Virus record (IMG/VR): IMGVR_UViG_3300046007_009360
DNA length: 64,000 nt
Direction: 5' to 3' (one strand)
Source of the DNA: an uncultured virus (IMG/VR IMGVR_UViG_3300046007_009360)
Taxonomy: Duplodnaviria > Heunggongvirae > Uroviricota > Caudoviricetes
Shown: piece by piece, positions 1 through 64,000 of the stretch
How the letters are laid out: every line of letters begins with the position of its first letter
How positions within the stretch are numbered: position 1 is the stretch's first letter
Translations under genes and position numbers: made by a program
The notes under the pieces: generated by a model
What the model was told of the DNA's origin: nothing
The model's database searches: none
What the model saw: only the letters and a program-made list of their open reading frames with translations

Positions 1-1
1 T

Positions 2-508
2 ATCAATGGTTATCTTGCGATTCGTGACTTTGTTTATTGGAAGCACAATCGCAAAGAACTTCTAAAGCGTCTTACTCGTTCTGGCGTTGGTTGTCAGAAA
101 GAACGCACCGATTACATTTGGGATTTCGCAAAAGATTTCTGGCAGAATCCTAAAGACTTCTCTTGCCCACAAAAGAGAAACCGATATGTTTCTGTTCGTG
201 ATAATCTTGTAGAGCGTATTCGTGGATTGAGTTATGCTAAAGTAAGTTTTAGCTTTGAGATGATTGACCCTCTCTTTGCTAGAGTTTTATGCGGTGATGT
301 CCACCATCTTCGCTTCTATGGTATGCAAGATTTAAAATATACAAAATCAAAAGTAGGTGTTGCAAAGTATAAAGCGATGGAACAACATTGGATGGAAAAT
401 TGTCAGAGATTAAATGTTCCATCCTATATCGCTCGTTGTATTATGTGGGATGAGATTCAGAAACAGCCCGATAGCGATTATTGGGGATATGTTCTCAAGC
501 CATTCTGA
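2..508 (+). CDS. HhH-type DNA glycosylase-like protein (5' truncated by window edge)
   Basis: The frame of ORF 227..508 is open back to base 2. It reads ...RDNLVERIRGLSYAKVSF...VLCGDVHHLRF, resembling the helix-hairpin-helix plus catalytic Asp region of OGG/AGOG-type glycosylases. Confidence 0.5.
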   Translation: MNGYLAIRDFVYWKHNRKELLKRLTRSGVGCQKERTDYIWDFAKDFWQNPKDFSCPQKRNRYVSVRDNLVERIRGLSYAKVSFSFEMIDPLFARVLCGDVHHLRFYGMQDLKYTKSKVGVAKYKAMEQHWMENCQRLNVPSYIARCIMWDEIQKQPDSDYWGYVLKPF

Positions 509-905
509 TGATACCTTGCGTTAGCTTTTCAATATCAAAGAATTATGCAGTAGACTTTTGTGTTTTTTATCAGATTAGAAAATCAGAAGATGGCATAACT
601 TTCTTTGACTTAAATGTTAATACAGATTATTATGAGGCAGATCATAACCCAAAATTAAACTTCTCTCTCATAGTTTTAAACTGGACGATATTTGAATTGA
701 CAATCTATAATAAAAATCATATAAATTAAAGTATGCAAATCTCCTCTTATTTTACGGAGAATGAACTAGATATGGCTCTTACTTTAGTATCGGATATTCT
801 TTCTGATACAAAAAGTTTAGAAGAAATTTCTGTATCTTATGATGCTGGTAATAAATTAGTTGAATTAAAAGAAAAGATCGAGTTTTATAAAACGGAAATA
901 CAAAA

Positions 906-1136
906 ATGAAACTAGAAGATTTAATTGATCGCAAAATTCTTTTTATTAATTATCCTATTAATAAATATTCAATTCAAGAGGGAAAAGTATCAGAGATTTC
1001 TCCCGCTAAAAAATGTATTAAGATTAATTCTGATTGGCACTTGATTGATAACATTCGTATCATAGAATTGTTTAAAGAAAATGAAAGACCAAAGTTAGGA
1101 TTTGGCTTGCCAACAAATGAAAAAAATGCAAAATAA
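906..1136 (+). CDS. hypothetical protein
   Basis: ATG ORF in a tightly packed + strand run. Confidence 0.6.
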   Translation: MKLEDLIDRKILFINYPINKYSIQEGKVSEISPAKKCIKINSDWHLIDNIRIIELFKENERPKLGFGLPTNEKNAK

Positions 1137-1277
1137 GGATATGGAAAAAGCAATTAGATTAATGGAAGAATTGGCTATTCAAGCCGATGAAGATTGTCCT
1201 CACGATTGTAGGACAATGCACTTTAGTAATGCTCTTGAAGAAGCTATTGAATTTATAAAGGAGTATAAAAACGCAAA

Positions 1278-1487
1278 ATGAAAATGGGACGAGTTTGTTT
1301 GGATTTAAATTATATTGTAGATATGGACAATCAAGAAATGGTTGAAAGAGCCTACGAATGTTTATATGAAGATTTAATGCAAGGCGTTAAGTATGGTAAT
1401 ATCGGTAATTGGATTGATGTCATTGAAGATAAGAACGCAAAAGAAGATATGATTCCAGAATTTTTATTGGAGAAAGAAAATGATTAA
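1278..1487 (+). CDS. hypothetical protein
   Basis: ORF track; overlaps the next ORF start. Confidence 0.6.
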   Translation: MKMGRVCLDLNYIVDMDNQEMVERAYECLYEDLMQGVKYGNIGNWIDVIEDKNAKEDMIPEFLLEKEND

Positions 1488-1692
1488 TAGAGTAATTAAA
1501 CATACCAATCCTAGAGATATGATTCTTGCAAACCTAAAGAAAGCATATCTCCAAGAAGATAATAAGACTCTTGTAGATCGTGTTATGGAATTTTATGCTC
1601 ATCTTTCGGATTATGAACTTTGTCAAAGATATTCTGAAAAATTTGAGACAAATCCAAAATATATAGCAGAGCAGTTTGAATTTAATTTCTAA
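1480..1692 (+). CDS. hypothetical protein
   Basis: ORF track; coupled to upstream ORF. Confidence 0.6.
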   Translation: MINRVIKHTNPRDMILANLKKAYLQEDNKTLVDRVMEFYAHLSDYELCQRYSEKFETNPKYIAEQFEFNF

Positions 1693-1707
1693 TGTGTAAT
1701 TAGATTT

Positions 1708-1917
1708 ATGGGTAGGAAAAAAATAGAGAAATCCAGAATCCAGAAAAGCATAGAGAAAGAAGAAAAAACTTTCTCCGCTATGGCTAAAAAGATTGTTGAT
1801 GCTATTGAAAATGAAAAATTTTTAAGAGAATTTACAAAACAATGTCTTGAAAGCCTTTACAAAGACGACCCAAAGTTATTCGCAGATCACGCAAAATTAA
1901 AGTTGAAGAAAAAATAA
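1708..1917 (+). CDS. hypothetical basic protein
   Basis: ATG preceded by GTGTAAT motif at 1694. Confidence 0.6.
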   Translation: MGRKKIEKSRIQKSIEKEEKTFSAMAKKIVDAIENEKFLREFTKQCLESLYKDDPKLFADHAKLKLKKK

Positions 1918-2612
1918 ATCTGCGGTATTATCTATTGTATGGAAGAAGAAGTTAAGGCACTTCGCACAATGAAAGAATTTGTAGCGTGGTATGAAAGTAG
2001 AGAAGAAATGCCAACTGATAAACTTCACGAATTTTATGTTAAATTTAAATATATTGTAGAGCAAGAAGAAGAAATGAATGAATATATGAGAAAACTTTTA
2101 GGATAAATTTATGGAAAACGCAAAGACATTAGTATCACACTTAAATAAAGATTTGGTTGAACTTGAAGATGATATAAAAGGTTTAATCAAATGGCACGAA
2201 GAAAATCACAAGCATATTGCTGGTGTAAATTGGAAAGAACTAGATAAGGTAGAAGGACTTGTAAAGAAACTCAAAAAGCATTTTAAAAGATGAGATTTGT
2301 TTCAGATTTTATTAATACTTTTTTTAGTTTTATTTTTGTGGGTTTGATAACATTTAGTTATGCTATATCGGAGTTATGGAAAAGCATCAAAGGTTTATTT
2401 TCTTTTGCAAGACCTTTAACATCAGAGATTTTAGCTGATGTTTCTCTTATATTGCTTTTCTTTTATCAAATATTCTTATCAGTTTTTAGCTCTATTTGCT
2501 TGAGCATCAGTAAGTTTCTTTTTTGTTTATCAAAAGTATCTAATAAAAAATCAGAGGAGATTATCAATAGACTTTGGATTAACTAAAAAAATACTTGCGT
2601 GTAAATTAAAAT

Positions 2613-2951
2613 GTGAGTATAAATAAGGTTAAGAGGACACCATATACATTAGCAATTATGAAATTAAGCAAACATAAGAAAAATATCACAGACTTTATTG
2701 AGACATCTTTCCCCGATTATACTGACAAGATTCTTCTTGCAGATGGATTTGATGATGCTTTTATCGGCGTTGGCGAGAATGAAAATGGCAATCCTGTTGC
2801 AGTATATTCTATCGAAAAATGCTTGGATATTCTTGCAGAGCAATTCAGCGATCAAGATGACCCCGAAACTGATGCGATTGATTATTTTGAGTTTAATGTT
2901 CGTGGTTCTTATGTTGGCGAATTTACCCCAATATTCATCCATACAATTTAA
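2613..2951 (+). CDS. conserved phage hypothetical protein
   Basis: LLADGFDDAFIGV...AVYS...DAIDYFEFNVRGSYVGEFTPIF, a motif set I recognise from unannotated phage proteins. Confidence 0.7.
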   Translation: MSINKVKRTPYTLAIMKLSKHKKNITDFIETSFPDYTDKILLADGFDDAFIGVGENENGNPVAVYSIEKCLDILAEQFSDQDDPETDAIDYFEFNVRGSYVGEFTPIFIHTI

Positions 2952-3278
2952 ATGAAATATAAAGTAGATTGGTTTAATTTAGCTACCACTTATCTTTTCT
3001 TTGGACTTGTTTATAGTGGCGTTATTTGGCTTATTTGGAATTTTCTTTTTGCTCCATTTTATGATTTGAATTTTTCATTCCTTCAAATCCTTGGCGGTTA
3101 TACTATCATTCGTATTCTTTTTGGCAATAGTAATACCAATTATGTGAGTAATATCTATACCCCAAAGAATCCAGATTTAGATAAAATTGATGATTATTTA
3201 AAAGACTTTCAAGACCAATTAGATAAAGAAGCAAAAGAAGTCGAAGATCGTTATAGAGATTTAGATAAAAAAGATTGA
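2952..3278 (+). CDS. membrane protein, hypothetical
   Basis: Two hydrophobic segments followed by a charged coil. Confidence 0.6.
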   Translation: MKYKVDWFNLATTYLFFGLVYSGVIWLIWNFLFAPFYDLNFSFLQILGGYTIIRILFGNSNTNYVSNIYTPKNPDLDKIDDYLKDFQDQLDKEAKEVEDRYRDLDKKD

Positions 3279-3309
3279 TTTTAATTTAAAAATAAATTAA
3301 TCTCAAGTT

Positions 3310-3723
3310 ATGAATTTTAATAAGATAATTGAGGTTAGTTATGCTTTAATTAACAAACATAATGCTGACCTTCGTTGCCGTCATTTTAGTTTCATCTTGG
3401 ATAGAAATCGTATTATAAGTATTGGATTAAACTCCCCGAAAACTCATCCTCTTAATCTTAAATACAATTATGTTAATAAAAATAACGAAAAGATTTCAAA
3501 TATTGTTGGAACTCATAGTGAATTAAGTGCAGTTATTAGACTTGGCGAAGAAGATTGCTCTAAATTAACTCTCGTAAATACAAGGATTAATAGAAATAAT
3601 ATGCTAGATTTTTCTGCTCCTTGTAATGGATGCTGTGATATGATTAAGCAATTAAATTTCAAGAATGTATATTTTAGTAATGTTCAAGGCAAATTCGATA
3701 AATTAAATTTGACAAATAGTTAA
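3310..3723 (+). CDS. zinc-dependent cytidine/dCMP deaminase-fold protein
   Basis: HSE (HxE) and PCNGC (PCxxC) motifs. Confidence 0.75.
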   Translation: MNFNKIIEVSYALINKHNADLRCRHFSFILDRNRIISIGLNSPKTHPLNLKYNYVNKNNEKISNIVGTHSELSAVIRLGEEDCSKLTLVNTRINRNNMLDFSAPCNGCCDMIKQLNFKNVYFSNVQGKFDKLNLTNS

Positions 3724-4091
3724 ATATCAATTAATATTAATAATTATGGCAATTAGACCCAAAACATACTTCGTTAAGATGACTGATAATACTGATGGCA
3801 CATTTACCATCAGCGAGACAAAGGTTCTTGACAAGGTTAATCAACACGCTCGTCATTGGAGATCATTCGATAAGCGTAAATTGACCAGCAAGCTCCGTAA
3901 TTCAGTCCTCGTCACGAAATAAGTATCATACGATTCACCCTTAATTTGGTAGAAATACCGAGTTATGGGTGTAATCTATTTTGTTATGAAGTCTAATAAT
4001 TATAATAGGAGTTTCGTAGTCGCCAGAAGAAGTTAATCTGGCTTGACATTTTTCCCAATTTAAATTAAATTTAATTCTAGGAGGACAAGTT

Positions 4092-4571
4092 ATGCAAATA
4101 CTATGCAGATTAATACTGATTAGCGTTGTTTCGTTGGGATTATTCCGCAACGAAATTAAGGCTCCATCTTTTTCTGGCGATCAAGTAATTCAAAGATGCG
4201 TTAAGACTGAACGCTTTGTAAAGGCTAATATTCCTAAAAAAGAGATTAAGGTTCGATTAACAGCTTATTGGGCAAAAGGTGGCGATACTGATAGTTGGAG
4301 TGCAAAACGCCAAAGCTCTACTGGTGTTAGACTTAAACCTAATATTTCAGTTGCCGTAGACCCAAAAGTTATACCTTATTTTAGTAGAGTTTATATACCT
4401 AATCTTGGATTTAGATATGCTCACGATACTGGAACAGCAGTTATTAATAAGAAGGCTAGTGGTGGTAAATATCCTGTTATTGATATTTTCTTTTTGAATA
4501 AAAAAGATGCTATAAGGTTCGCAAATACTCATCCAAAGATTGTAAAAGTAAAAGTTTTTGATAGAATATAG
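4092..4571 (+). CDS. 3D (Asp-Asp-Asp) domain cell-wall protein
   Basis: TAY...VAVDPKVIP...AHDTG...IDIFF motifs; N-terminal hydrophobic signal. Confidence 0.8.
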   Translation: MQILCRLILISVVSLGLFRNEIKAPSFSGDQVIQRCVKTERFVKANIPKKEIKVRLTAYWAKGGDTDSWSAKRQSSTGVRLKPNISVAVDPKVIPYFSRVYIPNLGFRYAHDTGTAVINKKASGGKYPVIDIFFLNKKDAIRFANTHPKIVKVKVFDRI

Positions 4572-4574
4572 TAT

Positions 4575-4958
4575 ATGATTATTGATGATAGCGTCAGTTT
4601 CTTTGGCGTATATTATCATAATTGTGTTTTTCATTTAAATTTATCAAAAGAATTTTCTGATATTTACTCTAAAGAAAAATATAAAAATGTTCTTTTATGT
4701 CAAAAAGATGAACATAATGGCTATCTTTTAACTCAAAGTATAATGACCGATAAAAGCAAAAATCCTTATATGCAGAGTTATTATTACAGAGATAAAGAAG
4801 AATTAAAGAAAGGATTTAGGAAAATATCTGATAAGATAGAATCCTCAGAAAAAACATTTTATCTTTTAAGAAGTAATAAATATTATGATGTTGCAGATAC
4901 AGAAAATATTGTTAAGATATGGAAAAGAGAGGTAAAAAATGCCACCAAAGAAAATTAA
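4575..4958 (+). CDS. hypothetical protein
   Basis: ORF track. Confidence 0.6.
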   Translation: MIIDDSVSFFGVYYHNCVFHLNLSKEFSDIYSKEKYKNVLLCQKDEHNGYLLTQSIMTDKSKNPYMQSYYYRDKEELKKGFRKISDKIESSEKTFYLLRSNKYYDVADTENIVKIWKREVKNATKEN

Positions 4959-5226
4959 AATCCAATTCCTTTCAGAGCATATCGCTAGTTTAAATCATTG
5001 GCGAGATGAGCTATTAAAATTAGATAAAACTTATTTTCATAAAGATCACGAAAAAGAACGCACTATTAAAAATATGATTAACAAATATCTAGATGATGTT
5101 CTAGAGTATAATAAAAAATCCAAGGAAAAGGTTAAAAATTAGGTGTAATAAAAAGTAAGAATATATGGAACTTTTAATTATTTCCGCTTGTTTTATCCTC
5201 GGTAGTATTTTTGGAGTTAGGTTCGT

Positions 5227-5436
5227 ATGAACTGGCTATTAAATATTTTTGATTCAGTTAAGTGGAAAATTGAAGATGCAGTTTGGGCAATCCAAGATAA
5301 GATTAAACTATCAAAAGAATTAAAAGAGATTGATGCTCAATGGGATAACATAGAAGAAGTAGAAGAAATTGAAGTTAAACCAAAGAAAAAGAAAGCCAAA
5401 AAGAAAAGTGCTAAAAAGGCTAAAAAAAGCGTTTAA
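5227..5436 (+). CDS. hypothetical protein with Lys/Ala-rich tail
   Basis: C-terminal KPKKKKAKKKSAKKAKK. Confidence 0.6.
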   Translation: MNWLLNIFDSVKWKIEDAVWAIQDKIKLSKELKEIDAQWDNIEEVEEIEVKPKKKKAKKKSAKKAKKSV

Positions 5437-5920
5437 GTGGTTGTTGGGTATTAAATTAGGTTGTGGCTGTTCTGCTTGTAATTGTAAAAATAACTTGATC
5501 TAAATTTTAAATTCAGTTAGTATATACTAACTATGGCACTATCAAAAGAAGAACTAAAAGAAGTCCGCAAGATTGCATCTACTATTAAAAATAGCGGTAT
5601 GAATCCTTGGGGAAATACTAAAAAAATTAAATTTAAATCCAAAAAGCCTATCTTCAACAGAGAAGATGCTGATGACCAAGGCGATATGGAAAAATTTAAG
5701 AAAAATCAATAATATATATTGACATTATCTCAAATATATATTAATATAACAATATGAATACAACTCAAAACCAATACACTTGGTCAGTAAAAGCTACCAA
5801 CGGACAAGTAGTTGTGGCTCCAAAGAGCTACCCTACCCTTCGTGGTGCAAAGATCGCCAGTAAGCGTTTCGCTAACAAAACTGGTGGTCAAGTAGTTTCT
5901 GTCTCGACCAAGTAATTAAT

Positions 5921-5962
5921 AATAGGGCATTGGGCTAATCCCCGATGCCCTATTTATTTTTT
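5921..5962 (+). terminator. intrinsic terminator
   Basis: AATAGGGCATTGGG-loop-CCCGATGCCCTATT followed by a T run. Confidence 0.75.
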
Positions 5963-7157
5963 CAAAAGACTTGCAACAAGTATAAAACTAATATAAAATA
6001 AAAATATGTGGTCGCCAATAGATATATTCTTCATAGCTTGGTTTTGTAATTTTTCTCCTTGTCAAGAAGCAAGGTTAAGTGTTGCAGAAATTATCGAAGC
6101 AAAAGAGAACAAAGTAATTCGTCAAACGATTGGATTAAGAGATGATGTTTAATCTTCGTAGAGCAGTTGCTTTTGTTATGGTGGTAATTGCTTGGATTCT
6201 TCTTACATTCTTTTTTATTGGATGTGCGAGCGTAGATAAAGTCCAAGAAAAAGAAGGTTGGTTTCCTGTTGGTATGGAAGAAGATAACCAAAGTTTTTAT
6301 AATAGTAAATATAATATGATGGATAATGGTCAAGACGACCCTAATGCTAATGTAAAAGTTTTTAGAAAGGAATTTTAATATGGCACTATCAAAACAAGAA
6401 TTAATTGAAATAAATGAAGCACTAAAGCGTATCGAGGATAAACTCGATCAAACTCTCGCTTTGATGCAAAAGCCACTTCCAAAATTAAATATCAAAGGTT
6501 ATCCAGCCAAAAACTTTGATTGGACTAGCAAAATCTTTTCTTTTAAGACTAAAGGTAATTCTGAATGAGTAATTGGCGAATTACCCCAGAACTTCATCAG
6601 TTAGGTTCTGATGATAAAATATCATTGATTTATGCTATTGATATGGCATTAAGAAATGTAGACAATCCTATCATAATTAAAAAATTTGAAAAGATGCGTA
6701 GCAAATTACTATTGACAAAAGATGGAAAACAGAGGAAGATAAAAGTGTGAACCAAAAATTTACATTTTCGCATACATTTAAAGATGCAAATGGTAAAGAG
6801 ATCAATAATACTCTTGAAACTAATGACTTTGTTCTTGAAGATATTTGTGAGAGATTTACAGACTTTCTTCGTGGATGCGGTTTTCATTTAGATAGAGTAG
6901 AAGCATTTACAGAGGAGGAAAACTATGAAAACAAAAATTAAAGACTCTAACTATCTTAAAATCGGTAAGTTTAAGAAGAAAAATGTTTATGATGTTGATG
7001 TGGATATGAGCGAACATAATAGAGCTTACTTTCTTGATCTCGGAAAGCAAGTTATTACCGATGACCAGTTTATTAATATTGGATTTAATTATGCACTAAT
7101 TAAAGGATTAGAACTTGCAGAAGAAATCGCTGAAAAGAACAAGAAAAAGAAGAAGAA

Positions 7158-7493
7158 ATGACCTTCAATAACTATCAGACTAATGCTAGTAGAACTGCTT
7201 TCTACCCAAGAGTATTTCCAAATCAAGGACTTTATTATACAGCACTAGGACTTGCTGGTGAAGCTGGCGAAGTTGCTAACAAAGTCAAGAAAATAATGAG
7301 AGATAACGGAGGGAAGTTAGAGGAAATCCATAAAGCAGACCTCTATGCTGAACTTGGAGATGTTCTATGGTATTGTGCAACTATGGCAGATGAACTTGGT
7401 GTTAATCTTGAAGATGTTGCGATTTCTAATATAAATAAACTTGCAGACCGATTAAAAAGAGATAAAATAAAAGGAAGTGGAGATAACCGATGA
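7158..7493 (+). CDS. mazG: MazG-like nucleotide pyrophosphohydrolase
   Basis: LGLAGEAGEVANKVKK...ELGDVLWY...NINKL motifs. Confidence 0.9.
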   Translation: MTFNNYQTNASRTAFYPRVFPNQGLYYTALGLAGEAGEVANKVKKIMRDNGGKLEEIHKADLYAELGDVLWYCATMADELGVNLEDVAISNINKLADRLKRDKIKGSGDNR

Positions 7494-8929
7494 ACGCAAA
7501 CCCTTTAGACTATGATGCGAAATACCCTCAAACCGCTGATACTCATACCAATGATGAGGCAAAGATTGAGATAATGGAAAGAAATATCGGCAAGGAAGTT
7601 ATGTTTCAGCTTCAAGACACTCAATTCTATGGTAAGATTGCGGGTGTTCCAAACTCTGAACATTATTGTGTTGTCGTAGGAGAGAATTGGGATTGGTATA
7701 TTAGAGAAGAAGCTATACATTTTGTAGAAAATATCTATTAGCATAGTTGAAAACAAAAACTTTAACTCTTAACGAAGAACAATTTAATATAGTTTTTAGA
7801 GCATTAAAAGACTATTACCATCATCACCCATCAGAAAGTTTTGCAAAAGAGATTGACCAAGTAATAAAATTGCTAGATACTATACCCTATAACGAGGAGA
7901 TAAACCAATGACCAAAACTAAAAAATTCAAAAATCTAAAAGAATATATGCAAACTCTTAACGAAGATGAGCAAGAGTATATTTATAGCTTATACTATCAT
8001 AGCTCTGTTAGCGATCTAGTAGATTTGCTATTTGAATATATGCCAGCAGATGATACTATCACAGAAATTGAAGATTATAGGCGTGAGGTAGCAGAAGAAG
8101 CTGAAACCTTGCACGAAGGCGAACAGGATTAGATATTAGGCTTGGGCGAGGCTAAAAATGGCTAAATTTAAAAAGAAAACCAATAAATTGAGTAAATCAG
8201 AAAAGCATTATCTCTTTGCGGTCTTGGGTAATATTCTTAAATTTGGCTTTTCAAAAAAGGATATTAAGGATATTCTAAAGAAGATATGAATGAACTAACT
8301 ACCATTATTAGTTTGGCTCTTGGTCTTTCTTCGGTATTAGCTTTTAACTACCTAAATAAATGAATACTATTCAATTTATAATAGAAGCCTTTGCGGTTAT
8401 GTTTATTATATCTTTTCTTATAGAGTTTAAGGACTAATATGTATATTTACTTTGGTTCTAGCATAGAAGGAACAATTATCCTGTTAGTGGTATCCATCGC
8501 CCTTACTGCACTAATAGTGGGTATTTTGGGGCTATCTGCATATATTCTTGTTGTTTTAAATAAGATAAAGAGGTATATTAAGCGTAGAGGAGATAAATAG
8601 AAAGGATATATTAAAAAGGGGTATGAAAAATCAAATACGATCTTTGTTAGGTATAGAAATGGCATTAGGTAAGAGGGAATTTAAGCCTTTTCTATTGTTA
8701 ATTGGAGTATTATTGTTCTTATTAATGGTAATTCCTATTGGATTATCTTTAGCTTATTATAAATTTAAATATACTCTGTTAAATAGTTGGGGAGAGATAA
8801 AGAAAGGTAATAAATTAGTTAAATATAAGGGTGTTAAAGGGGTTTGACTATATTTTCTTTATACAAATAAGTCAAGAGAAAAATTAATAATATATTTTCT
8901 TTTTTTCTCTTATCTACTATAATAGTGTT

Positions 8930-9355
8930 ATGGATGATATGGATAAGATATATGATACCTATAAAATCAACAAAAATAAACTAAAAATAGATGATTGGGT
9001 TGTTGTAGATGAGTATTTCTACTACAAATATAAAGATAATATAACTATAAATAGCTTAACTCTATATCACGGCGAAAACGAACTAACTAAAAGAAAAGAA
9101 AGATATGTAGTAGCAGAATCTAAAAAGGAATATATCCTATTAAAATATAATAGTAATTTTCTTGCGGTAAATATATGTGAAAGAGAATATGATCTAACTA
9201 AAAATATAACTCTTGTTATGATAAATAAGAATAGTGTTCATAATATTGAAAATAATACAGGCGAAGTGCCAGATATTAAATATATATGTAAGATTCTAGG
9301 CTGGAAGATAACCCGCAAAGCTATTAAAAATTTAGAAGAAATTGAAGATATTTAA
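8930..9355 (+). CDS. hypothetical protein
   Basis: ORF track, 141 aa. Confidence 0.55.
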   Translation: MDDMDKIYDTYKINKNKLKIDDWVVVDEYFYYKYKDNITINSLTLYHGENELTKRKERYVVAESKKEYILLKYNSNFLAVNICEREYDLTKNITLVMINKNSVHNIENNTGEVPDIKYICKILGWKITRKAIKNLEEIEDI

Positions 9356-9717
9356 CCCTATTTGCGACATTTTGTTTGCATAATAAGATATTTAGATTAT
9401 AATAGAATAAGCCGTGAAACCCAAGGTTAGTGGTGAACCTGTAATCTTTTAGACCCCTTCCAGATTGCGAAAACCACCTCTTTAAATAATGATAACAACC
9501 AACCAAATAAAAGCTATGACAGAAAATGAATTAGCTTATCTTTATTATTGTTTAGATACTGAATGGAATAGTTTAAATATGGGCTATCCTATGAACCTAA
9601 ATATTATGAAAACCTTTAAAAATAATAGTATTCAATATCTTTTAAATAAATATAGTTCCAACTTGACAGACGAAAATAAAAACATTATTATGGATATACT
9701 AAATAAACTAGAAGAAT

Positions 9718-10230
9718 ATGTCTGATATAAAAGTTAATTTTGATTATTTTGATCTTTTAAGCATATTAGGTATTGCTGAAAGACGAAATATTATTAAACA
9801 AGTATATGGCGTAAAAAGCCAAAGATATGATAAGAATCAAACTGATTTTTTAACTCATATTAATGGAGTAATGGGCGAAGCGGCTGTTGCTAGATTTCTT
9901 AATATCAAATTAGATAAAAACATTTCACTTAGTGGCGATGATAAAATAAAAGACTTAGTAAAAGATAATAAAACAATTCAAGTAAAAACTAGCATCAAAG
10001 AACAAAATAAGCATTTGCTATTTAATGATAAAAGTTTATTTAAAGCAGACTTAGCGGTTTTTGCTTCGGTTATATCTATCACAGAAACTATTATCCGAGG
10101 CTGGATTACTAAAGAGGAATTCTTAAATAAAGCAGAACCCAAGGATTTTGGATATGGTCAGAGATGGACAATTCCATTTGACAAATTAAATAATCCAAAT
10201 AAACTAAAAGAATACTTTGGAGCAAAATAA
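9718..10230 (+). CDS. PD-(D/E)xK-like nuclease, putative
   Basis: GEAAVARFL...D...IQVKT pattern (E-D-QxK). Confidence 0.5.
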   Translation: MSDIKVNFDYFDLLSILGIAERRNIIKQVYGVKSQRYDKNQTDFLTHINGVMGEAAVARFLNIKLDKNISLSGDDKIKDLVKDNKTIQVKTSIKEQNKHLLFNDKSLFKADLAVFASVISITETIIRGWITKEEFLNKAEPKDFGYGQRWTIPFDKLNNPNKLKEYFGAK

Positions 10231-11154
10231 TATGAACCAACTATATGCTTATTTGTTTTTGTTTACTTTGATAGTCTCGGCGGCTATTCCTATTATTGGT
10301 TATATTAGGTCTAAATATTATTATATTGATACAAAGCCTATTCACTATTGGCTAAATAAGAAACAAAAAATAAAGAAAAGATATAAGACTTTTAAGAAGC
10401 GAAATAAGAAGTATTTGTCTGTAAATAAGATTAATAGAGTAGGATCTTATAATAAATTCAACTATTTAAGAAAGTGTAATAATATATTATGGAAAACATA
10501 AATCAAAGCAATAACGAATCAACTATCTCTGAGCCTTATTCAAATAGACACCTCGAAGATCCAAGAATCAATTTTTTAGAAAAATTAAATTCTATAGAAC
10601 AAATATTAAAAACCGCAGAAGCTAATGAGTCTAATGAAAATAAGAAGAAAGAAATTCAAGAAGCATTATCATTTATAGAACTTAGAAAAACTATAAGAAA
10701 ACAAAGAGAAGCTTCAGATCTAAATAATATTTAATTGACTAAACTAAATAAGTAAAATAAACTAATCTTATGAACCAAAATAACCTATCGTTAGAAGATT
10801 GGAGATTAATTCAAGATTGTATTGTAGACAAGATTTTTACTCTTAGAGCCAGAGACAACTTTAGTTACGAAGATGTGGTTGATCAATTGGAAATTGTTCT
10901 AGATAAGATTCGTGTGAAAGGATTAACACCAAGGGTTTAAATATATGATATCTATTATAACTGAAAAATTAATTGAAAGCTCTGAAATAAGAGTCTTAGG
11001 ATTAGCTTTGGTACTTTGGATATCGATGTATAGCACTTATTGGGTATGCGGTAAGTTGTTTGATTATAAGTGTGATATCTTTAATATCTTTAAGAAGAAA
11101 AAGAAAAGTCGCCGTAGGTCTTGACTAGGTTTTAGTTTGTGGTATGCTCTTCTT

Positions 11155-11655
11155 ATGAGCAAATCCAAAAAAATTAAATTACCAAAGATGGACGACATCT
11201 ATCAAAAGATCGCAGAAGAGCGTTTAACTAAAGGCGAAGCAGTCAAGCGTAATGCAAAAGCATTATTTGATTTCTTGCAAGAATCAAGAATATCTACTAT
11301 CAATGCAACATTTGATGGTTGTGGCGATAGTGGACAGATCAATAATGTAGAGTATCTTGACCATAGGGGCAAAGATATGACTACTCCAGTTGGCGAAGTT
11401 CCTAATTCACGACTAGAAGCTGGATACCAGTGGAACGATAAGAAGAAGAAGATGGAAGAAATGCCTCCTCGCCAAGGTTGTGTTGAAGAGCTTGTTCACG
11501 AGATATGCTATGATAAGTTAGGTTCAAAGCATATGGGTTGGGAGATCAACGAAGGTTCCTACGGCACATTCAGCTTTGATGTTCTTAATCGCAAGATTAG
11601 TCTTGAGTTTAATGAGCGTATCGAAAGCGTGAATACTACCGAGGAAACATTCTAA
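11155..11655 (+). CDS. DUF6878-like protein
   Basis: FDGCGDSGQI...GWEINEGSYGTF motifs; start moved to ATG 11155, 6 nt after the -10 box. Confidence 0.7.
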   Translation: MSKSKKIKLPKMDDIYQKIAEERLTKGEAVKRNAKALFDFLQESRISTINATFDGCGDSGQINNVEYLDHRGKDMTTPVGEVPNSRLEAGYQWNDKKKKMEEMPPRQGCVEELVHEICYDKLGSKHMGWEINEGSYGTFSFDVLNRKISLEFNERIESVNTTEETF

Positions 11656-12005
11656 TGGCTAATCCTTACCATCATTCTGTATCTTCAGCAAAGAAATGGG
11701 GAGGAACGCCCGAAGATTATCAGAAGATTCACGATTGGTTCGATGAATCAAAGATGATGATGGCAGACTTTAGACATCGTGCGTTGCGTCATCACGCCGA
11801 GGGCATCTTTATGTGTGAGAGGATATTTGGTCACACGATCACATTATCCAACGGCAAAAAGATTCCTACTCGCTGGATTGGCGAACAGCACGTTATTGAA
11901 GATTTGGGTCGTATTCCTTCGATGCAAGACTGGTTCAAACATATTATGCCCGAAAGTTGGATGGGCAAAACCAAGAAACTTGACATCGAACTAGAATTGG
12001 TCTAA
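11655..12005 (+). CDS. DUF6915-like protein
   Basis: MANPYHHSVSSAKKWGG...IHDWFDESK...RHRALRHHAEG...GEQHV.EDLG; usual partner of DUF6878. Confidence 0.8.
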   Translation: MANPYHHSVSSAKKWGGTPEDYQKIHDWFDESKMMMADFRHRALRHHAEGIFMCERIFGHTITLSNGKKIPTRWIGEQHVIEDLGRIPSMQDWFKHIMPESWMGKTKKLDIELELV

Positions 12006-12105
12006 AGTAGACAAAGATTTGTTGTGTGAGGTGATGGTGAGGTCATCGGTGGTCGCTTCCGTAATAAGCGAATCGTTTGGGGGTATCGTAAACCCTCGCC
12101 GTTTT

Positions 12106-12177
12106 TGCCTAATAGCTCAATGGTAGAGCGTACCGCTGTTAACGGTATGGTTATAGGTTCGAGTCCTATTTAGGCAG
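12106..12177 (+). tRNA. tRNA-Asn(GTT)
   Basis: TGCCTAA/TTAGGCA acceptor, anticodon arm TACCG-CTGTTAA-CGGTA, TTCGAGT T-loop. Confidence 0.95.
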
Positions 12178-12394
12178 AATAAAAAATATTTGTTCTACAA
12201 AATATTGTATTTGATGTATAATAGGTTGTATGAGCAAAAAACAATTCGAGGAGAACTTAAACTATGGCGATTGCAATAATATTTTCTGTTTTTTCGGTAA
12301 TCTTTTGGAGGGCGTGTGCGAGGGAGTAGAAAATACTATTATAGAAACTAAAAAGATAGTTGACAAGTCTCTAAAAAAATAATAATATATATAG

Positions 12395-12762
12395 ATACAG
12401 GGCAAACTCTCGGGTGCGAGAGGATGTAATGAAAGATATGTTGAGGTTGATCTCTTGATGGTCTTTCGTTCCCTGTATGTTCTTTGATATCAATGGGGGC
12501 TTAATTAAAGGGTTATCCAACCCAAACCAAGGAATAACATCGCCTCGTAATTGGCGAGCCGTGGATTGTCCCTCAAGAGAAAATGGTTGAACTAACCGAA
12601 TCACTATGGCGAGTCTAATCCTTTCGGGGCTCGATGCGTGTTAGGACGCTGAAATCCTAGTGGAAAGTTTTCCGCATTAGATCACAGATTGGATGTTGTT
12701 GCAAAGCGGAACCCTGCTACAGCCATATATCCTGTGAGCGTTTTTTGGTGTCGCCGAAACCA
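12395..12762 (+). ncRNA. candidate large structured non-coding RNA
   Basis: TTGACA(12360)-17 bp-TAATAT promoter; no credible + ORF; many nested helices with G-U pairs (see findings). Confidence 0.6.
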
Positions 12763-13032
12763 TATTTTTTTATTTTGAGATATAAATTATACGACATAAT
12801 CTACAAGCAACCAAATGGTATTATTAATGGTGTTTTACCAAATACTATTTATGTTGATTTAAGTAAATATCAAGCGGACAAAGGCTTTGGCAATTTGAAT
12901 TGTAGGGGTGGTCAAGCAATAAAAGATGTCACAGGATTCGAATGTGAAAGCTTCAAAGCATCATTGATAAGTCGTTATCCTGGAACAGATCATAGAGATT
13001 GACAAAATATAAATTTACCATATATTAATTGA

Positions 13033-13299
13033 ATGACTAAAACATTCAAGATTGGCGAGTATGCTGTTGGAGGAAAGATCAAGGTATCTATTCCTAAAAC
13101 CTTAACTACTATTAAAATAGATGTGCTTGATAGCAATTACGGCACAGGCAAATTGGTTAATCAATATATCTATTATAGCTTTGATAGGATTAGGATTGAG
13201 CGTGACCTTTGGCAGATTACTACTACTTATTATACTGATATGATTACTAGCTGGATTAACAAGAACTGGAAAGTAGAATTAATTAAAAATAGTATTTGA
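13033..13299 (+). CDS. hypothetical protein
   Basis: Own promoter TTGACA 12999 / TATATT 13021. Confidence 0.7.
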   Translation: MTKTFKIGEYAVGGKIKVSIPKTLTTIKIDVLDSNYGTGKLVNQYIYYSFDRIRIERDLWQITTTYYTDMITSWINKNWKVELIKNSI

Positions 13300-13329
13300 C
13301 TATATTAAAAAATACATTATAGTAGACCT

Positions 13330-13542
13330 ATGAGCGACACCTTAAAAAAATATACCATAACAATTCAACGAAACCAAATTGCCGAGGCTGAAATCGAAGT
13401 CGAGGCAGAGAGCCAAGGAGAAGCAGAAGAGATGGCCCTTAACAGGGCAGAAGATTGTGATGCTAACTTCGAGGAAGTGGATTATAACTTTGATATTATT
13501 CACATTGAAACCGATGAGGACGAAGAAGATGAAAACAGCTAG
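13330..13542 (+). CDS. DpnD/PcfM-like small protein
   Basis: KKYTITI...IEVEAESQGEAEEMA pattern; own promoter. Confidence 0.55.
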   Translation: MSDTLKKYTITIQRNQIAEAEIEVEAESQGEAEEMALNRAEDCDANFEEVDYNFDIIHIETDEDEEDENS

Positions 13543-13966
13543 AACTACCGAAGATATTATCAATAAAATCTATGATAGAATTGGTAGATGCACACAAGAA
13601 ATTGATAAGAAGTCAGCATGGCAAACCAAGATGTTACTTGGAATTCCTTTGGGCGAAAACGAAAAGCAGGAAGAGCCAAAAGAATTAGAAGCAGTAGTTA
13701 ACGAATTAGAAGATATTATAGATTGGATTGAAGGCAACGAGCCTAGAGAGGGTAGTCTATGGACTTCCGAGGAGTGGGCAAATGATTAAAATTATTACTG
13801 ATATTCTTATGTTAATTGCATTTGGCTTTGTTATTGTAGGATTAATATTGCCGTTTGTATGATCACAGGAGACACAATAGTTGCCTTTCTTATCATAACT
13901 TTCACGGCTATTTATATTTATCTTAATCATTATTGACAAAAATAGAATTTAATATAAGCTAAATAG

Positions 13967-14170
13967 ATGCACTACACTATTCAAAAAGTCATAAATAGAA
14001 ACCCTTATTTATTTGGCGGCGGTTACGAGCGTGGGGAGTATCTTGGCAAGCCAGTCTACATGGCTAAATATGATGGATGTCATCCCATAGAAACACTATA
14101 TTTCCCTAAATTAAAAGAATGCAAAGCTTGGTTAAATAAAATAAAAGCTACTTATACTAGGGTTAAATAA
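13967..14170 (+). CDS. hypothetical protein
   Basis: Own TTGACA promoter about 34 nt upstream. Confidence 0.6.
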   Translation: MHYTIQKVINRNPYLFGGGYERGEYLGKPVYMAKYDGCHPIETLYFPKLKECKAWLNKIKATYTRVK

Positions 14171-14617
14171 TGAAATACATTATACAAGTCACCAAATCTT
14201 GCTCTGCGACTCTTGAAGTAGAAGCAGAAACATTAGAGGAAGCAAAAGAGAAAGCTGATTATCTTAAATATAATATGAATTTAGATTGGAAATAACTATT
14301 GACTAAATAATAAATAGATGATATGGAAATACTAATACCTATTATTATTGGACTTATTATTGCAATAAAAGCCCCTTGACATAGAATTAATTTGTATTAT
14401 AGTTATCCTATGACCATAAACACATTTTACAAAACACACTGGAAGGACACATATTTAATTGTTCAAGAGCTTAAGGCTCGTATAATATCATTAGATAAGT
14501 TCAACAATCCTAAAGCGGTTCAAGTTAAAGAAGATCTCAAAGATTTACTATGCTGGATAACAGATAATCAAGTAGAATTTAATTGACACTAAATTAATTT
14601 GTATTATTATTGAGTTT

Positions 14618-15070
14618 ATGAAGCTCATTAATACTACCTCATATTGCTCTGATAAACTAAAAGAAATTATTAAATGGTGTCTCCCTCAAGGATTGCACCT
14701 TAAAGATATTAGAAAAATAGATTTTGGTAATACTAAATTAGGTTGGCATGGTAGGGCTTGGTATAGTGGTCGTGTGCATATTGGAGTTCCAGCTTATTCT
14801 AAGTATGTTAAACCATATATTAGTGGAGGCGAGAGGGGATATTTACCTCTTAAAACATATAATTGGGAAGAGTCTTTGGTTGATATTATAGCCCATGAAG
14901 TAAGACACCTATGGCAATATAAAAAGAATAAATTTTATCATGGTATTAAAAAGATAAGAAAATACAACATGGGAACTAAAGCTAAATTAAGTGAAGTAGA
15001 TGCTACATTATATGCTATAAGGAAAGTAAGAGAGTATAGAAAGAGTAATATTAAATTTCAATTGACATAA
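14618..15070 (+). CDS. zincin-like metallopeptidase domain protein
   Basis: IIAHEVRHLWQ (HExxH) plus downstream E (SEVDA). Confidence 0.65.
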   Translation: MKLINTTSYCSDKLKEIIKWCLPQGLHLKDIRKIDFGNTKLGWHGRAWYSGRVHIGVPAYSKYVKPYISGGERGYLPLKTYNWEESLVDIIAHEVRHLWQYKKNKFYHGIKKIRKYNMGTKAKLSEVDATLYAIRKVREYRKSNIKFQLT

Positions 15071-15141
15071 GTTGTTGATTATTATATAGTTAGGGCGGCG
15101 GGCTCCCCGCGCGCGCAAGTCGTTGATAATCAAGGTGTTAC
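15067..15141. repeat. paired 27-bp palindrome element E1
   Basis: ATAAGTTGTTGATTATTATATAGTTAG + 21 bp GC-rich spacer + GCAAGTCGTTGATAATCAAGGTGTTAC. Confidence 0.8.
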
Positions 15142-15248
15142 GTATGATAGTATTTATTTTTAACAGGATAGGCAACCCGCTGGCTAGCAGTATCTTATGA
15201 GATGAAAAAAGTTCTTGTCACAAGTTAAAAGTATGGTATGATTATTTT

Positions 15249-16106
15249 ATGGCAAGACAAACCAAACCCGCTCAAAGTGTATACGATTTCGATGTACACC
15301 AAGAGCCACTCCTCACAACTGACGGCAAGAGGACAGGATACTTCGGCATGGTGCGCCGTGACACCGCCGAACCCATTACACTCGGAGTTTGCACCGAGCA
15401 GTATGGTGTGGTGAAAAATGCAGACCTCATCGAGATGGTGGAAACCAACCTCGCCAATCATGACAAACTCTCGAATTTTACCTCGAAGAAGTTCGTCGTG
15501 CGTGACGGCGCTCGTTTCTACGCTTCCTACGACTTCACCGATTTCAAAACGGAATTGAAGCCCGTGGGCAAGCGAGCCAAGGGTGACATTCTTGGGTTGC
15601 GGCTGGTCGTTAACAACAGTTATGACCGCTCAACTCGTGTTTCGTTGTCTCTCGGCTTCCTTCGTCTCATCTGCGAGAACGGTATGACCTCGCTTACCAA
15701 GGAGTTCAGCATGACGAAGCGCCACACGCTTGCTGTCAATCTCGACTTCGTTGGTGATGCATTGGCTCATGCTTGTGACAGCGTAGAATCTTCGGCGCAA
15801 GTTTTCAATAAACTGGCGCAGAAGGCTCTCACTAACGAACAGGGCTTGAACCTGCTCACCAAGCTGGAAGAGAAAGACATTATCTCCGGCAAGGTGCGTG
15901 AGGGGATCGAGGCTGTTTGGCGCAATCCCGCTTATGAGGAGGATACGGATCGCAATCTGTATAACCTTTATAATGCGGCAACTCAGTTCCTGACTCGCAA
16001 TGTCTCGCAAGAGCGCTACGAGTACAGCGAGCGTGTCAACCGTGACCTGCTCAAAGTCTTCAGCGGCAAGACCCGTGACGAAGACCTCTTGAAACTGGTC
16101 GCCTAA
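15249..16106 (+). CDS. DUF932-family phage/plasmid protein
   Basis: VRRDT...LGVC..QYGVVKN...GARFY...LVVNNSYD...LRLICENG...RHT...NLYNLYNAAT. Confidence 0.8.
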   Translation: MARQTKPAQSVYDFDVHQEPLLTTDGKRTGYFGMVRRDTAEPITLGVCTEQYGVVKNADLIEMVETNLANHDKLSNFTSKKFVVRDGARFYASYDFTDFKTELKPVGKRAKGDILGLRLVVNNSYDRSTRVSLSLGFLRLICENGMTSLTKEFSMTKRHTLAVNLDFVGDALAHACDSVESSAQVFNKLAQKALTNEQGLNLLTKLEEKDIISGKVREGIEAVWRNPAYEEDTDRNLYNLYNAATQFLTRNVSQERYEYSERVNRDLLKVFSGKTRDEDLLKLVA

Positions 16107-16128
16107 ACTAAAACCAAAACCTTAACCG

Positions 16129-16157
16129 AGGCGGGGGTAAATCCCCCGCTTCTTTTT
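16129..16157 (+). terminator. intrinsic terminator
   Basis: GCGGGGG-TAAA-TCCCCCGC + TTCTTTTT after the DUF932-like gene. Confidence 0.8.
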
Positions 16158-16175
16158 GTCTAAATTCGATGAGTT

Positions 16176-16250
16176 GTAAGTTGTTGACTATCAAGGATTT
16201 ACGGTGCGCGGGACCCCGCCGTTGTAAGTCGTTGACTATCAAGCACTTAT
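16176..16250. repeat. paired 27-bp palindrome element E2
   Basis: GTAAGTTGTTGACTATCAAGGATTTAC + 21 bp + GTAAGTCGTTGACTATCAAGCACTTAT. Confidence 0.9.
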
Positions 16251-16290
16251 AAACCTTGACATTTATAGAATTTATCTTATAGTTAAGGGA

Positions 16291-16629
16291 GTGAAAGCAA
16301 AACACAAAGTCTATTATAACTTACATAAACATTGTTTGAGTATTATGCTTAAAGGCAAAGTCCTCCAACATAGCTCAGAGTTCTTTTTGAAAGATGTTGA
16401 GTTTCGTGTGAGTCAAGCTGGCAGAAACCGAGTCTTAAAAGAAAAGCGTAAGAATGTCCACGCTTTTGTGTGTGGCACACCAGACGAAGGTTGGCCTATT
16501 CATGGAGAGCGGCAAGTAACCTATAATCCCTATAAGTATCATAGTTTTGTTTATGCTGACACCAAGCGTCCTGTATATAAAGCTAAATGGGCTGGCGTTA
16601 TTGGTCGTGAAATTTTTGTCTTGAATTAA
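16291..16629 (+). CDS. conserved phage hypothetical protein
   Basis: KVYYNLHK...GRNRVLKEKRKNVHAFV...VTYNPYK; own promoter TTGACA 16256. Confidence 0.75.
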   Translation: MKAKHKVYYNLHKHCLSIMLKGKVLQHSSEFFLKDVEFRVSQAGRNRVLKEKRKNVHAFVCGTPDEGWPIHGERQVTYNPYKYHSFVYADTKRPVYKAKWAGVIGREIFVLN

Positions 16630-16796
16630 TCTAAAAGTATACTATAATTATCATATGAACATCACTAAAGTAAAGAAGCTGGCTGAAGGTGGCTATGCTA
16701 TTTACGCTACTGACCCTAAAACTAAAACCGAAACCCAAGTTGGTTATATTGGGGAAAACCTTGACCCTAAAAACTGGCTTCCAGCGGGAACTAAAA

Positions 16797-17156
16797 TTGA
16801 AAATTCTTGAAGAATCTTTTACTTCTAAAGGATTCAAACTTCAGCAGGTAAAGCGTGATGGCGACATCGCTATCTACAAAAAACAACTCGATGACCCCGA
16901 ATGTGAAAACTATCATTATGAAGTTATCGCAATCAAGCGTCACAATGGTTATGAGATCGCTGGCGTAAAGATGCCTCCCGCTGAAATGTATCCTAGCGAT
17001 AGTCAATGGGGCGATTGGGCTTTCACTTGCACTAGCATCGAAGATGCCAACAAGCGTTTCGGTGAATTGCAGGAGAAACTAACAAACTATAATGCAACAT
17101 CAATTCTGCCTAGCGGTGAAAAGCGTGGTCGTGGTCGTCCTCGCAAAATCGCTTGA
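16797..17156 (+). CDS. hypothetical protein with C-terminal AT-hook
   Basis: Ends in KRGRGRPRK; TTG start inferred because a separate 51-aa ORF (16655..16810) lies upstream. Confidence 0.6.
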   Translation: MKILEESFTSKGFKLQQVKRDGDIAIYKKQLDDPECENYHYEVIAIKRHNGYEIAGVKMPPAEMYPSDSQWGDWAFTCTSIEDANKRFGELQEKLTNYNATSILPSGEKRGRGRPRKIA

Positions 17157-17187
17157 CAGAATAAAAAAACATATTACAATCACAACT

Positions 17188-17418
17188 ATGACCTATCATT
17201 GTGCAGTAAGTGGAGAGGCGATCCCTCCAGAGAGAGTTGAGGCTCTGCAAGTCCTCGGCGTTCCAGAGAGTCAATGGACTAAAAAAGAGTATAGTCAAGT
17301 AAAGAAACTTCGTGCCGTGTATGCTGGTGATGATGGCAGTAATGACATCGTTATCTGCGACAAGGTTGATGGTGGCTCACTATTTGATAATGAAATCGCC
17401 GTGGAGGTAGAAGAATGA
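17188..17418 (+). CDS. DksA/TraR-like small protein
   Basis: YHCAVSGEAIPPERVEAL resembles the TraR/DksA zinc-finger region (degenerate Cys); own promoter TTGACA 17153. Confidence 0.5.
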   Translation: MTYHCAVSGEAIPPERVEALQVLGVPESQWTKKEYSQVKKLRAVYAGDDGSNDIVICDKVDGGSLFDNEIAVEVEE

Positions 17419-17621
17419 ATTTAAGATATATCGTTCTGCGTGATGGTATTCGTGTTAGCGAGGATATGCACTCTGACCTAAAGGAAGCTGAAGCAGAAGC
17501 TGAATTTTGGCGGAAGGTTATTCGTGCATGGCCTGATGGCACGAAGGTCGTAATCAAAAAGATTGGCTCGGAAAAGAAAGCCTAAAGATCGGAGGCTGAC
17601 ACTAGCTACGGGCTAGGTGAT

Positions 17622-17715
17622 GCGAGGGTCGTCTAACTGGTTAAGACCCCACACTTATAATGTGGTCGCTCTAGATTTGGGCAAAATGCAGGTTCGAATC
17701 CTGCCCCTCGTACCA
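17622..17715 (+). tRNA. tRNA with TAT anticodon (nominally Ile) and long variable arm
   Basis: GCGAGGG/CCCTCGT acceptor, A73, encoded CCA, CCACA-CTTATAA-TGTGG anticodon arm, 22-nt variable region. Confidence 0.85.
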
Positions 17716-17727
17716 ATCTTATTATAT

Positions 17728-17754
17728 GTAAATCGTTGATATTCAACCAATTAT
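17728..17754. repeat. single 27-bp palindrome copy
   Basis: GTAAATCGTTGATATTCAACCAATTAT directly upstream of a TTGACT promoter. Confidence 0.7.
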
Positions 17755-17793
17755 TTTTGTTGACTATTTATCAAACTATTGTATATTAAACCT

Positions 17794-18021
17794 ATGACAA
17801 ACAAAACCTCAAACTGGGAAGCTCCTAAGTGGACTCCTTACTATACCAAGATGATCTTTGGTGAGCGTAGGGCTTACATTATGGATGCTCGAATCCGTGA
17901 AGCAACCAAACAGAACACATACAGCTTGCAGGATCTTTACAGGATCAGCAAGGCTTTTAATGTGGCCTTCAAGCTCGTTCCAGAGCCTAGTGAATTTCCA
18001 ACGGAGATTTCAGCGGCTTAA
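17794..18021 (+). CDS. hypothetical protein
   Basis: ATG 6 nt after TATATT -10 box. Confidence 0.65.
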   Translation: MTNKTSNWEAPKWTPYYTKMIFGERRAYIMDARIREATKQNTYSLQDLYRISKAFNVAFKLVPEPSEFPTEISAA

Positions 18022-18027
18022 TTTATT

Positions 18028-18100
18028 GGGCTTGTAGCTCAACGGTTAGAGCAGAGGACTCATAATCCTTTGGTTATAGGTTCGAATCCTATCAGGCCCA
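18028..18100 (+). tRNA. tRNA-Ile2/Met(CAT), Ile2-like body
   Basis: GGGCTTG/CAGGCCC acceptor; AGAGCAG..GACTCATAATC..TTGGT resembles bacterial ileX-type tRNA. Confidence 0.9.
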
Positions 18101-18108
18101 AGACTTTC

Positions 18109-18181
18109 GGATCGTTAGCTCAATTGGTAGAGCAGTTGGCTTTTAACCAATAGGTTGTAGGTTCGAGTCCTACACGATCCA
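18109..18181 (+). tRNA. tRNA-Lys(TTT)
   Basis: GGATCGT/ACGATCC acceptor, TTGG-CTTTTAA-CCAA anticodon arm. Confidence 0.95.
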
Positions 18182-18392
18182 AAAAAGTTTAAGAAAACCC
18201 TTGACAAAAAAGCAAAACCTGTTAAACTAAAAACAATGAAACAAACTTATGACATTATTAAGGATAGCCACCTTGTCGCACCCACTTATCATTGGATGCT
18301 TAATGGCTATGCAAAACATACAGAATTGACAGAAGAAGATATTAAGGCATACTTCAAAGCAAGAGCAGAAAACAAAAGGAGAATCAGAAAAA

Positions 18393-18788
18393 ATGAGACA
18401 AATCAAATTATATAAACAAAACCTCGGCGCTCATTGGGTTATTGGAATTAAAGGTTCCAAGGATAAAATCGAGCAGTTCCATAATCGTGTCTATAATTGG
18501 GGTGGAACAAACGGCGAGCTTCAATGGATGGCAGATGACTTTGCTTATTTCTGGATTACCTTTGAGAAGTTGGAGCGAGTGATGTTTAAGTATGTTATGA
18601 ATGGTATGACAGATAAGTTTGGTTTGAAATTCCGCAATCGTAAAGGTGGAATGAAAGAAGTTGTTATGAATCGTGTGCGGAATACAATCAGCAAGATTCC
18701 TGTTGAGAATTTTGTTCGCACCGCACAGATCGAACCAACTTATACGCTTGGAGAAGTTTCGGCTGAAAAGTTAGATACTGACAGCTAA
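18393..18788 (+). CDS. hypothetical protein, YNxxxTNGEL paralog family member 1
   Basis: IEQFHNRVYNWGGTNGEL shared with 22918..23283 and 25346..25765. Confidence 0.8.
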   Translation: MRQIKLYKQNLGAHWVIGIKGSKDKIEQFHNRVYNWGGTNGELQWMADDFAYFWITFEKLERVMFKYVMNGMTDKFGLKFRNRKGGMKEVVMNRVRNTISKIPVENFVRTAQIEPTYTLGEVSAEKLDTDS

Positions 18789-18795
18789 AACAATC

Positions 18796-18871
18796 CGCCT
18801 AGTAGCCCAATGGCAGAGGCAAACGACTTAAAATCGTTATAGTGTCAGTTCGAGTCTGACCTAGGCGACCA
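18796..18871 (+). tRNA. tRNA-Leu(TAA), short variable loop
   Basis: CGCCTAG/CTAGGCG acceptor, A73, CCA, AACGA-CTTAAAA-TCGTT anticodon arm, 5-nt variable loop. Confidence 0.85.
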
Positions 18872-18873
18872 TC

Positions 18874-18947
18874 GCTTTCATAGCTCAATTGGATAGAGCA
18901 ACGGATTTCTAATCCGTAGGTTGCAGGTTCGATCCCTGCTGAAAGCG
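18874..18947 (+). tRNA. tRNA-Arg(TCT)
   Basis: GCTTTCA/TGAAAGC acceptor, ACGGA-TTTCTAA-TCCGT anticodon arm. Confidence 0.95.
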
Positions 18948-19346
18948 AGAATTTTTCCCAAAAGATTTTTTCTTATGTAAAGTTTCTATGTGAGATGGTT
19001 TGAAAGAAATTTTTGGTGGATTTTTCTTGTTATGATTTGTGGGAGTATATCGTGGGGAGTATTGATAGAGCTTTCGAAAATTATAATTACACATCTAAAA
19101 TAACTTTTCCCAATAATTATCATAGCATAAATAAAATATTGAAATAATCTACATGCTACTGTAAAATAGTATATATGAAGCCCGAGAATAGAATCAGCAA
19201 GATATTAGAGAAAAGAGTTCTCAAAGACGAAGATCCTAAACTCATTGCTCAAATAGAAAAATATTTGGCAGAGTTGGAAGTTGTTTTCGTTAAGTGGGCT
19301 AAAGCGCATCCCAATTGGAAAGAATCAGAAGAATAATTTAACTTTT

Positions 19347-19421
19347 GTAAGCCTTTGATTATCAAGTAGTTACATCGGCGGGGACTCTCGCCGCGTAAGT
19401 CGTTGATAGTCAACGAGATAT
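19347..19421. repeat. paired 27-bp palindrome element E3
   Basis: GTAAGCCTTTGATTATCAAGTAGTTAC + 21 bp + GTAAGTCGTTGATAGTCAACGAGATAT. Confidence 0.9.
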
Positions 19422-19460
19422 TTTTCTTGCAGTAAAACGAAGTTATGGTATGATTATCTT

Positions 19461-19727
19461 ATGAACAAAATCAAAAATGCAATCGTATATGCAGTCACCT
19501 ACATCAAGTATCTTGTCCTATTTATTTTGGGACAGAGGTATCTAATCGAATACAAACCCTACGGCGGTGAACAGGTTTTCACCTACATCATCAGCAAGCC
19601 TAGTTCTTTTAGGACGAGTAAGGCTGGTAACAAACTCTTTACGAGCTTTTGCTTCTCTGGTCGTATGGATTCTGGCGTGCGTCAGTTCCGTTATGATCGG
19701 ATCGCTGGAGGTCTCTCGCCAGTTTAA
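19461..19727 (+). CDS. hypothetical protein
   Basis: Own promoter right after E3; followed by a terminator. Confidence 0.7.
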   Translation: MNKIKNAIVYAVTYIKYLVLFILGQRYLIEYKPYGGEQVFTYIISKPSSFRTSKAGNKLFTSFCFSGRMDSGVRQFRYDRIAGGLSPV

Positions 19728-19749
19728 CAACAGAGAGATACTTATAGAA

Positions 19750-19780
19750 AGGGCGAGGAGTAAAATCCTCGCCTTTTTTA
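19750..19780 (+). terminator. intrinsic terminator
   Basis: GGCGAGGA-GTAAAA-TCCTCGCC + T6. Confidence 0.8.
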
Positions 19781-19817
19781 TTTGACAAAATAGTAATTTA
19801 TTATAGGATAGTGGAAG

Positions 19818-19943
19818 TTCTTTCCGCAAGGAGTGAGGATGACTTCCTCCATAAGAGCCCTTGAAGCCCCAATGCCCAGAGTCTGAGGCAATTAAAGGTG
19901 GGAATATATTCTCTTTGATTCTAGAGCAGAGAGAGCGGAAGAA
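19818..19943 (+). ncRNA. candidate small structured RNA
   Basis: TTGACA promoter at 19782; closing stem TTCCGC/GCGGAA enclosing several hairpins. Confidence 0.45.
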
Positions 19944-20126
19944 TTATTTATTACGCCAGCCGTTTCTGTGATTGAAGTTCCAATCTAATAGAGCCCATTC
20001 AAAACCAACATCGTGTCCAGCTTTCTCACTTTCAAGCCATTTATGTTTTAATATCTCTTCTCGTTCTTTGAGGAATTGTTTATATAATGCAGATGATTCT
20101 AATAGACCGCTGACTTTTGAGTTCAT
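19944..20126 (-). CDS. DUF4032-like small protein
   Basis: EILKHKWLESEKAGHDVGFEWALLDW; GTGTAAT motif upstream on the - strand (20145-20151). Confidence 0.7.
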   Translation of the reverse strand: MNSKVSGLLESSALYKQFLKEREEILKHKWLESEKAGHDVGFEWALLDWNFNHRNGWRNK

Positions 20127-20210
20127 ATCTAAATTCTAAATTAGATTACACAAAATAGCAAATAATAATTGCTAAATAGCTAAATACTTAATATAATAAT
20201 ACTACATATT

Positions 20211-20282
20211 GGGGCTATCGTCTAATGGTTAGGACTCCTCGCTTTCAATGAGGGTGTATCGGTTCGAATCCGTTTAGCCCTA
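20211..20282 (+). tRNA. tRNA-Glu(TTC)
   Basis: GGGGCTA/TAGCCCT acceptor, CCTCG-CTTTCAA-TGAGG anticodon arm. Confidence 0.9.
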
Positions 20283-20354
20283 AGTCTTTTAGTATCAAGC
20301 ACTTACAGAAGCGGGGTCCCTGCGGTTCTAAATCGTTGATATTCAATGAGATTC
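20280..20354. repeat. paired 27-bp palindrome element E4
   Basis: CTAAGTCTTTTAGTATCAAGCACTTAC + 21 bp + CTAAATCGTTGATATTCAATGAGATTC; overlaps the tRNA-Glu 3' end. Confidence 0.85.
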
Positions 20355-20393
20355 TTTTGTAGACAAAAAGATAATTTCTGATATATTTAAACT

Positions 20394-21233
20394 ATGAAAG
20401 TTAACGAAATCATCACAGAAAAATTCATTGAAGCCCTCAACAAAGGCGTTTGCCCTTGGCAGAAACCTTGGAAAGTTTTTGATCTTTGCAACGGCGTTTC
20501 CAAAAAGAATTATCGGGGCATCAATCAGTTTTTGCTTCGGATGGTTTCATCGGATGATTTTTTCTTTACCTTTAATCAGATTAAAGAACTTGGCGGAAAG
20601 ATCAAAACTGGGGCAAAGTCGCATATGGTAGTTTATTACAAACTATTGAAGTCTGAGAAAGACAATGAAACCAAAAGCTTTCCGATGATGCGTTATTACA
20701 GAGTCTTTGGTTTGAGCGATGTCGAGGGGCTAAAGTGGAAACAGCCCGAAGTTAAGAAGCTGGAATTTTCTCCAGTAGAAGAAGCAGAGAAGTTGATAAA
20801 CAAGTGCATTATCAAGATCAAGTATGGTGGAAGCCGTGCCTGCTATTACCCGCAGGAACATAAGATTGATCTGCCCGAGAAAGAAAACTTCAACAGCGTT
20901 GAGGAGTATTATTCCACAGCGTTTCACGAAATTGGTCACGCTATGCACAAGGCAACCAATGATGATATCAAAAATGGATTTGGTTCAGAGAATTATAGCA
21001 AAGAGGAATTGACCGCAGAGATTTTTGCGAGTCTTTGTCTTAACTTTTGTGGGATTGATTCTGAAAAATGTTTCAACAATTCTGCGAGCTATCTTTCGAG
21101 TTGGCTCCAAGTTTTGAAAAAAGATATGAACTTTATTATTTCGGCTTCGAGCAAAGCTCAAAAAAGATTTGACGCTTTCCTTGGTAAAAAAGAAACCGAA
21201 GAGATTCCAGAAGAAGAAACTGTAACTGCTTAA
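20394..21233 (+). CDS. ardC: ArdC-like antirestriction/ssDNA-binding protein with zincin domain
   Basis: PWQKPW...NYRGINQ...TFNQ...GGKI...YYSTAFHEIGH...YSKEELTAE. Confidence 0.9.
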   Translation: MKVNEIITEKFIEALNKGVCPWQKPWKVFDLCNGVSKKNYRGINQFLLRMVSSDDFFFTFNQIKELGGKIKTGAKSHMVVYYKLLKSEKDNETKSFPMMRYYRVFGLSDVEGLKWKQPEVKKLEFSPVEEAEKLINKCIIKIKYGGSRACYYPQEHKIDLPEKENFNSVEEYYSTAFHEIGHAMHKATNDDIKNGFGSENYSKEELTAEIFASLCLNFCGIDSEKCFNNSASYLSSWLQVLKKDMNFIISASSKAQKRFDAFLGKKETEEIPEEETVTA

Positions 21234-21296
21234 GTCTCAACAACTTAGGCAAGCGGGGCCCTTACGGTTGTAAGTCATTGATACTCAACGAGATTT
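21222..21296. repeat. paired 27-bp palindrome element E5
   Basis: GTAACTGCTTAAGTCTCAACAACTTAG (overlaps ardC stop) + 21 bp + GTAAGTCATTGATACTCAACGAGATTT. Confidence 0.85.
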
Positions 21297-21345
21297 AACT
21301 GCAAAAAAAACTTGTCACAAGAAAAAAAACTGATAAAGTAATTTT

Positions 21346-21981
21346 ATGTTCAAAAACAAAAAGCAAGCCGAAGCTATTGTCGGCACACTATCTAAACCCT
21401 CGAAGATGCCAGGTTATGCTTATTCAACGCCAGCGAAGCGTTGCATTATCGGGCAAAAAATGCGTCAGGTTGCGGGAAGCATTTGTGCTTTCTGCTATGC
21501 TCTTAAAGGGCGTTATGTTTTCCCCAATGTTCAAGCTGCGATGGAAAAGCGTTTTGCTTCTCTTACTCACGATCTTTGGGTGGATGCGATGACTTACCTT
21601 ATTGGTAAAGCAAACAACCCTCACTTCCGTTGGCACGATTCGGGAGATTTGCAAGGTATTTGGCATCTCGAAAAGATTGTCAAAGTTGCAAAGAATCTTC
21701 CGCATATTTCTTTTTGGTTGCCTACTCGTGAATACTCTTTCGTTTCAGAGTATATAGCCAAGGGCGGTGAAGTTCCTTTTAATCTTACCATCCGTCTCTC
21801 TGCTCTTATGATGAATGGCCCCGCACCGGTTGGGTTAGCAGAACGCCTTGGCCTTTGTGTTAGCGGTGCGAGCAACAAGGGAGAATTTAATTGCCCTTCA
21901 TCGAAACAAGGAAACAAGTGCGGTTCGTGCCGTGCATGCTGGCATAAGAATGAGTTTGCAATTAACTACAAAAAGCATTAA
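21346..21981 (+). CDS. Gp88-like Cys-rich phage protein
   Basis: SKMPG...C...ICAFCYA..GRY...FRWHDSGD...WLPTRE...CP...KCGSCRACW. Confidence 0.8.
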   Translation: MFKNKKQAEAIVGTLSKPSKMPGYAYSTPAKRCIIGQKMRQVAGSICAFCYALKGRYVFPNVQAAMEKRFASLTHDLWVDAMTYLIGKANNPHFRWHDSGDLQGIWHLEKIVKVAKNLPHISFWLPTREYSFVSEYIAKGGEVPFNLTIRLSALMMNGPAPVGLAERLGLCVSGASNKGEFNCPSSKQGNKCGSCRACWHKNEFAINYKKH

Positions 21982-22213
21982 GATGTCGTCTTATGCTTTT
22001 AACAATTCTAACCTCGGCGATAATTCTAACATTAATCCTAAACAAACAAAAATGAACATCGAAAAACTATTAAACGAAAATCTTGAAACTTTTTATCCGT
22101 GGAGCGATAACGATAATCCTCCTCTAGATTCAAACAAAACTTTTTTGCAAAAAGAAAGAGAGATAGATGAATTTTTTGAGGGTTGGCGAGCGTCTATGTA
22201 AAACTTAATCTTC

Positions 22214-22288
22214 GTAAGTCTTTTGTAGTCAGGGACTTACGAGGGCGCCCTCCCCGCCGCCGTAAGTCGTTGATAGTTAACTACTTAC
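22214..22288. repeat. paired 27-bp palindrome element E6
   Basis: GTAAGTCTTTTGTAGTCAGGGACTTAC + 21 bp + GTAAGTCGTTGATAGTTAACTACTTAC; at the convergence of + and - genes. Confidence 0.9.
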
Positions 22289-22399
22289 GCTTACGCTCCC
22301 AAAGCCAGAGGCCAAAGTTAATAAGGGTTTCTAATAGAGCTAGAGCAAGGAAAAAAATTCCAAGTCCAGCGATTGCGAGTATATATTTTTCAATCATAA

Positions 22400-22672
22400 T
22401 TATTCTCCACAAATTTCTGGATCACCAGCCCAACCGAAGTCTTCCATCTGGTAGCACCCGCCACCATAGTCTTCGTCTGTGCCGTGACCTGCAGAAGCCA
22501 TAGCAGAATCGAAGTCGCCATCCATCGATTCGTCCACATCCGAGAGGTTAGATTGAGAAGATGCGAGGATGCGCTCGTCATCACGCGTCATCTCGTTAAG
22601 GATGTCGCGCACATCTAACCGAGTCAGCATGTGCTGGTTCATCCACTCCTTGAGAGAGGCTTTGTAGTCCAT
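22400..22672 (-). CDS. acidic hypothetical protein
   Basis: MDYKASLKEW...DGDFDSAMASAGHGTDEDYG; start coupled to upstream ORF 22674..22898. Confidence 0.65.
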   Translation of the reverse strand: MDYKASLKEWMNQHMLTRLDVRDILNEMTRDDERILASSQSNLSDVDESMDGDFDSAMASAGHGTDEDYGGGCYQMEDFGWAGDPEICGE

Positions 22673-22673
22673 G

Positions 22674-22898
22674 TTATTTGACCTCCATTGCATTCTGACA
22701 GGTGAGGCGAAAAGGAACAGCCTTAGCGCCAAAGAAGTTGGTGACCTCGGTATCCCTCTCATCGTAAGAGGGAGCCATCTTGTCGAGCATCTCGTTGATG
22801 GCATCAGCGGAGTTGATGTAATCGAAGAATGCTTCCGCATCAGCAAAGGCTTCGGTGCAGTTAATCGAGGCTAGGTAGGATATGTCGTTTTGGTTCAT
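22674..22898 (-). CDS. hypothetical protein
   Basis: TTGACA 34 nt upstream on the - strand. Confidence 0.7.
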   Translation of the reverse strand: MNQNDISYLASINCTEAFADAEAFFDYINSADAINEMLDKMAPSYDERDTEVTNFFGAKAVPFRLTCQNAMEVK

Positions 22899-22917
22899 AT
22901 AGGTAATGTATCACAGA

Positions 22918-23283
22918 TTACGATTCTGTCAAAGATTTTCTGCAAGAATATTCCATTGAATGACAACGCCTTACAAAAGTTGCTGGTTTTATTTCTGAAA
23001 TTATTTGATCTGCCAATGCTTCTGCGTGAGAGTTCCAATCACCTTGAGCAAAAGATGATTCGAGATTCGTGGCGAGTGCGAGAGATAAAGCCCTGCGAAA
23101 CTTTGCTGGTTCGGCATAAAAGTAAAACGCTTTTCCGCTTCCACGATCTTGTAATTTATAATTGGTTCCGCCGAAATTGTAAATTGCATTATAGAATCTT
23201 TCAGCAGATGGGAAATCTGCTTCGATTAAATAGGCGAGGTTAGGGCCAAAAGGTTCCATAAAGATTTTTATTTTATTCTGCAT
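22918..23283 (-). CDS. hypothetical protein, YNxxxTNGEL paralog family member 2
   Basis: ERFYNAIYNFGGTNYKLQDRGSGKAFYFYAEP. Confidence 0.75.
   Translation of the reverse strand: MQNKIKIFMEPFGPNLAYLIEADFPSAERFYNAIYNFGGTNYKLQDRGSGKAFYFYAEPAKFRRALSLALATNLESSFAQGDWNSHAEALADQIISEIKPATFVRRCHSMEYSCRKSLTES
22948..22974. repeat. single degenerate 27-bp palindrome copy
   Basis: Reverse complement GTAAGGCGTTGTCATTCAATGGAATAT, just upstream of a - strand TTGACA. Confidence 0.55.
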
Positions 23284-23323
23284 AAAAAGAGAATAGCAAA
23301 AATTTTCTTTTTGTCAAGCTTAT

Positions 23324-23398
23324 GTAAGTCGTTGATAGTCAAGGACTTGCGCGGGGGGCTTCCCTTCGTCTGTAAGTCGTTGATGCTTAGAGACTTAC
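23324..23398. repeat. paired 27-bp palindrome element E7
   Basis: GTAAGTCGTTGATAGTCAAGGACTTGC + 21 bp + GTAAGTCGTTGATGCTTAGAGACTTAC. Confidence 0.9.
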
Positions 23399-23536
23399 AA
23401 TAGGTCTCGGAGATTCAAGCAACTCGCAGAAACATAGTAGAAAAATCTTTCACGCAAAAAGTTTTTCTTTTCGCCGTGAGAAACTGCGAGACGAAAAGTT
23501 TTTTTATTTATTTGGAAAAGAATCTTTTTCATTTTT

Positions 23537-23827
23537 TTAGACTCCTTCTGCTTTGGCGATGTCTCTGCCAATTTCAACCGAGAGGTTGAGTTGATCCAAG
23601 AGATGTTTATTCGTTGCGAGTTTCGTGATGGTCACAGCGTTTTCGGTTGCCCAATCCCAGCGAGAGGAATATCCTGCACCTTGGCTAACGCTGATTTTGA
23701 TGAAGGTGTTTTCGTCTTTCACATAAAGGATTTCTTCGGGCTGAAGCCAAGGAGTTTTCGTCCTGTCATTGGTCAAGAGGTAGAAGGTTCCGATTTCGGG
23801 TTGCATTGTTTTGTTCTTATCTTTCAT
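23537..23827 (-). CDS. hypothetical protein
   Basis: TTGACA 34 nt upstream on the - strand. Confidence 0.7.
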   Translation of the reverse strand: MKDKNKTMQPEIGTFYLLTNDRTKTPWLQPEEILYVKDENTFIKISVSQGAGYSSRWDWATENAVTITKLATNKHLLDQLNLSVEIGRDIAKAEGV

Positions 23828-23871
23828 ACTTTTATCCTATCAGATTTTTTGATTTTGTCAACTTTTATTTC

Positions 23872-24066
23872 TTATTGAGCATCAACGGCTTGAATACCCT
23901 TGCGAAGATAAATGGTAGTCCATTTACCCTTATCAGGGCCATCCATAATTTCAGCGGTTGCGGTTCTTGTTTTCCAACCAATCGTAGAAGGGAATATTTT
24001 GACTAGCATTCCTTCGTAGATGTAGAGGTCTTTGTTTTCGTATAGTTCGGGATTTATTGTTATCAT
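23872..24066 (-). CDS. hypothetical protein
   Basis: MITINPELYENK...; start placed after the stop of 24071..24217. Confidence 0.6.
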   Translation of the reverse strand: MITINPELYENKDLYIYEGMLVKIFPSTIGWKTRTATAEIMDGPDKGKWTTIYLRKGIQAVDAQ

Positions 24067-24070
24067 TTTT

Positions 24071-24217
24071 TTATCCTTTCTTAAGAGTTTCGATTTCGTC
24101 CATTTTGACGATGATTTTTTCCATCCGTTTTGCGGAATCTTGATAGCCTTTGGAAATTTCCTCAAGGCGTTTGATTGTTTCATTGATGTCGAATTTGATT
24201 TTGATTTTTGTTTTCAT
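24071..24217 (-). CDS. 48-aa helical protein, paralog of 25805..25969
   Basis: Hand-translated MKTKIKIKFDINETIKRLEEISKGYQDSAKRMEKIIVKMDEIETLKKG. Confidence 0.7.
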   Translation of the reverse strand: MKTKIKIKFDINETIKRLEEISKGYQDSAKRMEKIIVKMDEIETLKKG

Positions 24218-24286
24218 TTTTTTTCTTCTTTCTTTCTACCTTTAATCTATCACATTTTTCATTTTTCGCAAGAAAAATCTTCATTT

Positions 24287-24361
24287 AAATTTCATTGACC
24301 ATCAACGAGTTACAACGCAAGGGAGGCCCTCCGTTCAAGTAGTTGATAGTCAACGCTTTCG
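24287..24361. repeat. paired 27-bp palindrome element E8
   Basis: AAATTTCATTGACCATCAACGAGTTAC + 21 bp + TCAAGTAGTTGATAGTCAACGCTTTCG. Confidence 0.85.
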
Positions 24362-24446
24362 GTTTTCTGCGTTTAAGACTCAAAGTTGAAAAGATCAGAC
24401 ATTGATCTTTTGCATTCCATCAGGTTTTGTTCCAAGATCAGCATTC

Positions 24447-24522
24447 GCAAGTGATTGATTATTAGGCACTTATAAAGACAGCCCCCCCGCCCCACGTAAG
24501 TCGTTGATACTGAACAACTTAC
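24447..24522. repeat. paired 27-bp palindrome element E9
   Basis: GCAAGTGATTGATTATTAGGCACTTAT + 22 bp C-rich spacer + GTAAGTCGTTGATACTGAACAACTTAC. Confidence 0.85.
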
Positions 24523-24533
24523 GGAGGCTGCTT

Positions 24534-24929
24534 TTAGAATGGTGTGATTTTTATTTTTAGAGATTCTTCTAAAGTTTTTTTGGAGGGTTTAAAGAAGATG
24601 ACTTTGTCGTTTATTTTTTCGACTGAAACTTTTTCTGGCAGAGATGCAAAGTCTCCTTCGTCATCTGTTGCAACGATCAGAGCTTTTCCAGCGAAAGGTT
24701 GCGAAGCGATGCCAAACTTAAAGTATGCTTGGTTCTCGCTGTCTTTTAGCAAGCCTTCGTCATCTAGAATCATATCAATTCCATTTGCAAGGCCTGTCAT
24801 AGTTATCACATCGCATCCCAAGAGTGCGTAGATAGTTTGGATTTTAGTGTCTACCATCTTAACCTCTATGATGGTTTCGGTGAATGGATCGATGAGGATC
24901 GCTCGTTTGATTGGATTATTGTTTGTCAT
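24534..24929 (-). CDS. DUF3846-like protein
   Basis: AILIDP...IYALLGCDVI...MILDDEGLL...FAGKALIV..D.EG. Confidence 0.7.
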   Translation of the reverse strand: MTNNNPIKRAILIDPFTETIIEVKMVDTKIQTIYALLGCDVITMTGLANGIDMILDDEGLLKDSENQAYFKFGIASQPFAGKALIVATDDEGDFASLPEKVSVEKINDKVIFFKPSKKTLEESLKIKITPF

Positions 24930-24966
24930 ATCTTTAGCTTATCATACCTTTCGTTGTTGTCAAGTC

Positions 24967-25344
24967 TTACAAGCGGTAAAACTTGTGATTCTTAATTACT
25001 GCGACAGTCTGCTCTCCTCTTGACCACTTGGGCGACACTTGGAAGGTGTGGTAGTGGTTCGCACCCTGCACAACATCGGGCATTCGTTTCTCTGCTACAA
25101 GTTTAGCGAGACGGATGGCGTTGGGTGCTTGAGGGTTCTTTAGAAGCTCCTGCTTCTTCGCCTCACTCACTCCACCATTCCAGAAGCTGAATTGCTTTGG
25201 TGCAAGGCAGACTTGTGTGGGCGTTTGCTTTCGCTCGATGGCTCGTGTCTGAATGACAGACGCAACACCCGCCATTCCCTCAAAGCCTTCGCCTCGTGCT
25301 TCGCCAAGGATGGTCAAAGCTATAACAAGAATCTCTGCGGTCAT
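24967..25344 (-). CDS. SleB-like cell wall hydrolase (Hydrolase_2)
   Basis: ALTILGEARGEG...VASVI..R...QFSFWN...GANHYH...PKW...IKNHKFY; start at MTAEIL. Confidence 0.85.
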   Translation of the reverse strand: MTAEILVIALTILGEARGEGFEGMAGVASVIQTRAIERKQTPTQVCLAPKQFSFWNGGVSEAKKQELLKNPQAPNAIRLAKLVAEKRMPDVVQGANHYHTFQVSPKWSRGEQTVAVIKNHKFYRL

Positions 25345-25345
25345 T

Positions 25346-25765
25346 TTAGTCTCTCCCCGCACTGATCGCACCGCAGTAGTCAGAGGGTTTCTCTGCGGTG
25401 ATGCTTCCAAGGTTAAAGACATCGGTGCTGATGCTGGTGCGAAGGAATCGCCCATCTTTAATCGCATCGAACTTGTCTTGGGCTTTCTGCCTTGCAAGGG
25501 CGAGCAACCCACCCTTCATCCCTTTAGCTTTGATCTTATTGCATAGAGCATAGAGAGCCACTTTAGTCATCGCTTCTAGCACGGCTTCTGGCTGTGCGTA
25601 GAAGTAGAACGCCTTGCCGTTGCCCATATCGTGCAACTCGCCATTGGTTGCACTATGGTTATACATAGCGTTGTGGAAGTTTTCGATCTGGCTCTTGTTG
25701 CCTTCCAAGAGGAAAGCGGTAGTGTTGCCGAAGGTTTGTTTGGTGATGGTGATTTGGTTTTTCAT
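25346..25765 (-). CDS. hypothetical protein, YNxxxTNGEL paralog family member 3
   Basis: IENFHNAMYNHSATNGELHDMGNGKAFYFYAQP. Confidence 0.8.
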   Translation of the reverse strand: MKNQITITKQTFGNTTAFLLEGNKSQIENFHNAMYNHSATNGELHDMGNGKAFYFYAQPEAVLEAMTKVALYALCNKIKAKGMKGGLLALARQKAQDKFDAIKDGRFLRTSISTDVFNLGSITAEKPSDYCGAISAGRD

Positions 25766-25804
25766 ATAGCTTATATTGCTTTCTGGTTTGATTTTCGTCA
25801 AGGG

Positions 25805-25969
25805 TTATTTGGTTTCGCCCATATACTTTTTGTGGGCTTCATCCTTCTTCGCTTGGGCTTCTGCCACGATGTTGTCGAGGCGTTGGGCAGAGGCTTTGTA
25901 GCCTTCTGCGATAGCGTTGAGTCTGCGGATGGTTTCGTCTAGGTTGAACTTGTTTGCTTTAACTTTCAT
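25805..25969 (-). CDS. 54-aa helical protein, paralog of 24071..24217
   Basis: Hand-translated MKVKANKFNLDETIRRLNAIAEGYKASAQRLDNIVAEAQAKKDEAHKKYMGETK; TTGACA 34 nt upstream. Confidence 0.75.
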   Translation of the reverse strand: MKVKANKFNLDETIRRLNAIAEGYKASAQRLDNIVAEAQAKKDEAHKKYMGETK

Positions 25970-26029
25970 ACTCTTAATCTATCACACTATTACGATTTGT
26001 CAAGCGATGCTAGGCTTTTTATTGCATTT

Positions 26030-26056
26030 AAATTTCATTGATTATCAACGACTTAC
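26030..26056. repeat. single 27-bp palindrome copy (last of the family)
   Basis: AAATTTCATTGATTATCAACGACTTAC. Confidence 0.85.
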
Positions 26057-26615
26057 AGAACATAGCTAAAAAATTTTAAGATATATACCCCCATTTTTGA
26101 AAATCGTTAAACCATTTCTAGCTCAACATGGCCGTGGGGGTATTAACATCATTCTCCCCAACTATATAATACTATTTATCCATATATTCTTATCTATACC
26201 CCCTTTTTCTAAATCTATAAAAAAGAATTTAAATTCATTTATCTCTTAAGGTAAAAAAATCCCGGCGGCTATTTTTGTTATAAACCCCTTTTAATATGCT
26301 TGTTTTTAATATAAAAGTATAGTATAGTAGTAATATTATGATTAGCTTAGTAGTTAATCTTGTTTTAACTTATTTTGCATTTAAGTTTGTTTTATGGTTA
26401 TATGGTTTCTTTAAAGATAAGGATGAATCACAATTATTGATTATTAATAAATCTGACGAAAAAATTGACCCCAAGCCTTTAGATTTACCGCCCGACCCCA
26501 AAATTAACCTATCATTAGATAACATAAATAAGATAAAAGATACTAATTTCAAGAATCTCCTAGTTAAACATAAACCAAAAAGAAAGAATCACCTAGTAGT
26601 TAGTGTAAATTATGT

Positions 26616-27617
26616 GTGAATATATTTAATGGCTTATTAGGATTAAGCGCCCTTTTTGTAGCAGCTTGTGGTGGATTCTTCTCGGTTAAAGGCATAGGGT
26701 TGCTGTTCTCTGGTAGTTTTTGGGCCACAATAGTAATGGCTAGTAGTCTTGAATTTGGTAAGATAATGGCTACAAGCTTTCTTTATAGATACTGGAATAA
26801 AATCAATAAATTATTAAAAGTTTATTTAATTAGCGCCGTTGTTATACTTATGGGCATAACTAGCCTTGGAGTCTTTGGTTTTCTTTCCCAAGCCTTTTAT
26901 GCAACAAAAGCTAATATAGATTCAATAGAGTCGCAGGTTTCTCTTCTAGAAGCAAAGAAGAACTCCTTAAGTACTCAAATATCTAGTAATACAGAAAGAA
27001 TTAAAACTCTTATAGACACAAGAAAAGAACAAGAATCTAATCTAAGTAAAGCCCTTAATCAATCTACAACGACTACGGTTACAAAATCTAGCGGACTCTT
27101 TGGCGGTGATAAGCAAGAAACAGTAATAGATAAGAGATCAGTAGAATTAAAAAGCCAAACTTTGAATACTATGCAAGGAAATATAACAAATCTAGAGTCT
27201 AATATAGAAAAAATTAATAATATTAATAACAATTTAAATTCAGAGATAAATAACCTAGATAATCAAATAATAGAATTAAAAAGACAAGTAATTAGTTCAG
27301 ATATAGGTACTTATAAATTTATAGCCGAAGCCTTTAATGTTCCCATCGAGACTGTAGTTAAATGGTTTATATTATTTATAGTAGTAGTATTTGATCCTCT
27401 AGCGGTCTGTCTCGTGTTAGCTTATAATATAGCTTCTAATAGAAAACCAAATGAGACAATTGTAGAAAAGATCGTTGAGGTTGAAAAACCTATAGAAAAA
27501 ATAGTAGAAAAACCAATTAAAATTATAGAAAGAATATACTCCAACTATAAGCGTGGCACTAAAAAAGCCCACAATCCAGATCTTGCAGATCCAAATTTAA
27601 AATGTAATTTAGACTAA
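26616..27617 (+). CDS. multi-pass membrane protein with long coiled coil
   Basis: 3 N-terminal TM segments, heptad-rich middle, C-terminal IVVVFDPLAV TM. Confidence 0.75.
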   Translation: MNIFNGLLGLSALFVAACGGFFSVKGIGLLFSGSFWATIVMASSLEFGKIMATSFLYRYWNKINKLLKVYLISAVVILMGITSLGVFGFLSQAFYATKANIDSIESQVSLLEAKKNSLSTQISSNTERIKTLIDTRKEQESNLSKALNQSTTTTVTKSSGLFGGDKQETVIDKRSVELKSQTLNTMQGNITNLESNIEKINNINNNLNSEINNLDNQIIELKRQVISSDIGTYKFIAEAFNVPIETVVKWFILFIVVVFDPLAVCLVLAYNIASNRKPNETIVEKIVEVEKPIEKIVEKPIKIIERIYSNYKRGTKKAHNPDLADPNLKCNLD

Positions 27618-27890
27618 AGCGTAACCCTTTTTGAATTTTAGATTTAATTCAAAAGAGTTTACGGCTTGACCACGATCAAATCTTTTAATAAAGTTAGTTC
27701 CAATCTTTGGCATCTCTGCTACGAACATCTTTTTATCCATCTCAAGAGTAACTTGAGTTGGTAGAACGGATACATTAGTAATCTTTTTCCTCATTTTACT
27801 TTTTATAGCTCTAGCTATAGCGCAATTTTGAGGATTAGCTTTTTCTCCTTCTAATATATTCTGATTTGTTACTTTTATCGTTTGCTTCAT
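27609..27890 (-). CDS. hypothetical protein
   Basis: ORF coupled to 27887..28534. Confidence 0.65.
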   Translation of the reverse strand: MKQTIKVTNQNILEGEKANPQNCAIARAIKSKMRKKITNVSVLPTQVTLEMDKKMFVAEMPKIGTNFIKRFDRGQAVNSFELNLKFKKGYALV

Positions 27891-28534
27891 TTCATATCTC
27901 CCATTTGATTTATAGTATATTCATAATTGTCAGAATCTTCTGTTACCCACTTAGGACAGTTTTCGACAGTATAAATATGACTATTAACTTGCCTTTGAAT
28001 AAGATTTTGCCCTTGTTTAGTTACAAAATTAGGATCATATAATCTTAATCTATTATTAGGTTGTATTGCATAGTTTCCATTATCTAATTGTAATACATGA
28101 CCACATTTATGTTGGCCTGGATTTTCACTAAATCCAAAATTTAATTCATTAAAATCACTATGCGCCCAATCTAAAGTAAATAAATATGTACCAAAATATT
28201 CTTGACCATTCCTAGCAAGGAACTTTAGTTTTTTATTTTGTAGTATAGAAAATTTAGTTACAGCTACGTGATAACTAAAACTATCCCAAAGTTCTAATTC
28301 ATGTAGATCTTGTTCTGGAGTTCCTTCTTTAGAGGTAAATGCACTAATAGGTGCATGCCACCAGATTCCACCATCTTCCATAATAAAATTAAAAAGTGGA
28401 ACTTGCCCAGGCAAAGATGTGACACCAAAAACTAGAGCTTGAAAGTATTTGTCATGGCTATCTTTTTGATCTCGGAGATAGTTTCCTCTTACATAACATT
28501 CTATGGGAGGTATGTTTGCGTTTAGAAATGCCAC
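27887..28534 (-). CDS. conserved phage hypothetical protein
   Basis: LNANIPP...YLFTLDW...HKCGH...GNYAIQPNNR; GTGTAAA upstream on the - strand. Confidence 0.75.
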   Translation of the reverse strand: MAFLNANIPPIECYVRGNYLRDQKDSHDKYFQALVFGVTSLPGQVPLFNFIMEDGGIWWHAPISAFTSKEGTPEQDLHELELWDSFSYHVAVTKFSILQNKKLKFLARNGQEYFGTYLFTLDWAHSDFNELNFGFSENPGQHKCGHVLQLDNGNYAIQPNNRLRLYDPNFVTKQGQNLIQRQVNSHIYTVENCPKWVTEDSDNYEYTINQMGDMK

Positions 28535-28589
28535 AGCTAATTTATTTACACTAAATTAAAAATATGGTGTAAATTATCATGTAAGTATA

Positions 28590-29312
28590 ATGTCTAAAAA
28601 GAATAAACGTAAACAAGAAGATAAGTCACCAGTAGTTCCTCAAAGAGATAAAATTGAAGGTTTCTTGGATATTCGTGAATTACAATGGACAGATAATCAA
28701 AAGAAATTTATAGAACTTATACAGAATAAAGAAACAAAAATAGTATTCTGTAAAGGTCCAGCAGGAACAGCCAAAAGCTTGTTATCTGTATATTCTGCTT
28801 TAAGATCTTTAAATGATAAAAAAATAGGTGAAATATTTTACATTCGTAATCCAGTTGAAAGTTCTACTCATAATTTAGGTTTCCTTAAAGGTGACTTACA
28901 TAGCAAATTAGATCCTTATTTGCAACCATTAATGGATAAATTACATGAATTATTACCAAAAAGTCAAGTAGAAAGATTATTAAAAGAAGAGAGAGTAAAA
29001 GGTTTACCAGTAGGATTTTTAAGAGGTTTAAGTATAAATGCTAGTTATATTATATGTGACGAAGCTCAAAATTTAAGTATACATGACCTTTTATTAATTA
29101 CTACAAGAATGGGAAGATTTAGTAAATTAATATTAATTGGAGATATACGTCAATCAGATATTAAAAATAGTGGATTTGAAAAGATATATAATCTATTCGA
29201 TGATAAGAAAAGCGCAGATAAAGGAATAGTTACTTTCAAATTTGGCACAGATGATATTATGCGAAATGATATTTTAGCTTATATTATTGAGAAATTTGAA
29301 CAACTAAAATAG
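28590..29312 (+). CDS. phoH: PhoH-family ATPase
   Basis: GPAGTAKS Walker A, LGFLKG, FLRG, ICDEAQN, TRMG, GDIRQSD. Confidence 0.92.
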   Translation: MSKKNKRKQEDKSPVVPQRDKIEGFLDIRELQWTDNQKKFIELIQNKETKIVFCKGPAGTAKSLLSVYSALRSLNDKKIGEIFYIRNPVESSTHNLGFLKGDLHSKLDPYLQPLMDKLHELLPKSQVERLLKEERVKGLPVGFLRGLSINASYIICDEAQNLSIHDLLLITTRMGRFSKLILIGDIRQSDIKNSGFEKIYNLFDDKKSADKGIVTFKFGTDDIMRNDILAYIIEKFEQLK

Positions 29313-29348
29313 TTGATATTTTAATTAAATTAAAGTATAATTAGTATT

Positions 29349-29807
29349 ATGCTTAAAATATATTGTACAGAATGTGGTAATCCAACTACTTATACTTCCG
29401 CTAAACCTAAATTTTGTAGTTCATGCGGAACACCATTTGACAAGTTAATTGTTAATAAAGTTTTATTACAAAAACCTACAGCAGATCAACCAAAAACACC
29501 AAAAAGAATCTTACCAAAACTAGAAAGAAAAGCTGAAGTTGAAGATTATGATGACGAAAATGACGATGAATTTACAGATGTAAATCATGTTCCAAACATT
29601 GGTAGTCTAGATATAGAACTTCAAGAAAATCCTGTCCCTAAAAAAACAAAGATTGGAGATATTCTTGGAAGTGCAAAATCTGGAGCAAAAAGAGAAAAGA
29701 TAAAAGGAAAACCTTCAACGAAGACAGATCGCAAAAAGTTTCTAGAAGACTTCAAGAGAGAAGCTGGAGCAATTCGTCCATCCTCAAGAGGAAGACAAGA
29801 TGGCTAA
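29349..29807 (+). CDS. zinc-ribbon protein
   Basis: CTECG...FCSSCG. Confidence 0.7.
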   Translation: MLKIYCTECGNPTTYTSAKPKFCSSCGTPFDKLIVNKVLLQKPTADQPKTPKRILPKLERKAEVEDYDDENDDEFTDVNHVPNIGSLDIELQENPVPKKTKIGDILGSAKSGAKREKIKGKPSTKTDRKKFLEDFKREAGAIRPSSRGRQDG

Positions 29808-30480
29808 AAAGCCCTCATTCGAAAGCTTAATTGACGTAATAAATTCCGAAATAATTAAAAGAAAAAGTAAGTGGAATTTAACAGCGATAAACTGGATGGA
29901 TTTTAGTGATGTATCTCAGATACTAAGAATACATATTTATAAAAAATGGCATCTTTATGATCATAAAAAACCATTAGCCCCTTGGGTTAATCGTATTATC
30001 AGTAACCAAATTAAAAATTTAATAAGAAATAATTATAGTAATTTTACTCGCCCATGTCTTAAATGTGCAGCAGCAGAGAGCGAAGAAGGCTGTTCAATTT
30101 ACGGACAGCAATGTAATGCGTGTCCTCTATACGCTAATTGGGAAAGAAGTAAGAAAAGCGCGCACGATACAAAGTTGACACTTAGCATAGAGAATCACTC
30201 TCAAGAAATCAATGATATGCCAACTAATAATTTTAATATGGAAGAAACTGCTCAGAATATACATAAGAAGATGGAGAAAGTTTTAAAACCGATTGAATGG
30301 AAAGTTTATAAATATTTATATATTGAAGGTAAAGATGAAGAGCAAACTGCAAAATTAATGGGTTATAGAACAAGTGAGAAGAATAGAATTGCTGGATATA
30401 AACAAATTAAAAATATAAAAAAGATAATTATAGTTAAAGTAAAAAAACATTTATATAATGGCGATATAGATATTCATTAA
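29800..30480 (+). CDS. sigma70/ECF-like transcription factor with Cys-rich insertion
   Basis: Region-2-like DVSQILRIHIYKKWHLYD..KPLAPWVNRIISNQIKN; region-4-like LKPIEWKVYKYLYIEGKDEEQTAKLMG. Confidence 0.65.
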   Translation: MAKKPSFESLIDVINSEIIKRKSKWNLTAINWMDFSDVSQILRIHIYKKWHLYDHKKPLAPWVNRIISNQIKNLIRNNYSNFTRPCLKCAAAESEEGCSIYGQQCNACPLYANWERSKKSAHDTKLTLSIENHSQEINDMPTNNFNMEETAQNIHKKMEKVLKPIEWKVYKYLYIEGKDEEQTAKLMGYRTSEKNRIAGYKQIKNIKKIIIVKVKKHLYNGDIDIH

Positions 30481-30481
30481 T

Positions 30482-31576
30482 ATGAACGATAATTTACCAA
30501 CTCTAACTAAAGAACAAGAATTAAAACTTTTAACGGAATGGAATAATCGTCCAGATAATCCGCCATCACTTGTAGAATTAGTAAGATTAGCTTTTAATAG
30601 AGACGATTTAGACGGAAGAAGCAAAGAGGGCAAAGCAGTTAAAGAATTTTTAGCTTCAAGACAAATAAAACCAAAGAAGAGTCACGAATATCAAGCAAAA
30701 GGATTAATTGAATTAAATCTAGAACAAAAAGAATACATCGGTAATAATTGTTCAACAATGACTGGATTAGAGATCGCTAAAATTTTATTTAAAAACGAAG
30801 AACTCACTAATCTTTCTCAAGAAACCCGTAGCGTTTTAGAATACATTAAAACATTACCAACAAATATAAAATATAATAATCAAGAAAATGAAAATCTTTC
30901 TACAGAAGAATATCGTCCACCAAAAAGTGAAGATAGAATGATAGCAAAGATTAATAGATACATTATGGATGGAGTTGATAAAAATAAATTAACTCATAAA
31001 CATAAAAAAGATATCTCTTCACTAATAGGATATATGAATACTTTTAGATTTATTCATCAGATTAATTTGTACAGCGATGAAAGAGATCGAGAACTTTTTG
31101 AAAGCAGTTTTGTTCGTTATACCTATGATAAAAGTGATCTAACTCAAGAAGAGGTGGATCAATATATTGTTCTGTCTACAGAAGTTGTGATTTCATCAAA
31201 TATTCAACAAACAATTAATGCGCTTCAAAATCAAATTGATATTTCTATGGAAGCTGACGGAAAGATACCAATGGCTGTTGTTGAAGCTAGTAATACTGCA
31301 CGTAAAGAATATAATGACTGTGTTAATCGCCAACAAAAACTTCTTAATGATCTTAAAGTAAAAAGAAGCGAGAGATTGAGCAAGCAAGTCAAAGAAACTG
31401 CTTCGATTATCAATCTCGTGCAAATGTGGAAAGAAGAAGAAAGCAGAGCTAAACTTCTAAAGATGGCAGAGATGCGAAAACAAGTTGTTGAAAAAGAAAT
31501 CGATAGACTTACTACAATGGATGAATTAAAATGCAAGATATTAGGCATATCTAAAGATGAGATTTTAAATGGATGA
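30482..31576 (+). CDS. hypothetical protein (possible terminase small subunit/DNA-binding)
   Basis: 364 aa, helical C-terminal coil; positioned before the nuclease and terL; function is inferred from position only. Confidence 0.55.
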   Translation: MNDNLPTLTKEQELKLLTEWNNRPDNPPSLVELVRLAFNRDDLDGRSKEGKAVKEFLASRQIKPKKSHEYQAKGLIELNLEQKEYIGNNCSTMTGLEIAKILFKNEELTNLSQETRSVLEYIKTLPTNIKYNNQENENLSTEEYRPPKSEDRMIAKINRYIMDGVDKNKLTHKHKKDISSLIGYMNTFRFIHQINLYSDERDRELFESSFVRYTYDKSDLTQEEVDQYIVLSTEVVISSNIQQTINALQNQIDISMEADGKIPMAVVEASNTARKEYNDCVNRQQKLLNDLKVKRSERLSKQVKETASIINLVQMWKEEESRAKLLKMAEMRKQVVEKEIDRLTTMDELKCKILGISKDEILNG

Positions 31577-32508
31577 GCGTAATATGTAAAGTAGATGGTA
31601 AGGAATTTAAAGATGAAAAAAGTCTTCATCTTGCGCTTAAAGGCTATGGTTTAAATAAAGTAAAATACTATCAAACTTATTATGAGCGTCGCGATCTACT
31701 TACAAATGAATTAATAAATTTTAAAACTAAAGAACAGTATCTTAATAGCGATTTTAATGATAAAAATAATATGAAAAAATGGCTGAAAGAACAGCCAACA
31801 GAAAGATCAAGAGAATATTGCAAGGAATTATTAATTAAAAGAAAAGAATCAAAAAATTTAATATATTCTCCGACTCAAGTAGAGCTAAGAACAATAATGG
31901 CGCCATCAATCATATTTTATAATAAAATATTTAAAGATTATTACAATGTCTGTTCTTCGATTGGATTAGAAAATAAATTTATTCATCCTAATTTAATTGG
32001 AGATAATTTTAAAAATAGATTGACACAAAAAGATATAATTTATGTAGACACAAGAGAACAAAGTTGGCTTAAATTTAACACACCATTTGAAATTAAGACC
32101 TTATCATTTGGAGATTATGCCTGTTCAAATGATAATTGTGGATGTTTTATAGAAAGAAAAAGTCTTAGCGATTTCATAAGCACACTAAGCGTTAAGAACT
32201 ATGATCGTTTTAAAAATGAAATAGAAAAAGCCAGAAAGAATAATTCTTATGTTATTGTTATGGTAGAAGAAGTACTTACGAATGCCTTAAGTTTTCAATA
32301 TCTTCCTCATATAAGTAAAAAAATAAAAGCAACCCCAGAGTACATATTTCATAATGTAAGAGAACTTTTACAAAGCTATGATAATTTACAATTTTTATTT
32401 GTTGATGGTAGAAAAGAGATGACTAGATTAATCGAGGCTATATTTGCTAGTAAATGTTTTTATAAAAAAATAGATTTACAACTAGCATATGATATGAAAA
32501 TTATATGA
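31573..32508 (+). CDS. ERCC4/XPF-family nuclease domain protein
   Basis: VDTREQ...GDY...IERKSLSDF...RFKNEI...VEE motifs. Confidence 0.85.
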   Translation: MSVICKVDGKEFKDEKSLHLALKGYGLNKVKYYQTYYERRDLLTNELINFKTKEQYLNSDFNDKNNMKKWLKEQPTERSREYCKELLIKRKESKNLIYSPTQVELRTIMAPSIIFYNKIFKDYYNVCSSIGLENKFIHPNLIGDNFKNRLTQKDIIYVDTREQSWLKFNTPFEIKTLSFGDYACSNDNCGCFIERKSLSDFISTLSVKNYDRFKNEIEKARKNNSYVIVMVEEVLTNALSFQYLPHISKKIKATPEYIFHNVRELLQSYDNLQFLFVDGRKEMTRLIEAIFASKCFYKKIDLQLAYDMKII

Positions 32509-34349
32509 TCTTTTGTCCAGAGAAATATTTTAAAGAAATTAAAGATGTTAATGCAGAATTATCTGAATTAAAAGGATTTCTTAATGATAGGGAAGCAAAA
32601 ATTAGTTTAGCTAAGTTTTTAAGAGCTAATATTGGGTTTACAGTTGAATTAATTAGTGGAGTTAAACTTGCGGCTTATCAGGAGATTCATCTTAAAGCTA
32701 TGATGAACAGAAATTTTAATATGTGCGTATTTGGTCGTGGTTGTGGAAAATCCTTTATGGCCGCAGTATTTTGTTTTCTTCAATGTATATTTGAACCAAA
32801 CACGAAAATTCTTATAGCTGGTCCAACATTTAGAACTGCAAGATTTATTTTTAATAATTTAGAAAAAATCGTACAAAGTCCTGGAGCAGAATTACTTTCT
32901 CAATGTTTTGGAGCGAAAGCAAAAAGAAATGATCAATTTGAATGGCAAATTAATAATGGAAGCATTGTCGCAATTCCTCTTAATGGAGAAAAAATTCGAG
33001 GTTTTCGAGCAAATATTCTTGTGCTTGACGAGTTTCTTTTATTACCAGAAGAAATTATTAAGAACGTATTAATGCCATTCTTAGTTGCTCCACAGAATAT
33101 GAAAGAAAGAATGGAGATCCGTGAGTTTGAAGATAAATTGATATCAGAAGGAGTAATGCAAGAAAAAGATAGAATGGTTTTTGAAAATACAAGTAAAATG
33201 ATAGCTCTTTCATCTGCAAGTTATACATTCGAAAATCTTTATAAAACTTATAATGAATGGTGTGAAAAAATAAATAGTCAAGAAAAGGGAGAAGCAACTT
33301 ATTTTGTTAGCCAAATGAGTTACGAGGCTTTACCAGAAGAAATGATAGATAAAACAATTATTGAAGAAGCCCAAGCTGGTGGATCAAGTCATAGTGGATT
33401 TTTAAGAGAATATTGCGCTCAATTCACCGATGGAAGTGATAGCTATTTTAATGCTAAAAAGATGGAAGAATGTACATTAAAAACTGGAGAAAAGCCCCAC
33501 ACATTAATGCGAGGAGATCCGAAGAAAAAATATATTCTTGGAATCGATCCTAACATGAGTGATAGTCCAAATGCAGATTATTTTGCTATGGCTGTTATGG
33601 AATATGACGAAGAGAGAAAACAAGGAGTTTTAGTTCATACATATGCTGGTCTAGGTAATCTTAAAAATCATGTTAATTATCTATATTACATAATGAAAAA
33701 TTTTAATATTGTTTTCATGATTATTGATAATGCTGGTGCTGATACATTTTTATCCGCATGCAATGAATCTAATTTATTTAAACAAGATAGAATTGAAATT
33801 AAGACATTAGATTTCGATTCAGATCTTGAAGGTGCAGATTACGATATGATGGTTAGAAACATAAAGAATCAATATAATTTGGAAAATAAAAGAATTGCAT
33901 TTAATCAAGTTTTTACCAGCAGTTTTATTCGTAAGGCGAATGAGTATCTTCAAGCATGTATTGATTATAAAAGAGTATGGTTTGCTAGTCGTACAGCCTC
34001 AGATGAAGCATCATTTAATGAAACAATAGCATTAAATGTTCCCTTAGAATTGATGAAAACAGATGATAAGAAAGATTGGACAGTATTAGATTTTATTGAG
34101 AATCAAGATGATTTTATATATCAAACGAAAAAACAATGCGTTTTAATAGAACATTCTACCACTAGTCGAGGAACCCAAAGCTTTGACTTACCTCAACATT
34201 TAAAGAGAAGCGCTTCTGCTAATAAAGCTAGAAAAGATAATTATTCCGCATTTATGTTAGCGAATTGGGCTGTAAAGTGCTATAATGATATAATGACAAC
34301 TCAAATAGTTGAAGTACAACCTACTTTTTCGCCTATTATGATCAGATAA
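32505..34349 (+). CDS. terL: terminase large subunit
   Basis: GRGCGKS Walker A, IRGFRANILVLDE Walker B, LSSA coupling motif, YILGID nuclease domain, KDNYSA. Confidence 0.88.
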   Translation: MIFCPEKYFKEIKDVNAELSELKGFLNDREAKISLAKFLRANIGFTVELISGVKLAAYQEIHLKAMMNRNFNMCVFGRGCGKSFMAAVFCFLQCIFEPNTKILIAGPTFRTARFIFNNLEKIVQSPGAELLSQCFGAKAKRNDQFEWQINNGSIVAIPLNGEKIRGFRANILVLDEFLLLPEEIIKNVLMPFLVAPQNMKERMEIREFEDKLISEGVMQEKDRMVFENTSKMIALSSASYTFENLYKTYNEWCEKINSQEKGEATYFVSQMSYEALPEEMIDKTIIEEAQAGGSSHSGFLREYCAQFTDGSDSYFNAKKMEECTLKTGEKPHTLMRGDPKKKYILGIDPNMSDSPNADYFAMAVMEYDEERKQGVLVHTYAGLGNLKNHVNYLYYIMKNFNIVFMIIDNAGADTFLSACNESNLFKQDRIEIKTLDFDSDLEGADYDMMVRNIKNQYNLENKRIAFNQVFTSSFIRKANEYLQACIDYKRVWFASRTASDEASFNETIALNVPLELMKTDDKKDWTVLDFIENQDDFIYQTKKQCVLIEHSTTSRGTQSFDLPQHLKRSASANKARKDNYSAFMLANWAVKCYNDIMTTQIVEVQPTFSPIMIR

Positions 34350-34370
34350 TGTGTAATATTTACAAGTAAA

Positions 34371-36317
34371 ATGTCCAAAAAATCAAAAAAACAAGAAAAA
34401 ATTACTAAAAGTAACGAAATTCAACCTCTTATGGTTTCGGATGCGTCTACAAATTATCAGATACAAGCTGCTGTAGCTGGTTCAGACTCGGGCGATTCCT
34501 CTCATACTCAAACTAGGAGAAATGCTGCCGCAGATATTACTAGAACTAATAGATATAAAAATATTGATGATGGATTAATTCCTTTTAGATATTCCACTGG
34601 CATATCGAATGGCTCGAATATGAATGTTCGAGACGCAGTTATCTTATGTCAAAAATGTTACTATAATTTCGCTATATTCAGAAATACCATTGATCTAATG
34701 ACAGAGTTTTCTTGTAGTGATATTTATTTTAAAGGCGGTAGTCAAAAGAGTAGAGATTTTTTTAGCGCATGGTTAAAGAAGATTAACATGTTTGATCTTC
34801 AAGATCAATTTTTTAGAGAATATTATCGTAGCGGAAATGTATTTATATATCGTTTTGATACGAAGATTCAACCAGAAGACGTAAGTAAAATTACTCAGAC
34901 TTTTGGTTTATCTTCAAAAGCTGCAAATATTATGCTACCAGCAAGATACAACATAATTAATCCTGCAGACGTTCAAATTGGCGGAACAATTAATTTTTCC
35001 GTTGGAAGATATTATAAAATTTTAACAGATTATGAACTTGAAAGATTGAAGGCTCCAAAAACCGAAGAAGATCTTGAAGTATTAAAGAGTCTACCTCCAG
35101 AAACTCAAAAACTTATTACAAAAACTAGAGTTGGAATTCTAACTCTTCCTCTTGACCGCAATAGGCTTTGCGCTGTATTTTATAAGAAACAAGATTACGA
35201 ACCATTTGCGGTTCCTATGGGCTTTCCAGTACTCGAAGATATTAATTGGAAAGCAGAAATGAAAAAGATGGACATGGCCGTAGCGCGTTCATTACAGCAA
35301 ATTATTCTATTAGTCACGATGGGCACAGAACCAGAGAAGGGCGGAATTAATCAGAAGAATTTAGAGGCAATGCAATCATTATTTACGAATCAAAGCGTTG
35401 GTCGTGTTCTTATTGCAGATTATACAACTAAAGCAGAATTTATTATTCCAAACATAGGTAATCTAATGGGCCCAGAAAAATATCAGATCGTTGATCGCGA
35501 TATTCAAATTGGTTTAAATAATATCTTAATCGGAAATGAAAAATTTGCGAATGAAAGCATAAAAGTACAAGTATTTATTGAAAGACTAAAACAAGCTCGC
35601 GAATCTTTTATAAATAATTTCTTATATCCAGAGATTCGTAGAATTAGTAAAGAACTTGGATTTAAAAATTATCCAACACCTTATTTTGAAGATATTGATT
35701 TAAAAGATGATATTCAATATTCAAGAGTATATACAAGATTGATAGAGCTAGGAATTTTAACTCCAGAAGAAGGAATTACAGCAATTGAAACCGGTAAACT
35801 TCCAGATCCAGAAAGTTCAGTCCAATCTCAACAAAAACTTAGAGAATTAAAAGATCAAGGATATTATCAACCACTTATTGGTGGCGCAAAAATGGGTGAG
35901 CCTGGTAGACCAGCTGGATCTACTGGAATTCCTCAAACAACTAAAAATGTTAAACCAGTTGGTGAGGGAAGACAGGCTAGAGCCGCACTATTTGATATAG
36001 AGAAAATTAAAGATAATTTTATTCTTGCATCAAGATTACAAGAAAAGGTTGAAGCTTCTCTTAGGGAAAAGCATTCTTTAAGAAAATTATCAAAACAACA
36101 AAAAGATGTTGCATTTGAAATAGTTAAAATTATTGCTTCAAATGAATCTCCAGAGAATTGGGAAAATGTTATAGCAGAATATTTAACAAATCCTAAAGAT
36201 AAAAATCCAAATACAATAAATGAAATTGAAAGTATTGCCGTGGAACATAGCATTGATAGTTATGTAGCAAGTATTCTTTATCATAGTAAAAAGATTGAGG
36301 ATATAAAAAATGGCTGA
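34371..36317 (+). CDS. portal protein
   Basis: Directly after terL, 648 aa; FRNTIDLM..F, YYRSGNVF, GILTPEE features typical of portals. Confidence 0.75.
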   Translation: MSKKSKKQEKITKSNEIQPLMVSDASTNYQIQAAVAGSDSGDSSHTQTRRNAAADITRTNRYKNIDDGLIPFRYSTGISNGSNMNVRDAVILCQKCYYNFAIFRNTIDLMTEFSCSDIYFKGGSQKSRDFFSAWLKKINMFDLQDQFFREYYRSGNVFIYRFDTKIQPEDVSKITQTFGLSSKAANIMLPARYNIINPADVQIGGTINFSVGRYYKILTDYELERLKAPKTEEDLEVLKSLPPETQKLITKTRVGILTLPLDRNRLCAVFYKKQDYEPFAVPMGFPVLEDINWKAEMKKMDMAVARSLQQIILLVTMGTEPEKGGINQKNLEAMQSLFTNQSVGRVLIADYTTKAEFIIPNIGNLMGPEKYQIVDRDIQIGLNNILIGNEKFANESIKVQVFIERLKQARESFINNFLYPEIRRISKELGFKNYPTPYFEDIDLKDDIQYSRVYTRLIELGILTPEEGITAIETGKLPDPESSVQSQQKLRELKDQGYYQPLIGGAKMGEPGRPAGSTGIPQTTKNVKPVGEGRQARAALFDIEKIKDNFILASRLQEKVEASLREKHSLRKLSKQQKDVAFEIVKIIASNESPENWENVIAEYLTNPKDKNPNTINEIESIAVEHSIDSYVASILYHSKKIEDIKNG

Positions 36318-37053
36318 CAATCTAATTAGATTAAAACAAATAAATAGAAATGAACTTGACGCGGCTATTAGCGGAACAGTCAATAATTTACCAATTACAG
36401 GATTAGCTAATGTTTATAATGAATTTTTAAATCTATATGCTCCAGGAGATTCATTTAAATTAATACATCTAACTTCTTTAAAGACCCAGTTTGAAAAACA
36501 AGTTGATACCACAGGAATAAGAAATAATAGTGTTATAAATATAATTGGTACAAATGGTTCTGACAAAAATTATACGTATACAAGTAAAAGTTATCTGTTA
36601 GCATCTGGGATAATAACGCCTTCAAGAGGTATAAACTTAACATCTGGTCTATATAGTGGTTATACACTCTCTCAGATGAGAACTCATTCTACGTTTAGAA
36701 ATAATTTTGTTAGAATAACTGGACTACAAACACCAGGCGCTGCTCAATGGGTAAAACCAAAAGTTAGATTTTTAGAAACTATAGTTAATATAGATGTTCC
36801 AAGTGGATATGGTCCAGTTATACCATTAGCATTTCAAGGACCAGGAACAAATCTTACAAATGATCCTATATTGACTTTAAGATTTAATTTTGCTGCGGAT
36901 GATGCTCCTAGACTTGTAAGCGGATTTGACGGACCAAATACAGTTATGACAATAACTGGGGCAAATTACGATTTTACACAAGTAGAAAGATTTGTTTATC
37001 ATGCTGGTGGAGGTGCAGAATATGGAAAAGATTATGGATTTATTAAAATTTAA
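36310..37053 (+). CDS. virion-associated hypothetical protein
   Basis: G/T/N-rich ORF overlapping the portal stop. Confidence 0.6.
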   Translation: MADNLIRLKQINRNELDAAISGTVNNLPITGLANVYNEFLNLYAPGDSFKLIHLTSLKTQFEKQVDTTGIRNNSVINIIGTNGSDKNYTYTSKSYLLASGIITPSRGINLTSGLYSGYTLSQMRTHSTFRNNFVRITGLQTPGAAQWVKPKVRFLETIVNIDVPSGYGPVIPLAFQGPGTNLTNDPILTLRFNFAADDAPRLVSGFDGPNTVMTITGANYDFTQVERFVYHAGGGAEYGKDYGFIKI

Positions 37054-37062
37054 CATACAAGG

Positions 37063-37167
37063 TGAATTGACAAGGCGCGGCGGTGGAATCCCGCAGCCCA
37101 GTGGCCGGTGCATGGTTTGTTCTGGCCCAGTGGCTACCCCATGGGTTGGGGCAGCCCTGTCAGTTCA
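37063..37167. other. GC-rich multi-stem intergenic element (candidate ncRNA or DNA structure)
   Basis: TGAATTGACA/TGTCAGTTCA closing stem with three internal hairpins. Confidence 0.55.
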
Positions 37168-37183
37168 TGGAGTATAAAATATT

Positions 37184-37663
37184 ATGAGTGATCTTAGAAT
37201 TCAAACATCATATCTTCAGGTCTTCAAAAGTGGAGAATTTAATAAAGCTTCATTTAATGAAGTTAATTTAAATAATGTTGATAATCTAAATCTTTCTGGA
37301 GTTGATGTAACAATACAAAATGCGACTGTAGATTTAAATAATTCTGTACTAGTAAATGCAGTTCCACAATTTGTCAATGAAGCAACGAATTTTATTATAT
37401 CTGGAAATGATAATGGACGAGTCATTTTAGCTAATTCGCAGAATCAAATTACTGGAACAATTGTAAGTGGAAATGTAATTGGATTTAATACAACAATAAT
37501 TCAAATAGGAGCTGGTCAAATTTTTGTTACAGGAAGCGGATTTAATGCCGCAATTCCTATATTAAGCTATAATAATCAATACAGAACAGCAGGATCAGGA
37601 GCATCAATTTCACTTCTTCACACGGGAAATAATAGATATATAATGTATGGAAATACAATATGA
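37184..37663 (+). CDS. virion beta-rich protein
   Basis: GFNTTIIQIGAGQI...SLL motif typical of fibre/appendage C-terminal domains. Confidence 0.6.
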   Translation: MSDLRIQTSYLQVFKSGEFNKASFNEVNLNNVDNLNLSGVDVTIQNATVDLNNSVLVNAVPQFVNEATNFIISGNDNGRVILANSQNQITGTIVSGNVIGFNTTIIQIGAGQIFVTGSGFNAAIPILSYNNQYRTAGSGASISLLHTGNNRYIMYGNTI

Positions 37664-38343
37664 TAATATTGCCATCTGTTTCGAGTGGAATAATTTCAAG
37701 TTCTTTTAGTCCTACGCGTATTCCAGGATTGAAACTTTGGGTTAAAGCTGATGCGGATGTAACTGTGAGTGGTGGTGTTGTTACTTCTTGGAAAGATCAG
37801 AGTGGAAATGTAAATAATTTATCTAATCAAACAGCTAATTCTGTTCTTGAGTCTAATATTATAAATGGGAATCCCGCGATTAAATTTAATTCTGGAAGAC
37901 TCAGAGGAAATAATATTGTTACAGCTAAAACAATCTACGCTGTTATAAAAACTTTAGCATCTCAACCAAGTCAATACGCGGCAATTCTAGAAGCTACTGG
38001 TGGTAGCTTATATAGCGCAATTTTAGGAAATACTTGGGGATCTTACTTTAACATTGAAAGAGCAGCAAATACTACTATTGCCGCAAATACCTCAGCTATT
38101 ATAGCTACACTTTCAGATAATGGAATTAATTACACATTTCGATTGAATGGGCAAATAGATAGGACTGAATCAAATGGAAGCGGTTTTTTTAGTAGATCGT
38201 TTTTATACGTTGGAAATGATAGTGGTGGTGGACAACAGGCAAATGTTTATATAAGCGAAATTCTTGTTTTTGATAATGTAATTAGCGCGCAAAATATTGC
38301 AAATTTAGAATCTTATCTTAATAATAAATATAGAATTTATTAA
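37660..38343 (+). CDS. LamG/concanavalin-like virion protein
   Basis: GLKLWVKAD...WKDQSGN...ISEILVFD...ESYLNNKY. Confidence 0.7.
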   Translation: MIILPSVSSGIISSSFSPTRIPGLKLWVKADADVTVSGGVVTSWKDQSGNVNNLSNQTANSVLESNIINGNPAIKFNSGRLRGNNIVTAKTIYAVIKTLASQPSQYAAILEATGGSLYSAILGNTWGSYFNIERAANTTIAANTSAIIATLSDNGINYTFRLNGQIDRTESNGSGFFSRSFLYVGNDSGGGQQANVYISEILVFDNVISAQNIANLESYLNNKYRIY

Positions 38344-38398
38344 TTTAATTTATTTTGATAATGTCATTATAAGTATATATAATATAGTGTAATCTATT

Positions 38399-38698
38399 AT
38401 GAAGAATATGCTATTTAAATTATTTGGTCCTAATTGGCGTTCAAGTACATCTGGCATTATCACAGTTGTAGCTGTATCAACAGCTTTCGCTATTCATGGA
38501 GATAATTCGTTGGTAGCATTTTTACCAAATAAATTAGAAGAATATATTATTGGTTTTTCTAAGCTCATAGCAGTCGTAAGTGGTATAATTTTTGCTCTTA
38601 CAGTAAAAGATGCTGCCGTAACTGGTGGCAAAGTAGCTCAAACAAAAGAAGCGAAAAAAAGAGTAAAGAAAGAAATAGGACATGGAGAAAATATATGA
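38399..38698 (+). CDS. holin-like membrane protein
   Basis: NWRSSTSG + two TM segments + basic tail; in the lysis cluster. Confidence 0.55.
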   Translation: MKNMLFKLFGPNWRSSTSGIITVVAVSTAFAIHGDNSLVAFLPNKLEEYIIGFSKLIAVVSGIIFALTVKDAAVTGGKVAQTKEAKKRVKKEIGHGENI

Positions 38699-39153
38699 AT
38701 AAATTAAACATCATTGCTGTTGCCCTTATGGGTATTTTTATAATTGGTTGCTCTACTACAAATACAGGTGGAGATAATCAAATCGGTGGAACAACTGCAG
38801 TAGAAAATGCTCTTCCTTATATTAAGCCAGCAGTTATTCTTGCTTGCACAGTTGTTCTCGAACAGGCTCTTTCTCCAGAAGATAGAGTAGAGAAAGCAAA
38901 GATGATTAATCATATAGCTACAGTTGTAGAGAGTCTTACAGTTGGTCAGACTCCAACTCCAGATCAACTCCAAAAAGCTCTTACTGATTATCTTCCAGCA
39001 GAAAAAACTCACTGGGCAAAATATATTGTAGCACTTAAAGATATATACGCCGCACAATTCGCTAAACTAAATGGAGACGCAGCTCTTGCTGTAAAAGTTC
39101 TTAATGCAATCGCCGCAGGCTGCAAAGACGCTACAGAAGAATACGTAGACTAA
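38695..39153 (+). CDS. lipoprotein
   Basis: Signal peptide with IIGC lipobox. Confidence 0.65.
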   Translation: MNKLNIIAVALMGIFIIGCSTTNTGGDNQIGGTTAVENALPYIKPAVILACTVVLEQALSPEDRVEKAKMINHIATVVESLTVGQTPTPDQLQKALTDYLPAEKTHWAKYIVALKDIYAAQFAKLNGDAALAVKVLNAIAAGCKDATEEYVD

Positions 39154-39154
39154 A

Positions 39155-39352
39155 GTGACGGAACTACTCGGCGCAGTTATAAGACTTGTTGGAGGAATAT
39201 TTGAAGCAATTAATAATGTTTTTGGCGCAAAAAATACCAAAGAAATGAAAGAACGTCAACAAGCTCAAAAAGAAGTTGATCATCAAAGTGAAATAGAAAA
39301 AGCAGTCAAGGAGAAAAATCTTGAAGAAGTTCGCAAGCATATTGGTTCTTAA
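39155..39352 (+). CDS. small membrane-anchored coil protein (possible i-spanin)
   Basis: Hydrophobic N-terminus + charged helix; overlaps a lipoprotein gene. Confidence 0.45.
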   Translation: MTELLGAVIRLVGGIFEAINNVFGAKNTKEMKERQQAQKEVDHQSEIEKAVKEKNLEEVRKHIGS

Positions 39353-39737
39353 TTTTTTTCTTGTTGGTTGCGCTACAATAACACCAGATAAAATACAAGA
39401 CAGTACCGCATCTTACGATGCTTCTACGCCAAGTAATTATAATAAAGATAATGGTGGTTTAGTTGCTCTTATAGATAATGGAGCAGTAATTACCTCTCAA
39501 GCAAAAGAACGTTACAATAATTTAATACAAATGTATAAAGTAAAATTTAAAAAAGAAAAAGCTATTGAACTTGTCGAGAATGCTGGAATACAACCATACA
39601 AAGATCGTTATGGAAATGATTTATTTTTAATTGATAATGAGCATCTTGTTTATTTTGGAGTAATGAACTCTTGGCTAAAAGAAAAAGTCCCAGCAGATAA
39701 TATCATAGATAAAACAATAGATAAAATAAATAATTAA
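39321..39737 (+). CDS. lipoprotein (possible o-spanin)
   Basis: MKK...FLVGC lipobox. Confidence 0.55.
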   Translation: MKKFASILVLNFFLVGCATITPDKIQDSTASYDASTPSNYNKDNGGLVALIDNGAVITSQAKERYNNLIQMYKVKFKKEKAIELVENAGIQPYKDRYGNDLFLIDNEHLVYFGVMNSWLKEKVPADNIIDKTIDKINN

Positions 39738-39742
39738 ATAAA

Positions 39743-40393
39743 ATGGGCAGATTAATAATACCTAAAACTAGAGATTATCTATATATAGCTTCTGGAACAG
39801 GACTATCTCCGAATATTAATAGTTTAAAATTTTATGATAGTGGTTTAATTTATAATGGTAAAAAATCTTTTTATAGCGAAGATGGTCAATATGCTATTTG
39901 GTATGTAACATCCCCAGTTGGGATTTGGTTAATAGGATCTATAGCTAATATTGGAACTTTTACTGCAAATGCTTGGGGGAAAGTAGGAGCAACAGATACT
40001 GTAGCTGGATCTTATATAGCTGCTGGAGATAAAGTTGGAACTGTTACAATATCTGAATATAAAAATAAAATTTCTATTAAAAAACAAAATCTTGGTGGTG
40101 GAAAATTAAATCTTCGCCCAAGAGTATATGCATATAAAGCCACTGGCACAGGATTATCTCCAAATATAAATAATTTAAGATTTTATGATACTGGTTTGAC
40201 TTATAATGGCCAAATTAGATATCAAGATGAAACAAATACATATTGGATGATATTTATTTCTATGGCTTGGATAATAGCACCAATTGGTACGACTGGTAGT
40301 TCTGGTTTATTTGTAAAATTTAGTGGAACTCCTGTAGGATCATATTCTGGTACTACTGGTTATTCTGGAACTGTTACAATATCTGCAATTTAA
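39743..40393 (+). CDS. virion protein with internal duplication
   Basis: Two GTGLSPNIN.L.FYD.GL.YNG...GTVTIS units. Confidence 0.65.
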   Translation: MGRLIIPKTRDYLYIASGTGLSPNINSLKFYDSGLIYNGKKSFYSEDGQYAIWYVTSPVGIWLIGSIANIGTFTANAWGKVGATDTVAGSYIAAGDKVGTVTISEYKNKISIKKQNLGGGKLNLRPRVYAYKATGTGLSPNINNLRFYDTGLTYNGQIRYQDETNTYWMIFISMAWIIAPIGTTGSSGLFVKFSGTPVGSYSGTTGYSGTVTISAI

Positions 40394-40395
40394 CT

Positions 40396-41022
40396 ATGCT
40401 TAACGATAAATCCTTAAAACTTATTTTTGATTTTGAAGTTGGTGGCGGCGAAAACTATTACAATAAATTTTTAAAAAATCCAACATGGCCAGGAGAGCAA
40501 AGCGGAGTTACAATCGGAGTAGGTTACGATACTGGATATGTAAATAAAACAGAATTCACTAATGATTGGAAAGATCTTCCTAAAGAAACTTTTGATAGAT
40601 TATACCGCGTTGTTGGAGTCAAAGGTTATCAAGCAAAAGAATTAACCCGAAGATTAAAAGATATAATTATACCTTGGGAATTATCAGTAAAAGTATTTAT
40701 GAATAAAACGGTAAAGAAATTCCATGATCTTACCCGAGGAACTTTTCCTAACTTTGATAAACTTCCAGAAGATGCTAAAGGCGGATTAGTTAGTCTTGTA
40801 TTTAATCGAGGCGCAGCATTAGAAGGAGATCGTCGCCGTGAAATGAAAGCTATTCGTGATATTATGGCAAAGACACAAAATTTTGATCAAAAAACTTTAT
40901 CTTTAATTGCAGATCAGATAAGAAAAATGAAAAGAATATGGATTGGCGGCAGTATAGAAAAAGGTATGAGTCGCAGAAGAGACGCAGAAGCTAAAATAAT
41001 TGAAGAATCTTTTAATGTGTAA
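40396..41022 (+). CDS. lysozyme-like endolysin (pesticin/T4-lysozyme-like muramidase)
   Basis: FEVG...SGVTIGVGYDTG...LVSLVFNRG...GMSRRRDAEA. Confidence 0.8.
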   Translation: MLNDKSLKLIFDFEVGGGENYYNKFLKNPTWPGEQSGVTIGVGYDTGYVNKTEFTNDWKDLPKETFDRLYRVVGVKGYQAKELTRRLKDIIIPWELSVKVFMNKTVKKFHDLTRGTFPNFDKLPEDAKGGLVSLVFNRGAALEGDRRREMKAIRDIMAKTQNFDQKTLSLIADQIRKMKRIWIGGSIEKGMSRRRDAEAKIIEESFNV

Positions 41023-41034
41023 TTATAATACTAT

Positions 41035-41187
41035 ATGAAGAAATTAGTATTAATATTACCTTTATTTTTATTAATTAGTTGCTCCGAACCAAATTATGAA
41101 AGCAGAGAGTTACCCACGAAATACCCTGATACCCCAACTAGTGGTTCAGCCTACGATGTTACAAAAGAGCTTTACGGCGATAAATAA
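41035..41187 (+). CDS. 50-aa lipoprotein
   Basis: Hand-translated MKKLVLILPLFLLISC...; GTGTAAT upstream. Confidence 0.6.
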   Translation: MKKLVLILPLFLLISCSEPNYESRELPTKYPDTPTSGSAYDVTKELYGDK

Positions 41188-41248
41188 TTAAAATTAATTA
41201 AAATAATATATTTAAGTGTAATATTAGTATAATATTAATTAAAGATAT

Positions 41249-41839
41249 ATGACTTACGATCCAGAAAAATATGGCATAGAAAATAATGCCAAAAGAAAAG
41301 GTCCTAAATCTGCTGCTCAAACTCCTGCAAAACCATCTGAAAGACGCAAAGGATCATCTCGTAATAAACCAGGAAGCGCAGGTACAAAAAGTGATAAAGC
41401 TATAGAATTTTCTAAAAAAGTAATTGAAGCTCTTAAAAATAAAGTCAAAGAACATAATAGTAAAAATAAAAAGAAAGTTACCCTTGGCCAATTAAAAAAA
41501 GTATACCGTCGTGGTGCAGGCGCATTTTCTTCTTCTCACAGACCAGGAATGAGTCGTGGTGGCTGGGCTATGGCGCGCGTAAATATGTTTCTAAAAATGG
41601 TAGGTGGTGGCAAAGTAAAAGATTCTTATAGAAAAGCTGATAGTGATATTGCAAGAGCCTCAGTTTCTGACTATGAAGTAGAAGTTAATTTCGAACCAGA
41701 TGATGAAGATTTTGCTCAAGCACAAGAAGATTTAAAAAATTATGATTTAAATGATTTTGAATTTAATGATATTAATGAATTATATCTCGATGATGAAGAA
41801 GATGGTGTAATATTTGGTTACGGAAGATTTGAAATATGA
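41249..41839 (+). CDS. basic head-associated protein with DUF5824-like motif
   Basis: LKKVYRRGAGAFSSSHRPG...WAMARVNMFL; acidic C-terminus. Confidence 0.6.
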   Translation: MTYDPEKYGIENNAKRKGPKSAAQTPAKPSERRKGSSRNKPGSAGTKSDKAIEFSKKVIEALKNKVKEHNSKNKKKVTLGQLKKVYRRGAGAFSSSHRPGMSRGGWAMARVNMFLKMVGGGKVKDSYRKADSDIARASVSDYEVEVNFEPDDEDFAQAQEDLKNYDLNDFEFNDINELYLDDEEDGVIFGYGRFEI

Positions 41840-43416
41840 AAAAACAAAAATTTAAATTTGAATCAGCTTTTGCAAATATTAAAATTCGTCCAGTAGTAAG
41901 CGAAGAAAAAGATAAATATCTTTCCGTTGCTTCTCTTGACAAATTGAGAAAATTTTTACCAGAAATCAATACAGAAGATAATGTTGATCTTCTCCCAGTA
42001 GCTTTTGATGCTTGTGTTGTAAATCGCGTTAATAAAAATGGCGATGTAATTGATGGCGAAACTGCTGCCAAAATAGCTAAACTTTTTGTTAATAAACCAA
42101 TTAACATTGAACATAATCGCGGTCAAGTAATTGGATGTATTCTTTCGTCTAATTTTAGTAAATTTGGCACAAACGAGAGTCTTGCTGAAGCTGACGTAAA
42201 ATCAATGAAAACTCCATTTAATATTACTCTTGGTGGTGTTATTTGGAAAGTAGTTAATCGTGATCTTGCAGATCAAATAGAAGAATCTAACGATCCAACT
42301 AGTGATAATTATATGACAATTTCTGCTTCTTGGGAACTTGGATTTAATGATTTTAATATTGTTGTATTAGAAAATGGTGAAAAAAATATTGAAAATGGCA
42401 CAATTATTTCTGACGCTAATCAAATAGATAAATTAAAAGATAATCTAAGGGGTTTTGGCGGATCAGGAAAACTAGGTGATGATAGATATGTATATAGACA
42501 AGTTTTGGGTAAAGTAGTACCTCTAGGTATTGGATTTACGTTAAATCCAGCCGCTGATGTTCAAGGCGTTGCAACGCCACCAGAAGAGCCTATTAAAATT
42601 GAATTAAAAGTCAATAAAAGCTCTGAAGAAACAGAAGCAAATGAGGAAAAAGAAGTGGAATTAGTCCAAGAGCCTGTTCTTGCTTCTGAAAATACTGTTT
42701 CCCAAGAAGAAAAATTAGATGTAAAAAAAGAGAGGATATATATGAAAATAACCAAAATTGAAGATATTACAGATTCTCTTCTTAAAGAAGCAACAGCCAG
42801 TTCAATAGTTGAATTTGTTGCAGAAGAAATCAAAAAAGCTAATGAAACTTTCTTGGCAGAGAAATCTGCTAAAGAAAATGAATTAAAAGCTGCTAATGAA
42901 AAAATTGCTGCAGTAGAGACAGAGCACGAAGCAGTTAAGAAACAAGTAATTGAATTAACTGAAAAATTAGCAACAATCGAAGCTGAAAAAGAAGCAAAAG
43001 CTAAAGAAGAAGCATTCAGCATGAGAATGGCAGCTTTAGACGAAGAATTCGATCTAGACGAAGAAGATCGTAAAGTAATCGCTTCTGATATTAAAGATTT
43101 GAACGAAGAAACTTTTTCTGCTTATAAGAACAAAATGTCTGTTCTTATGAAAGAAAAAAATAAAGCTTACAAAAAAGCTATGGCCGAAAAGATGCAAAAG
43201 GAAAAAGAAATGGCTCAAAAAGCTATGCAAGCTTCCGAAGTAAAAGCATCTGAGGCTCCAGTTGCAGAAACAACTCAAGAGGTTGTTGAGCAAGCTGTAG
43301 ATAATGGCGCAAAAGCTTCAACAGAAATTCCAAATTCTGCACCAGCCGCACAGCCAAGCGTAAAAGAAAAATACGCAGCAGCTTTCGGTTTGGACGGATT
43401 TGAATTAATTAAATAA
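41836..43416 (+). CDS. prohead protease-scaffold protein
   Basis: VNKNGD...KPINIEH...IG...SASWE protease-like N-terminus plus long E/K/A coiled coil; upstream of capsid genes. Confidence 0.75.
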   Translation: MKKQKFKFESAFANIKIRPVVSEEKDKYLSVASLDKLRKFLPEINTEDNVDLLPVAFDACVVNRVNKNGDVIDGETAAKIAKLFVNKPINIEHNRGQVIGCILSSNFSKFGTNESLAEADVKSMKTPFNITLGGVIWKVVNRDLADQIEESNDPTSDNYMTISASWELGFNDFNIVVLENGEKNIENGTIISDANQIDKLKDNLRGFGGSGKLGDDRYVYRQVLGKVVPLGIGFTLNPAADVQGVATPPEEPIKIELKVNKSSEETEANEEKEVELVQEPVLASENTVSQEEKLDVKKERIYMKITKIEDITDSLLKEATASSIVEFVAEEIKKANETFLAEKSAKENELKAANEKIAAVETEHEAVKKQVIELTEKLATIEAEKEAKAKEEAFSMRMAALDEEFDLDEEDRKVIASDIKDLNEETFSAYKNKMSVLMKEKNKAYKKAMAEKMQKEKEMAQKAMQASEVKASEAPVAETTQEVVEQAVDNGAKASTEIPNSAPAAQPSVKEKYAAAFGLDGFELIK

Positions 43417-43435
43417 TAAACAAGGAGAAACTAAT

Positions 43436-44014
43436 ATGGCACATACATTAAGACCATTCAGGGATTATAGTGAACATGAAGTACTCAATCTTTTTGCTTA
43501 TAGCGGTGCTGCCGAAAGCAGTTCTGTTATTGTAACAAAAGGTGCTGCAGTTAAACTATCCGCTGAAGGATTCACAGTTGGACCAACAAGCTCCAGTGCA
43601 AATCAACCAATTGATTTGCTAGGACCAGTTGGCGCAACATTCCCTCTTTCCGATTCTCAAAGATTCGGAGTAAGACCAAAAGTTACTCTAGCTACATCTG
43701 GTGATGTACTAGGATTAACTCTTCTAGATGTTCGCGAACTAGATGAAAATGGTGAAAAACTAATTTTCAATCCACGTAAAGCCGCTGAAATGAACGTAGT
43801 TATATCTGGACAAGCTGTTCCAGTACTAACTCGTGGCGTAGTACTTTATAGTGGTTCTACTATTGCAAATGCAACAGCCGGACAATACGCTGTAGTTAGT
43901 GGTACTGTTGGTGATTTAGCCAATACATCCACTCTAAGAACTAACGAAGTTGCAGTTGGAAGATTCCTTGGAAATGCAGTATCTAATACTGCTCTTCTAA
44001 AGATCACCCTCTAA
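43436..44014 (+). CDS. capsid decoration/cement protein
   Basis: Between scaffold and MCP; strong SD AAGGAG; small-residue-rich. Confidence 0.6.
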   Translation: MAHTLRPFRDYSEHEVLNLFAYSGAAESSSVIVTKGAAVKLSAEGFTVGPTSSSANQPIDLLGPVGATFPLSDSQRFGVRPKVTLATSGDVLGLTLLDVRELDENGEKLIFNPRKAAEMNVVISGQAVPVLTRGVVLYSGSTIANATAGQYAVVSGTVGDLANTSTLRTNEVAVGRFLGNAVSNTALLKITL

Positions 44015-44037
44015 TTTCGTAAAGGAGAAAATTTAAA

Positions 44038-45123
44038 ATGAAATTAAGACTAAAAAATACTCCAGAGCAAATCGAGCTTGTAAAAGCTATGGGCAGCCGT
44101 GATAATACAGTTGCCGCTGAAGCCAATCAAGCTTTTGCCGCTTTCCTAGGACCAGTCGTAGCAAAGGTTCTAATGCAAGCTGCAACCGCCTCTGCTATCT
44201 ATACAGATCTTCCTTACGACGAAGATGATCGTCCTTCTATCCCTCTCGACCTATGGTATGATGGTGGTGAAGGTTATGTAACTACATGGTCACAAAGCGT
44301 AGCCGGTGGTCTTCCAACTTCAACAGTTGAAGGTTTCGCCGAAATGAAAGTTGCAACCTATCGTTTAGATAGTGCTGTCAGCTTCCTAAAGCGCTATGCT
44401 CGTCGTGGTCGTCTCGACGTAGTTAGTAAAGCCGTAGAGCGTATGGCCAATGAAGTTCTTGTAAAACAAGAACGTAATGCTTGGGCAGTAGCTCTAAAAA
44501 CTCTTGCTGAAAGTGGCAATGTTCTAGATCAAAATGTAACAACTGTTTCATTTACTCTAGACATGTTAAATGCACTAATGACTCAAGTTAAAAGAATCAA
44601 TAGATCTTATGCTGGTGGTACAACCACAGACGCATATGGTCTAACAGATATCTTTGTTAGCCCAGAAGTCAAGCAAGACATTCGTGCTTTTGCTTATCAA
44701 CCAGTTGCTATTACTAGTACAACTGACACTGTTCCAGTTAACAATGGAGTTCAAACACTAACAAATCTACCAGATGGTGTTCGTGAAGAAATCTATCGTG
44801 CCGCTGGTACACAAGAGATTTATGGTGTTGCTATCCATGATCTCATCGAACTTGGCGGTGGCCAAAAGTATAATTCTCTCTTTAAAGAGTTTTATGCTGG
44901 TACATTTACCGCTTCTAGTGACGAACTAATTGTTGGCTTGGATTTAACCAAGGACGCTTTTGTTCGCCCAGTAGCTCGCCAAGCAGAATCCGGTGGAACA
45001 TTCACCGCTCTTCCAGACGATCAATTCGTAGCTCGTTCCGAGAAAATCGGCTTCTACGGATTCCTCGAAGAAGGACGCGCTTGCGTTGATTCTCGTGCAG
45101 TTCATGGTCTAGTAATTCGCTAA
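44038..45123 (+). CDS. major capsid protein
   Basis: 361 aa, strong SD, highly biased codons, terminator downstream, HK97-like C-terminal IGFYGFLEEG. Confidence 0.8.
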   Translation: MKLRLKNTPEQIELVKAMGSRDNTVAAEANQAFAAFLGPVVAKVLMQAATASAIYTDLPYDEDDRPSIPLDLWYDGGEGYVTTWSQSVAGGLPTSTVEGFAEMKVATYRLDSAVSFLKRYARRGRLDVVSKAVERMANEVLVKQERNAWAVALKTLAESGNVLDQNVTTVSFTLDMLNALMTQVKRINRSYAGGTTTDAYGLTDIFVSPEVKQDIRAFAYQPVAITSTTDTVPVNNGVQTLTNLPDGVREEIYRAAGTQEIYGVAIHDLIELGGGQKYNSLFKEFYAGTFTASSDELIVGLDLTKDAFVRPVARQAESGGTFTALPDDQFVARSEKIGFYGFLEEGRACVDSRAVHGLVIR

Positions 45124-45143
45124 TTAACGATATTACTTAACTT

Positions 45144-45185
45144 AAGAAACCCACGGATTAATAGTCCGTGGGTTTTCTTTTTTTT
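45144..45185 (+). terminator. intrinsic terminator
   Basis: AAACCCACGGA-TTAATAG-TCCGTGGGTTT + T run. Confidence 0.85.
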
Positions 45186-45240
45186 AGACATCTTTATATT
45201 TTATCAATATAATCTATTAACAGGAGATATAATATATATT

Positions 45241-45585
45241 ATGCCACGCAAAAAATCAAAATTAGATAATCTTAACCAAACTCATGGTAAAGTAGAAAAT
45301 CGCAAAGTAACATTAGATCAAATTTGGGGCGATGATGGTAAGAGAAAGTACGGAACTCTTGATCCAGTCGAATATGATGAATATTTAAGAGGTCTCTCAA
45401 AGAGTGATTTACAAGCTCATGCAGTTAAGATTGGCCTTATTCCAATTGATGATCGCGATACATTAAGAAAAAGATTAAAACAAGAATTTGTAAAATACGC
45501 TTCTCAATATAATGTTAGGCCAGATAGTAAAAGTAATAAACCAGTATCAAAAACTGCTCGCGACATTCTTTCAGAAGGCAGATAA
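45241..45585 (+). CDS. hypothetical protein
   Basis: ORF with SD. Confidence 0.7.
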   Translation: MPRKKSKLDNLNQTHGKVENRKVTLDQIWGDDGKRKYGTLDPVEYDEYLRGLSKSDLQAHAVKIGLIPIDDRDTLRKRLKQEFVKYASQYNVRPDSKSNKPVSKTARDILSEGR

Positions 45586-45635
45586 AATTTAAAAAATAAT
45601 TCGCTATAAAAGTGTAGCCGTGTAATATTTATTAT

Positions 45636-45980
45636 ATGGCTACCTTTTATAATTTTACTGGATATCAAGGCGATTACATACAACTTACATTAAATGTGGT
45701 TAGTTCTAGCGGAACACCAATAAGTTTTAGCGGTTATGATGTAAGAGGTCAAGTTCGCGCTGATTATGGTTCAACTGGAATTTTATTAAATTTAAATCCT
45801 ATCGTAAATGTTTATAGTGGAAATGCATCATCTATAAGCATAGATTCTTATGTTTCGCAAGATGTTCCTGTAGGTGATTTTGTATATGATGTAGAAAGAT
45901 TTCCTTCTGGCATTCCTACGGGAAATAGTATCAAATTATTAAGAGGTATAATTTCTATATTACCAGAAGTAACGAGATAA
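45636..45980 (+). CDS. virion protein (BppU-like N-terminal adaptor)
   Basis: QGD...GQVR...YDVE...LLRG.I...PEVTR pattern preceding fibre genes. Confidence 0.6.
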   Translation: MATFYNFTGYQGDYIQLTLNVVSSSGTPISFSGYDVRGQVRADYGSTGILLNLNPIVNVYSGNASSISIDSYVSQDVPVGDFVYDVERFPSGIPTGNSIKLLRGIISILPEVTR

Positions 45981-45984
45981 GATT

Positions 45985-48900
45985 ATGGCAGACATAAATG
46001 TTAATGTGGTTTTGCCAGATCCAATTAGCGTTGATGTAACATCGCCAACGCAAGCATTAGCTACGAATGTTTCAGTTCCTGGTCCTCAAGGCCCAGCAGG
46101 ACCAAGAGGTTTTACTCCATTAATTAATGGTGTAACTGGTGATTCAATTTTATTTTCTGGTCAAAACGGTATTATAATTTCTTCTGATCAATCTATTAGT
46201 ACAATATTCTTTTCTGGTAATAGTGGATATTTTCAATTAGCAGTAAATAATTTAACAACTAATTTAGAGAGTACAGGAAGTAATCTTTATATACTATTAA
46301 CAGGTTTTAGCGGCAACTTAGATAGTAATTACGCAACAGATCTTCAACTATATACTACTGGTTCTACACTTGATACTAAAGTTAATTTTTTAAGTGGTTA
46401 TATAAATAGTTCAAGTAGTAATATTCTTTTTACAACTGGAAATCAAATTAAAAGTGGTCGTTTAGTAATTGGTGATACTATATTAGATATAACTAATCCA
46501 TATACATTAAGTCTCCAATCTAATAATCAAGATACATTTTTAGAAATTTTAAATAGTGGTGGATCAGGTAAGGGTATGTTTTGTGGAATAAATAATAATG
46601 ATTTTGAACAATATAATTGGCAAGGTGGAGATATATTATTTTTTACAGCAGAAAATCCAAGTGAAGGATATGAAAGATTAAGAATAAAAAATAATGGTAA
46701 AATTGGTATAGGCACAAGTTCTCCATCTGAAAAATTAGAAGTAAATGGAAATGTAAAAGCAAGCGGCGCAAGTTTTGACAATCGCCCAACCGTAAATGGT
46801 ACAGGAGTTCTTCTTAGTGGCGAAGCAGCTGGACTACCAACCACAATTGTTTACACTACTGGAGATCAAACTATAAGCGGAATTAAAACTTTTAATGTAG
46901 CACCAGTCATTAGTGGAAATCCATTTATTACTGGTAATTTATCTCTTTATGCAACAACAATAAATTTAGCAACTACTGGATCTACGCTCGATATAAAAAT
47001 TAATAATTTGAGTGGCTACGTTAATTCACAAGACGTATCAATTTCAAATAATTTAACATCTACTGGCGCTACATTAATTAATAATTTATTTAATACAGGT
47101 TCTACATTAAATACAAAGATTAATGATTTAAGTGGTTATATTAATACTCAAGATACTGCAATATCAAATAATCTAAGAACTACAGGTAGCACACTAGACA
47201 ACAAAATAAATTCACTTAGTGGCAGTTCAGTTTTACTTTATGGAAATCAAAGCATTGGTGGAGTTAAAACTTTTAGAGATAATGTTTACATTAATAATCT
47301 TTTTGTTACTGGAACTGAAACTATTGTTAGTACTAATAATTTTAATGTTCAAAGTCCTTATATTCTTTTGAATCTCACTGGTGGCGCAGTTGATGGTGGA
47401 ATTTTCTTTGTTACTGGAAGTGGATTTACTGGACTAAATGATAGTGGTCCAATTATTGGTTTTGATCATAGTAAAAGTTTTAAATTTGGAATTAGCACAA
47501 GAAATAGTGATCTCTCAACTTTACCTGATATTGCATCTGTTCAACAAATTGAAGCTTATAGTGGAGTTGCAAATAATACATTTAGCACAATAACTAATTT
47601 ATATAATACAGGAAGTACGTTAGACAGTAAAATTAATAGTCTAAGTGGATCAGCGGTTTTACTTTATGGCAATCAAAATATAAATGGAAATAAGAGTTTT
47701 TATGGCGATATACTTCTTAGTGGAACTAATAATAGAATAGGAAAAAATCATTATCTTCAGACTGATAGCGATTTTGTTTTCATAAAAGATGCAGGTAATG
47801 GTTTAATATTTAGTTCAGAAGAATATCTTTTTCAAGATATTAATAATGTTACATCACTCGAATTTGGCGGCAGACTATTAAAAGATAGTAATGCAACGAC
47901 TTCTATTTCTTGGGAAGAAAGATATTTATCTAATGAAGTTGGAGCATTAGTTTTAACTTGGACAGGTGATAATATAGGCATTGGCACAAATACTCCCTCT
48001 GAAAAATTAGAAGTAAATGGCAATATTAAATTTGGTGATGTTATAAATGGTTATTCTGCTAAGTTTATAATGTGGGACCCTGCAAATGCCGTATATAATA
48101 CTGGGGATTGGTATGATAGCCAACTTACATTAACGGATTCTGCAAATAATAAATCTATAGCATTAAATTTCTATGGAGATACAAACTCTCTAATATCTAA
48201 TGGTTCAATACTTAGACTTCCTTCTGGTAAAGATGATTTTATCGCAATGGATAGCGAAGTTGTTCATAAAACTGGAAATGAAATAATAAGTGGTACTAAA
48301 ATTTTTAATGAAAATATATCTGGAGCTTTTATATCGGGAACTTATATAAACGCGGGGTTAACTTCTGCGTGGGATAGTGGTCCAAGAAATGGATACTTTT
48401 TAGGAAATGGTCATTCAATTCGAGCCGTAGACACAAGTAATGGTATTGGATTTTATTCTGCTTCAAATGCATATCCAAGATTTTTAATGGCAGCTTCTAC
48501 GTTAAGGATGGGAGCTAATGGAGCTCTTTTATGGAATTCAACAAATGATGTTGTAACACCAACTTCTACAACTGACGTTGGAATTTATAGAGATGCTGCA
48601 AATATTTTAGCTCAACGTAACGGAACAAACGCTCAACAACTCAGAATATATAATTCAACTGGCATAAATTCTGGCGAGTTTGGTTTGTTTGGGTGGCAAA
48701 ATAATGAATTAGTAATTGGAGCACGAAATACTAATAGTGGAATATTGAGATCTTTAGTAATTACTGGCGATAGTATAAGTTATAGTGGAAAAATATTAAC
48801 TATTGCACATGCGAATGCTGGATTCTTTATGGATGCTACTGGACCAACAATTCGAGGAAATCATTGGGGTGCGGGGGATGCAGGATTTATTAAGTATAGA

Positions 48901-50778
48901 AATGGTTTAGATTTAGGACGAGGAGGAAGCACATATTTAAAAGTTGATTCAAGTACTCCAGTGGTTGTAGTAGGCAGAGGAACTAATACCGCTGGTGTAG
49001 TAGGAGTAGGTTTTGATGGAACTAATAGCGCTCTAAGTAGTCCAGATGCTTTTATTATACGAGATGGTGCTGGTATTTTATCATTAAGAAATCCAATAAC
49101 AAATAACTCTCCTCAACAATTACGTATTTTTAATATATCAGGCACGAATACTGGAGAATTTGGTGTATTTGGATGGATTAATAGCGGTTTAGTAATTGGT
49201 CCTCAACAAACTAATTCTGGGATTTTAAGAAATATTGTTATAACTGGAAGTAATATAAACTTATCATCTACTGGCAATATAACTATTGATAGAAATAGTC
49301 AAATTATATTCCCATCAAGATTTGGAACAACTTCGATTCCTAATAGATTATATACAGATTCTCCAACAGATACAAATAATAATTATTATTTTTATGGTGG
49401 AAATGGAGGAGGGAATTTTGTATTCAACAACCAAGATGGAAATTGGAATTTAGTATTAGGAACAGCTGGAGCAATAGGCTTCTCTCAACAAAGTAGTGCA
49501 CAAAGAGGCGCTTTTTCTCCAGATGTTTTATTATATAGAGACGCTGCAAATACATTAGCTCTTCGTAATGGAACTACCTCTCAACAATTTAGAGCTTATA
49601 ATACAACAGGTACAAATTCTGGTGAGTTCGGTTTATTTGGTTGGCAAAATAACAACTTAATTATAGGTTCGCAAGCCACAAATTCTGGAATATTAAGAAA
49701 TACTATATTAACTGGTGTTACTGATATTTTTGGTCCTCCAATCCAAAATATAAATATAAGTGCTTCTAATTCTGGCGTGGTTGGAGGAGCAGGTGATATG
49801 ACTCCAAATAATATTACTTTAACTGCAGGCACAGGAAGAGTAATATTTACTAATGCTCCAAGATATGGAACAATTGGTCTTATTGGTAATATAGATATTA
49901 ATAATATTAGTTCTCCTCTTGTTGCTAAAACAATTACTATTTATAAAACTGGTTTATCTTCGATGTTTCTACCAAGCGCTATACCCGCAGTAACTATTGA
50001 TAATGATTGGTTTTCAATTAATACTCCAATAAATTCTACTCAAGCTGGACTTGGATTTAGAATTAGTGGTGTTGCTGTAACTCCAGCTATTTATGTTAAT
50101 ACAACGTCAAATCAAACTATCAATGGCTTAAAAACATTCACATCTGGCATAGATATTTATAGCGGCACAAGTTCTCAATCAATCCGAGTATTTAATCGCA
50201 CAGGAACTAATAGTGGTGAATTTGGTTTAGTTGGTTGGACCAATAATAGTTTAGTAGTTGGCCCTCAACAAACAAACTCTGGCGTTCTTCGAGATTTAAC
50301 TTTAACAGGTAATAATATTAACATCAATGCTTCTGGTGTCTTTAATATTTTTGATAACACAAACATCGTAGGCAATCTAACAGTAAGTGGCAACACAACA
50401 ATCACTGGTCATCTTTCTGCAGCTTCTAAATCATTCTTAATAGATCATCCAACTCAAGCTGGTAAAAAACTCCAATATGGAAGTTTAGAGTCTCCTTATC
50501 ATGGAATTAGATTAACAGATAAAAATAAAATCAGCGCCGATTCAGTTCAAGTAAACTTGCCAGATTATATTTCCGCTTTAGTAAATGAAGATAAAGTAAA
50601 TGTTCAACTCACAAACATTAATCATGATAAAGTATTGTTTGTTAAAGAGATCAATGTAAACCAAAATAATTTCATCGTAGGAATAAATCGCGGCTGGTTT
50701 GATAAAAATGAATATGAATTTTATTGGAGCTTTACAGCAGAACGAAAAGATATACCAAAACTAACTGTGGAGTTTTAA
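45985..50778 (+). CDS. long tail fibre / receptor-binding protein
   Basis: 1597 aa, collagen-like GPQGPAGPRG, GIGTSSPSEKLEVNG and QTISGIKTF repeats, C-terminal KSFLIDHP...L.YGSLESP domain. Confidence 0.8.
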   Translation: MADINVNVVLPDPISVDVTSPTQALATNVSVPGPQGPAGPRGFTPLINGVTGDSILFSGQNGIIISSDQSISTIFFSGNSGYFQLAVNNLTTNLESTGSNLYILLTGFSGNLDSNYATDLQLYTTGSTLDTKVNFLSGYINSSSSNILFTTGNQIKSGRLVIGDTILDITNPYTLSLQSNNQDTFLEILNSGGSGKGMFCGINNNDFEQYNWQGGDILFFTAENPSEGYERLRIKNNGKIGIGTSSPSEKLEVNGNVKASGASFDNRPTVNGTGVLLSGEAAGLPTTIVYTTGDQTISGIKTFNVAPVISGNPFITGNLSLYATTINLATTGSTLDIKINNLSGYVNSQDVSISNNLTSTGATLINNLFNTGSTLNTKINDLSGYINTQDTAISNNLRTTGSTLDNKINSLSGSSVLLYGNQSIGGVKTFRDNVYINNLFVTGTETIVSTNNFNVQSPYILLNLTGGAVDGGIFFVTGSGFTGLNDSGPIIGFDHSKSFKFGISTRNSDLSTLPDIASVQQIEAYSGVANNTFSTITNLYNTGSTLDSKINSLSGSAVLLYGNQNINGNKSFYGDILLSGTNNRIGKNHYLQTDSDFVFIKDAGNGLIFSSEEYLFQDINNVTSLEFGGRLLKDSNATTSISWEERYLSNEVGALVLTWTGDNIGIGTNTPSEKLEVNGNIKFGDVINGYSAKFIMWDPANAVYNTGDWYDSQLTLTDSANNKSIALNFYGDTNSLISNGSILRLPSGKDDFIAMDSEVVHKTGNEIISGTKIFNENISGAFISGTYINAGLTSAWDSGPRNGYFLGNGHSIRAVDTSNGIGFYSASNAYPRFLMAASTLRMGANGALLWNSTNDVVTPTSTTDVGIYRDAANILAQRNGTNAQQLRIYNSTGINSGEFGLFGWQNNELVIGARNTNSGILRSLVITGDSISYSGKILTIAHANAGFFMDATGPTIRGNHWGAGDAGFIKYRNGLDLGRGGSTYLKVDSSTPVVVVGRGTNTAGVVGVGFDGTNSALSSPDAFIIRDGAGILSLRNPITNNSPQQLRIFNISGTNTGEFGVFGWINSGLVIGPQQTNSGILRNIVITGSNINLSSTGNITIDRNSQIIFPSRFGTTSIPNRLYTDSPTDTNNNYYFYGGNGGGNFVFNNQDGNWNLVLGTAGAIGFSQQSSAQRGAFSPDVLLYRDAANTLALRNGTTSQQFRAYNTTGTNSGEFGLFGWQNNNLIIGSQATNSGILRNTILTGVTDIFGPPIQNINISASNSGVVGGAGDMTPNNITLTAGTGRVIFTNAPRYGTIGLIGNIDINNISSPLVAKTITIYKTGLSSMFLPSAIPAVTIDNDWFSINTPINSTQAGLGFRISGVAVTPAIYVNTTSNQTINGLKTFTSGIDIYSGTSSQSIRVFNRTGTNSGEFGLVGWTNNSLVVGPQQTNSGVLRDLTLTGNNININASGVFNIFDNTNIVGNLTVSGNTTITGHLSAASKSFLIDHPTQAGKKLQYGSLESPYHGIRLTDKNKISADSVQVNLPDYISALVNEDKVNVQLTNINHDKVLFVKEINVNQNNFIVGINRGWFDKNEYEFYWSFTAERKDIPKLTVEF

Positions 50779-50779
50779 T

Positions 50780-51574
50780 ATGGGAGTATTATATAGTCCC
50801 AAAATAGTAACAAATGGTCTTGTTTTGTGTTTAGATGCTGGTAATAGAAAAAGTTATTCTGGAAGTGGAAATATTTGGAGAGATATAAGTGGAAATGAAG
50901 AGCATTTTATTCTTTATAATAATCCTGTATTTAATAGAAATTCCAATGGTAGCCCTGCAATAGAATTTAGTGCAAATAATGATTACGCTAGAAGAACAAA
51001 TTCTAATATCATAAAACGAACAAATAACAATGGTACAATAGATATATGGTTTAGAAGTATAAATAATGATTTAAATGCTGCTTCAACTAGTTATGCTAGA
51101 ATAATTAGCGTTGCAGATGCTGCGGGAACTGGATCAGATAATAGCTCAACTCAAGGTTCAAACAGAGATTATAGCGACTTCTATTGTTTAGCGGTAAATA
51201 ATCAAGATAATGTCCAAAATTTTGCTTTATGGTATGGAGGTAATCCTTCAGCTTTTTCGACGAATCCTGTAATATTATTTAATACAACAAGATATTTCAA
51301 CATTGTTATAACCTACTCTTCTTCTGGAGGAAATATGACTTTTAATTATTTTGTTCAAGGTAGAGTTGCTAGAAATTCAAGTGTGATTACGAGATCTGGT
51401 TACTCTACAGACGCAAGTACTATTACTCTTGGTATGAATAGTTTTGGAGCATTGACAAATGTCGCAGAAAATTCACAAACAGCTATATCACAAATTAAGT
51501 TATATGATATAGCATTAAATGCTACACAAGTACTTCAAAACTATAATGCCCTAAAAGGAAGGTTTAATTTATGA
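50780..51574 (+). CDS. LamG-like lectin virion protein
   Basis: IVTNGLVLCLDAGN.KSY.G.G..WRD...QNYNALKGRF. Confidence 0.8.
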   Translation: MGVLYSPKIVTNGLVLCLDAGNRKSYSGSGNIWRDISGNEEHFILYNNPVFNRNSNGSPAIEFSANNDYARRTNSNIIKRTNNNGTIDIWFRSINNDLNAASTSYARIISVADAAGTGSDNSSTQGSNRDYSDFYCLAVNNQDNVQNFALWYGGNPSAFSTNPVILFNTTRYFNIVITYSSSGGNMTFNYFVQGRVARNSSVITRSGYSTDASTITLGMNSFGALTNVAENSQTAISQIKLYDIALNATQVLQNYNALKGRFNL

Positions 51575-52260
51575 GCTTTCATCATTCTCCAAGAATAGTA
51601 ACAAATGGTCTTGTATTATGCTTAGACGCTGGAAATAGAAAAAGCTATTTAGGCACTGGAAGTACTTGGCGAGATTTATCTCAAAATAATAATAATGTAA
51701 CTTTAATTAATTCTCCTACTTTTTCAACAAGTAATTTTGGTAATTTTTCTTTTAATGGAAGTACTCAAGGCGGAACAATACCAAATAATACATTATTAAA
51801 TACTCAAACTCCATCTGTGGAAGTTTGGTTTAGAACATCAAATTTAAATCAATTTGGTTTCTTTTTTGAAAAAGGATCTGTTAATACTCAATATAGTTTA
51901 TTCATGGAAGGAACGAATGGAATAAGATGGAGGCAAAATTTTGGCGCTGGCTATACATCTCTAGATATACCAACAACTAATTTAATTACCAATACATGGT
52001 ATCAATTAGTTGGAACATTCATTTCTGGAACTAGGAGATTATATTTAAATGGAGTATTAATTACTTCAGACTCTCAAGCTGGAACAATAAGTACAAATAA
52101 TTCAGGTATGACAATCGGGGCGTATAATGGTGGTGGTCCTAATTTAGATGCATATTACTATAATGGATCTATGTCAATTATTAGAGTCTATAATAGAAAT
52201 TTATCTCCTTCTGAAGTTTTGCAAAATTATAATGCTACAAAAGGAAGATTTAATTTATGA
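51571..52260 (+). CDS. LamG-like lectin virion protein
   Basis: Same N/C motifs; WYQLVGT...LYLNG...IRVYNRNLS. Confidence 0.85.
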   Translation: MSFHHSPRIVTNGLVLCLDAGNRKSYLGTGSTWRDLSQNNNNVTLINSPTFSTSNFGNFSFNGSTQGGTIPNNTLLNTQTPSVEVWFRTSNLNQFGFFFEKGSVNTQYSLFMEGTNGIRWRQNFGAGYTSLDIPTTNLITNTWYQLVGTFISGTRRLYLNGVLITSDSQAGTISTNNSGMTIGAYNGGGPNLDAYYYNGSMSIIRVYNRNLSPSEVLQNYNATKGRFNL

Positions 52261-52907
52261 GTGCATCAGGTGGACCAAGTATTATTGAAGATTCAATTGA
52301 ATTTTGTTTCGATCCATCGAATATAAAATCCTATACTTCTGGTTCTACAATATTTGATCTTTCTGGAAATAGAAAAAATGGAACATTAAATGGAACATAT
52401 TCATTAGCAACGGTAGAAGGAGTTCGCGGTCTTTCTTTCACAAGCGTAAGTTCTCCAGTATCAAATCTTGTTCAAGCTAATACAGTAAACTTAAGAACAA
52501 TAAGTATTTGGTATAATAGAAGAGATTTTGGTTTTAGTTCTGCTTATTTTTTAGATGCAAGAACTGGTATGAGTAATGGTTATATTTGGGGTGGTGGATT
52601 TGGTCCGGGATCTGGCGGTTGGGATTCATCAACTGTGTATCAAAATGGAAGAAACATATCTTCTGGGGTTCCTCTTAATAGTTTAATAGGAGCTTTTTCT
52701 GGTTTATTATCGGTTGGTGGTTGGAGAAATATTACGATAGTTAATAATGCTAATTATGATTGTACAATAAGATTTTTTTCCAGATATACAGATAATGAAG
52801 CTGTTGATGTAGTATTATCTCATATTGTAGCTTATAATCGAGCTCTTACAGCCGATGAAGTTTTAAAGAACTATAACGCTTTAAAAGGAAGGTTTTTATT
52901 AACATAG
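52257..52907 (+). CDS. LamG-like lectin virion protein
   Basis: DLSGN...YNRALTADEVLKNYNALKGRF. Confidence 0.75.
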   Translation: MSASGGPSIIEDSIEFCFDPSNIKSYTSGSTIFDLSGNRKNGTLNGTYSLATVEGVRGLSFTSVSSPVSNLVQANTVNLRTISIWYNRRDFGFSSAYFLDARTGMSNGYIWGGGFGPGSGGWDSSTVYQNGRNISSGVPLNSLIGAFSGLLSVGGWRNITIVNNANYDCTIRFFSRYTDNEAVDVVLSHIVAYNRALTADEVLKNYNALKGRFLLT

Positions 52908-52921
52908 TGTAATTTATCTAT

Positions 52922-53803
52922 ATGCCTAATATATTAATCAATCCAAACTCGGGAATAATGGAATTTACTACAGGAACTGCTGGTGGATCAACTTTTGATG
53001 CTGGTATAACTGGTGGAAATCGCGCCGCTAGATTAAGTTATGATAATTTTGGAGGATTAAATTTAACAAGCTATGTTAATATCACAGGTGTTGGATTTAT
53101 TTCTGGTCAAGATAGATTTAACATAGATGGCACAAATGGTAGATTATTCTCTGTAACAGATAATCTTTCTGGATCTCTTTTTAGCGTTAACGATATAGCT
53201 GGTCTTCCTATTATAGAAGCTTTTGATGATAATACTGTTATTATGGGCGCTTATAATAGAAATGATTTCGTATTAACTGGTAATTCATTAGGAATAGGCG
53301 CAGTACCAAATACAGGAACTACTAAATTACTTGTTAGTGGAAATGCTACAATTAGTGGCAATTTAAATGCATTAGGCAATTATTATGTAAAAGTAGCTAG
53401 ACTCTCAGATCAAACAGTACTGCAAGATACAGATACAATTATTCAATTTTCTAGAATAACAGATCCTAATAATTGGTATAATACAGGAAGTTATAGAATA
53501 AGCCCTACTATATCTGGTAATTATTGCGTCAATCTTATGGTGTCATGGAAGCAGGGGTCAGCTGCTAGAAATATTCAAACTAACATTCAAATAAGAAAAG
53601 CTGGCAATACATTTGCTATTAGTCAAGTTCCAGTTGAATCTGGATTAAATTTTTCAGTTTATGCATGTGGTATAACAACTTTAAATGGAACAACTGGCGA
53701 TTATGTTGAGGCGACTGCGTATTCAGCAAATCCAACAAGTCAAAATATTATTGGTGAAGCAGTTGGCACTTGGACTAAGATGGAACTATTTAAATTAAAT
53801 TAA
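52922..53803 (+). CDS. tail fibre-associated protein with C1q-like C-terminus
   Basis: LFSVNDIAGLP N-terminal domain; LNGTTGDYVE C-terminal beta domain. Confidence 0.6.
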   Translation: MPNILINPNSGIMEFTTGTAGGSTFDAGITGGNRAARLSYDNFGGLNLTSYVNITGVGFISGQDRFNIDGTNGRLFSVTDNLSGSLFSVNDIAGLPIIEAFDDNTVIMGAYNRNDFVLTGNSLGIGAVPNTGTTKLLVSGNATISGNLNALGNYYVKVARLSDQTVLQDTDTIIQFSRITDPNNWYNTGSYRISPTISGNYCVNLMVSWKQGSAARNIQTNIQIRKAGNTFAISQVPVESGLNFSVYACGITTLNGTTGDYVEATAYSANPTSQNIIGEAVGTWTKMELFKLN

Positions 53804-53853
53804 AATCCCAAATTTGATTATAATATATATTATTATAGTGTAATATCTATTAT

Positions 53854-54402
53854 ATGGCAAATGCGTATACACCAGTTAAAATTGTTGATATTGCTGACGA
53901 GCTTTATCGTGAAATGGGCGAACCAGCAGATCTAAGCATAGCCTCTATAGCTTATTGGCTTAGAAGTAATATTGGGGATTTAAATATTACAATAAACAAG
54001 ACTTTCTTCATAAATGAAACCACTTTAGAAATTGAGGGATCAACTACTTCCGGAGATACATTTGGTTTAGCTGAGAAAAGTATATTTAAAATGTTATTTA
54101 GTATTCACTATTATGAACGTCTTTTAAGAAATGCTCTTGGCGCAGCAAGCACAGATAGCGTAATAGAAATTAACCAAAATGGATTTTCTGCACGTAAAAT
54201 TAATAAAAATGAACTCGCAAAAACATACGCACAATTAAGAAAACAAATTAATGATGAACTTATTACTCTTGTCCAAAATTACAATCTTAATGAAGCTCGT
54301 CCATTGCAAGTTGCGGGTGATGATACGGTTGAAGCTTTAGGATATCCATATACATACGGAAATGGTTATATAAGAAATATAGATAATCCATTTACAAATT
54401 AA
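53854..54402 (+). CDS. head-tail connector (putative)
   Basis: Position and size. Confidence 0.5.
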   Translation: MANAYTPVKIVDIADELYREMGEPADLSIASIAYWLRSNIGDLNITINKTFFINETTLEIEGSTTSGDTFGLAEKSIFKMLFSIHYYERLLRNALGAASTDSVIEINQNGFSARKINKNELAKTYAQLRKQINDELITLVQNYNLNEARPLQVAGDDTVEALGYPYTYGNGYIRNIDNPFTN

Positions 54403-54406
54403 TTTT

Positions 54407-54850
54407 ATGGCAACAAGCTTCTTAAGCTCCAATGATCAAACTTGGTATGAAAACGCCATAGATACATGGTTTGAAACTTTTAAGAAGCCTATTGTTGTAC
54501 ATAAAGAACCAATTAAGAATATTGTTCAAAATACTACGAATCAAATGCTAGGTTATAGTGAAGATTCTAATATTGTAGATTATACATATACCCCAAGAAA
54601 TCAGTCATTTTATGCAGTCATAAAGTATAATCCTACCGATAATTTGACAAATGATAAAGAAATTAATATAAAAATAACAGATCAACCAGTTATGATTTAT
54701 GTTCAAAATGATGCTAAAAAATATATAGATACAGATACCACAGAAAAAATTACATTTGATGGCAAAGATTTTAATGTCTATAGTTCAAGTATTGCTAAAC
54801 ATTATCAAAATAAAACATATTATGTTTACTACTTAAAAGAAACAACCTAA
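54407..54850 (+). CDS. head closure protein (putative)
   Basis: Position; ITFDGKDFNV beta motif. Confidence 0.5.
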   Translation: MATSFLSSNDQTWYENAIDTWFETFKKPIVVHKEPIKNIVQNTTNQMLGYSEDSNIVDYTYTPRNQSFYAVIKYNPTDNLTNDKEINIKITDQPVMIYVQNDAKKYIDTDTTEKITFDGKDFNVYSSSIAKHYQNKTYYVYYLKETT

Positions 54851-55416
54851 TGAAAAGAGTAAATGTAGATTTCAAAAAAGTAACAAAAAACAGTAAGAGT
54901 TTTAGAAAAACTGGCGATGATATTGTAATGCAAAAATATGAAGATACCAAAGATATGTTTTTTGATGAATTTGAATCTCACCTTGTAACTCAAGAAATTA
55001 ATGCTGGCCCAAAGTCAAGTAATATATCAAATACTTTGGATGGAGTTGGTAATTTATTTAGTTTTATAGGATTCTCAAGTTCTTCTGCGCCAATTAAAGA
55101 TTTAGCTGATTTTTTAAAAAGAAGTTTTTCGATAAGAAGTAAAAGAAAAAACGATACGATTAGATATACAATTGATTTTCCTACATTAGAAGGAGTTAAA
55201 GCTGAAACGCCAATGCCTTTTGAAGGCGGAAATAGTTGGGTAATTGGTATTGAAAGAGGAATCTCTGGATTTAGTAATTATTTATATAAAAGATTTGTGG
55301 AAGGTAGATCAAAAGAAGCCTTACAAACAGAAAATAGAGTAAGAGGTGGCTCTTACAAAAAAACTAGATATTTATCTCAAATGATAAATAATTTTATAAG
55401 GAACATGACTAAATGA
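54850..55416 (+). CDS. neck/tail completion protein (putative)
   Basis: Position; basic. Confidence 0.45.
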   Translation: MKRVNVDFKKVTKNSKSFRKTGDDIVMQKYEDTKDMFFDEFESHLVTQEINAGPKSSNISNTLDGVGNLFSFIGFSSSSAPIKDLADFLKRSFSIRSKRKNDTIRYTIDFPTLEGVKAETPMPFEGGNSWVIGIERGISGFSNYLYKRFVEGRSKEALQTENRVRGGSYKKTRYLSQMINNFIRNMTK

Positions 55417-56252
55417 AAGCTCAATTAGATAATATCTTAATGTCTAGTATGATAATGTGGATGGATAATATCGTATTAGAAAATGGAGAAGCTTTTCAAA
55501 ATTATTCTAGTAAATTTTATCCAGTTACAAATATATATAATGGTTTTTATACATATGGTCTACCATTTAGACAAGTAGTTTCAGATAGTTCTATAACTGG
55601 AGCTAATTTATTATCTGGTGTTTATATCAACAATGTATTTACAACTGTTGGTCAAAATGGGCTAACTGGCATTAATCCAAATAATGGTCAAGTATATTTT
55701 AATTCAAATCAAAACGCAAATACCTTAAGTGGAAATTATGCAGTAAAAGACTTTAATATATATTTAACAAGCGAACCAGAAGAAAAATTGCTATTTGAAA
55801 GTCAATTCGAAGTAAGGCCAAAAACTACACAAAATCCTACTGGTTTAGCTATTGATTCAATTACATATCCATGTATATTTCTAAAGAATAATGGTGGAAC
55901 AAATGAGCCATTTGCATTAGGAGGCCAAGATAATACAATAATGCAAGTTAGAGCAATAGTTATAGCAAATAATATGTTCTCTTTAGACGCTATATGTAGT
56001 ATATTAAAGGATACCGCAAGAAGATATGTTCCTTTGGTATATAATCCTCCATTTAATAATTATGGAGCCTTAAATAGTGGTTATTATAACTATAACAGTT
56101 TAACCTCAAATATAGACTTATCTAACCAAGCCTTCTATATAGAAGAAGTAAATATAAGTAAAATATTCGCTAATTTAAATGTAAAAAGCACTCAAATTTA
56201 TCCTGCTTTTGTTGATTTTACTCTTAGTAATATTAGATATCCAAGGTGTTAA
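55413..56252 (+). CDS. tail terminator-like protein (putative)
   Basis: Precedes tail tube; YPCIF motif. Confidence 0.45.
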   Translation: MKAQLDNILMSSMIMWMDNIVLENGEAFQNYSSKFYPVTNIYNGFYTYGLPFRQVVSDSSITGANLLSGVYINNVFTTVGQNGLTGINPNNGQVYFNSNQNANTLSGNYAVKDFNIYLTSEPEEKLLFESQFEVRPKTTQNPTGLAIDSITYPCIFLKNNGGTNEPFALGGQDNTIMQVRAIVIANNMFSLDAICSILKDTARRYVPLVYNPPFNNYGALNSGYYNYNSLTSNIDLSNQAFYIEEVNISKIFANLNVKSTQIYPAFVDFTLSNIRYPRC

Positions 56253-56319
56253 AAACGACTTCTCTTGATATAAAATTAACTGTAATATTAGGAAAGATTT
56301 CTAAAGGAGAAATAATTAT

Positions 56320-57387
56320 ATGGCAAGAAAAAGAGTAATTTATCAAAGTGAAGCACTTTTCACAGGGCCAACAGGCGCTAATACTTTAACACAATTAAGT
56401 CGTGTACAAAGTGCAAATTATGGTTTTGATATTGCTAGACAAGATGTTAATCAATATGGTCAATTGGCCGCTATTGATAGAGTTATCGTAGAACAACCAA
56501 CTGTAAGTTTAGATTTTAGCTATTATGCAAATAATGGTTTTAATGAAACTGGTTTAGGTTTTGTTCTTGGAACTACGAAGGGCGCATTAGCCGATATTCT
56601 TTCTGGTGGCAAAGATATTAAAAATTATTATATTCTTGTTTCTCCAGAAGGTACAGACGCAAACATTGATAAATTAGCTGCCACAGGTCAAGGTAGAGTA
56701 ATTGGTATTGGTAACGCAGGATTGACTTCATATTCTGTTGAGGCTGCAGTTGGAGGTTTTCCAACAGTAACAGTAAATGCAGAAGGTTTAAACATGAAGT
56801 TTTATCCTCAAACAACTGGATTTACTCCAGATGTAAACGCTTCATTTGGCACACCAAATTCTGTAAATACATTTAATATTCCAACTCCAGATACTGGTTT
56901 AGGATTTACTGCTTTACGCCCAGGAGATATTAGTCTTTCCGTTAGTGGCCTAGGCGTTGATGCAAGCGATCTAAAGATTCAAAGCTTTACATTATCAACT
57001 GATATTGGTAGAGACGCAATTCAAAGATTAGGAAGTAAATTTGCATTCTCCAGAGAAATCACCTTCCCAGTAACAGTAAGTGCTTCAGTAGAAGCAATTA
57101 TCGGTGATATTGGAGATGATACAAATAACCTAGGAAATGCATTATCTAATATCGTATGCGATGATTCAGCAAGCTATGACTTAGTATTTGCTCTTGGTCA
57201 ACCAAGTAATAGTTGTGATGCTAGTTATAGTCCATACGCATTAAAATATACGCTTAAAGGAGCAAAACTTGATTCACAATCATTTAGCTCTTCAATTGGA
57301 GATAACAAATCTGTAACATTAAACTTTAGTGCTCAAATTGGTGGTCCAAATGACACTAATAAAGGTTTGTTCATCGAAAATAGTTAA
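56320..57387 (+). CDS. major tail (tube) protein
   Basis: Strong SD, terminator after it, RVQSANYGF...VSLDFSY beta pattern, upstream of tape measure. Confidence 0.7.
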   Translation: MARKRVIYQSEALFTGPTGANTLTQLSRVQSANYGFDIARQDVNQYGQLAAIDRVIVEQPTVSLDFSYYANNGFNETGLGFVLGTTKGALADILSGGKDIKNYYILVSPEGTDANIDKLAATGQGRVIGIGNAGLTSYSVEAAVGGFPTVTVNAEGLNMKFYPQTTGFTPDVNASFGTPNSVNTFNIPTPDTGLGFTALRPGDISLSVSGLGVDASDLKIQSFTLSTDIGRDAIQRLGSKFAFSREITFPVTVSASVEAIIGDIGDDTNNLGNALSNIVCDDSASYDLVFALGQPSNSCDASYSPYALKYTLKGAKLDSQSFSSSIGDNKSVTLNFSAQIGGPNDTNKGLFIENS

Positions 57388-57415
57388 AATTTTAAAATAA
57401 ATTAAAATTACTAGA

Positions 57416-57438
57416 GACCCCGCGAAAGCGGGGTTTTT
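57416..57438 (+). terminator. intrinsic terminator
   Basis: ACCCCGC-GAAA-GCGGGGT + T run. Confidence 0.85.
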
Positions 57439-57485
57439 AGTGTAATGATATATAAGGAATAAGGACTAAAATTGGTTTAAGGTAT

Positions 57486-57770
57486 ATGATTACTTTAAAA
57501 TTTAAAGATTTGTTATCTTTTCAAGTACATAGAAATATAATAAACTTATATAAAAGATACCTTAATTTAATAGAAGATCTTCAAGAAGAACATCTTAATA
57601 TGTTAAATAAATTAAACTCAAAAATTGATCAAGAAACACTAAAAAATGTTGACTATTTTGATGAAAATAAATATAATTACCTAAGAAAAAGAGTATTAGA
57701 TTTAGGAAATGAAACTATAAGAGAAATAGACAAGACCCTAGATCTATTCGAAGATAAAAATGAAAAATAA
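57486..57770 (+). CDS. hypothetical protein
   Basis: ORF track. Confidence 0.65.
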   Translation: MITLKFKDLLSFQVHRNIINLYKRYLNLIEDLQEEHLNMLNKLNSKIDQETLKNVDYFDENKYNYLRKRVLDLGNETIREIDKTLDLFEDKNEK

Positions 57771-58023
57771 ACTAATTAGATATAATATAGAAGACGTAAT
57801 TAAAGCTAATTTAGAAACGCAAAGCGTACAAAGAGCATTAAAAGAGAAATTTGGTCTAATAAAATCATCTTTTGACGTTTTGACAAATCTTAGATACATA
57901 TCAAATTATACAAAATGGCCAGAAGAAAAAAGAAAAGAATTTATATTAACAATTGGCGGCAAAGTTAATTTTAAAAAAACCAAATCTTTTATAGAAGGAA
58001 AAATACAAAATGAAAACAGATAA
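57760..58023 (+). CDS. hypothetical protein
   Basis: ORF track, overlapping neighbours. Confidence 0.6.
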   Translation: MKNKLIRYNIEDVIKANLETQSVQRALKEKFGLIKSSFDVLTNLRYISNYTKWPEEKRKEFILTIGGKVNFKKTKSFIEGKIQNENR

Positions 58024-58792
58024 ATATCTATATGAATTTACAGTAAATAAAGAAAGTGAAGTCGAAGAGATCGAATCTTCTAAAAACGAAAAAGGCGAAG
58101 AAGTAAAGACTATAAAAAAAGTAAAATCTAATGTTCCTGTTCATTTCAGAATTTTAAAACCAAATAGAAAACTTTTTGACGAAGCAGAATTACATTACGG
58201 GATTAAATTATCAGAAGGAATTAAAGCTGGATTATTGACTCGTTCACTTTTAGCTAAAAGGTATCAAAATGATGGCGGCGCAATGAGTGAATCAGAAAAG
58301 CAAAGATATGCTACGCTTTACATAGAACTTTACAAACTACAAAATGATCTTCAAAGATTAGAGGTAAATCTAGATAAATTAAATAAAGAAGATCAGACCA
58401 AAAAAATTACTGATCTTTTAAATGAAATTAATAGCGCAAAGAAAGAGTTACAAGAAATAGAGAATTATCATTCAACATTATTTGATCAAACCGCAGAGAA
58501 TCGAGCAAGAAATCAAACTATTATGTGGTGGGTTCTACAACTATCTTACATTTCTGAAAATAATAAAGATTATCAACCATTCTTCGGTGAGGGAAATTAT
58601 GATAAAAAGATAGAGAAATATGATGAAATAGAAGAAAAAGATGATATTTTCTTTAGAGAAATATTAGCAAAATTAGCCTATTTTATTAGTTTATGGTACA
58701 TGGGTAAAGCTAACAAATTTGAAGATTTTAAAAATCTTGAAACTCTTTTCTCCCAAGACGAGCTTCCAAAAGAAGAAGTAAAGAGTGAATGA
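58010..58792 (+). CDS. tail assembly chaperone (putative)
   Basis: Between tube and tape measure; coiled coil. Confidence 0.5.
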   Translation: MKTDKYLYEFTVNKESEVEEIESSKNEKGEEVKTIKKVKSNVPVHFRILKPNRKLFDEAELHYGIKLSEGIKAGLLTRSLLAKRYQNDGGAMSESEKQRYATLYIELYKLQNDLQRLEVNLDKLNKEDQTKKITDLLNEINSAKKELQEIENYHSTLFDQTAENRARNQTIMWWVLQLSYISENNKDYQPFFGEGNYDKKIEKYDEIEEKDDIFFREILAKLAYFISLWYMGKANKFEDFKNLETLFSQDELPKEEVKSE

Positions 58793-59783
58793 TATCGCTA
58801 AAGAACAGAATTTTGTTAGGAAATTATATAGAGATATATTAAATGGTTTTTCTGTTTTTTATTTAAAAGAAAAATCTTTTTCATTTAGGCATCTGTCGGA
58901 AGTTGAAGTTTGCTCTAGTAACGAGGTATACATAAAAGAATTTGATAAAGCCAAAATGCAAGGTCTTTTATCTGCAGAAGACAAGATAAAATTATTATGT
59001 AGAGATAAAGTATGGTCTGAAGAGAAAGAGGCTGAAATACAAAAGTTATCAGATCAAATTATAACATTACAAAATACAATTAAAAAATTAGTTATTAAAT
59101 CTCAAGTCAATAAGGTTAAAAATGATCTAAAAGAAAAAGAAAACCTTTTAAAAAATATAATAAAAGAAAGAGATGAACTCCTTGGGCTTACTGCTGATAA
59201 TTTTGCTTATAAAAAATCTAATGAATATATAATATATTCAAGTTTATATGAATCAGACGGAAAGACTCCAATGTTTAAACAGGAAGATGAATTTGCCGAA
59301 TTAAATGAGGTAGATCTGATTGAATATATACAGATATACAAAGAATTCATTAATAATTTTAAGATTGATAATATTAAAAAGATAGCTGTGTCCCCGTTCT
59401 TTATGAATACATTTTTTCTATGTGAAGATGATCCTTTTTTATTTTTTGGTAAACCAGTAGTTAACTTGACTCAATATCAATGTGATTTATTTTCTTTAGC
59501 TAGAAACTATAAATATTACTTGTCAAAGTCAGGAGAAAATCCTCCCGCAAATGTTAAAAGTCTTGGTGAATTAGTATCTTGGTATGAAAATAGACAGATA
59601 ATTAGCAATCTAAAAGAAAAAGACTCTAACAAAATGGGTCAAAGTTACGTAGGAGCTTCTAAAGAGGAGCTCAAGTTAATGACATCGAACTCTAAAGATG
59701 AAGTTGTTGACCTAGCAGAAGAAGCAAAAAAGGCTGGCGGAAATCTATCCTTTGATCAGATATTAAAAATTCATGGTGTTTAG
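58785..59783 (+). CDS. tail assembly chaperone (putative)
   Basis: Immediately before tape measure. Confidence 0.5.
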   Translation: MNDIAKEQNFVRKLYRDILNGFSVFYLKEKSFSFRHLSEVEVCSSNEVYIKEFDKAKMQGLLSAEDKIKLLCRDKVWSEEKEAEIQKLSDQIITLQNTIKKLVIKSQVNKVKNDLKEKENLLKNIIKERDELLGLTADNFAYKKSNEYIIYSSLYESDGKTPMFKQEDEFAELNEVDLIEYIQIYKEFINNFKIDNIKKIAVSPFFMNTFFLCEDDPFLFFGKPVVNLTQYQCDLFSLARNYKYYLSKSGENPPANVKSLGELVSWYENRQIISNLKEKDSNKMGQSYVGASKEELKLMTSNSKDEVVDLAEEAKKAGGNLSFDQILKIHGV

Positions 59784-59827
59784 TTATTAATTAAATTTCT
59801 GTGTAATAATATTAAAGGATTACTTAA

Positions 59828-62800
59828 ATGGCACAAGGTCGGGACCAGATCATTATCGATGTTCTTGGCAATACAAAGCCACTAGAGAAGAATATTGCCA
59901 AAGTAGCTAATCAAGCCTTAACTTTAAATACCAAGAACTTCTCTCAGCCATTAGGTAAAATTAGTGGTCAATTAGGTGAATTTGAAAAATCATTAGCCGC
60001 ATCTAATGCTCGTGTTATCGCCTTCGGCGCCTCTGCTGGAGCAATTTTTGCAATCCAAAGAGCTTTTGATGCTACAATTAAAAGCGTAATTGAAGTAGAG
60101 AAGTCATTAGCAGATATTAACGTAATCCTAAATGTTAGTCAAAAAAGTTTAGCTACTTTTGGTAATAGATTGTTTGACATAGCAAAGAATACTGGATTAT
60201 CATTCGCCGAAGTTGCTAAAGCTGCTACAGAATTTTCTCGTCAAGGTTTAGGAATAGAAGATACTCTAAAGCGAACAAGCGATGCGCTCATATTAACTAG
60301 ATTAAGTGGTCTTGATACAGTCGCTAGCGTTGAGGCTTTAACTGCCGCAATTAATTCATTTAATAGCACAGCTTTAACTTCTACTCAAATAGTTAATAAA
60401 TTAGCAGCTGTTGACGCAGCTTTCGCAGTAAGTTCAGCGGATTTAGCAGAAGCAATTAAAAGAGTAGGTAGTTCTGCTGACGACGTAGGTGTTACATTTG
60501 ATCAATTAATTAGTTTAGTTACATCTGCTCAACAAATTACTTCGAGAGGTGGTAGTGTTATTGGTAATTCATTTAAAACAATCTTTACAAGATTACAAAG
60601 ACCAAAAACACTTGAAGCATTAGAAGAGATTGGCGTCGCGACAAGAGATCAAGAAGGAAATATATTACCTCTTATACAGATCCTAAATCAACTTTCTCAA
60701 ACTTATGATAAATTAGGTTCTGTACAGAAAGCTCAATTAGCAGAAACGATTGGTGGAGTATTTCAAATCAACATATTAAAAGCCGCTCTAGGCGATTTAT
60801 CTAGAGAATATTCTATCTTCTCAAGAGCTTTAGAAATTTCAACAGGAGCTACAGACGAAGCAAATAGAAGAAATGAAGCTTTAAATCAAACTCTAGCAGC
60901 GACTGTAAATAAAACAGTAGTTAATTTACAAAATGCAGCTACAGATATTGGTAATTTAGCAATAGCTCCAGCACTACAAAAAGCTTTAGGTGGATTAAAT
61001 TATGTATTAGAGAATTTTGGCACAGAAGAGAGCGAAGGAGTTGGAGCGAAAATTGGAGAAGGTCTCGCTAGAGGGCTCGGTAACTTTTTAAGTGGACCAG
61101 GTTTATTATTAGGCGCAGCATCACTAATTAAAATTTTCGAAAGATTAACTGTATTTACCGCAGATGCATTTAAACAATTAACTGGATTAAATACTCAAAC
61201 TGCAGAACAAAGAGTTCTTCAAACTCAGATTTTAAATCTTATAGGCAGAAATCCTCAGATTATTGAGCAGATTAATAATGGAAGTTTAAATACAGCAAAT
61301 TTACATAGACAGATCCTAAGTCTTATAGAACAAGAAACTGTAGCCATGCAAAGACAAGTTGCTGTTGCCGATTCTTTAACAAAAAGTCTAATGAGCGCAG
61401 GAGTTAGAGTAGCTCAAACAGGAGCAATGAGAGGAACAGCTGTAAAGCCCAAGTCTTTTGGTTTTATTCCTAATTTTAGTGCATCACAAGAAATCATGGG
61501 AGCCTTGGCTGGCGGCTATGCTCCAGGACAAATACGAAGTACATTTATACCAAACTATGGAAAAGTAACTTATAATAGCGCAGAAACAGTTAAAAAATTT
61601 AGTGGAATGTCTCAACCAGCTATTATGCCTCCTAGTGATAGTTTGGCAGGTAAATCATATAAGAAAAATTTTCAGGCAGCGCATGGCTTTAATCCATATG
61701 CAAATCAAGGATTTATCCCTAATTTCGCCGCTTTAGAAGGAAATCCTTATCAACAAAATTATGTAAAGCTCCAAGGCGAACTTAAGAATATTGCAAGCGT
61801 AGGAGCAGCTGGAGTATCAATAAGTAAAATCGGTAAAGCTCTTGGTGTTGTTAAAGGGCCAGAAGGTAATTTCTATGTTCCATTTAATAATTATGAAAAA
61901 TTAATTAAAGCTTCAAAACAAGATTTAGAAAAGGGAGCCGCAGCAAGGGGAGGAAAATTTGAAGGAAAAATAGAGCCATATGCATTAGTTTATCCAAGTT
62001 TTGGTATGTCTAAACCATTCACAAGTGCAGGAAGAGCGGGAGGTAAATCTGTAGGCTTTGATGTAGTACCATTTCCAGGAAATATAAAAGGTCAAAGTAA
62101 TAATATAATTGGTCCAAATCTCTATAAAAATTCATTAAAAGCTCTTGTAGATAATGCTTCTGATTTCTTAGTTAATCTCGCTGGAGTTGATCCAGATGTC
62201 ATAAATGATCAAAAATTTAAAAATTATTTATATAGTAATATAAGCCAAGATCAAATTGGCACTTTAGTTGGTAATGCTTTTGAAGGTGGAATACTTGCCT
62301 CTCTAAATATTGTACCAGATGATAGATCAAGAATTTTAGACTTAAATCAATCAGAAATCAAAAAACTTGGAGAGACATTTAAGATTCCTTCTTTAACTTC
62401 TGGTAAATACCTAGGTGGAGATTTTAAAAATGCGCTAAGTCCATACAATTTAGATAGTATGGCAGGAAAAATATTAAATAGTAGATTAAATAAGAGTTTT
62501 GGATTTGTTCCTAATTTTTCTCCAATTAGTAAAGCTTTTCAAACTGAAAAAGGTCTTGGTGGATCACCAGTATTAGATTATCAATCTGGAGTAGGATTAT
62601 ATGTTCGAGATCGTAAAACTCAACCAAATTTTGCTGCAGTAAAAAGAGATCATCCAGAAGGCTTATCTAAAGCTATGAGTAATTCATATGCTATGCAAAA
62701 AAGTATGGCGGCTTTTGGGTTTGTTCCAAATTTTGCGACATTAACCGCACAGGAAATGGCAACAAGCGCTACGCTTGCAAAAGGTATAACTGGAGATACA

Positions 62801-64000
62801 CCACTTAGAAAATTATATCAAGAAGTAGAACAAACTGCAGTAGTACAAAATAAAACTAAGTTTGATCTGGAAAAATATAGAGAAAAATTAATATTTGCAT
62901 CTTTCGGTCTATCTATCGCTGGCTCTTTCTTTTCTGAATTAGCCGGAGACAATGAAATAATGGCTAAAAATATTAATGGATTTTCGCAGGGTTTATCAAC
63001 AGCATTGACTGCTACACAATTAATTCCTGGTCCAATAGGTTTAGTTGTTGGAGGATTAGGAGCGTTATATGCAGGGGTAAATTTTCTGGCAAAAACCTTT
63101 AGAGATAATGGTGAGCAAATCGGCAGGAATTTAGAAAAAATCAAAGAAGAAACAACAACGTTTACTAATTCTACTTCTAACTATTCACAAGCTTTACAAA
63201 AATTAACTGACGCTTATAAAAATACAAAAACACCAGCAGAAACAATAGTTAAATTAAATCAAGATTTAGCTAAAGCCGCAATGGAATTACCAGAAAAGTA
63301 TCGATTACAATTACTAGCTATAACAGATAATACAAGACTTCAAGAAGAAGTAAATAAAATACAAGCTGGCCTAGCTCAAGAACAAAGAAGTTTAGAATTT
63401 GCTACAAAAGTTAACGCAAGACTTGCAGAAGGTGGAATATTTGGTGCCCCAACTGTATTTGGAACTTCTGGTGCGACAAGAGGGGCTGCAAGGGAAATTT
63501 TTGGTGGACTATCTAAAGAAGGACAAGTTAAATTTTTACAAGACTTAAATCAACAACTATTTAAATTAAATCAACCAGAATTGATATCTTATCTAGAGAA
63601 ATATTATGGATTAAATTCAGATATTTCCAATGTTCTATCTAGATTAGGAGAAGAAGAATTTAAAAATTTATCAACAGGATTATTTTTATTTGCTGAAGGT
63701 GTTAAAAATGCTCAAAAAGAATTTGAAGAAACTGACGCAGTAAGAAGAGAACAGATTAAAACTCAAACAGAGCTTAAAAAAGAAACAGATCGAGCTAAAA
63801 TATCATTAGATAATTTAAATCAATCATTAATTGATCTAATTAATATTAGCATAAGATCTCAAACTTTTAGACAGACATTTGGTGGGATTAGTGCTGCAAA
63901 TACTAGGGGCGTTGGTTTAGCTAGAGCAGGAGACCTATTAAATTATCAACAATTATTTAGATCAGAAGATTCTACAAATGCAATTAAATCAAGAATTGAC
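59828..64000 (+). CDS. tape measure protein, TP901-like (3' truncated; absent from ORF track)
   Basis: Hand-translated MAQGRDQII...AATEFSRQG...LTAAINSF...VNKLAAVDAAFAVSSADLAEAIKRVGS...IGNSFKTIFTRL; the same frame is still open at 64000. Confidence 0.88.
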   Translation, partial: MAQGRDQIIIDVLGNTKPLEKNIAKVANQALTLNTKNFSQPLGKISGQLGEFEKSLAASNARVIAFGASAGAIFAIQRAFDATIKSVIEVEKSLADINVILNVSQKSLATFGNRLFDIAKNTGLSFAEVAKAATEFSRQGLGIEDTLKRTSDALILTRLSGLDTVASVEALTAAINSFNSTALTSTQIVNKLAAVDAAFAVSSADLAEAIKRVGSSADDVGVTFDQLISLVTSAQQITSRGGSVIGNSFKTIFTRLQRPKTLEALEEIGVATRDQEGNILPLIQILNQLSQTYDKLGSVQKAQLAETIGGVFQINILKAALGDLSREYSIFSRALEISTGATDEANRRNEALNQTLAATVNKTVVNLQNAATDIGNLAIAPALQKALGGLNYVLENFGTEESEGVGAKIGEGLARGLGNFLSGPGLLLGAASLIKIFERLTVFTADAFKQLTGLNTQTAEQRVLQTQILNLIGRNPQIIEQINNGSLNTANLHRQILSLIEQETVAMQRQVAVADSLTKSLMSAGVRVAQTGAMRGTAVKPKSFGFIPNFSASQEIMGALAGGYAPGQIRSTFIPNYGKVTYNSAETVKKFSGMSQPAIMPPSDSLAGKSYKKNFQAAHGFNPYANQGFIPNFAALEGNPYQQNYVKLQGELKNIASVGAAGVSISKIGKALGVVKGPEGNFYVPFNNYEKLIKASKQDLEKGAAARGGKFEGKIEPYALVYPSFGMSKPFTSAGRAGGKSVGFDVVPFPGNIKGQSNNIIGPNLYKNSLKALVDNASDFLVNLAGVDPDVINDQKFKNYLYSNISQDQIGTLVGNAFEGGILASLNIVPDDRSRILDLNQSEIKKLGETFKIPSLTSGKYLGGDFKNALSPYNLDSMAGKILNSRLNKSFGFVPNFSPISKAFQTEKGLGGSPVLDYQSGVGLYVRDRKTQPNFAAVKRDHPEGLSKAMSNSYAMQKSMAAFGFVPNFATLTAQEMATSATLAKGITGDTPLRKLYQEVEQTAVVQNKTKFDLEKYREKLIFASFGLSIAGSFFSELAGDNEIMAKNINGFSQGLSTALTATQLIPGPIGLVVGGLGALYAGVNFLAKTFRDNGEQIGRNLEKIKEETTTFTNSTSNYSQALQKLTDAYKNTKTPAETIVKLNQDLAKAAMELPEKYRLQLLAITDNTRLQEEVNKIQAGLAQEQRSLEFATKVNARLAEGGIFGAPTVFGTSGATRGAAREIFGGLSKEGQVKFLQDLNQQLFKLNQPELISYLEKYYGLNSDISNVLSRLGEEEFKNLSTGLFLFAEGVKNAQKEFEETDAVRREQIKTQTELKKETDRAKISLDNLNQSLIDLINISIRSQTFRQTFGGISAANTRGVGLARAGDLLNYQQLFRSEDSTNAIKSRID

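What the first reader, a model, noticed from the sequence alone, without database searches (positions are those of the whole stretch)
12395..12762. Candidate ~370-nt highly structured ncRNA with its own promoter, near tRNA-Asn
Seen: TTGACA-17-TAATAT (12360-12388) points to a start near 12395. Domain 1 is a 3-way junction: ATACAGGG/CCCTGTAT, CTCTCG-GGTG-CGAGAG and AATGAAAGA/TCTTTCGTT. Further helices follow: GTTCTTTG/CAAGGAAT, GGGTT/AACCC, GCCGTGG/CTATGGC, GGTT/AACC, CGAGTC/GGCTCG, ATGCG/CGCAT enclosing TAGGA/TCCTA, and TCACAG/CTGTGA. G-U pairs favour the + strand and there is no credible + ORF. The 5' part ACAGGGCAAAC-hairpin-GGATGTAA resembles the GGCAAAC...GGACGCAA P2 segment of c-di-GMP-I riboswitches, but lacks the GNRA loop/receptor. 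Established: large phage ncRNAs such as GOLLD and ROOL occur next to tRNA genes. I cannot assign this one.
Basis: partly seen in the sequence, partly recalled or inferred. Interest (0 to 1): 0.78.

Follow-up and report, generated by a model that had tools for sequence, protein, structure and literature searches.

The report
New structured RNA of lake phages
A group of large freshwater phages carries a small gene that makes an abundant, intricately folded RNA rather than a protein; it matches no known RNA family and its job is still unknown.

Summary
The finding holds. Window 12395-12762 (+) is a self-contained RNA gene. It has a sigma-70-type promoter (TTGACA-17-TAATAT), a structured transcript of about 368 nt, and a short hairpin ending in ACCA followed by a T tract.

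I collected 99 further distinct full-length relatives from phage and lake metagenome contigs: 81 short forms of 186-193 nt and 18 longer forms of 254-409 nt. The window's form is a short form with a structured domain of about 190 nt inserted.

Covariation supports a 5' three-way junction, a long bent 3' arm, a pseudoknot or kissing pairing with five compensatory states, and several helices in the inserted domain. On the 81 short forms, 40 pairs are 96% paired, 24 show changes on both sides, and 0 of 500 shuffles match this.

No Rfam family matches, including c-di-GMP-I. In two lake metatranscriptomes from different studies, the only contig laid on 3.5 kb lies inside the RNA. In a third, depth there is at least ten times that of the flanks.

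The function is not shown. My best reading is a trans-acting folded RNA particle, possibly self-associating. An attenuator and a ligand-binding RNA are the main rivals.

The parts
12360..12388 (+). Promoter of the RNA: -35 TTGACA (12360-12365), 17-nt spacer, -10 TAATAT (12383-12388). It lies inside the 3' end of the upstream small ORF.
   Evidence: Among 99 distinct relatives, TTGAC is present in 99 of 99 and a 17-nt spacer plus TAnnAT in 97 of 99, while the spacer sequence varies.
12395..12762 (+). The RNA itself, long form, about 368 nt. The 5' end is predicted from the promoter. The 3' end is taken at the conserved ACCA before the T tract.
   Evidence: Homologs. Covariation. RNA contigs cover 12409-12735 and 12405-12662 with 0 differences.
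12395..12478 (+). 5' domain, a three-way junction. P1 is 12395-12402 with 12471-12478. P2 is the hairpin 12403-12426, with an internal A.A/A.G mismatch and loop GGUG. J2/3 is UAAU (12427-12430). P3 is 12431-12467, with apical loop UUGAUC at 12447-12452. J3/1 is GUU (12468-12470).
   Evidence: (13 sequences): 24 pairs, 94.2% paired, 12 pairs changed on both sides. (81 sequences): P1 100%, P2 88.3% and P3 98.0% paired.
12479..12667 (+). Inserted domain, present only in long forms.
- P9: GGGGG 12495-12499 with CCCTC 12570-12574.
- Hairpin GGGTT 12510-12514 with AACCC 12519-12523.
- P7: CCAAGG 12527-12532 with CCGTGG 12559-12564, enclosing hairpin TCGCC 12540-12544 with GGCGA 12553-12557.
- Conserved single strand around GAACUAACCGAAU, about 12575-12601.
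- P8: CACTA 12602-12606 with TAGTG 12658-12662. It encloses the variable hairpin 12610-12633 and hairpin GCGT 12636-12639 with ACGC 12646-12649.
   Evidence: Alignment of 19 long forms. Helix tables over 18-27 long forms. The 81 short forms lack this domain.
12668..12676 (+). S1, UUUUCCGCA: the 5' strand of the pseudoknot or kissing pairing. UUCCGC (12670-12675) pairs with GCGGAA (12706-12711).
   Evidence: Partner classes among 88 distinct combinations: UUCCGCA:UGCGGRA, UUCCGUA:AGCGGAA, UUCCGUA:AACGGAA, UUCGCA:UGCGAA, UUCCUUA:UAAGGAA, UUCCACA:UGUGGAA.
12682..12737 (+). 3' arm. P5 is TCACAGAT 12682-12689 with ATCCTGTGA 12729-12737. A possible short helix is UGG 12690-12692 with CCA 12723-12725. 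P6 is 12695-12703 with 12715-12723. The loop AAGCGGAACCC lies at 12704-12714.
   Evidence: 15 pairs, 98.5% paired, 8 pairs changed on both sides, 0 of 500 shuffles as high; these helices (numbered 4 and 5 there) are 96.9% and 97.7% paired.
12738..12771 (+). Conserved tail GCGUUUUUUGGUGUCGCNGAAACCA. It holds the weak hairpin UGGUGUC 12746-12752 with GAAACCA 12756-12762, followed by a T tract at 12765-12771. This is the probable intrinsic terminator.
   Evidence: The tail is invariant apart from 3 positions in the 13 members found without using this motif. A T-rich tract follows in 101 of 102 distinct contexts. The terminator scan did not call it.
12194..12382 (+). Companion small ORF (12230-12382, 50 aa, MSKKQFEENLNYGDC...) with its own promoter (12194-12222). 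The -10 ends 7 nt before the ATG, so the mRNA would be leaderless.
   Evidence: It stands upstream of the RNA in every member checked and was found in no other contig. Synonymous third-position changes are visible.

Best explanation
Window 12395-12762 is an independent gene for a stable, abundant, highly structured non-coding RNA. It belongs to a previously undescribed family confined to one clade of large, AT-rich freshwater phages that carry tRNA genes.

**Shown**
- A conserved sigma-70-type promoter starts transcription at the first base pair of P1.
- The RNA folds into a 5' three-way junction (P1-P2-P3) and a long 3' arm (P5-P6).
- The loop of that arm pairs with a 7-nt segment (S1) just upstream of the arm.
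- A short hairpin ending in ACCA plus a U tract closes the unit.
- The window's version carries an extra multi-helix domain of about 190 nt between the two conserved parts.
- The RNA far exceeds neighbouring genes in lake metatranscriptome assemblies.

**Inferred**
It acts in trans as a folded particle, not as a coding, antisense or gene-specific leader element. The invariant junction and loop residues would then be contact surfaces.

My preferred mechanism, at roughly 0.2-0.25 on its own, is self-association through loop-loop pairing. Both kinds of P3 apical loop have a self-complementary core (GGCGCC, or GAUC/UGAUCA). The covarying S1:P6-loop pairing could equally be between molecules, as in ROOL, GOLLD and manA RNAs. 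The alternative for a trans-acting particle is capture of a host or phage protein or RNA.
For: **Family and structure**
- There are 13 distinct members beside one conserved neighbour gene. In all, there are 99 distinct full-length relatives of the window's copy.
- On 81 short forms, 40 pairs are 96.0% paired and 24 pairs show changes on both sides. None of 500 shuffles reaches this, and slid controls give 45-59% paired.
- The 13-sequence sets give the same result.
- The pseudoknot has five compensatory states, including a matched one-base deletion on both sides.
- The insert helices covary.

**Transcription unit**
- The promoter is kept in 97-99 of 99 relatives while its spacer varies.
- A T tract follows the tail in 101 of 102 contexts.
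- There is one copy per genome, including a 171,916-bp record rated 100% complete.

**Expression**
- In runs X3 and X9, from two different studies, the only contig laid on 11000-14500 lies inside the RNA. These are 12409-12735 and 12405-12662, each with 0 differences.
- In run X5, contigs at 12504-12607 have depths 862 and 471. No flank bin exceeds a mean of 87 (0-87).

**Against a gene-specific leader**
The downstream neighbour varies between members: different ORFs, or tRNA-Asp.

**Precedent for the self-association reading**
- In ROOL, a kissing loop that covariation analysis had read as tertiary turned out to be between chains. ROOL and GOLLD are phage RNAs often found near tRNA islands (PMC12286853, passages read).
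- RNAs under 200 nt, including the phage-associated manA motif, form multimers through kissing loops (preprint 10.64898/2026.07.01.735769, abstract and passages read).
Against: **Function and assembly**
- No function was tested. No partner protein stands out among 106 window ORFs scanned against Pfam.
- Self-association rests on only two loop types and cannot be tested with these tools.
- P3 loops of the UUGAUC type also have possible partners within the same molecule: AUCAA in UUGAUAUCAA, and GAUCA before P5.

**Terminator**
- The terminal hairpin is weak (6 pairs with a mismatch) and the terminator scan did not call it.
- In some members the next gene or tRNA starts about 11 nt after ACCA with no room for a promoter. 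Read-through must therefore occur, which fits an attenuator as well.

**Ascertainment**
- The metagenome members were fetched with the tail motif, so the tail's invariance there is ascertainment.
- Members with a different tail would be missed. However, a 5'-domain pattern found none in viral contigs.

**Expression data**
- The evidence comes from assembled contigs, which give neither transcript ends nor strand.
Confidence: 0.6

Rival explanations
1. The RNA is a cis-acting transcription attenuator or riboswitch. The folded RNA senses a ligand, protein or tRNA and sets how much transcription passes the ACCA hairpin and U tract into whatever lies downstream.
For: - The promoter abuts the structure.
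- The terminal hairpin is weak and followed by a U tract.
- In several members the next ORF or a tRNA-Asp begins about 11 nt after ACCA, with no room for a promoter, so read-through is needed.
- AACCAUAU occurs twice, at 12721-12728 and 12758-12765. Either copy could pair with UUGGU at 12745-12749, which gives a possible alternative fold (read).
Against: - The downstream genes differ between members, unlike known riboswitch classes.
- The alternative pairing is only 4 pairs and does not covary.
- The RNA accumulates alone in two metatranscriptome assemblies.
- No riboswitch or T-box model matches.
Confidence: 0.15
2. The 5' three-way junction is a divergent cyclic-dinucleotide aptamer of the c-di-GMP-I (GEMM-I) type.
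For: - The order is the same: P1, GGCAAAC, a 6-pair hairpin, GGRUGYAAWG, P3, P1'.
- The junction residues GGCA, NAAN and GU are invariant or nearly so across the family.
Against: - RF01051 gives no match at E<=10 on 900 nt, on 98 nt, on 12 homolog loci, or on the near-identical 84.6-kb phage record G001.
- The P2 loops are GGUG, GUUG, AUUG or AAAU, not GNRA, and no receptor is evident. The tetraloop-receptor is a defining feature of the family according to PMC4744006 (introduction passages read).
Confidence: 0.05
3. The RNA is a base-pairing regulatory sRNA. A conserved single-stranded stretch pairs with host or phage mRNAs or tRNAs.
For: - It is a stand-alone promoter-to-terminator unit with a U-rich 3' end.
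- It has invariant unpaired stretches (AUUGG, CCAUAUAU and the tail).
Against: - Most of the molecule is locked in covarying helices and a pseudoknot.
- At 188-409 nt it is large for a seed-type sRNA.
- No target could be sought because the host is unknown.
Confidence: 0.07
4. The extra 190 nt in the middle is a small self-splicing or mobile intron inserted in a short-form RNA gene.
For: - It is present or absent at one fixed site between conserved flanks.
- The insert is itself a covarying multi-helix domain.
- One intermediate form of 254 nt exists (L177).
Against: - No group I or group II model matches.
- One RNA contig (X3, 12409-12735) spans both insert borders (about 12479 and 12668) and another (X9, 12405-12662) spans the 5' one; neither shows a junction, and no joints were reported.
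- Expansion domains at fixed sites are usual in structured RNAs.
Confidence: 0.03
5. It is not an RNA gene at all, but a DNA-level element or an unrecognised small protein gene.
For: A 77-aa ORF lies on the - strand at 12371-12604, and the folding z-score is no better on + than on -.
Against: - Compensatory changes and many G-U pairs are tolerated only on the + strand.
- The 81 short forms lack most of the region that ORF occupies.
- RNA-only enrichment is seen.
Confidence: 0.02

Closest known systems
GOLLD and ROOL RNAs (ornate phage and prophage ncRNAs)
   Same: - Phage-encoded, with its own transcription unit, next to tRNA genes, and of unknown function.
- Elaborate covarying structure with pseudoknots or kissing loops.
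- A conserved 3' part with a more variable 5' and middle part, as described for GOLLD (PMC12286853, passages read).
   Different: - No sequence or model match.
- Much smaller: 188-409 nt against roughly 580 to over 800 nt.
- Different helices, and a coupled small ORF.
- Multimer formation is not shown here.
manA RNA motif (cyanophage and Photobacterium)
   Same: A small phage-associated structured RNA. It was recently reported to build multimers through kissing loops (preprint 10.64898/2026.07.01.735769, abstract and passages read).
   Different: - No Rfam match.
- manA is described as a 5'-UTR element, whereas this RNA has its own promoter and terminator and variable downstream genes.
c-di-GMP-I riboswitch aptamer (GEMM-I, RF01051)
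   Same: A three-helix junction with a short P2 hairpin, flanked by GGCAAAC and GGRUGYAAWG-like strings.
   Different: - It fails the covariance model.
- It has no GNRA loop or receptor.
- No conserved downstream gene.
- It is followed by a second large domain.
Phage T4 stable RNAs of the tRNA region (species 1 and 2, rnaC/rnaD). Recalled, not looked up.
   Same: Small stable phage RNAs of unknown function encoded among tRNA genes and co-directional with them.
   Different: - No homology was tested.
- As I recall, the T4 RNAs are processed from a tRNA precursor, whereas this RNA has a conserved promoter of its own.
phi29 packaging RNA (pRNA). Recalled, apart from the Rfam scan.
   Same: About 170-190 nt, with a three-way junction core. 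A covarying loop-loop pairing in pRNA was first read as an intramolecular pseudoknot and is in fact intermolecular.
   Different: - No match to any Rfam model.
- The phage here is large (about 170 kb), with a T4-type terminase N-terminal domain, not a phi29-like podovirus.

Membership tests
c-di-GMP-I riboswitch (RF01051) | Scores at or above the Rfam gathering cut-off (35 bits) with the family covariance model | tested here: not met
   No match even at E<=10. Tested on the window at 12150-13050, on 12388-12485 alone, on 12 homolog loci, and on the whole record G001, where 5 candidates were scored and 0 matched.
c-di-GMP-I riboswitch (RF01051) | Three-helix junction: P1 closing two adjacent hairpins, P2 and P3 | tested here: met
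   P1, P2 and P3 are supported by covariation.
c-di-GMP-I riboswitch (RF01051) | GNRA tetraloop on P2 docking into a tetraloop receptor in P3 (feature as stated in PMC4744006, introduction) | tested here: not met
   The P2 loops are GGUG, GUUG, AUUG(C), AAAU or AUUU in 100 sequences. P3 is a plain helix with a large apical loop.
c-di-GMP-I riboswitch (RF01051) | Ligand-contacting junction residues (G20, A47 and C92 of Vc2) and binding of c-di-GMP | not testable with these tools
   Invariant G, AA and C residues exist at the junction. No residue-by-residue mapping or binding test was possible.
c-di-GMP-I riboswitch (RF01051) | Leader of a regulated downstream gene | tested here: not met
   The downstream neighbour differs among members: several unrelated ORFs, or tRNA-Asp.
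GOLLD / ROOL | Match to the Rfam models | tested here: not met
   No hit at the gathering score on the whole window, nor at E<=10 on the region and on 12 homolog loci.
GOLLD / ROOL | Phage-encoded, near tRNA genes | tested here: met
   tRNA-Asn ends 216 nt upstream. tRNAs flank the RNA in homolog loci.
GOLLD / ROOL | RNA-only homo-oligomeric cage | not testable with these tools
   Only indirect hints: self-complementary P3 loop cores, and a covarying loop pairing that could be between molecules.
Group I / group II intron (for the 190-nt insert) | Match to intron models and spliced junctions in RNA | tested here: not met
   No Rfam hit. An RNA contig spans both insert borders (12409-12735) and no joints were reported.
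T-box leader | Match to the T-box model; specifier loop and T-box sequence | tested here: not met
   No Rfam hit at E<=10. The UGGU:ACCA pairing in the tail is only a loose analogy.
Stand-alone bacterial or phage sRNA gene (generic) | Own promoter, no conserved ORF, hairpin plus U tract at the end, discrete abundant transcript | tested here: met
   Promoter. No conserved ORF. T tract in 101 of 102 contexts. RNA contigs confined to the unit. Transcript ends were not determined.

The most novel reading that the evidence does not exclude
The RNA is an aptamer without a gene to regulate. Its invariant three-way junction, which locally resembles the ligand pocket region of c-di-GMP-I, would bind a cyclic-dinucleotide-type signal. 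Made in large amounts early in infection, the RNA would soak that signal up. That would make it an RNA 'sponge' against host second-messenger or CBASS-type immune signalling, doing what only protein sponges are known to do.
Probability: 0.04. Interest if true: 0.95.

Novelty: new variant of a known kind. Interest (0 to 1): 0.68.

Why it matters
New classes of large structured RNA backed by both strong covariation and expression evidence are uncommon. Several earlier ones (riboswitches, OLE, ROOL, GOLLD, manA) turned out to hold unexpected biochemistry.

This family has features that make it a practical target.
- It is compact: 188 nt in its minimal form.
- It has about a hundred natural variants.
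- It has a covarying long-range loop pairing and a natural version with an added domain.
- It is among the most abundant phage transcripts in the lake metatranscriptome assemblies I looked at.

That makes it suitable for cryo-EM, ligand screens and pull-downs. It is also a marker of active infection by an uncultured clade of large freshwater phages.

Tried and rejected
**Searches that found nothing**
- Rfam at gathering and at E<=10 on the window, the region, the 98-nt 5' domain and 12 homolog loci returned only tRNAs and noise.
- RF01051 on G001 gave nothing.
- blastn of 12300-12850 against 50,697 GenBank phage records gave no match.
- An exact-motif scan of 185,579 prokaryote genomes gave 0 matches.
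- Covariance model R1 over 56 sources, including the more distant loci L023-L064, hit only the 13 known members.
- A 5'-domain pattern in viral contigs gave 25 loci. Ten are known members and 15 are chance matches in unrelated sequence.
- Relatives of the small ORF occur only in the same contigs.

**Sources that were closed or unreadable**
- The window's own assembly is not held.
- In Fremin et al. 2023 (PMC10690425), supplement files 3-6 hold no match to the tail motif or to the contig ids. The two zip files of alignments and three further files could not be read. The RNA may therefore be among their 10,006 candidates without my seeing it.
- Two literature searches for a described freshwater phage ncRNA of this kind found none.

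**Readings I dropped**
- A P4 hairpin in short forms (UUGAUUU/AAAUCAA) overlaps P5 and does not covary.
- Pairing of S1 with the tail (UUUCCGC with GCNGAAA) fails because the tail does not follow S1 changes (read).
- An SD-AUG reading of AAGGAUUGGAUG fails because the AUG is not conserved (CUG, UUG, or deleted).
- GGA motifs are not enriched. This is my own count.

**Other**
- Run X2 laid nothing on 12287-12754 at 90% likeness. I draw no conclusion from that.
- No complex prediction or structure prediction was run, because those tools take proteins only.
Full report
**What is there**

The window is part of a large, AT-rich phage genome.
- All large ORFs lie on the + strand.
- It carries seven tRNA genes.
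- Its terminase is at most 26% identical to that of any cultured phage.
- The closest held record, G001, is 100% identical over the region.

The stretch 12395-12762 has no credible ORF. The + strand holds only 37-aa and 29-aa ORFs, and the - strand a 77-aa ORF. Its G+C is 0.43-0.48, against 0.29-0.35 in the immediate flanks. A promoter-like site, TTGACA-17-TAATAT, ends at 12388. Folding energy alone does not decide: the z-score is -1.86 on + and -2.34 on -.

**Known families**

No Rfam 15 family matches. I tested at the gathering score on the whole window and at E<=10 on 12150-13050. I also tested 12388-12485 alone and 12 homolog loci. Only tRNAs and noise came back. The c-di-GMP-I model RF01051 also gives nothing at E<=10 on the whole record G001, where 5 candidates were scored.

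**Relatives**

Using the conserved upstream gene (a DUF6915 protein, 11655-12005), I fetched 60 related phage loci. nhmmer with the window's RNA found two kinds of homolog.
- Full-length homologs occur in L013, L022, L009 and L008.
- In L010-L012, L014 and L016-L021, only the first ~85 nt and/or the last ~95 nt match. Where both matched, as in L010-L012 and L018, they lie directly adjacent.

Reading these loci shows two size classes. The short form is about 188 nt. The long form carries about 185-190 extra nucleotides at one fixed point.

The more distant loci L023-L064 have no copy detectable by covariance model R1. An exact scan for the conserved tail motif gave three results.
- In viral contigs it found the same contigs plus one fragment.
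- In 185,579 prokaryote genomes it found nothing.

After removing duplicates, there are 99 distinct full-length sequences besides the window's own. Of these, 81 are 186-193 nt and 18 are 254-409 nt. There is one copy per genome, including one hit in a 171,916-bp record rated 100% complete.

**Secondary structure**

The 5' domain is a three-way junction. On 13 sequences, 24 pairs are 94.2% paired and 12 pairs change on both sides. None of 500 shuffles reaches this, and slid controls give 45-62% paired.

The 3' arm (P5 and P6) has 15 pairs, 98.5% paired, with 8 pairs changed on both sides. Again 0 of 500 shuffles match, and slid controls give 30-48%.

On the 81 short forms, 40 pairs are 96.0% paired and 24 pairs change on both sides. 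None of 500 shuffles is as high, and slid controls give 45-59%. Frequent G-U pairs would be A-C mismatches on the other strand, which fixes the + strand as the transcribed one.

P2 is mostly invariant. It contains a conserved non-canonical step, A.G with either A.A or C-G.

**A long-range pairing**

A 7-nt segment (S1, UUUCCGCA at 12668-12676) lies just 5' of P5 and is complementary to the P6 loop. Across 88 distinct S1 and P6 combinations the two sides change together.

| S1 | P6 loop | Count |
|---|---|---|
| UUCCGCA | UGCGGGA | 27 |
| UUCCGCA | UGCGGAA | 9 |
| UUCCGCA | AGCGGAA | 9 |
| UUCCGUA | AGCGGAA | 17 |
| UUCCGUA | AACGGAA | 1 |
| UUCGCA | UGCGAA | 12 |
| UUCCUUA | UAAGGAA | 2 |
| UUCCACA | UGUGGAA | 4-5 |

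The UUCGCA:UGCGAA class has one base deleted on each side.

The linker from S1 to P5 is only 4-6 nt, while the arm is about 20 pairs long. An intramolecular pairing therefore needs the arm to fold back on itself at its two bulges. This geometric argument is my inference. The pairing could instead be between molecules, and covariation cannot tell these apart.

**The inserted domain**

This domain spans window 12479-12667. The alignment of 19 long forms and anchor-based tables support the following helices.
- **P9:** GGGGG/CCCTC. Its fifth pair is seen as G-C, C-G, A-U and U-A.
- **Hairpin:** GGGTT/AACCC, alternating with AGGTT/AACCT.
- **P7:** seen in five complementary versions. These are CCAAGG/CCGTGG, AGCGAAA/TTTCGCT, TTGGGC/GCTCAA, GCAGGA/TCCTGC and GCAAAA/TTTTGC.
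- **Inner hairpin:** TCGCC/GGCGA, or CTTTGCG/CGCAAAG.
- **P8:** CACTA/TAGTG, CATTGG/CCAATG, or CATTAG/CTAATG.
- **Small hairpin:** GCGT/ACGC, GTGC/GCAC, or GCAC/GTGC.
- **Variable hairpin:** present in some members and absent in others.

Five should be replaced: GTTCTTTG/CAAGGAAT, GCCGTGG/CTATGGC, GGTT/AACC, ATGCG/CGCAT and TAGGA/TCCTA.

**Transcription unit**
- TTGAC is present in 99 of 99 relatives. A 17-nt spacer plus TAnnAT is present in 97 of 99, with TAATAT in 80, while the spacer sequence varies.
- The RNA ends in the conserved string GAGCGUUUNUUGGUNUCGCNGAAACCA. This can form a weak hairpin, UGGUGUC/GAAACCA.
- A T-rich tract follows in 101 of 102 distinct contexts.
- The tail's invariance in the metagenome set is by construction, since that motif was the search pattern. 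It does hold in the 13 members found through the neighbour gene.
- In some members the next ORF or a tRNA-Asp begins about 11 nt after ACCA, so some read-through must occur.

**Expression**

The run search listed 16 runs holding 5-11% of the sampled words of 11000-14500. That share is about the size of the RNA. All but one are labelled lake water or freshwater metagenome, and one is marine.

I laid four runs recorded as RNA, each from a different study.
- In X3 the only contig on the 3.5 kb is 12409-12735, with 0 differences.
- In X9 the only contig is 12405-12662, with 0 differences.
- In X5, contigs at 12504-12607 have depths 862 and 471. No flank bin exceeds a mean of 87 (0-87).
- X2 covers flanking genes of a relative but not the RNA region. 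I draw nothing from that.

These are assembled contigs, so transcript ends and strand are not shown. DNA carry-over cannot explain a signal confined to the RNA. No joints were reported, and the X3 contig spans both borders of the insert. That argues against splicing of the insert.

**Context**

A 50-aa ORF (12230-12382, MSKKQFEENLNYGDC...) stands upstream of the RNA in every member I checked and occurs nowhere else in viral contigs. It has its own conserved promoter. Its third-codon positions vary synonymously. The RNA's promoter lies inside its 3' end.

Of 106 window ORFs scanned against Pfam, none is an obvious RNA-binding partner. The hits include DUF6878, DUF6915, mycobacteriophage L5 gp82 and GP88 families, an ArdC-like protein, PhoH, MazG and a sigma-70 region 2 protein. 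The host is unknown.

**How it most likely works**

The following is shown: a conserved promoter-to-terminator unit, a compact covarying fold with a long-range loop pairing, an optional structured domain, and high abundance.

The rest is inferred.
- Downstream genes differ between members, so a gene-specific leader is unlikely.
- Nearly the whole molecule is helical or tertiary-paired, so a seed-type antisense RNA is unlikely.
- I therefore read it as a trans-acting folded particle (confidence 0.6).
- Within that reading, my preferred mechanism is self-association through loops, at about 0.2-0.25.

The case for self-association has three parts.
- The P3 apical loop comes in only two kinds, and both have a self-complementary core. 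These are GGCGCC, and GAUC extended to UGAUCA in some members.
- Long forms carry a 10-nt self-complementary string, UUGAUAUCAA. It becomes UUUGAUCAAA in L128, and in L120 only the 8-nt UUGAUCAA stays self-complementary, so a 2-nt deletion keeps the symmetry.
- The S1:P6-loop pairing may be intermolecular.

There are published precedents. In ROOL, a kissing loop that covariation analysis had read as tertiary is in fact quaternary, and ROOL and GOLLD are phage RNAs often found near tRNA islands (PMC12286853, passages read). RNAs under 200 nt, including the phage-associated manA motif, form multimers through kissing loops (preprint 10.64898/2026.07.01.735769, abstract and passages read).

This rests on two loop types only and is untested. 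P3 loops of the UUGAUC type also have possible partners within the same molecule.

**Comparison with c-di-GMP-I**

The architecture is shared: P1, P2 and P3 around a junction.

The family's defining features, as stated in PMC4744006 (introduction passages read), are two adjacent stem-loops, a tetraloop and tetraloop receptor, a P1 stem, and ligand contacts at the junction. The covariance model and the tetraloop-receptor tests are not met, so this RNA is not a member. Whether the junction binds a ligand remains open.

**Novelty**

I found no description of this RNA in Rfam 15, in 50,697 GenBank phage records, or in two literature searches. The large 2023 catalogue of viral candidate RNAs could be checked only in part. 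I rate it a new family within the known kind of orphan structured phage ncRNAs.

Noticed in passing
window 12194-12382: A conserved 50-aa ORF (MSKKQFEENLNYGDC...) has its own promoter, whose -10 ends 7 nt before the ATG, so the mRNA is probably leaderless. It is always coupled to the RNA gene, and the RNA's promoter lies within its 3' end. The N-terminal 15 residues are conserved and the rest is variable. It has no Pfam or PHROG match.
   Followed up: partly
window 12019-12104: A second conserved structured element lies between the DUF6915 gene and tRNA-Asn. It has three hairpins with compensatory changes among 13 distinct sequences; the last is followed by a U run. It contains an extended Shine-Dalgarno-like GAGGUGAU that is partly sequestered in the first hairpin.
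   Followed up: partly
L011 about 4835-4920 and L014 about 4800-4890: In these relatives a tRNA-Asp(GTC) gene starts about 11 nt after the RNA's ACCA and T tract, with no room for a promoter. The tRNA must be made by read-through from the RNA's promoter or from further upstream.
   Followed up: no
L177:292-545 (-): This is an intermediate-size member of 254 nt. Its short insert keeps only a helix AAGGUAG/CUACCUU. That helix aligns with GGUUR and CUAACC of the long forms, which hints at a long-range pairing competing with the local GGGUU/AACCC hairpin.
   Followed up: partly
alignments A6 and A7 (loci L008-L202): RNA variants look mosaic. 5'-domain types, P3 loop types, S1/P6 classes and presence of the insert occur in different combinations, as if recombined at the conserved linkers.
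   Followed up: no
window 17622-17715: The tRNA-Ile(TAT) called by ARAGORN is 94 nt long, well above the usual length. The Rfam tRNA hit scores 57.7 bits. It may carry an insertion or an intron.
   Followed up: no
window 20394-21230; 29800-30477; 16291-16626; 21346-21978: These encode an ArdC-like anti-restriction N-domain fused to a zincin metallopeptidase, a protein with sigma-70 region 2, and homologs of mycobacteriophage L5 gp82 and the GP88 family. Together they hint at an actinobacterial host.
   Followed up: no

Follow-up and report, generated by a model that had tools for sequence, protein, structure and literature searches.

An 11-kb island in the DNA of an uncultured phage is divided into small expression units by a repeated module, made of two 27-bp palindromes with a GC-rich core of some 21 bp between them, together a 75-bp dyad. 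We found no published description of this module family in the literature. The explanation that we favour, with moderate confidence, is that the modules are binding sites for a host IHF-type protein, phased with promoters, which also act as homology joints for a PeSL-like exchange of cassettes, a dedicated recombinase being unlikely. A DNA-bending protein of the DNABII/IHF kind would bind both palindromes, presumably supplied by the host since the phage carries no such gene, and the resulting bent nucleoprotein boundary would support or insulate the adjacent early promoter. With a shared stretch of some 75 bp at every junction, modules of one genome, or of relatives infecting the same cell, could recombine by ordinary homology, and cassettes would thereby be deleted, inserted or permuted. 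In this reading the module marks every junction between self-expressing cassettes, which combine a host sigma70 promoter with their leaderless gene or genes.

The palindrome has the consensus GTAAGTCGTTGA-N3-TCAACGACTTAC. The window (the whole stretch of 64,000 nucleotides that was analysed) was scanned with up to 9 mismatches allowed over 24 positions. All 21 copies previously listed in a sequence-only reading of this DNA were recovered, with 2-8 mismatches each. That reading had counted three singles, at 17728, 22948 and 26030, which were found again, and had missed a fourth, weaker one at 23867 (9/24 mismatches). It had also confined the family to 15.0-26.1 kb, and indeed the 22 copies all lie inside 15067-26056, i.e. 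in 11 kb of 64 kb, the other 53 kb containing just seven weak matches with 8-9 mismatches. At three mismatches or fewer, seven matches are observed where 100 shuffles predict 0.00. The nine pairs that it described were likewise confirmed, with GC-rich spacers and a spacing of 48 bp in eight cases and 49 bp in one (24447/24496).

GC makes up 41.7% of the island (15067..26056) and 31.7% of the window outside it. Its units consist of a sigma70 promoter followed by leaderless gene(s), and the module stands between units. Pair 1 (15067..15141, starts 15067 and 15115), whose degenerate left palindrome overlaps the stop of ORF 14618-15070, comes before a DUF932 protein gene (15249..16106, plus strand; Pfam E=2.3e-14), leaderless from promoter 15215-15242. 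After this gene comes a canonical intrinsic terminator (16128..16152, plus strand); pair 2 (16176..16250, starts 16176 and 16224) has this terminator on one side and promoter 16256-16283 on the other, with a mycobacteriophage L5 gp82-like protein encoded beyond (16291..16629, plus strand; Pfam E=5.4e-31). Only two strong intrinsic terminators, this one included, are present in the island, so that most units end directly at an element. The single at 17728..17754 follows the end of a tRNA-Ile by 12 nt and precedes the -35 of promoter 17760-17787 by 5 nt. Pair 3 (19347..19421, starts 19347 and 19395) has 5 nt downstream the -35-like TTGCAG of the leaderless gene 19461-19727, and pair 4 (20280..20354, starts 20280 and 20328) overlaps the 3' end of a tRNA-Glu, with the ArdC promoter (20360-20387) downstream. 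The ArdC-type anti-restriction protein is encoded by a leaderless gene (20394..21233, plus strand) with Pfam matches to ArdcN and a zincin peptidase (1.6e-23 and 5e-31) and a PHROG anti-restriction match (2.6e-58). Its stop codon is overlapped by pair 5 (21222..21296, starts 21222 and 21270), beyond which lies a leaderless GP88-family gene (21346..21981, plus strand; Pfam E=2e-27). Pair 6 (22214..22288, starts 22214 and 22262) is surrounded by convergent genes, with a promoter on neither side.

Further on, the neighbouring promoters are on the minus strand. A single at 22948..22974 lies 15 nt from the -35 of promoter 22932-22905, pair 7 (23324..23398, starts 23324 and 23372) 6 nt from that of promoter 23317-23290, and the weak single (23867..23893) 5 nt from that of promoter 23861-23834. 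Pair 8 (24287..24361, starts 24287 and 24335) precedes the promoter from which gene 24071-24217 is read on the minus strand. Pair 9 (24447..24522, starts 24447 and 24496) comes immediately after the 3' end of a DUF3846 gene (24534..24929, minus strand; Pfam), and a cell-wall hydrolase (Hydrolase_2; Pfam E=6.3e-15) is encoded at 24967..25344 on the minus strand. The last single (26030..26056), at the island's right edge, is separated by 26 nt from the -35 of minus-strand promoter 26003-25976. With ArdC, DUF932, GP88, DUF3846 and tRNAs, the cargo appears to be of the accessory, anti-defence or establishment type.

As the sequence-only reading had it, strong sigma70-like promoters adjoin most elements. 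These stand upstream of the promoters and overlap neither the -35 nor the -10, the gaps between palindrome and -35 in the window being 5, 5, 5, 5, 5, 6, 6, 15, 15, 26 and 72-73 nt. A promoter-side asymmetry flipping with the strand, also reported there, is real: in promoter-proximal copies the intact consensus half faces away from the promoter, the promoter-side arm being more degenerate in 10 of 11 of them (summed mismatches 41 versus 13). In an automated set (n=27, 11 lineages), the elements hold a helical register to the downstream -35 (Rayleigh R=0.446 at 10.5 bp, p ~0.005; p ~0.03 with the window excluded, n=21), with p-values that are optimistic, since three periods were tried and the units are partly homologous. 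The spacing within pairs is lineage-specific (41-60 bp) and has no common helical phase over lineages. Some 13 early promoters of leaderless genes between 1 and 14.6 kb work with no element, and the module is thus not generally required for early promoters.

In several respects the palindromes behave as double-stranded protein-binding sites. In 141 copies, 79.7% of arm cells are paired, compared with 79.6 +/- 0.5 after shuffling (244 of 500 shuffles as high), and 30 compensatory cells are observed for 32.8 expected; in 239 copies shuffled within contigs, Watson-Crick cells number 2073, against 2103 +/- 12.7. Arms lacking covariation argue for protein sites in duplex DNA and not for selected hairpins. 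The informative positions of orthologous elements are also better conserved than coding DNA, with an identity of 93.5% (303/324) to the closest relative, G002, and 88.3% (233/264) to the more distant G003, for 89.4% and 78.8% in the remaining island and 79.1% and 60.4% in the spacers. It is very unlikely that the module acts as a folded nucleic acid, be it an RNA of three hairpins (as a terminator, RNase III site or 3'-end stabiliser between units) or a single-stranded DNA structure like the ssDNA promoters of plasmid leading regions. To be sure, some 80% of arm positions are pairable, clear GC spacer hairpins with varying loops exist in some lineages (G006, L184), most units have no canonical terminator, and the proximal palindrome with its T-run at 19400-19416 was flagged as terminator-like. 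However, a U-tract was flagged after 1 of 21 elements, most having none, shuffling the spacers weakens their folding only a little (mean z = -0.62; 15% below -2), and G-T mismatches (188) are about as frequent as A-C ones (223), while ordinary double-strand promoters lie downstream of modules. No Rfam family matching the module was found.

As for the protein involved, the palindrome is built of two mirror-image IHF-type half-sites, YAA-N4-TTGAT-W-ATCAA-N4-TTR, the central W being common to both. They match the IHF consensus WATCARNNNNTTR (PMC9820253) in register in 16 of 21 palindromes, although this consensus is degenerate, with nine positions, and we estimate a chance match to some known motif at about one in ten. 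The window contains 39 exact matches to it for 15.7 +/- 4.1 expected; 19 are in the island, 18 of which fall in register within those 16 palindromes. In-register matches are also present in 24 of 28 palindromes of G004, 13 of 22 of G005 and 17 of 20 of G006. This half-site architecture exists also in unrelated Bacteroidota chromosomes and MITEs, as would be expected of a universal host protein more than of one specific to phages. The half-sites would point to the host architectural protein IHF as a candidate binder rather than to a phage regulator, while the positions conserved beyond its consensus (A22 at 0.89, C7/G21, G5/C23) may indicate a more specific protein. IHF sites lie upstream of promoters of phages (lambda pL and Mu Pe, for example) and of mobile elements, and also in recombination sites. 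The module, for which IHF binding is predicted, shares with them its place, ahead of early promoters and with a preferred face of the helix, but it fuses two consensus halves head to head into a 27-bp palindrome, and its sites are arranged as fixed pairs with a GC core between them, with additional conserved positions.

It is possible, if rather improbable, that the palindromes are operators or enhancers of a dedicated regulator of unrecognised type, phage-encoded and perhaps a conserved protein of unknown family, which would switch the island together, much as IncP plasmids use KorB/KorA and IncN plasmids use ArdK with its CUP elements. Arms of 12 bp conserved beyond the IHF consensus would fit this, as would the limitation of the sites to one co-regulated island, their register with promoters and a consensus kept across lineages of 30-50% GC; CUP elements bound by ArdK upstream of leading-region genes provide a precedent (PMC6289460). 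By contrast, Pfam scans and profile searches of the window and its relatives found no phage regulator for such operators. PF00216, PF00239, PF00589, PF01797, PF01381 and PF02195 each matched 0 of 5 records, so that HTH_3, ParB_N and DNABII genes are missing even in the complete genome G004, and no DNA-binding Pfam domain was found in the scanned ORFs. Thus the operator model offered in the sequence-only reading survives in part: absent arm covariation, conserved informative positions and the helical register to the -35 agree with it, whereas sites clear of the -35 and -10, the promoterless pair at 22214, the element-free promoters, the match of the half-sites to IHF and the missing regulator do not.

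Island carriers belong to a clade of large uncultured lake phages, whose terminase is 23-26% identical to that of large Firmicutes siphophages. Of 102 IMG/VR clusters retrieved, 33 have at least two copies and 25 a pair, and many uncultured phages have a corresponding island filled with the module. One relative, G004, has a complete genome of 170.5 kb, where 27 of 28 copies occupy one stretch of ~16.5 kb. Comparison with G002 shows that the ArdC unit (20354-21236) is missing there element to element, the junction falling in an element; pair 4 is the left junction of this cassette and pair 5 the right one. Seven of nine HSP ends with G002 lie within 30 bp of an element, which none of 10,000 random draws equalled, but for G003 there is no enrichment (4 of 16 breakpoints, p=0.18). 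The DUF3846 allele shares only 72.8% identity with its G002 counterpart, with flanks at 88-90%, and the order of the DUF932, gp82-like, GP88 and F14 genes varies between lineages. These comparisons support the view that related phages gained, lost and reordered genes at modules, which is the half of the earlier cassette model that stands. Its other half fares less well. Neither Pfam nor PHROGs reveals a recombinase in the window, where none had been noted, and the recombinase or HTH gene sought beyond it is absent from five records. In G004, Pfam scans of 176 ORFs (26 of the island and 150 of 170 outside) found no recombinase, Y1 transposase, DNABII, ParB or Xre gene. With sites conserved in sequence and not in structure, PeSL-type homology exchange suits these facts better than an integron-like process.

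Recombinases and transposases often use IHF-type sites as cofactor sites, and the res site of resolvases has two subsites. One might therefore see in the modules, with their paired subsites and spacer, targets of site-specific exchange, integron-like or res-like, served by a recombinase of an unrecognised family or acting in trans. Indels that run exactly from element to element, the shuffled cargo order and a metagenome contig joining 23352 to 22255 via a different GC spacer (weak, depth 2.2) would agree with this. It is nevertheless improbable: tyrosine and serine recombinases and Y1 transposases are found in 0/5 records, the 100%-complete G004 among them, a tyrosine recombinase would need a longer overlap region than the 3-bp centre offers, and cassettes own their promoters and lie in both orientations. 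Least probable of all is a selfish miniature element (MITE, REP/BIME or REPIN) spreading through tolerant intergenic DNA. Near-identical spacers in some genomes (4 identical among the 13 pairs of G004), suggesting recent copying or homogenisation, are what it would predict, and a Bernardetiaceae MAG has similar palindromes in a MITE of ~165 bp with 18-bp terminal inverted repeats. Yet one island holds the copies despite intergenic DNA elsewhere, in register with promoters and under purifying selection at informative positions; there is no Y1/RAYT transposase, and neither terminal inverted repeats nor target duplications were seen around the phage modules in the sequences examined.

T4-type phages have PeSLs, regulatory cassettes whose name stands for promoter-early stem-loop (Arbiol et al., 2010, PMC2839356; Comeau et al., 2014, PMC4122927). 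Like PeSLs, the module is a short repeated regulatory unit beside strong sigma70-type early promoters, clustered where small, dispensable genes form a plastic region; indels and replacements between close relatives end in repeats, and homologous recombination, not a dedicated recombinase, is proposed. However, its repeat is two 27-bp protein-site palindromes with a GC core instead of a terminator hairpin, its promoter is not part of the 75 bp but stands at a variable, phased distance from them, and its phages are not T4-type. In the IncN CUP (conserved upstream) system (PMC6289460) a repeat also precedes several establishment or anti-restriction genes, combines a protein site with a promoter context and has overlapping cargo (Ard proteins), but CUP is bound by a regulator from the same region, where none was found for the module, and belongs to a plasmid and not a phage; sequence similarity is not expected. 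An integron attC array resembles the island in its small cassettes with a palindromic site at each boundary, while the island has no integrase, its cassettes have their own promoters in both orientations, and its sites are conserved in sequence, the opposite of attC. The REP/BIME elements (RIP/RIB) of enterobacteria are intergenic mosaics of GC-rich palindromes and an IHF site. They share with the module the combination of a GC-rich part and an IHF-type site; the module, limited to one phage island without RAYT transposase, inverts the order, its GC core being enclosed by the IHF-type sites.

All 21 copies of the palindrome GTAAGTCGTTGA-N3-TCAACGACTTAC announced by the sequence-only reading were recovered at their exact starts (2-8 mismatches, in a scan tolerating up to 9 of 24), together with one additional, weaker single palindrome at 23867. 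The claim that the window has none elsewhere stands as well: beyond 15067-26056 there are just 7 matches, of 8-9 mismatches, in 53 kb, and at 3 mismatches or fewer the window holds 7 copies against 0.00 in 100 shuffles. In the nine pairs (starting at 15067, 16176, 19347, 20280, 21222, 22214, 23324, 24287 and 24447) the period is 48 bp in eight cases and 49 bp in one, with GC-rich spacers, exactly as had been proposed. The segment bearing the copies has a GC content of 41.7%, compared with 31.7% for the remaining window. Here as in G004, a complete relative of 170.5 kb, the copies make up one island, unlike REP, REPIN and MITE families, which a RAYT or other transposase spreads through intergenic DNA all over the genome. 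Between two element pairs lies an 'empty cassette' of 85 bp (24362-24446) that holds a hairpin, AAAGATCA-N5-TGATCTTT; a copy of this cassette sits at a second position in G002, the closest distinct relative, and a related one is found in the more distant G003.

What happens at these elements is best seen with G002, the island of which (88-90% identity) is collinear with that of the window and departs from it only at the elements. G002 lacks the ArdC unit (20354-21236), one hybrid element taking the place of the two in the window; the DUF3846 unit of G002 is a substituted allele (72.8% identity); a 160-bp unit is duplicated in the comparison, and similarity stops at the last element. Seven of the nine alignment ends fall within 30 bp of an element, positions that account for 14% of the island, a share not reached in any of 10,000 random draws. 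With G003, where two units are missing and extra units are present, the enrichment of breakpoints is not significant (4/16, p=0.18). Gene order, which the sequence-only reading had proposed to compare between relatives, does vary by lineage for the common cargo: DUF932 precedes the gp82-like gene in the window and follows it in the relative G005 and in the lineage contig c85, GP88 lies ahead of DUF932 in G004, and F14 and GP88 are exchanged in order between the lineage contigs c69 and c70. Assembled metagenome contigs also display joints at or near elements (in X18, 23352 to 22255 at a depth of 2.2 and 24315 to 26199; in X19, 24439 to 26038 with a side of 22), weak hints that may stem from relatives, coming as they do from 90%-likeness matches of low depth or short sides. 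Seen through these comparisons, the module is probably a junction of homology-driven cassette exchange.

The module is no peculiarity of one contig. An exact-pattern scan of IMG/VR returned at least 140 loci forming at least 102 sequence clusters, with at least 33 clusters having two copies or more, at least 25 having one pair or more and at least 11 having three pairs or more; these counts are lower bounds because many loci are only about 600 bp long. Among the matches listed, the palindrome consensus is identical throughout, in contigs of 30-50% GC, and pair spacing is constant within a lineage and varies among lineages (50 bp in 48 pairs, 48 bp in 21, 58 bp in 12, 41-42 bp in 9 and 52-53 bp in 9). 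Spacers have a mean GC content of 79%. In G004, 27 of the 28 copies lie in one stretch that spans the record ends, from 169688 to 15658, the 28th being a weak match with 8 mismatches. The island is richer in GC than the backbone in all five relatives examined (47.1% vs 34.2% in G004), and the relatives draw on a common pool of cargo: DUF932 and GP88 are found in 10 regions each and the gp82-like protein in 7, besides DUF3846, Hydrolase_2, SLT, lysozyme and SprT-like proteins. A 139-kb contig (L184) binned in a Candidatus Saccharibacteria MAG has 10 palindromes at its end, with GC hairpin spacers of the type found in the relative G006; this end is a phage island of the module-bearing kind, and its presence in the bin is either a binning artefact or a hint at the host. 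In several lineages with 50-bp spacing a conserved block, CGTGCCAAsT (on the reverse strand, TTGGCACG-N4-yTG), stands about 20 nt from the element, between it and the real sigma70 promoter (in G004, at 1359-1400, 2757-2800, 4120-4160 and 5488-5530; similarly in the contigs L037, L043, L063 and L065). We discarded a sigma54 site there, with TTGGCACG as the -24-like half, since the GC of the -12 half is mostly missing and, in the G004-type lineages, firing would point to the element, away from the genes.

Is the palindrome a folded structure or a site on double-stranded DNA? In a set of 141 copies drawn from ten sources, pairing is possible at 79.7% of arm positions, against 79.6 +/- 0.5 with shuffled right arms (244 of 500 shuffles pair as highly), and compensatory changes number 30 where 32.8 are expected. 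A within-contig shuffle of 239 copies gave 2073 observed Watson-Crick cells vs 2103 +/- 12.7; in that set G-T (188) and A-C (223) mismatches between arms are about equal. The arms are thus complementary only because both match one half-site, and this lack of covariation is what a dimeric DNA-binding protein predicts, not a selected RNA or single-stranded DNA hairpin. At orthologous elements the informative palindrome positions retain 93.5% identity with G002 (303/324) and 88.3% with G003 (233/264), as compared with 89.4% and 78.8% for the remaining island; identity at low-information positions is 77.6% and 70.0%, and in the spacer, which is conserved in composition and not in sequence, 79.1% and 60.4%. 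Very probably, the palindrome is a double-stranded protein site. Hairpin potential of the spacer is clear in G006 and L184; as a general feature it was set aside, being weak overall (mean z of only -0.62 over 119 spacers).

The half-site itself suggests what kind of protein may bind. The most conserved positions are T2 A3 A4, T6 and T9 T10 G11 A12, with their mirror images, and from the centre outwards the half-site is W-A-T-C-A-A-N4-T-T-A. This equals the 13-bp IHF consensus that passages of one article give as WATCARNNNNTTR (PMC9820253), a short and degenerate consensus. Exact matches to WATCARNNNNTTR number 39 in the window, where 15.7 +/- 4.1 are expected; 19 are in the island, of which 18 lie in register within 16 of the 21 palindromes. 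Palindromes with an in-register match make up 24/28 in G004, 13/22 in G005 and 17/20 in G006. On sequence, then, the palindrome reads as two mirrored IHF-type sites with a common central W; positions outside the IHF consensus, A22 among them, are also conserved. The asymmetry noticed in promoter-side copies is borne out in 10 of 11 promoter-proximal copies: the promoter-facing half is degenerate and A/T-rich (41 mismatches), while the opposite half keeps the consensus (13 mismatches). As none of five phage records has a DNABII gene, the binder, if DNABII-like, would be that of the host, and we place a putative IHF-type host protein a little short of an even chance. Among 185,579 species genomes the strict pair pattern occurs at 59 loci, about 50 of them in Bacteroidota with AT-rich spacers. 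In one Bernardetiaceae MAG the paired palindromes are parts of a MITE of about 165 bp with 18-bp terminal inverted repeats (CAGCAATTCCCACTTTGA ...) and three TTGATAATCAA-centred IHF-type palindromes, found on at least 12 contigs (L167, L180, L185, L189, L193, L197, L203, L206-L209, L213). That the doubled half-site also exists outside these phages fits a widely conserved host protein. A Bacteroidota host was not retained, as the phages use TTGACA/TATAAT promoters and GGAGG ribosome sites. In a 60% GC contig of an unclassified MAG (L204, 3993-4061), two of these palindromes form a pair with a non-GC spacer, some 1.9 kb away from HTH genes and a fragment of a tyrosine integrase; the site resembles an att-type region belonging to another mobile element.

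Most copies had been said to sit near a sigma70 promoter, and promoters scoring 10-11 of 12 do adjoin most elements. Several facts speak against simple operator or activator sites for these promoters: elements and promoters do not overlap, the promoters being separated from the conserved 75 bp by 5-73 nt, the pair at 22214 is located between convergent genes and has no promoter, and that at 24447 is at the 3' end of a gene. From the proximal palindrome end to the -35 box the gaps in the window (5, 5, 5, 5, 5, 6, 6, 15, 15, 26 and 72-73 nt) advance in increments of roughly a helical turn. When leaderless promoters next to proximal palindromes were sought automatically, the 27 gaps obtained, from 11 lineages, gave a Rayleigh R of 0.446 at 10.5 bp (p about 0.005; p about 0.03 with n=21 when the window is left out), a register that is suggestive, not proof, because the test was run at three periods and part of the units share homology. 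Few palindromes look like terminators: 1 of 21 was flagged terminator-like, a scan of the window found 12 terminator-like sites vs 10.7 expected, one of them inside an element, and the GC cores are followed by GTAAGT instead of the T-runs of a U-tract. There are only two strong intrinsic terminators in the island, so that most units end directly at an element. We hold it unlikely, albeit worth considering, that a dedicated, unrecognised regulator uses the sites. For a global regulator of the plasmid type (KorB/ParB, or ArdK with the CUP elements of IncN plasmids), the HTH protein that the sequence-only reading would have sought beyond the window did not come to light: ParB_N and HTH_3 are found in 0/5 records, the complete G004 included. 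Nor did Pfam scans detect a DNA-binding domain among the ORFs of the window, of the relatives' islands and of G004, although small or novel proteins could escape; these scans took in 30 ORFs from the island and 67 from elsewhere in the window, 150 from the islands of relatives and, out of the 170 non-island ORFs in G004, another 150, each ORF having at least 55-70 residues.

The other readings call for an enzyme or for a fold. Site-specific exchange would require a recombinase, and the statement that the window encodes none agrees with the scans of its 97 ORFs; the profiles of tyrosine recombinases (PF00589) and serine recombinases (PF00239) and that of Y1 transposases (PF01797) are absent from all five records, including G004, and we deem such a system very improbable. 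The earlier alternative of operators or recombination sites thus survives in part: cassette changes do end at the elements, but they are accompanied neither by a recombinase (0/5) nor by attC-like structure. A module acting as folded RNA or single-stranded DNA is scarcely to be expected when pairing of the arms does not exceed that of shuffles, and a selfish MITE-like, REP or REPIN element, confined to one island and with PF01797 in 0/5 records, is hardly credible. There is an outside chance that these phages possess a true system of cassette exchange for which the modules serve as docking sites, and in which host IHF-type bending would build a synapse and an unrecognised enzyme would exchange cassettes precisely, between phages. 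Such a system would be the functional counterpart of an integron for self-expressing anti-defence genes, and candidates for its enzyme would include near-ubiquitous island proteins of no known role (GP88 or DUF932, for instance) and conserved core proteins like the RuvB-like ATPase. General recombination and repair proteins that the phages do encode comprise a PD-(D/E)XK nuclease, an ERCC4-type nuclease and this RuvB-like ATPase. The latter, an AAA+ protein with a C-terminal winged helix, is found with 38-53% identity to the G005 copy in four element-bearing phages (G001:C1:54111-54998, G004:C1:35396-36322, G006:C1:24203-25096, and contig L157, 17898-18827), and adjoins the island in G005, G006 and contig L057.

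Our preferred reading, to which we give an even chance, is a composite one. An IHF/DNABII-type protein that bends DNA, supplied by the host, would bind both sites around the GC-rich core; the bound module, bent and in register with the promoter that follows, would mark off one cassette from another; and cassettes would be gained, lost and permuted through the homology that the dispersed 75-bp repeat offers. Among known systems the promoter-early stem-loop cassettes (PeSLs) of T4-type phages come closest, portrayed in excerpts of two articles as strong early promoters with terminator stem-loops, in hyperplastic regions where recombination drives modular shuffling (PMC2839356, PMC4122927). The module works alike at the level of genome evolution, with indels and replacements between close relatives ending in it (7/9 breakpoints with G002). 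It is not a member of the PeSL family, however: in PeSLs the stem-loop is a terminator and the promoter is part of the repeat, whereas here the repeated unit consists of two palindromic protein sites whose pairing is not under selection, and strong promoters, though adjacent to most elements, lie outside it, in phages unrelated to T4. Mini-circles made of a single ORF with a single module are a further trait of PeSLs. Integron attC sites go with an IntI-type tyrosine recombinase and keep a folded structure while their sequence varies; here PF00589 is missing from the window and found in 0/5 records, the complete G004 included, and it is the sequence that is conserved, pairing remaining at the level of shuffles. 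By the same token, res-type sites of resolvases and invertases have a cognate serine recombinase, and PF00239 is found in 0/5 records. A looser parallel is offered by the CUP elements of IncN plasmids, bound by ArdK according to part of one article (PMC6289460). Searches for the palindrome strings in CC-licensed PMC papers and bioRxiv found no description; a match in a paper on ICEclc is a PCR primer, and the FabT operator has only the TTGATTATCAA core in common. If the composite reading is true, a large clade of uncultured freshwater phages orders its fast-evolving early accessory genes by one portable boundary module, a second example after PeSLs, mechanistically distinct, of regulatory repeats driving phage modular shuffling. 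Phage gene cassettes would then have a host architectural protein built into their grammar, which makes a testable case, and the module would be a sequence handle for candidate anti-defence or host-takeover genes in metagenomes, those bracketed by it and near ArdC. On this reading, too, an array that resembles an integron in raw sequence is no proof of a recombinase.

The window comes from a large, uncultured tailed phage and has genes for a terminase, a portal, a tape measure, PhoH and a sigma-factor-like protein. Its nearest record, G001, is a viral contig of 84.6 kb estimated to be 52% complete, hence a genome of about 160 kb. The island is present in DNA runs from lake-water metagenomes. 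For the terminase, the matches were large Firmicutes siphophages and a Microcystis phage, at only 23-26% identity; near-identity searches of the island in cultured phages gave tRNA matches only, and when a single 75-bp module was compared by BLAST with 50,697 phage records, only chance-level matches appeared (E=7), the module being absent from cultured phages. An early region seems to occupy the first 26 kb. Throughout the window, 32 sigma70-type promoters (31 distinct) are followed by an ATG 4-9 nt past the -10 box and an ORF of at least 35 codons, as compared with 2.3 in shuffles, so that the transcripts would be leaderless; of the 32, 27 fall within 1-26.4 kb, including 15 within 14.3-26.4 kb. 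About 13 of them, at 1-14.6 kb, have no palindrome, which ties the element to the GC-richer island and not to early promoters generally. Later genes inside the early units have GGAGG-type ribosome sites.

Cargo between the elements consists of DUF932, an L5 gp82-like protein, the anti-restriction protein ArdC, GP88, DUF3846, a cell-wall hydrolase, many small proteins without recognised family and six tRNA genes. Conjugative elements typically have several of these families in their leading regions, and a Nature paper of 2024 reportedly deals with anti-defence genes in such regions. Contigs from RNA libraries, in which DNA can be present, match several cargo genes. Structure predictions for DUF932 and GP88 reached pLDDT values of 50.8 and 48.5, from shallow alignments (7 and 10 sequences), values too low to support a fold comparison, and PDB profile searches on cargo proteins returned spurious coiled-coil matches only. 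The F2 family, three paralogues of 121-139 aa in separate island cassettes (18393-18788, 22918-23283 and 25346-25765), has members in G002, G003, G004 and two other contigs, and no match in Pfam, PHROG and Atlas. Rfam recognised tRNAs only. The six island tRNAs are cargo between elements, tRNA-Glu sharing 4 nt with the pair at 20280; a tRNA-Ile with anticodon TAT (17622-17715) has 94 nt and so exceeds the six other tRNAs of the phage by about 20 nt, and the extra length may be an insertion or an unusually long arm. Directly past the terminator at 19752-19773, a strong promoter, TTGACA-16-TAGGAT, precedes an ORF-free stretch of about 130 nt that reaches the 3' end of a convergent gene (19944-20126); the region at 19782-19943 is a candidate small RNA, with no match in Rfam. 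Finally, the sigma-factor-like protein (29800-30477; Sigma70_r2, E=1.4e-5) adjoins PhoH and presumably serves middle or late genes, the island promoters being of the host type.
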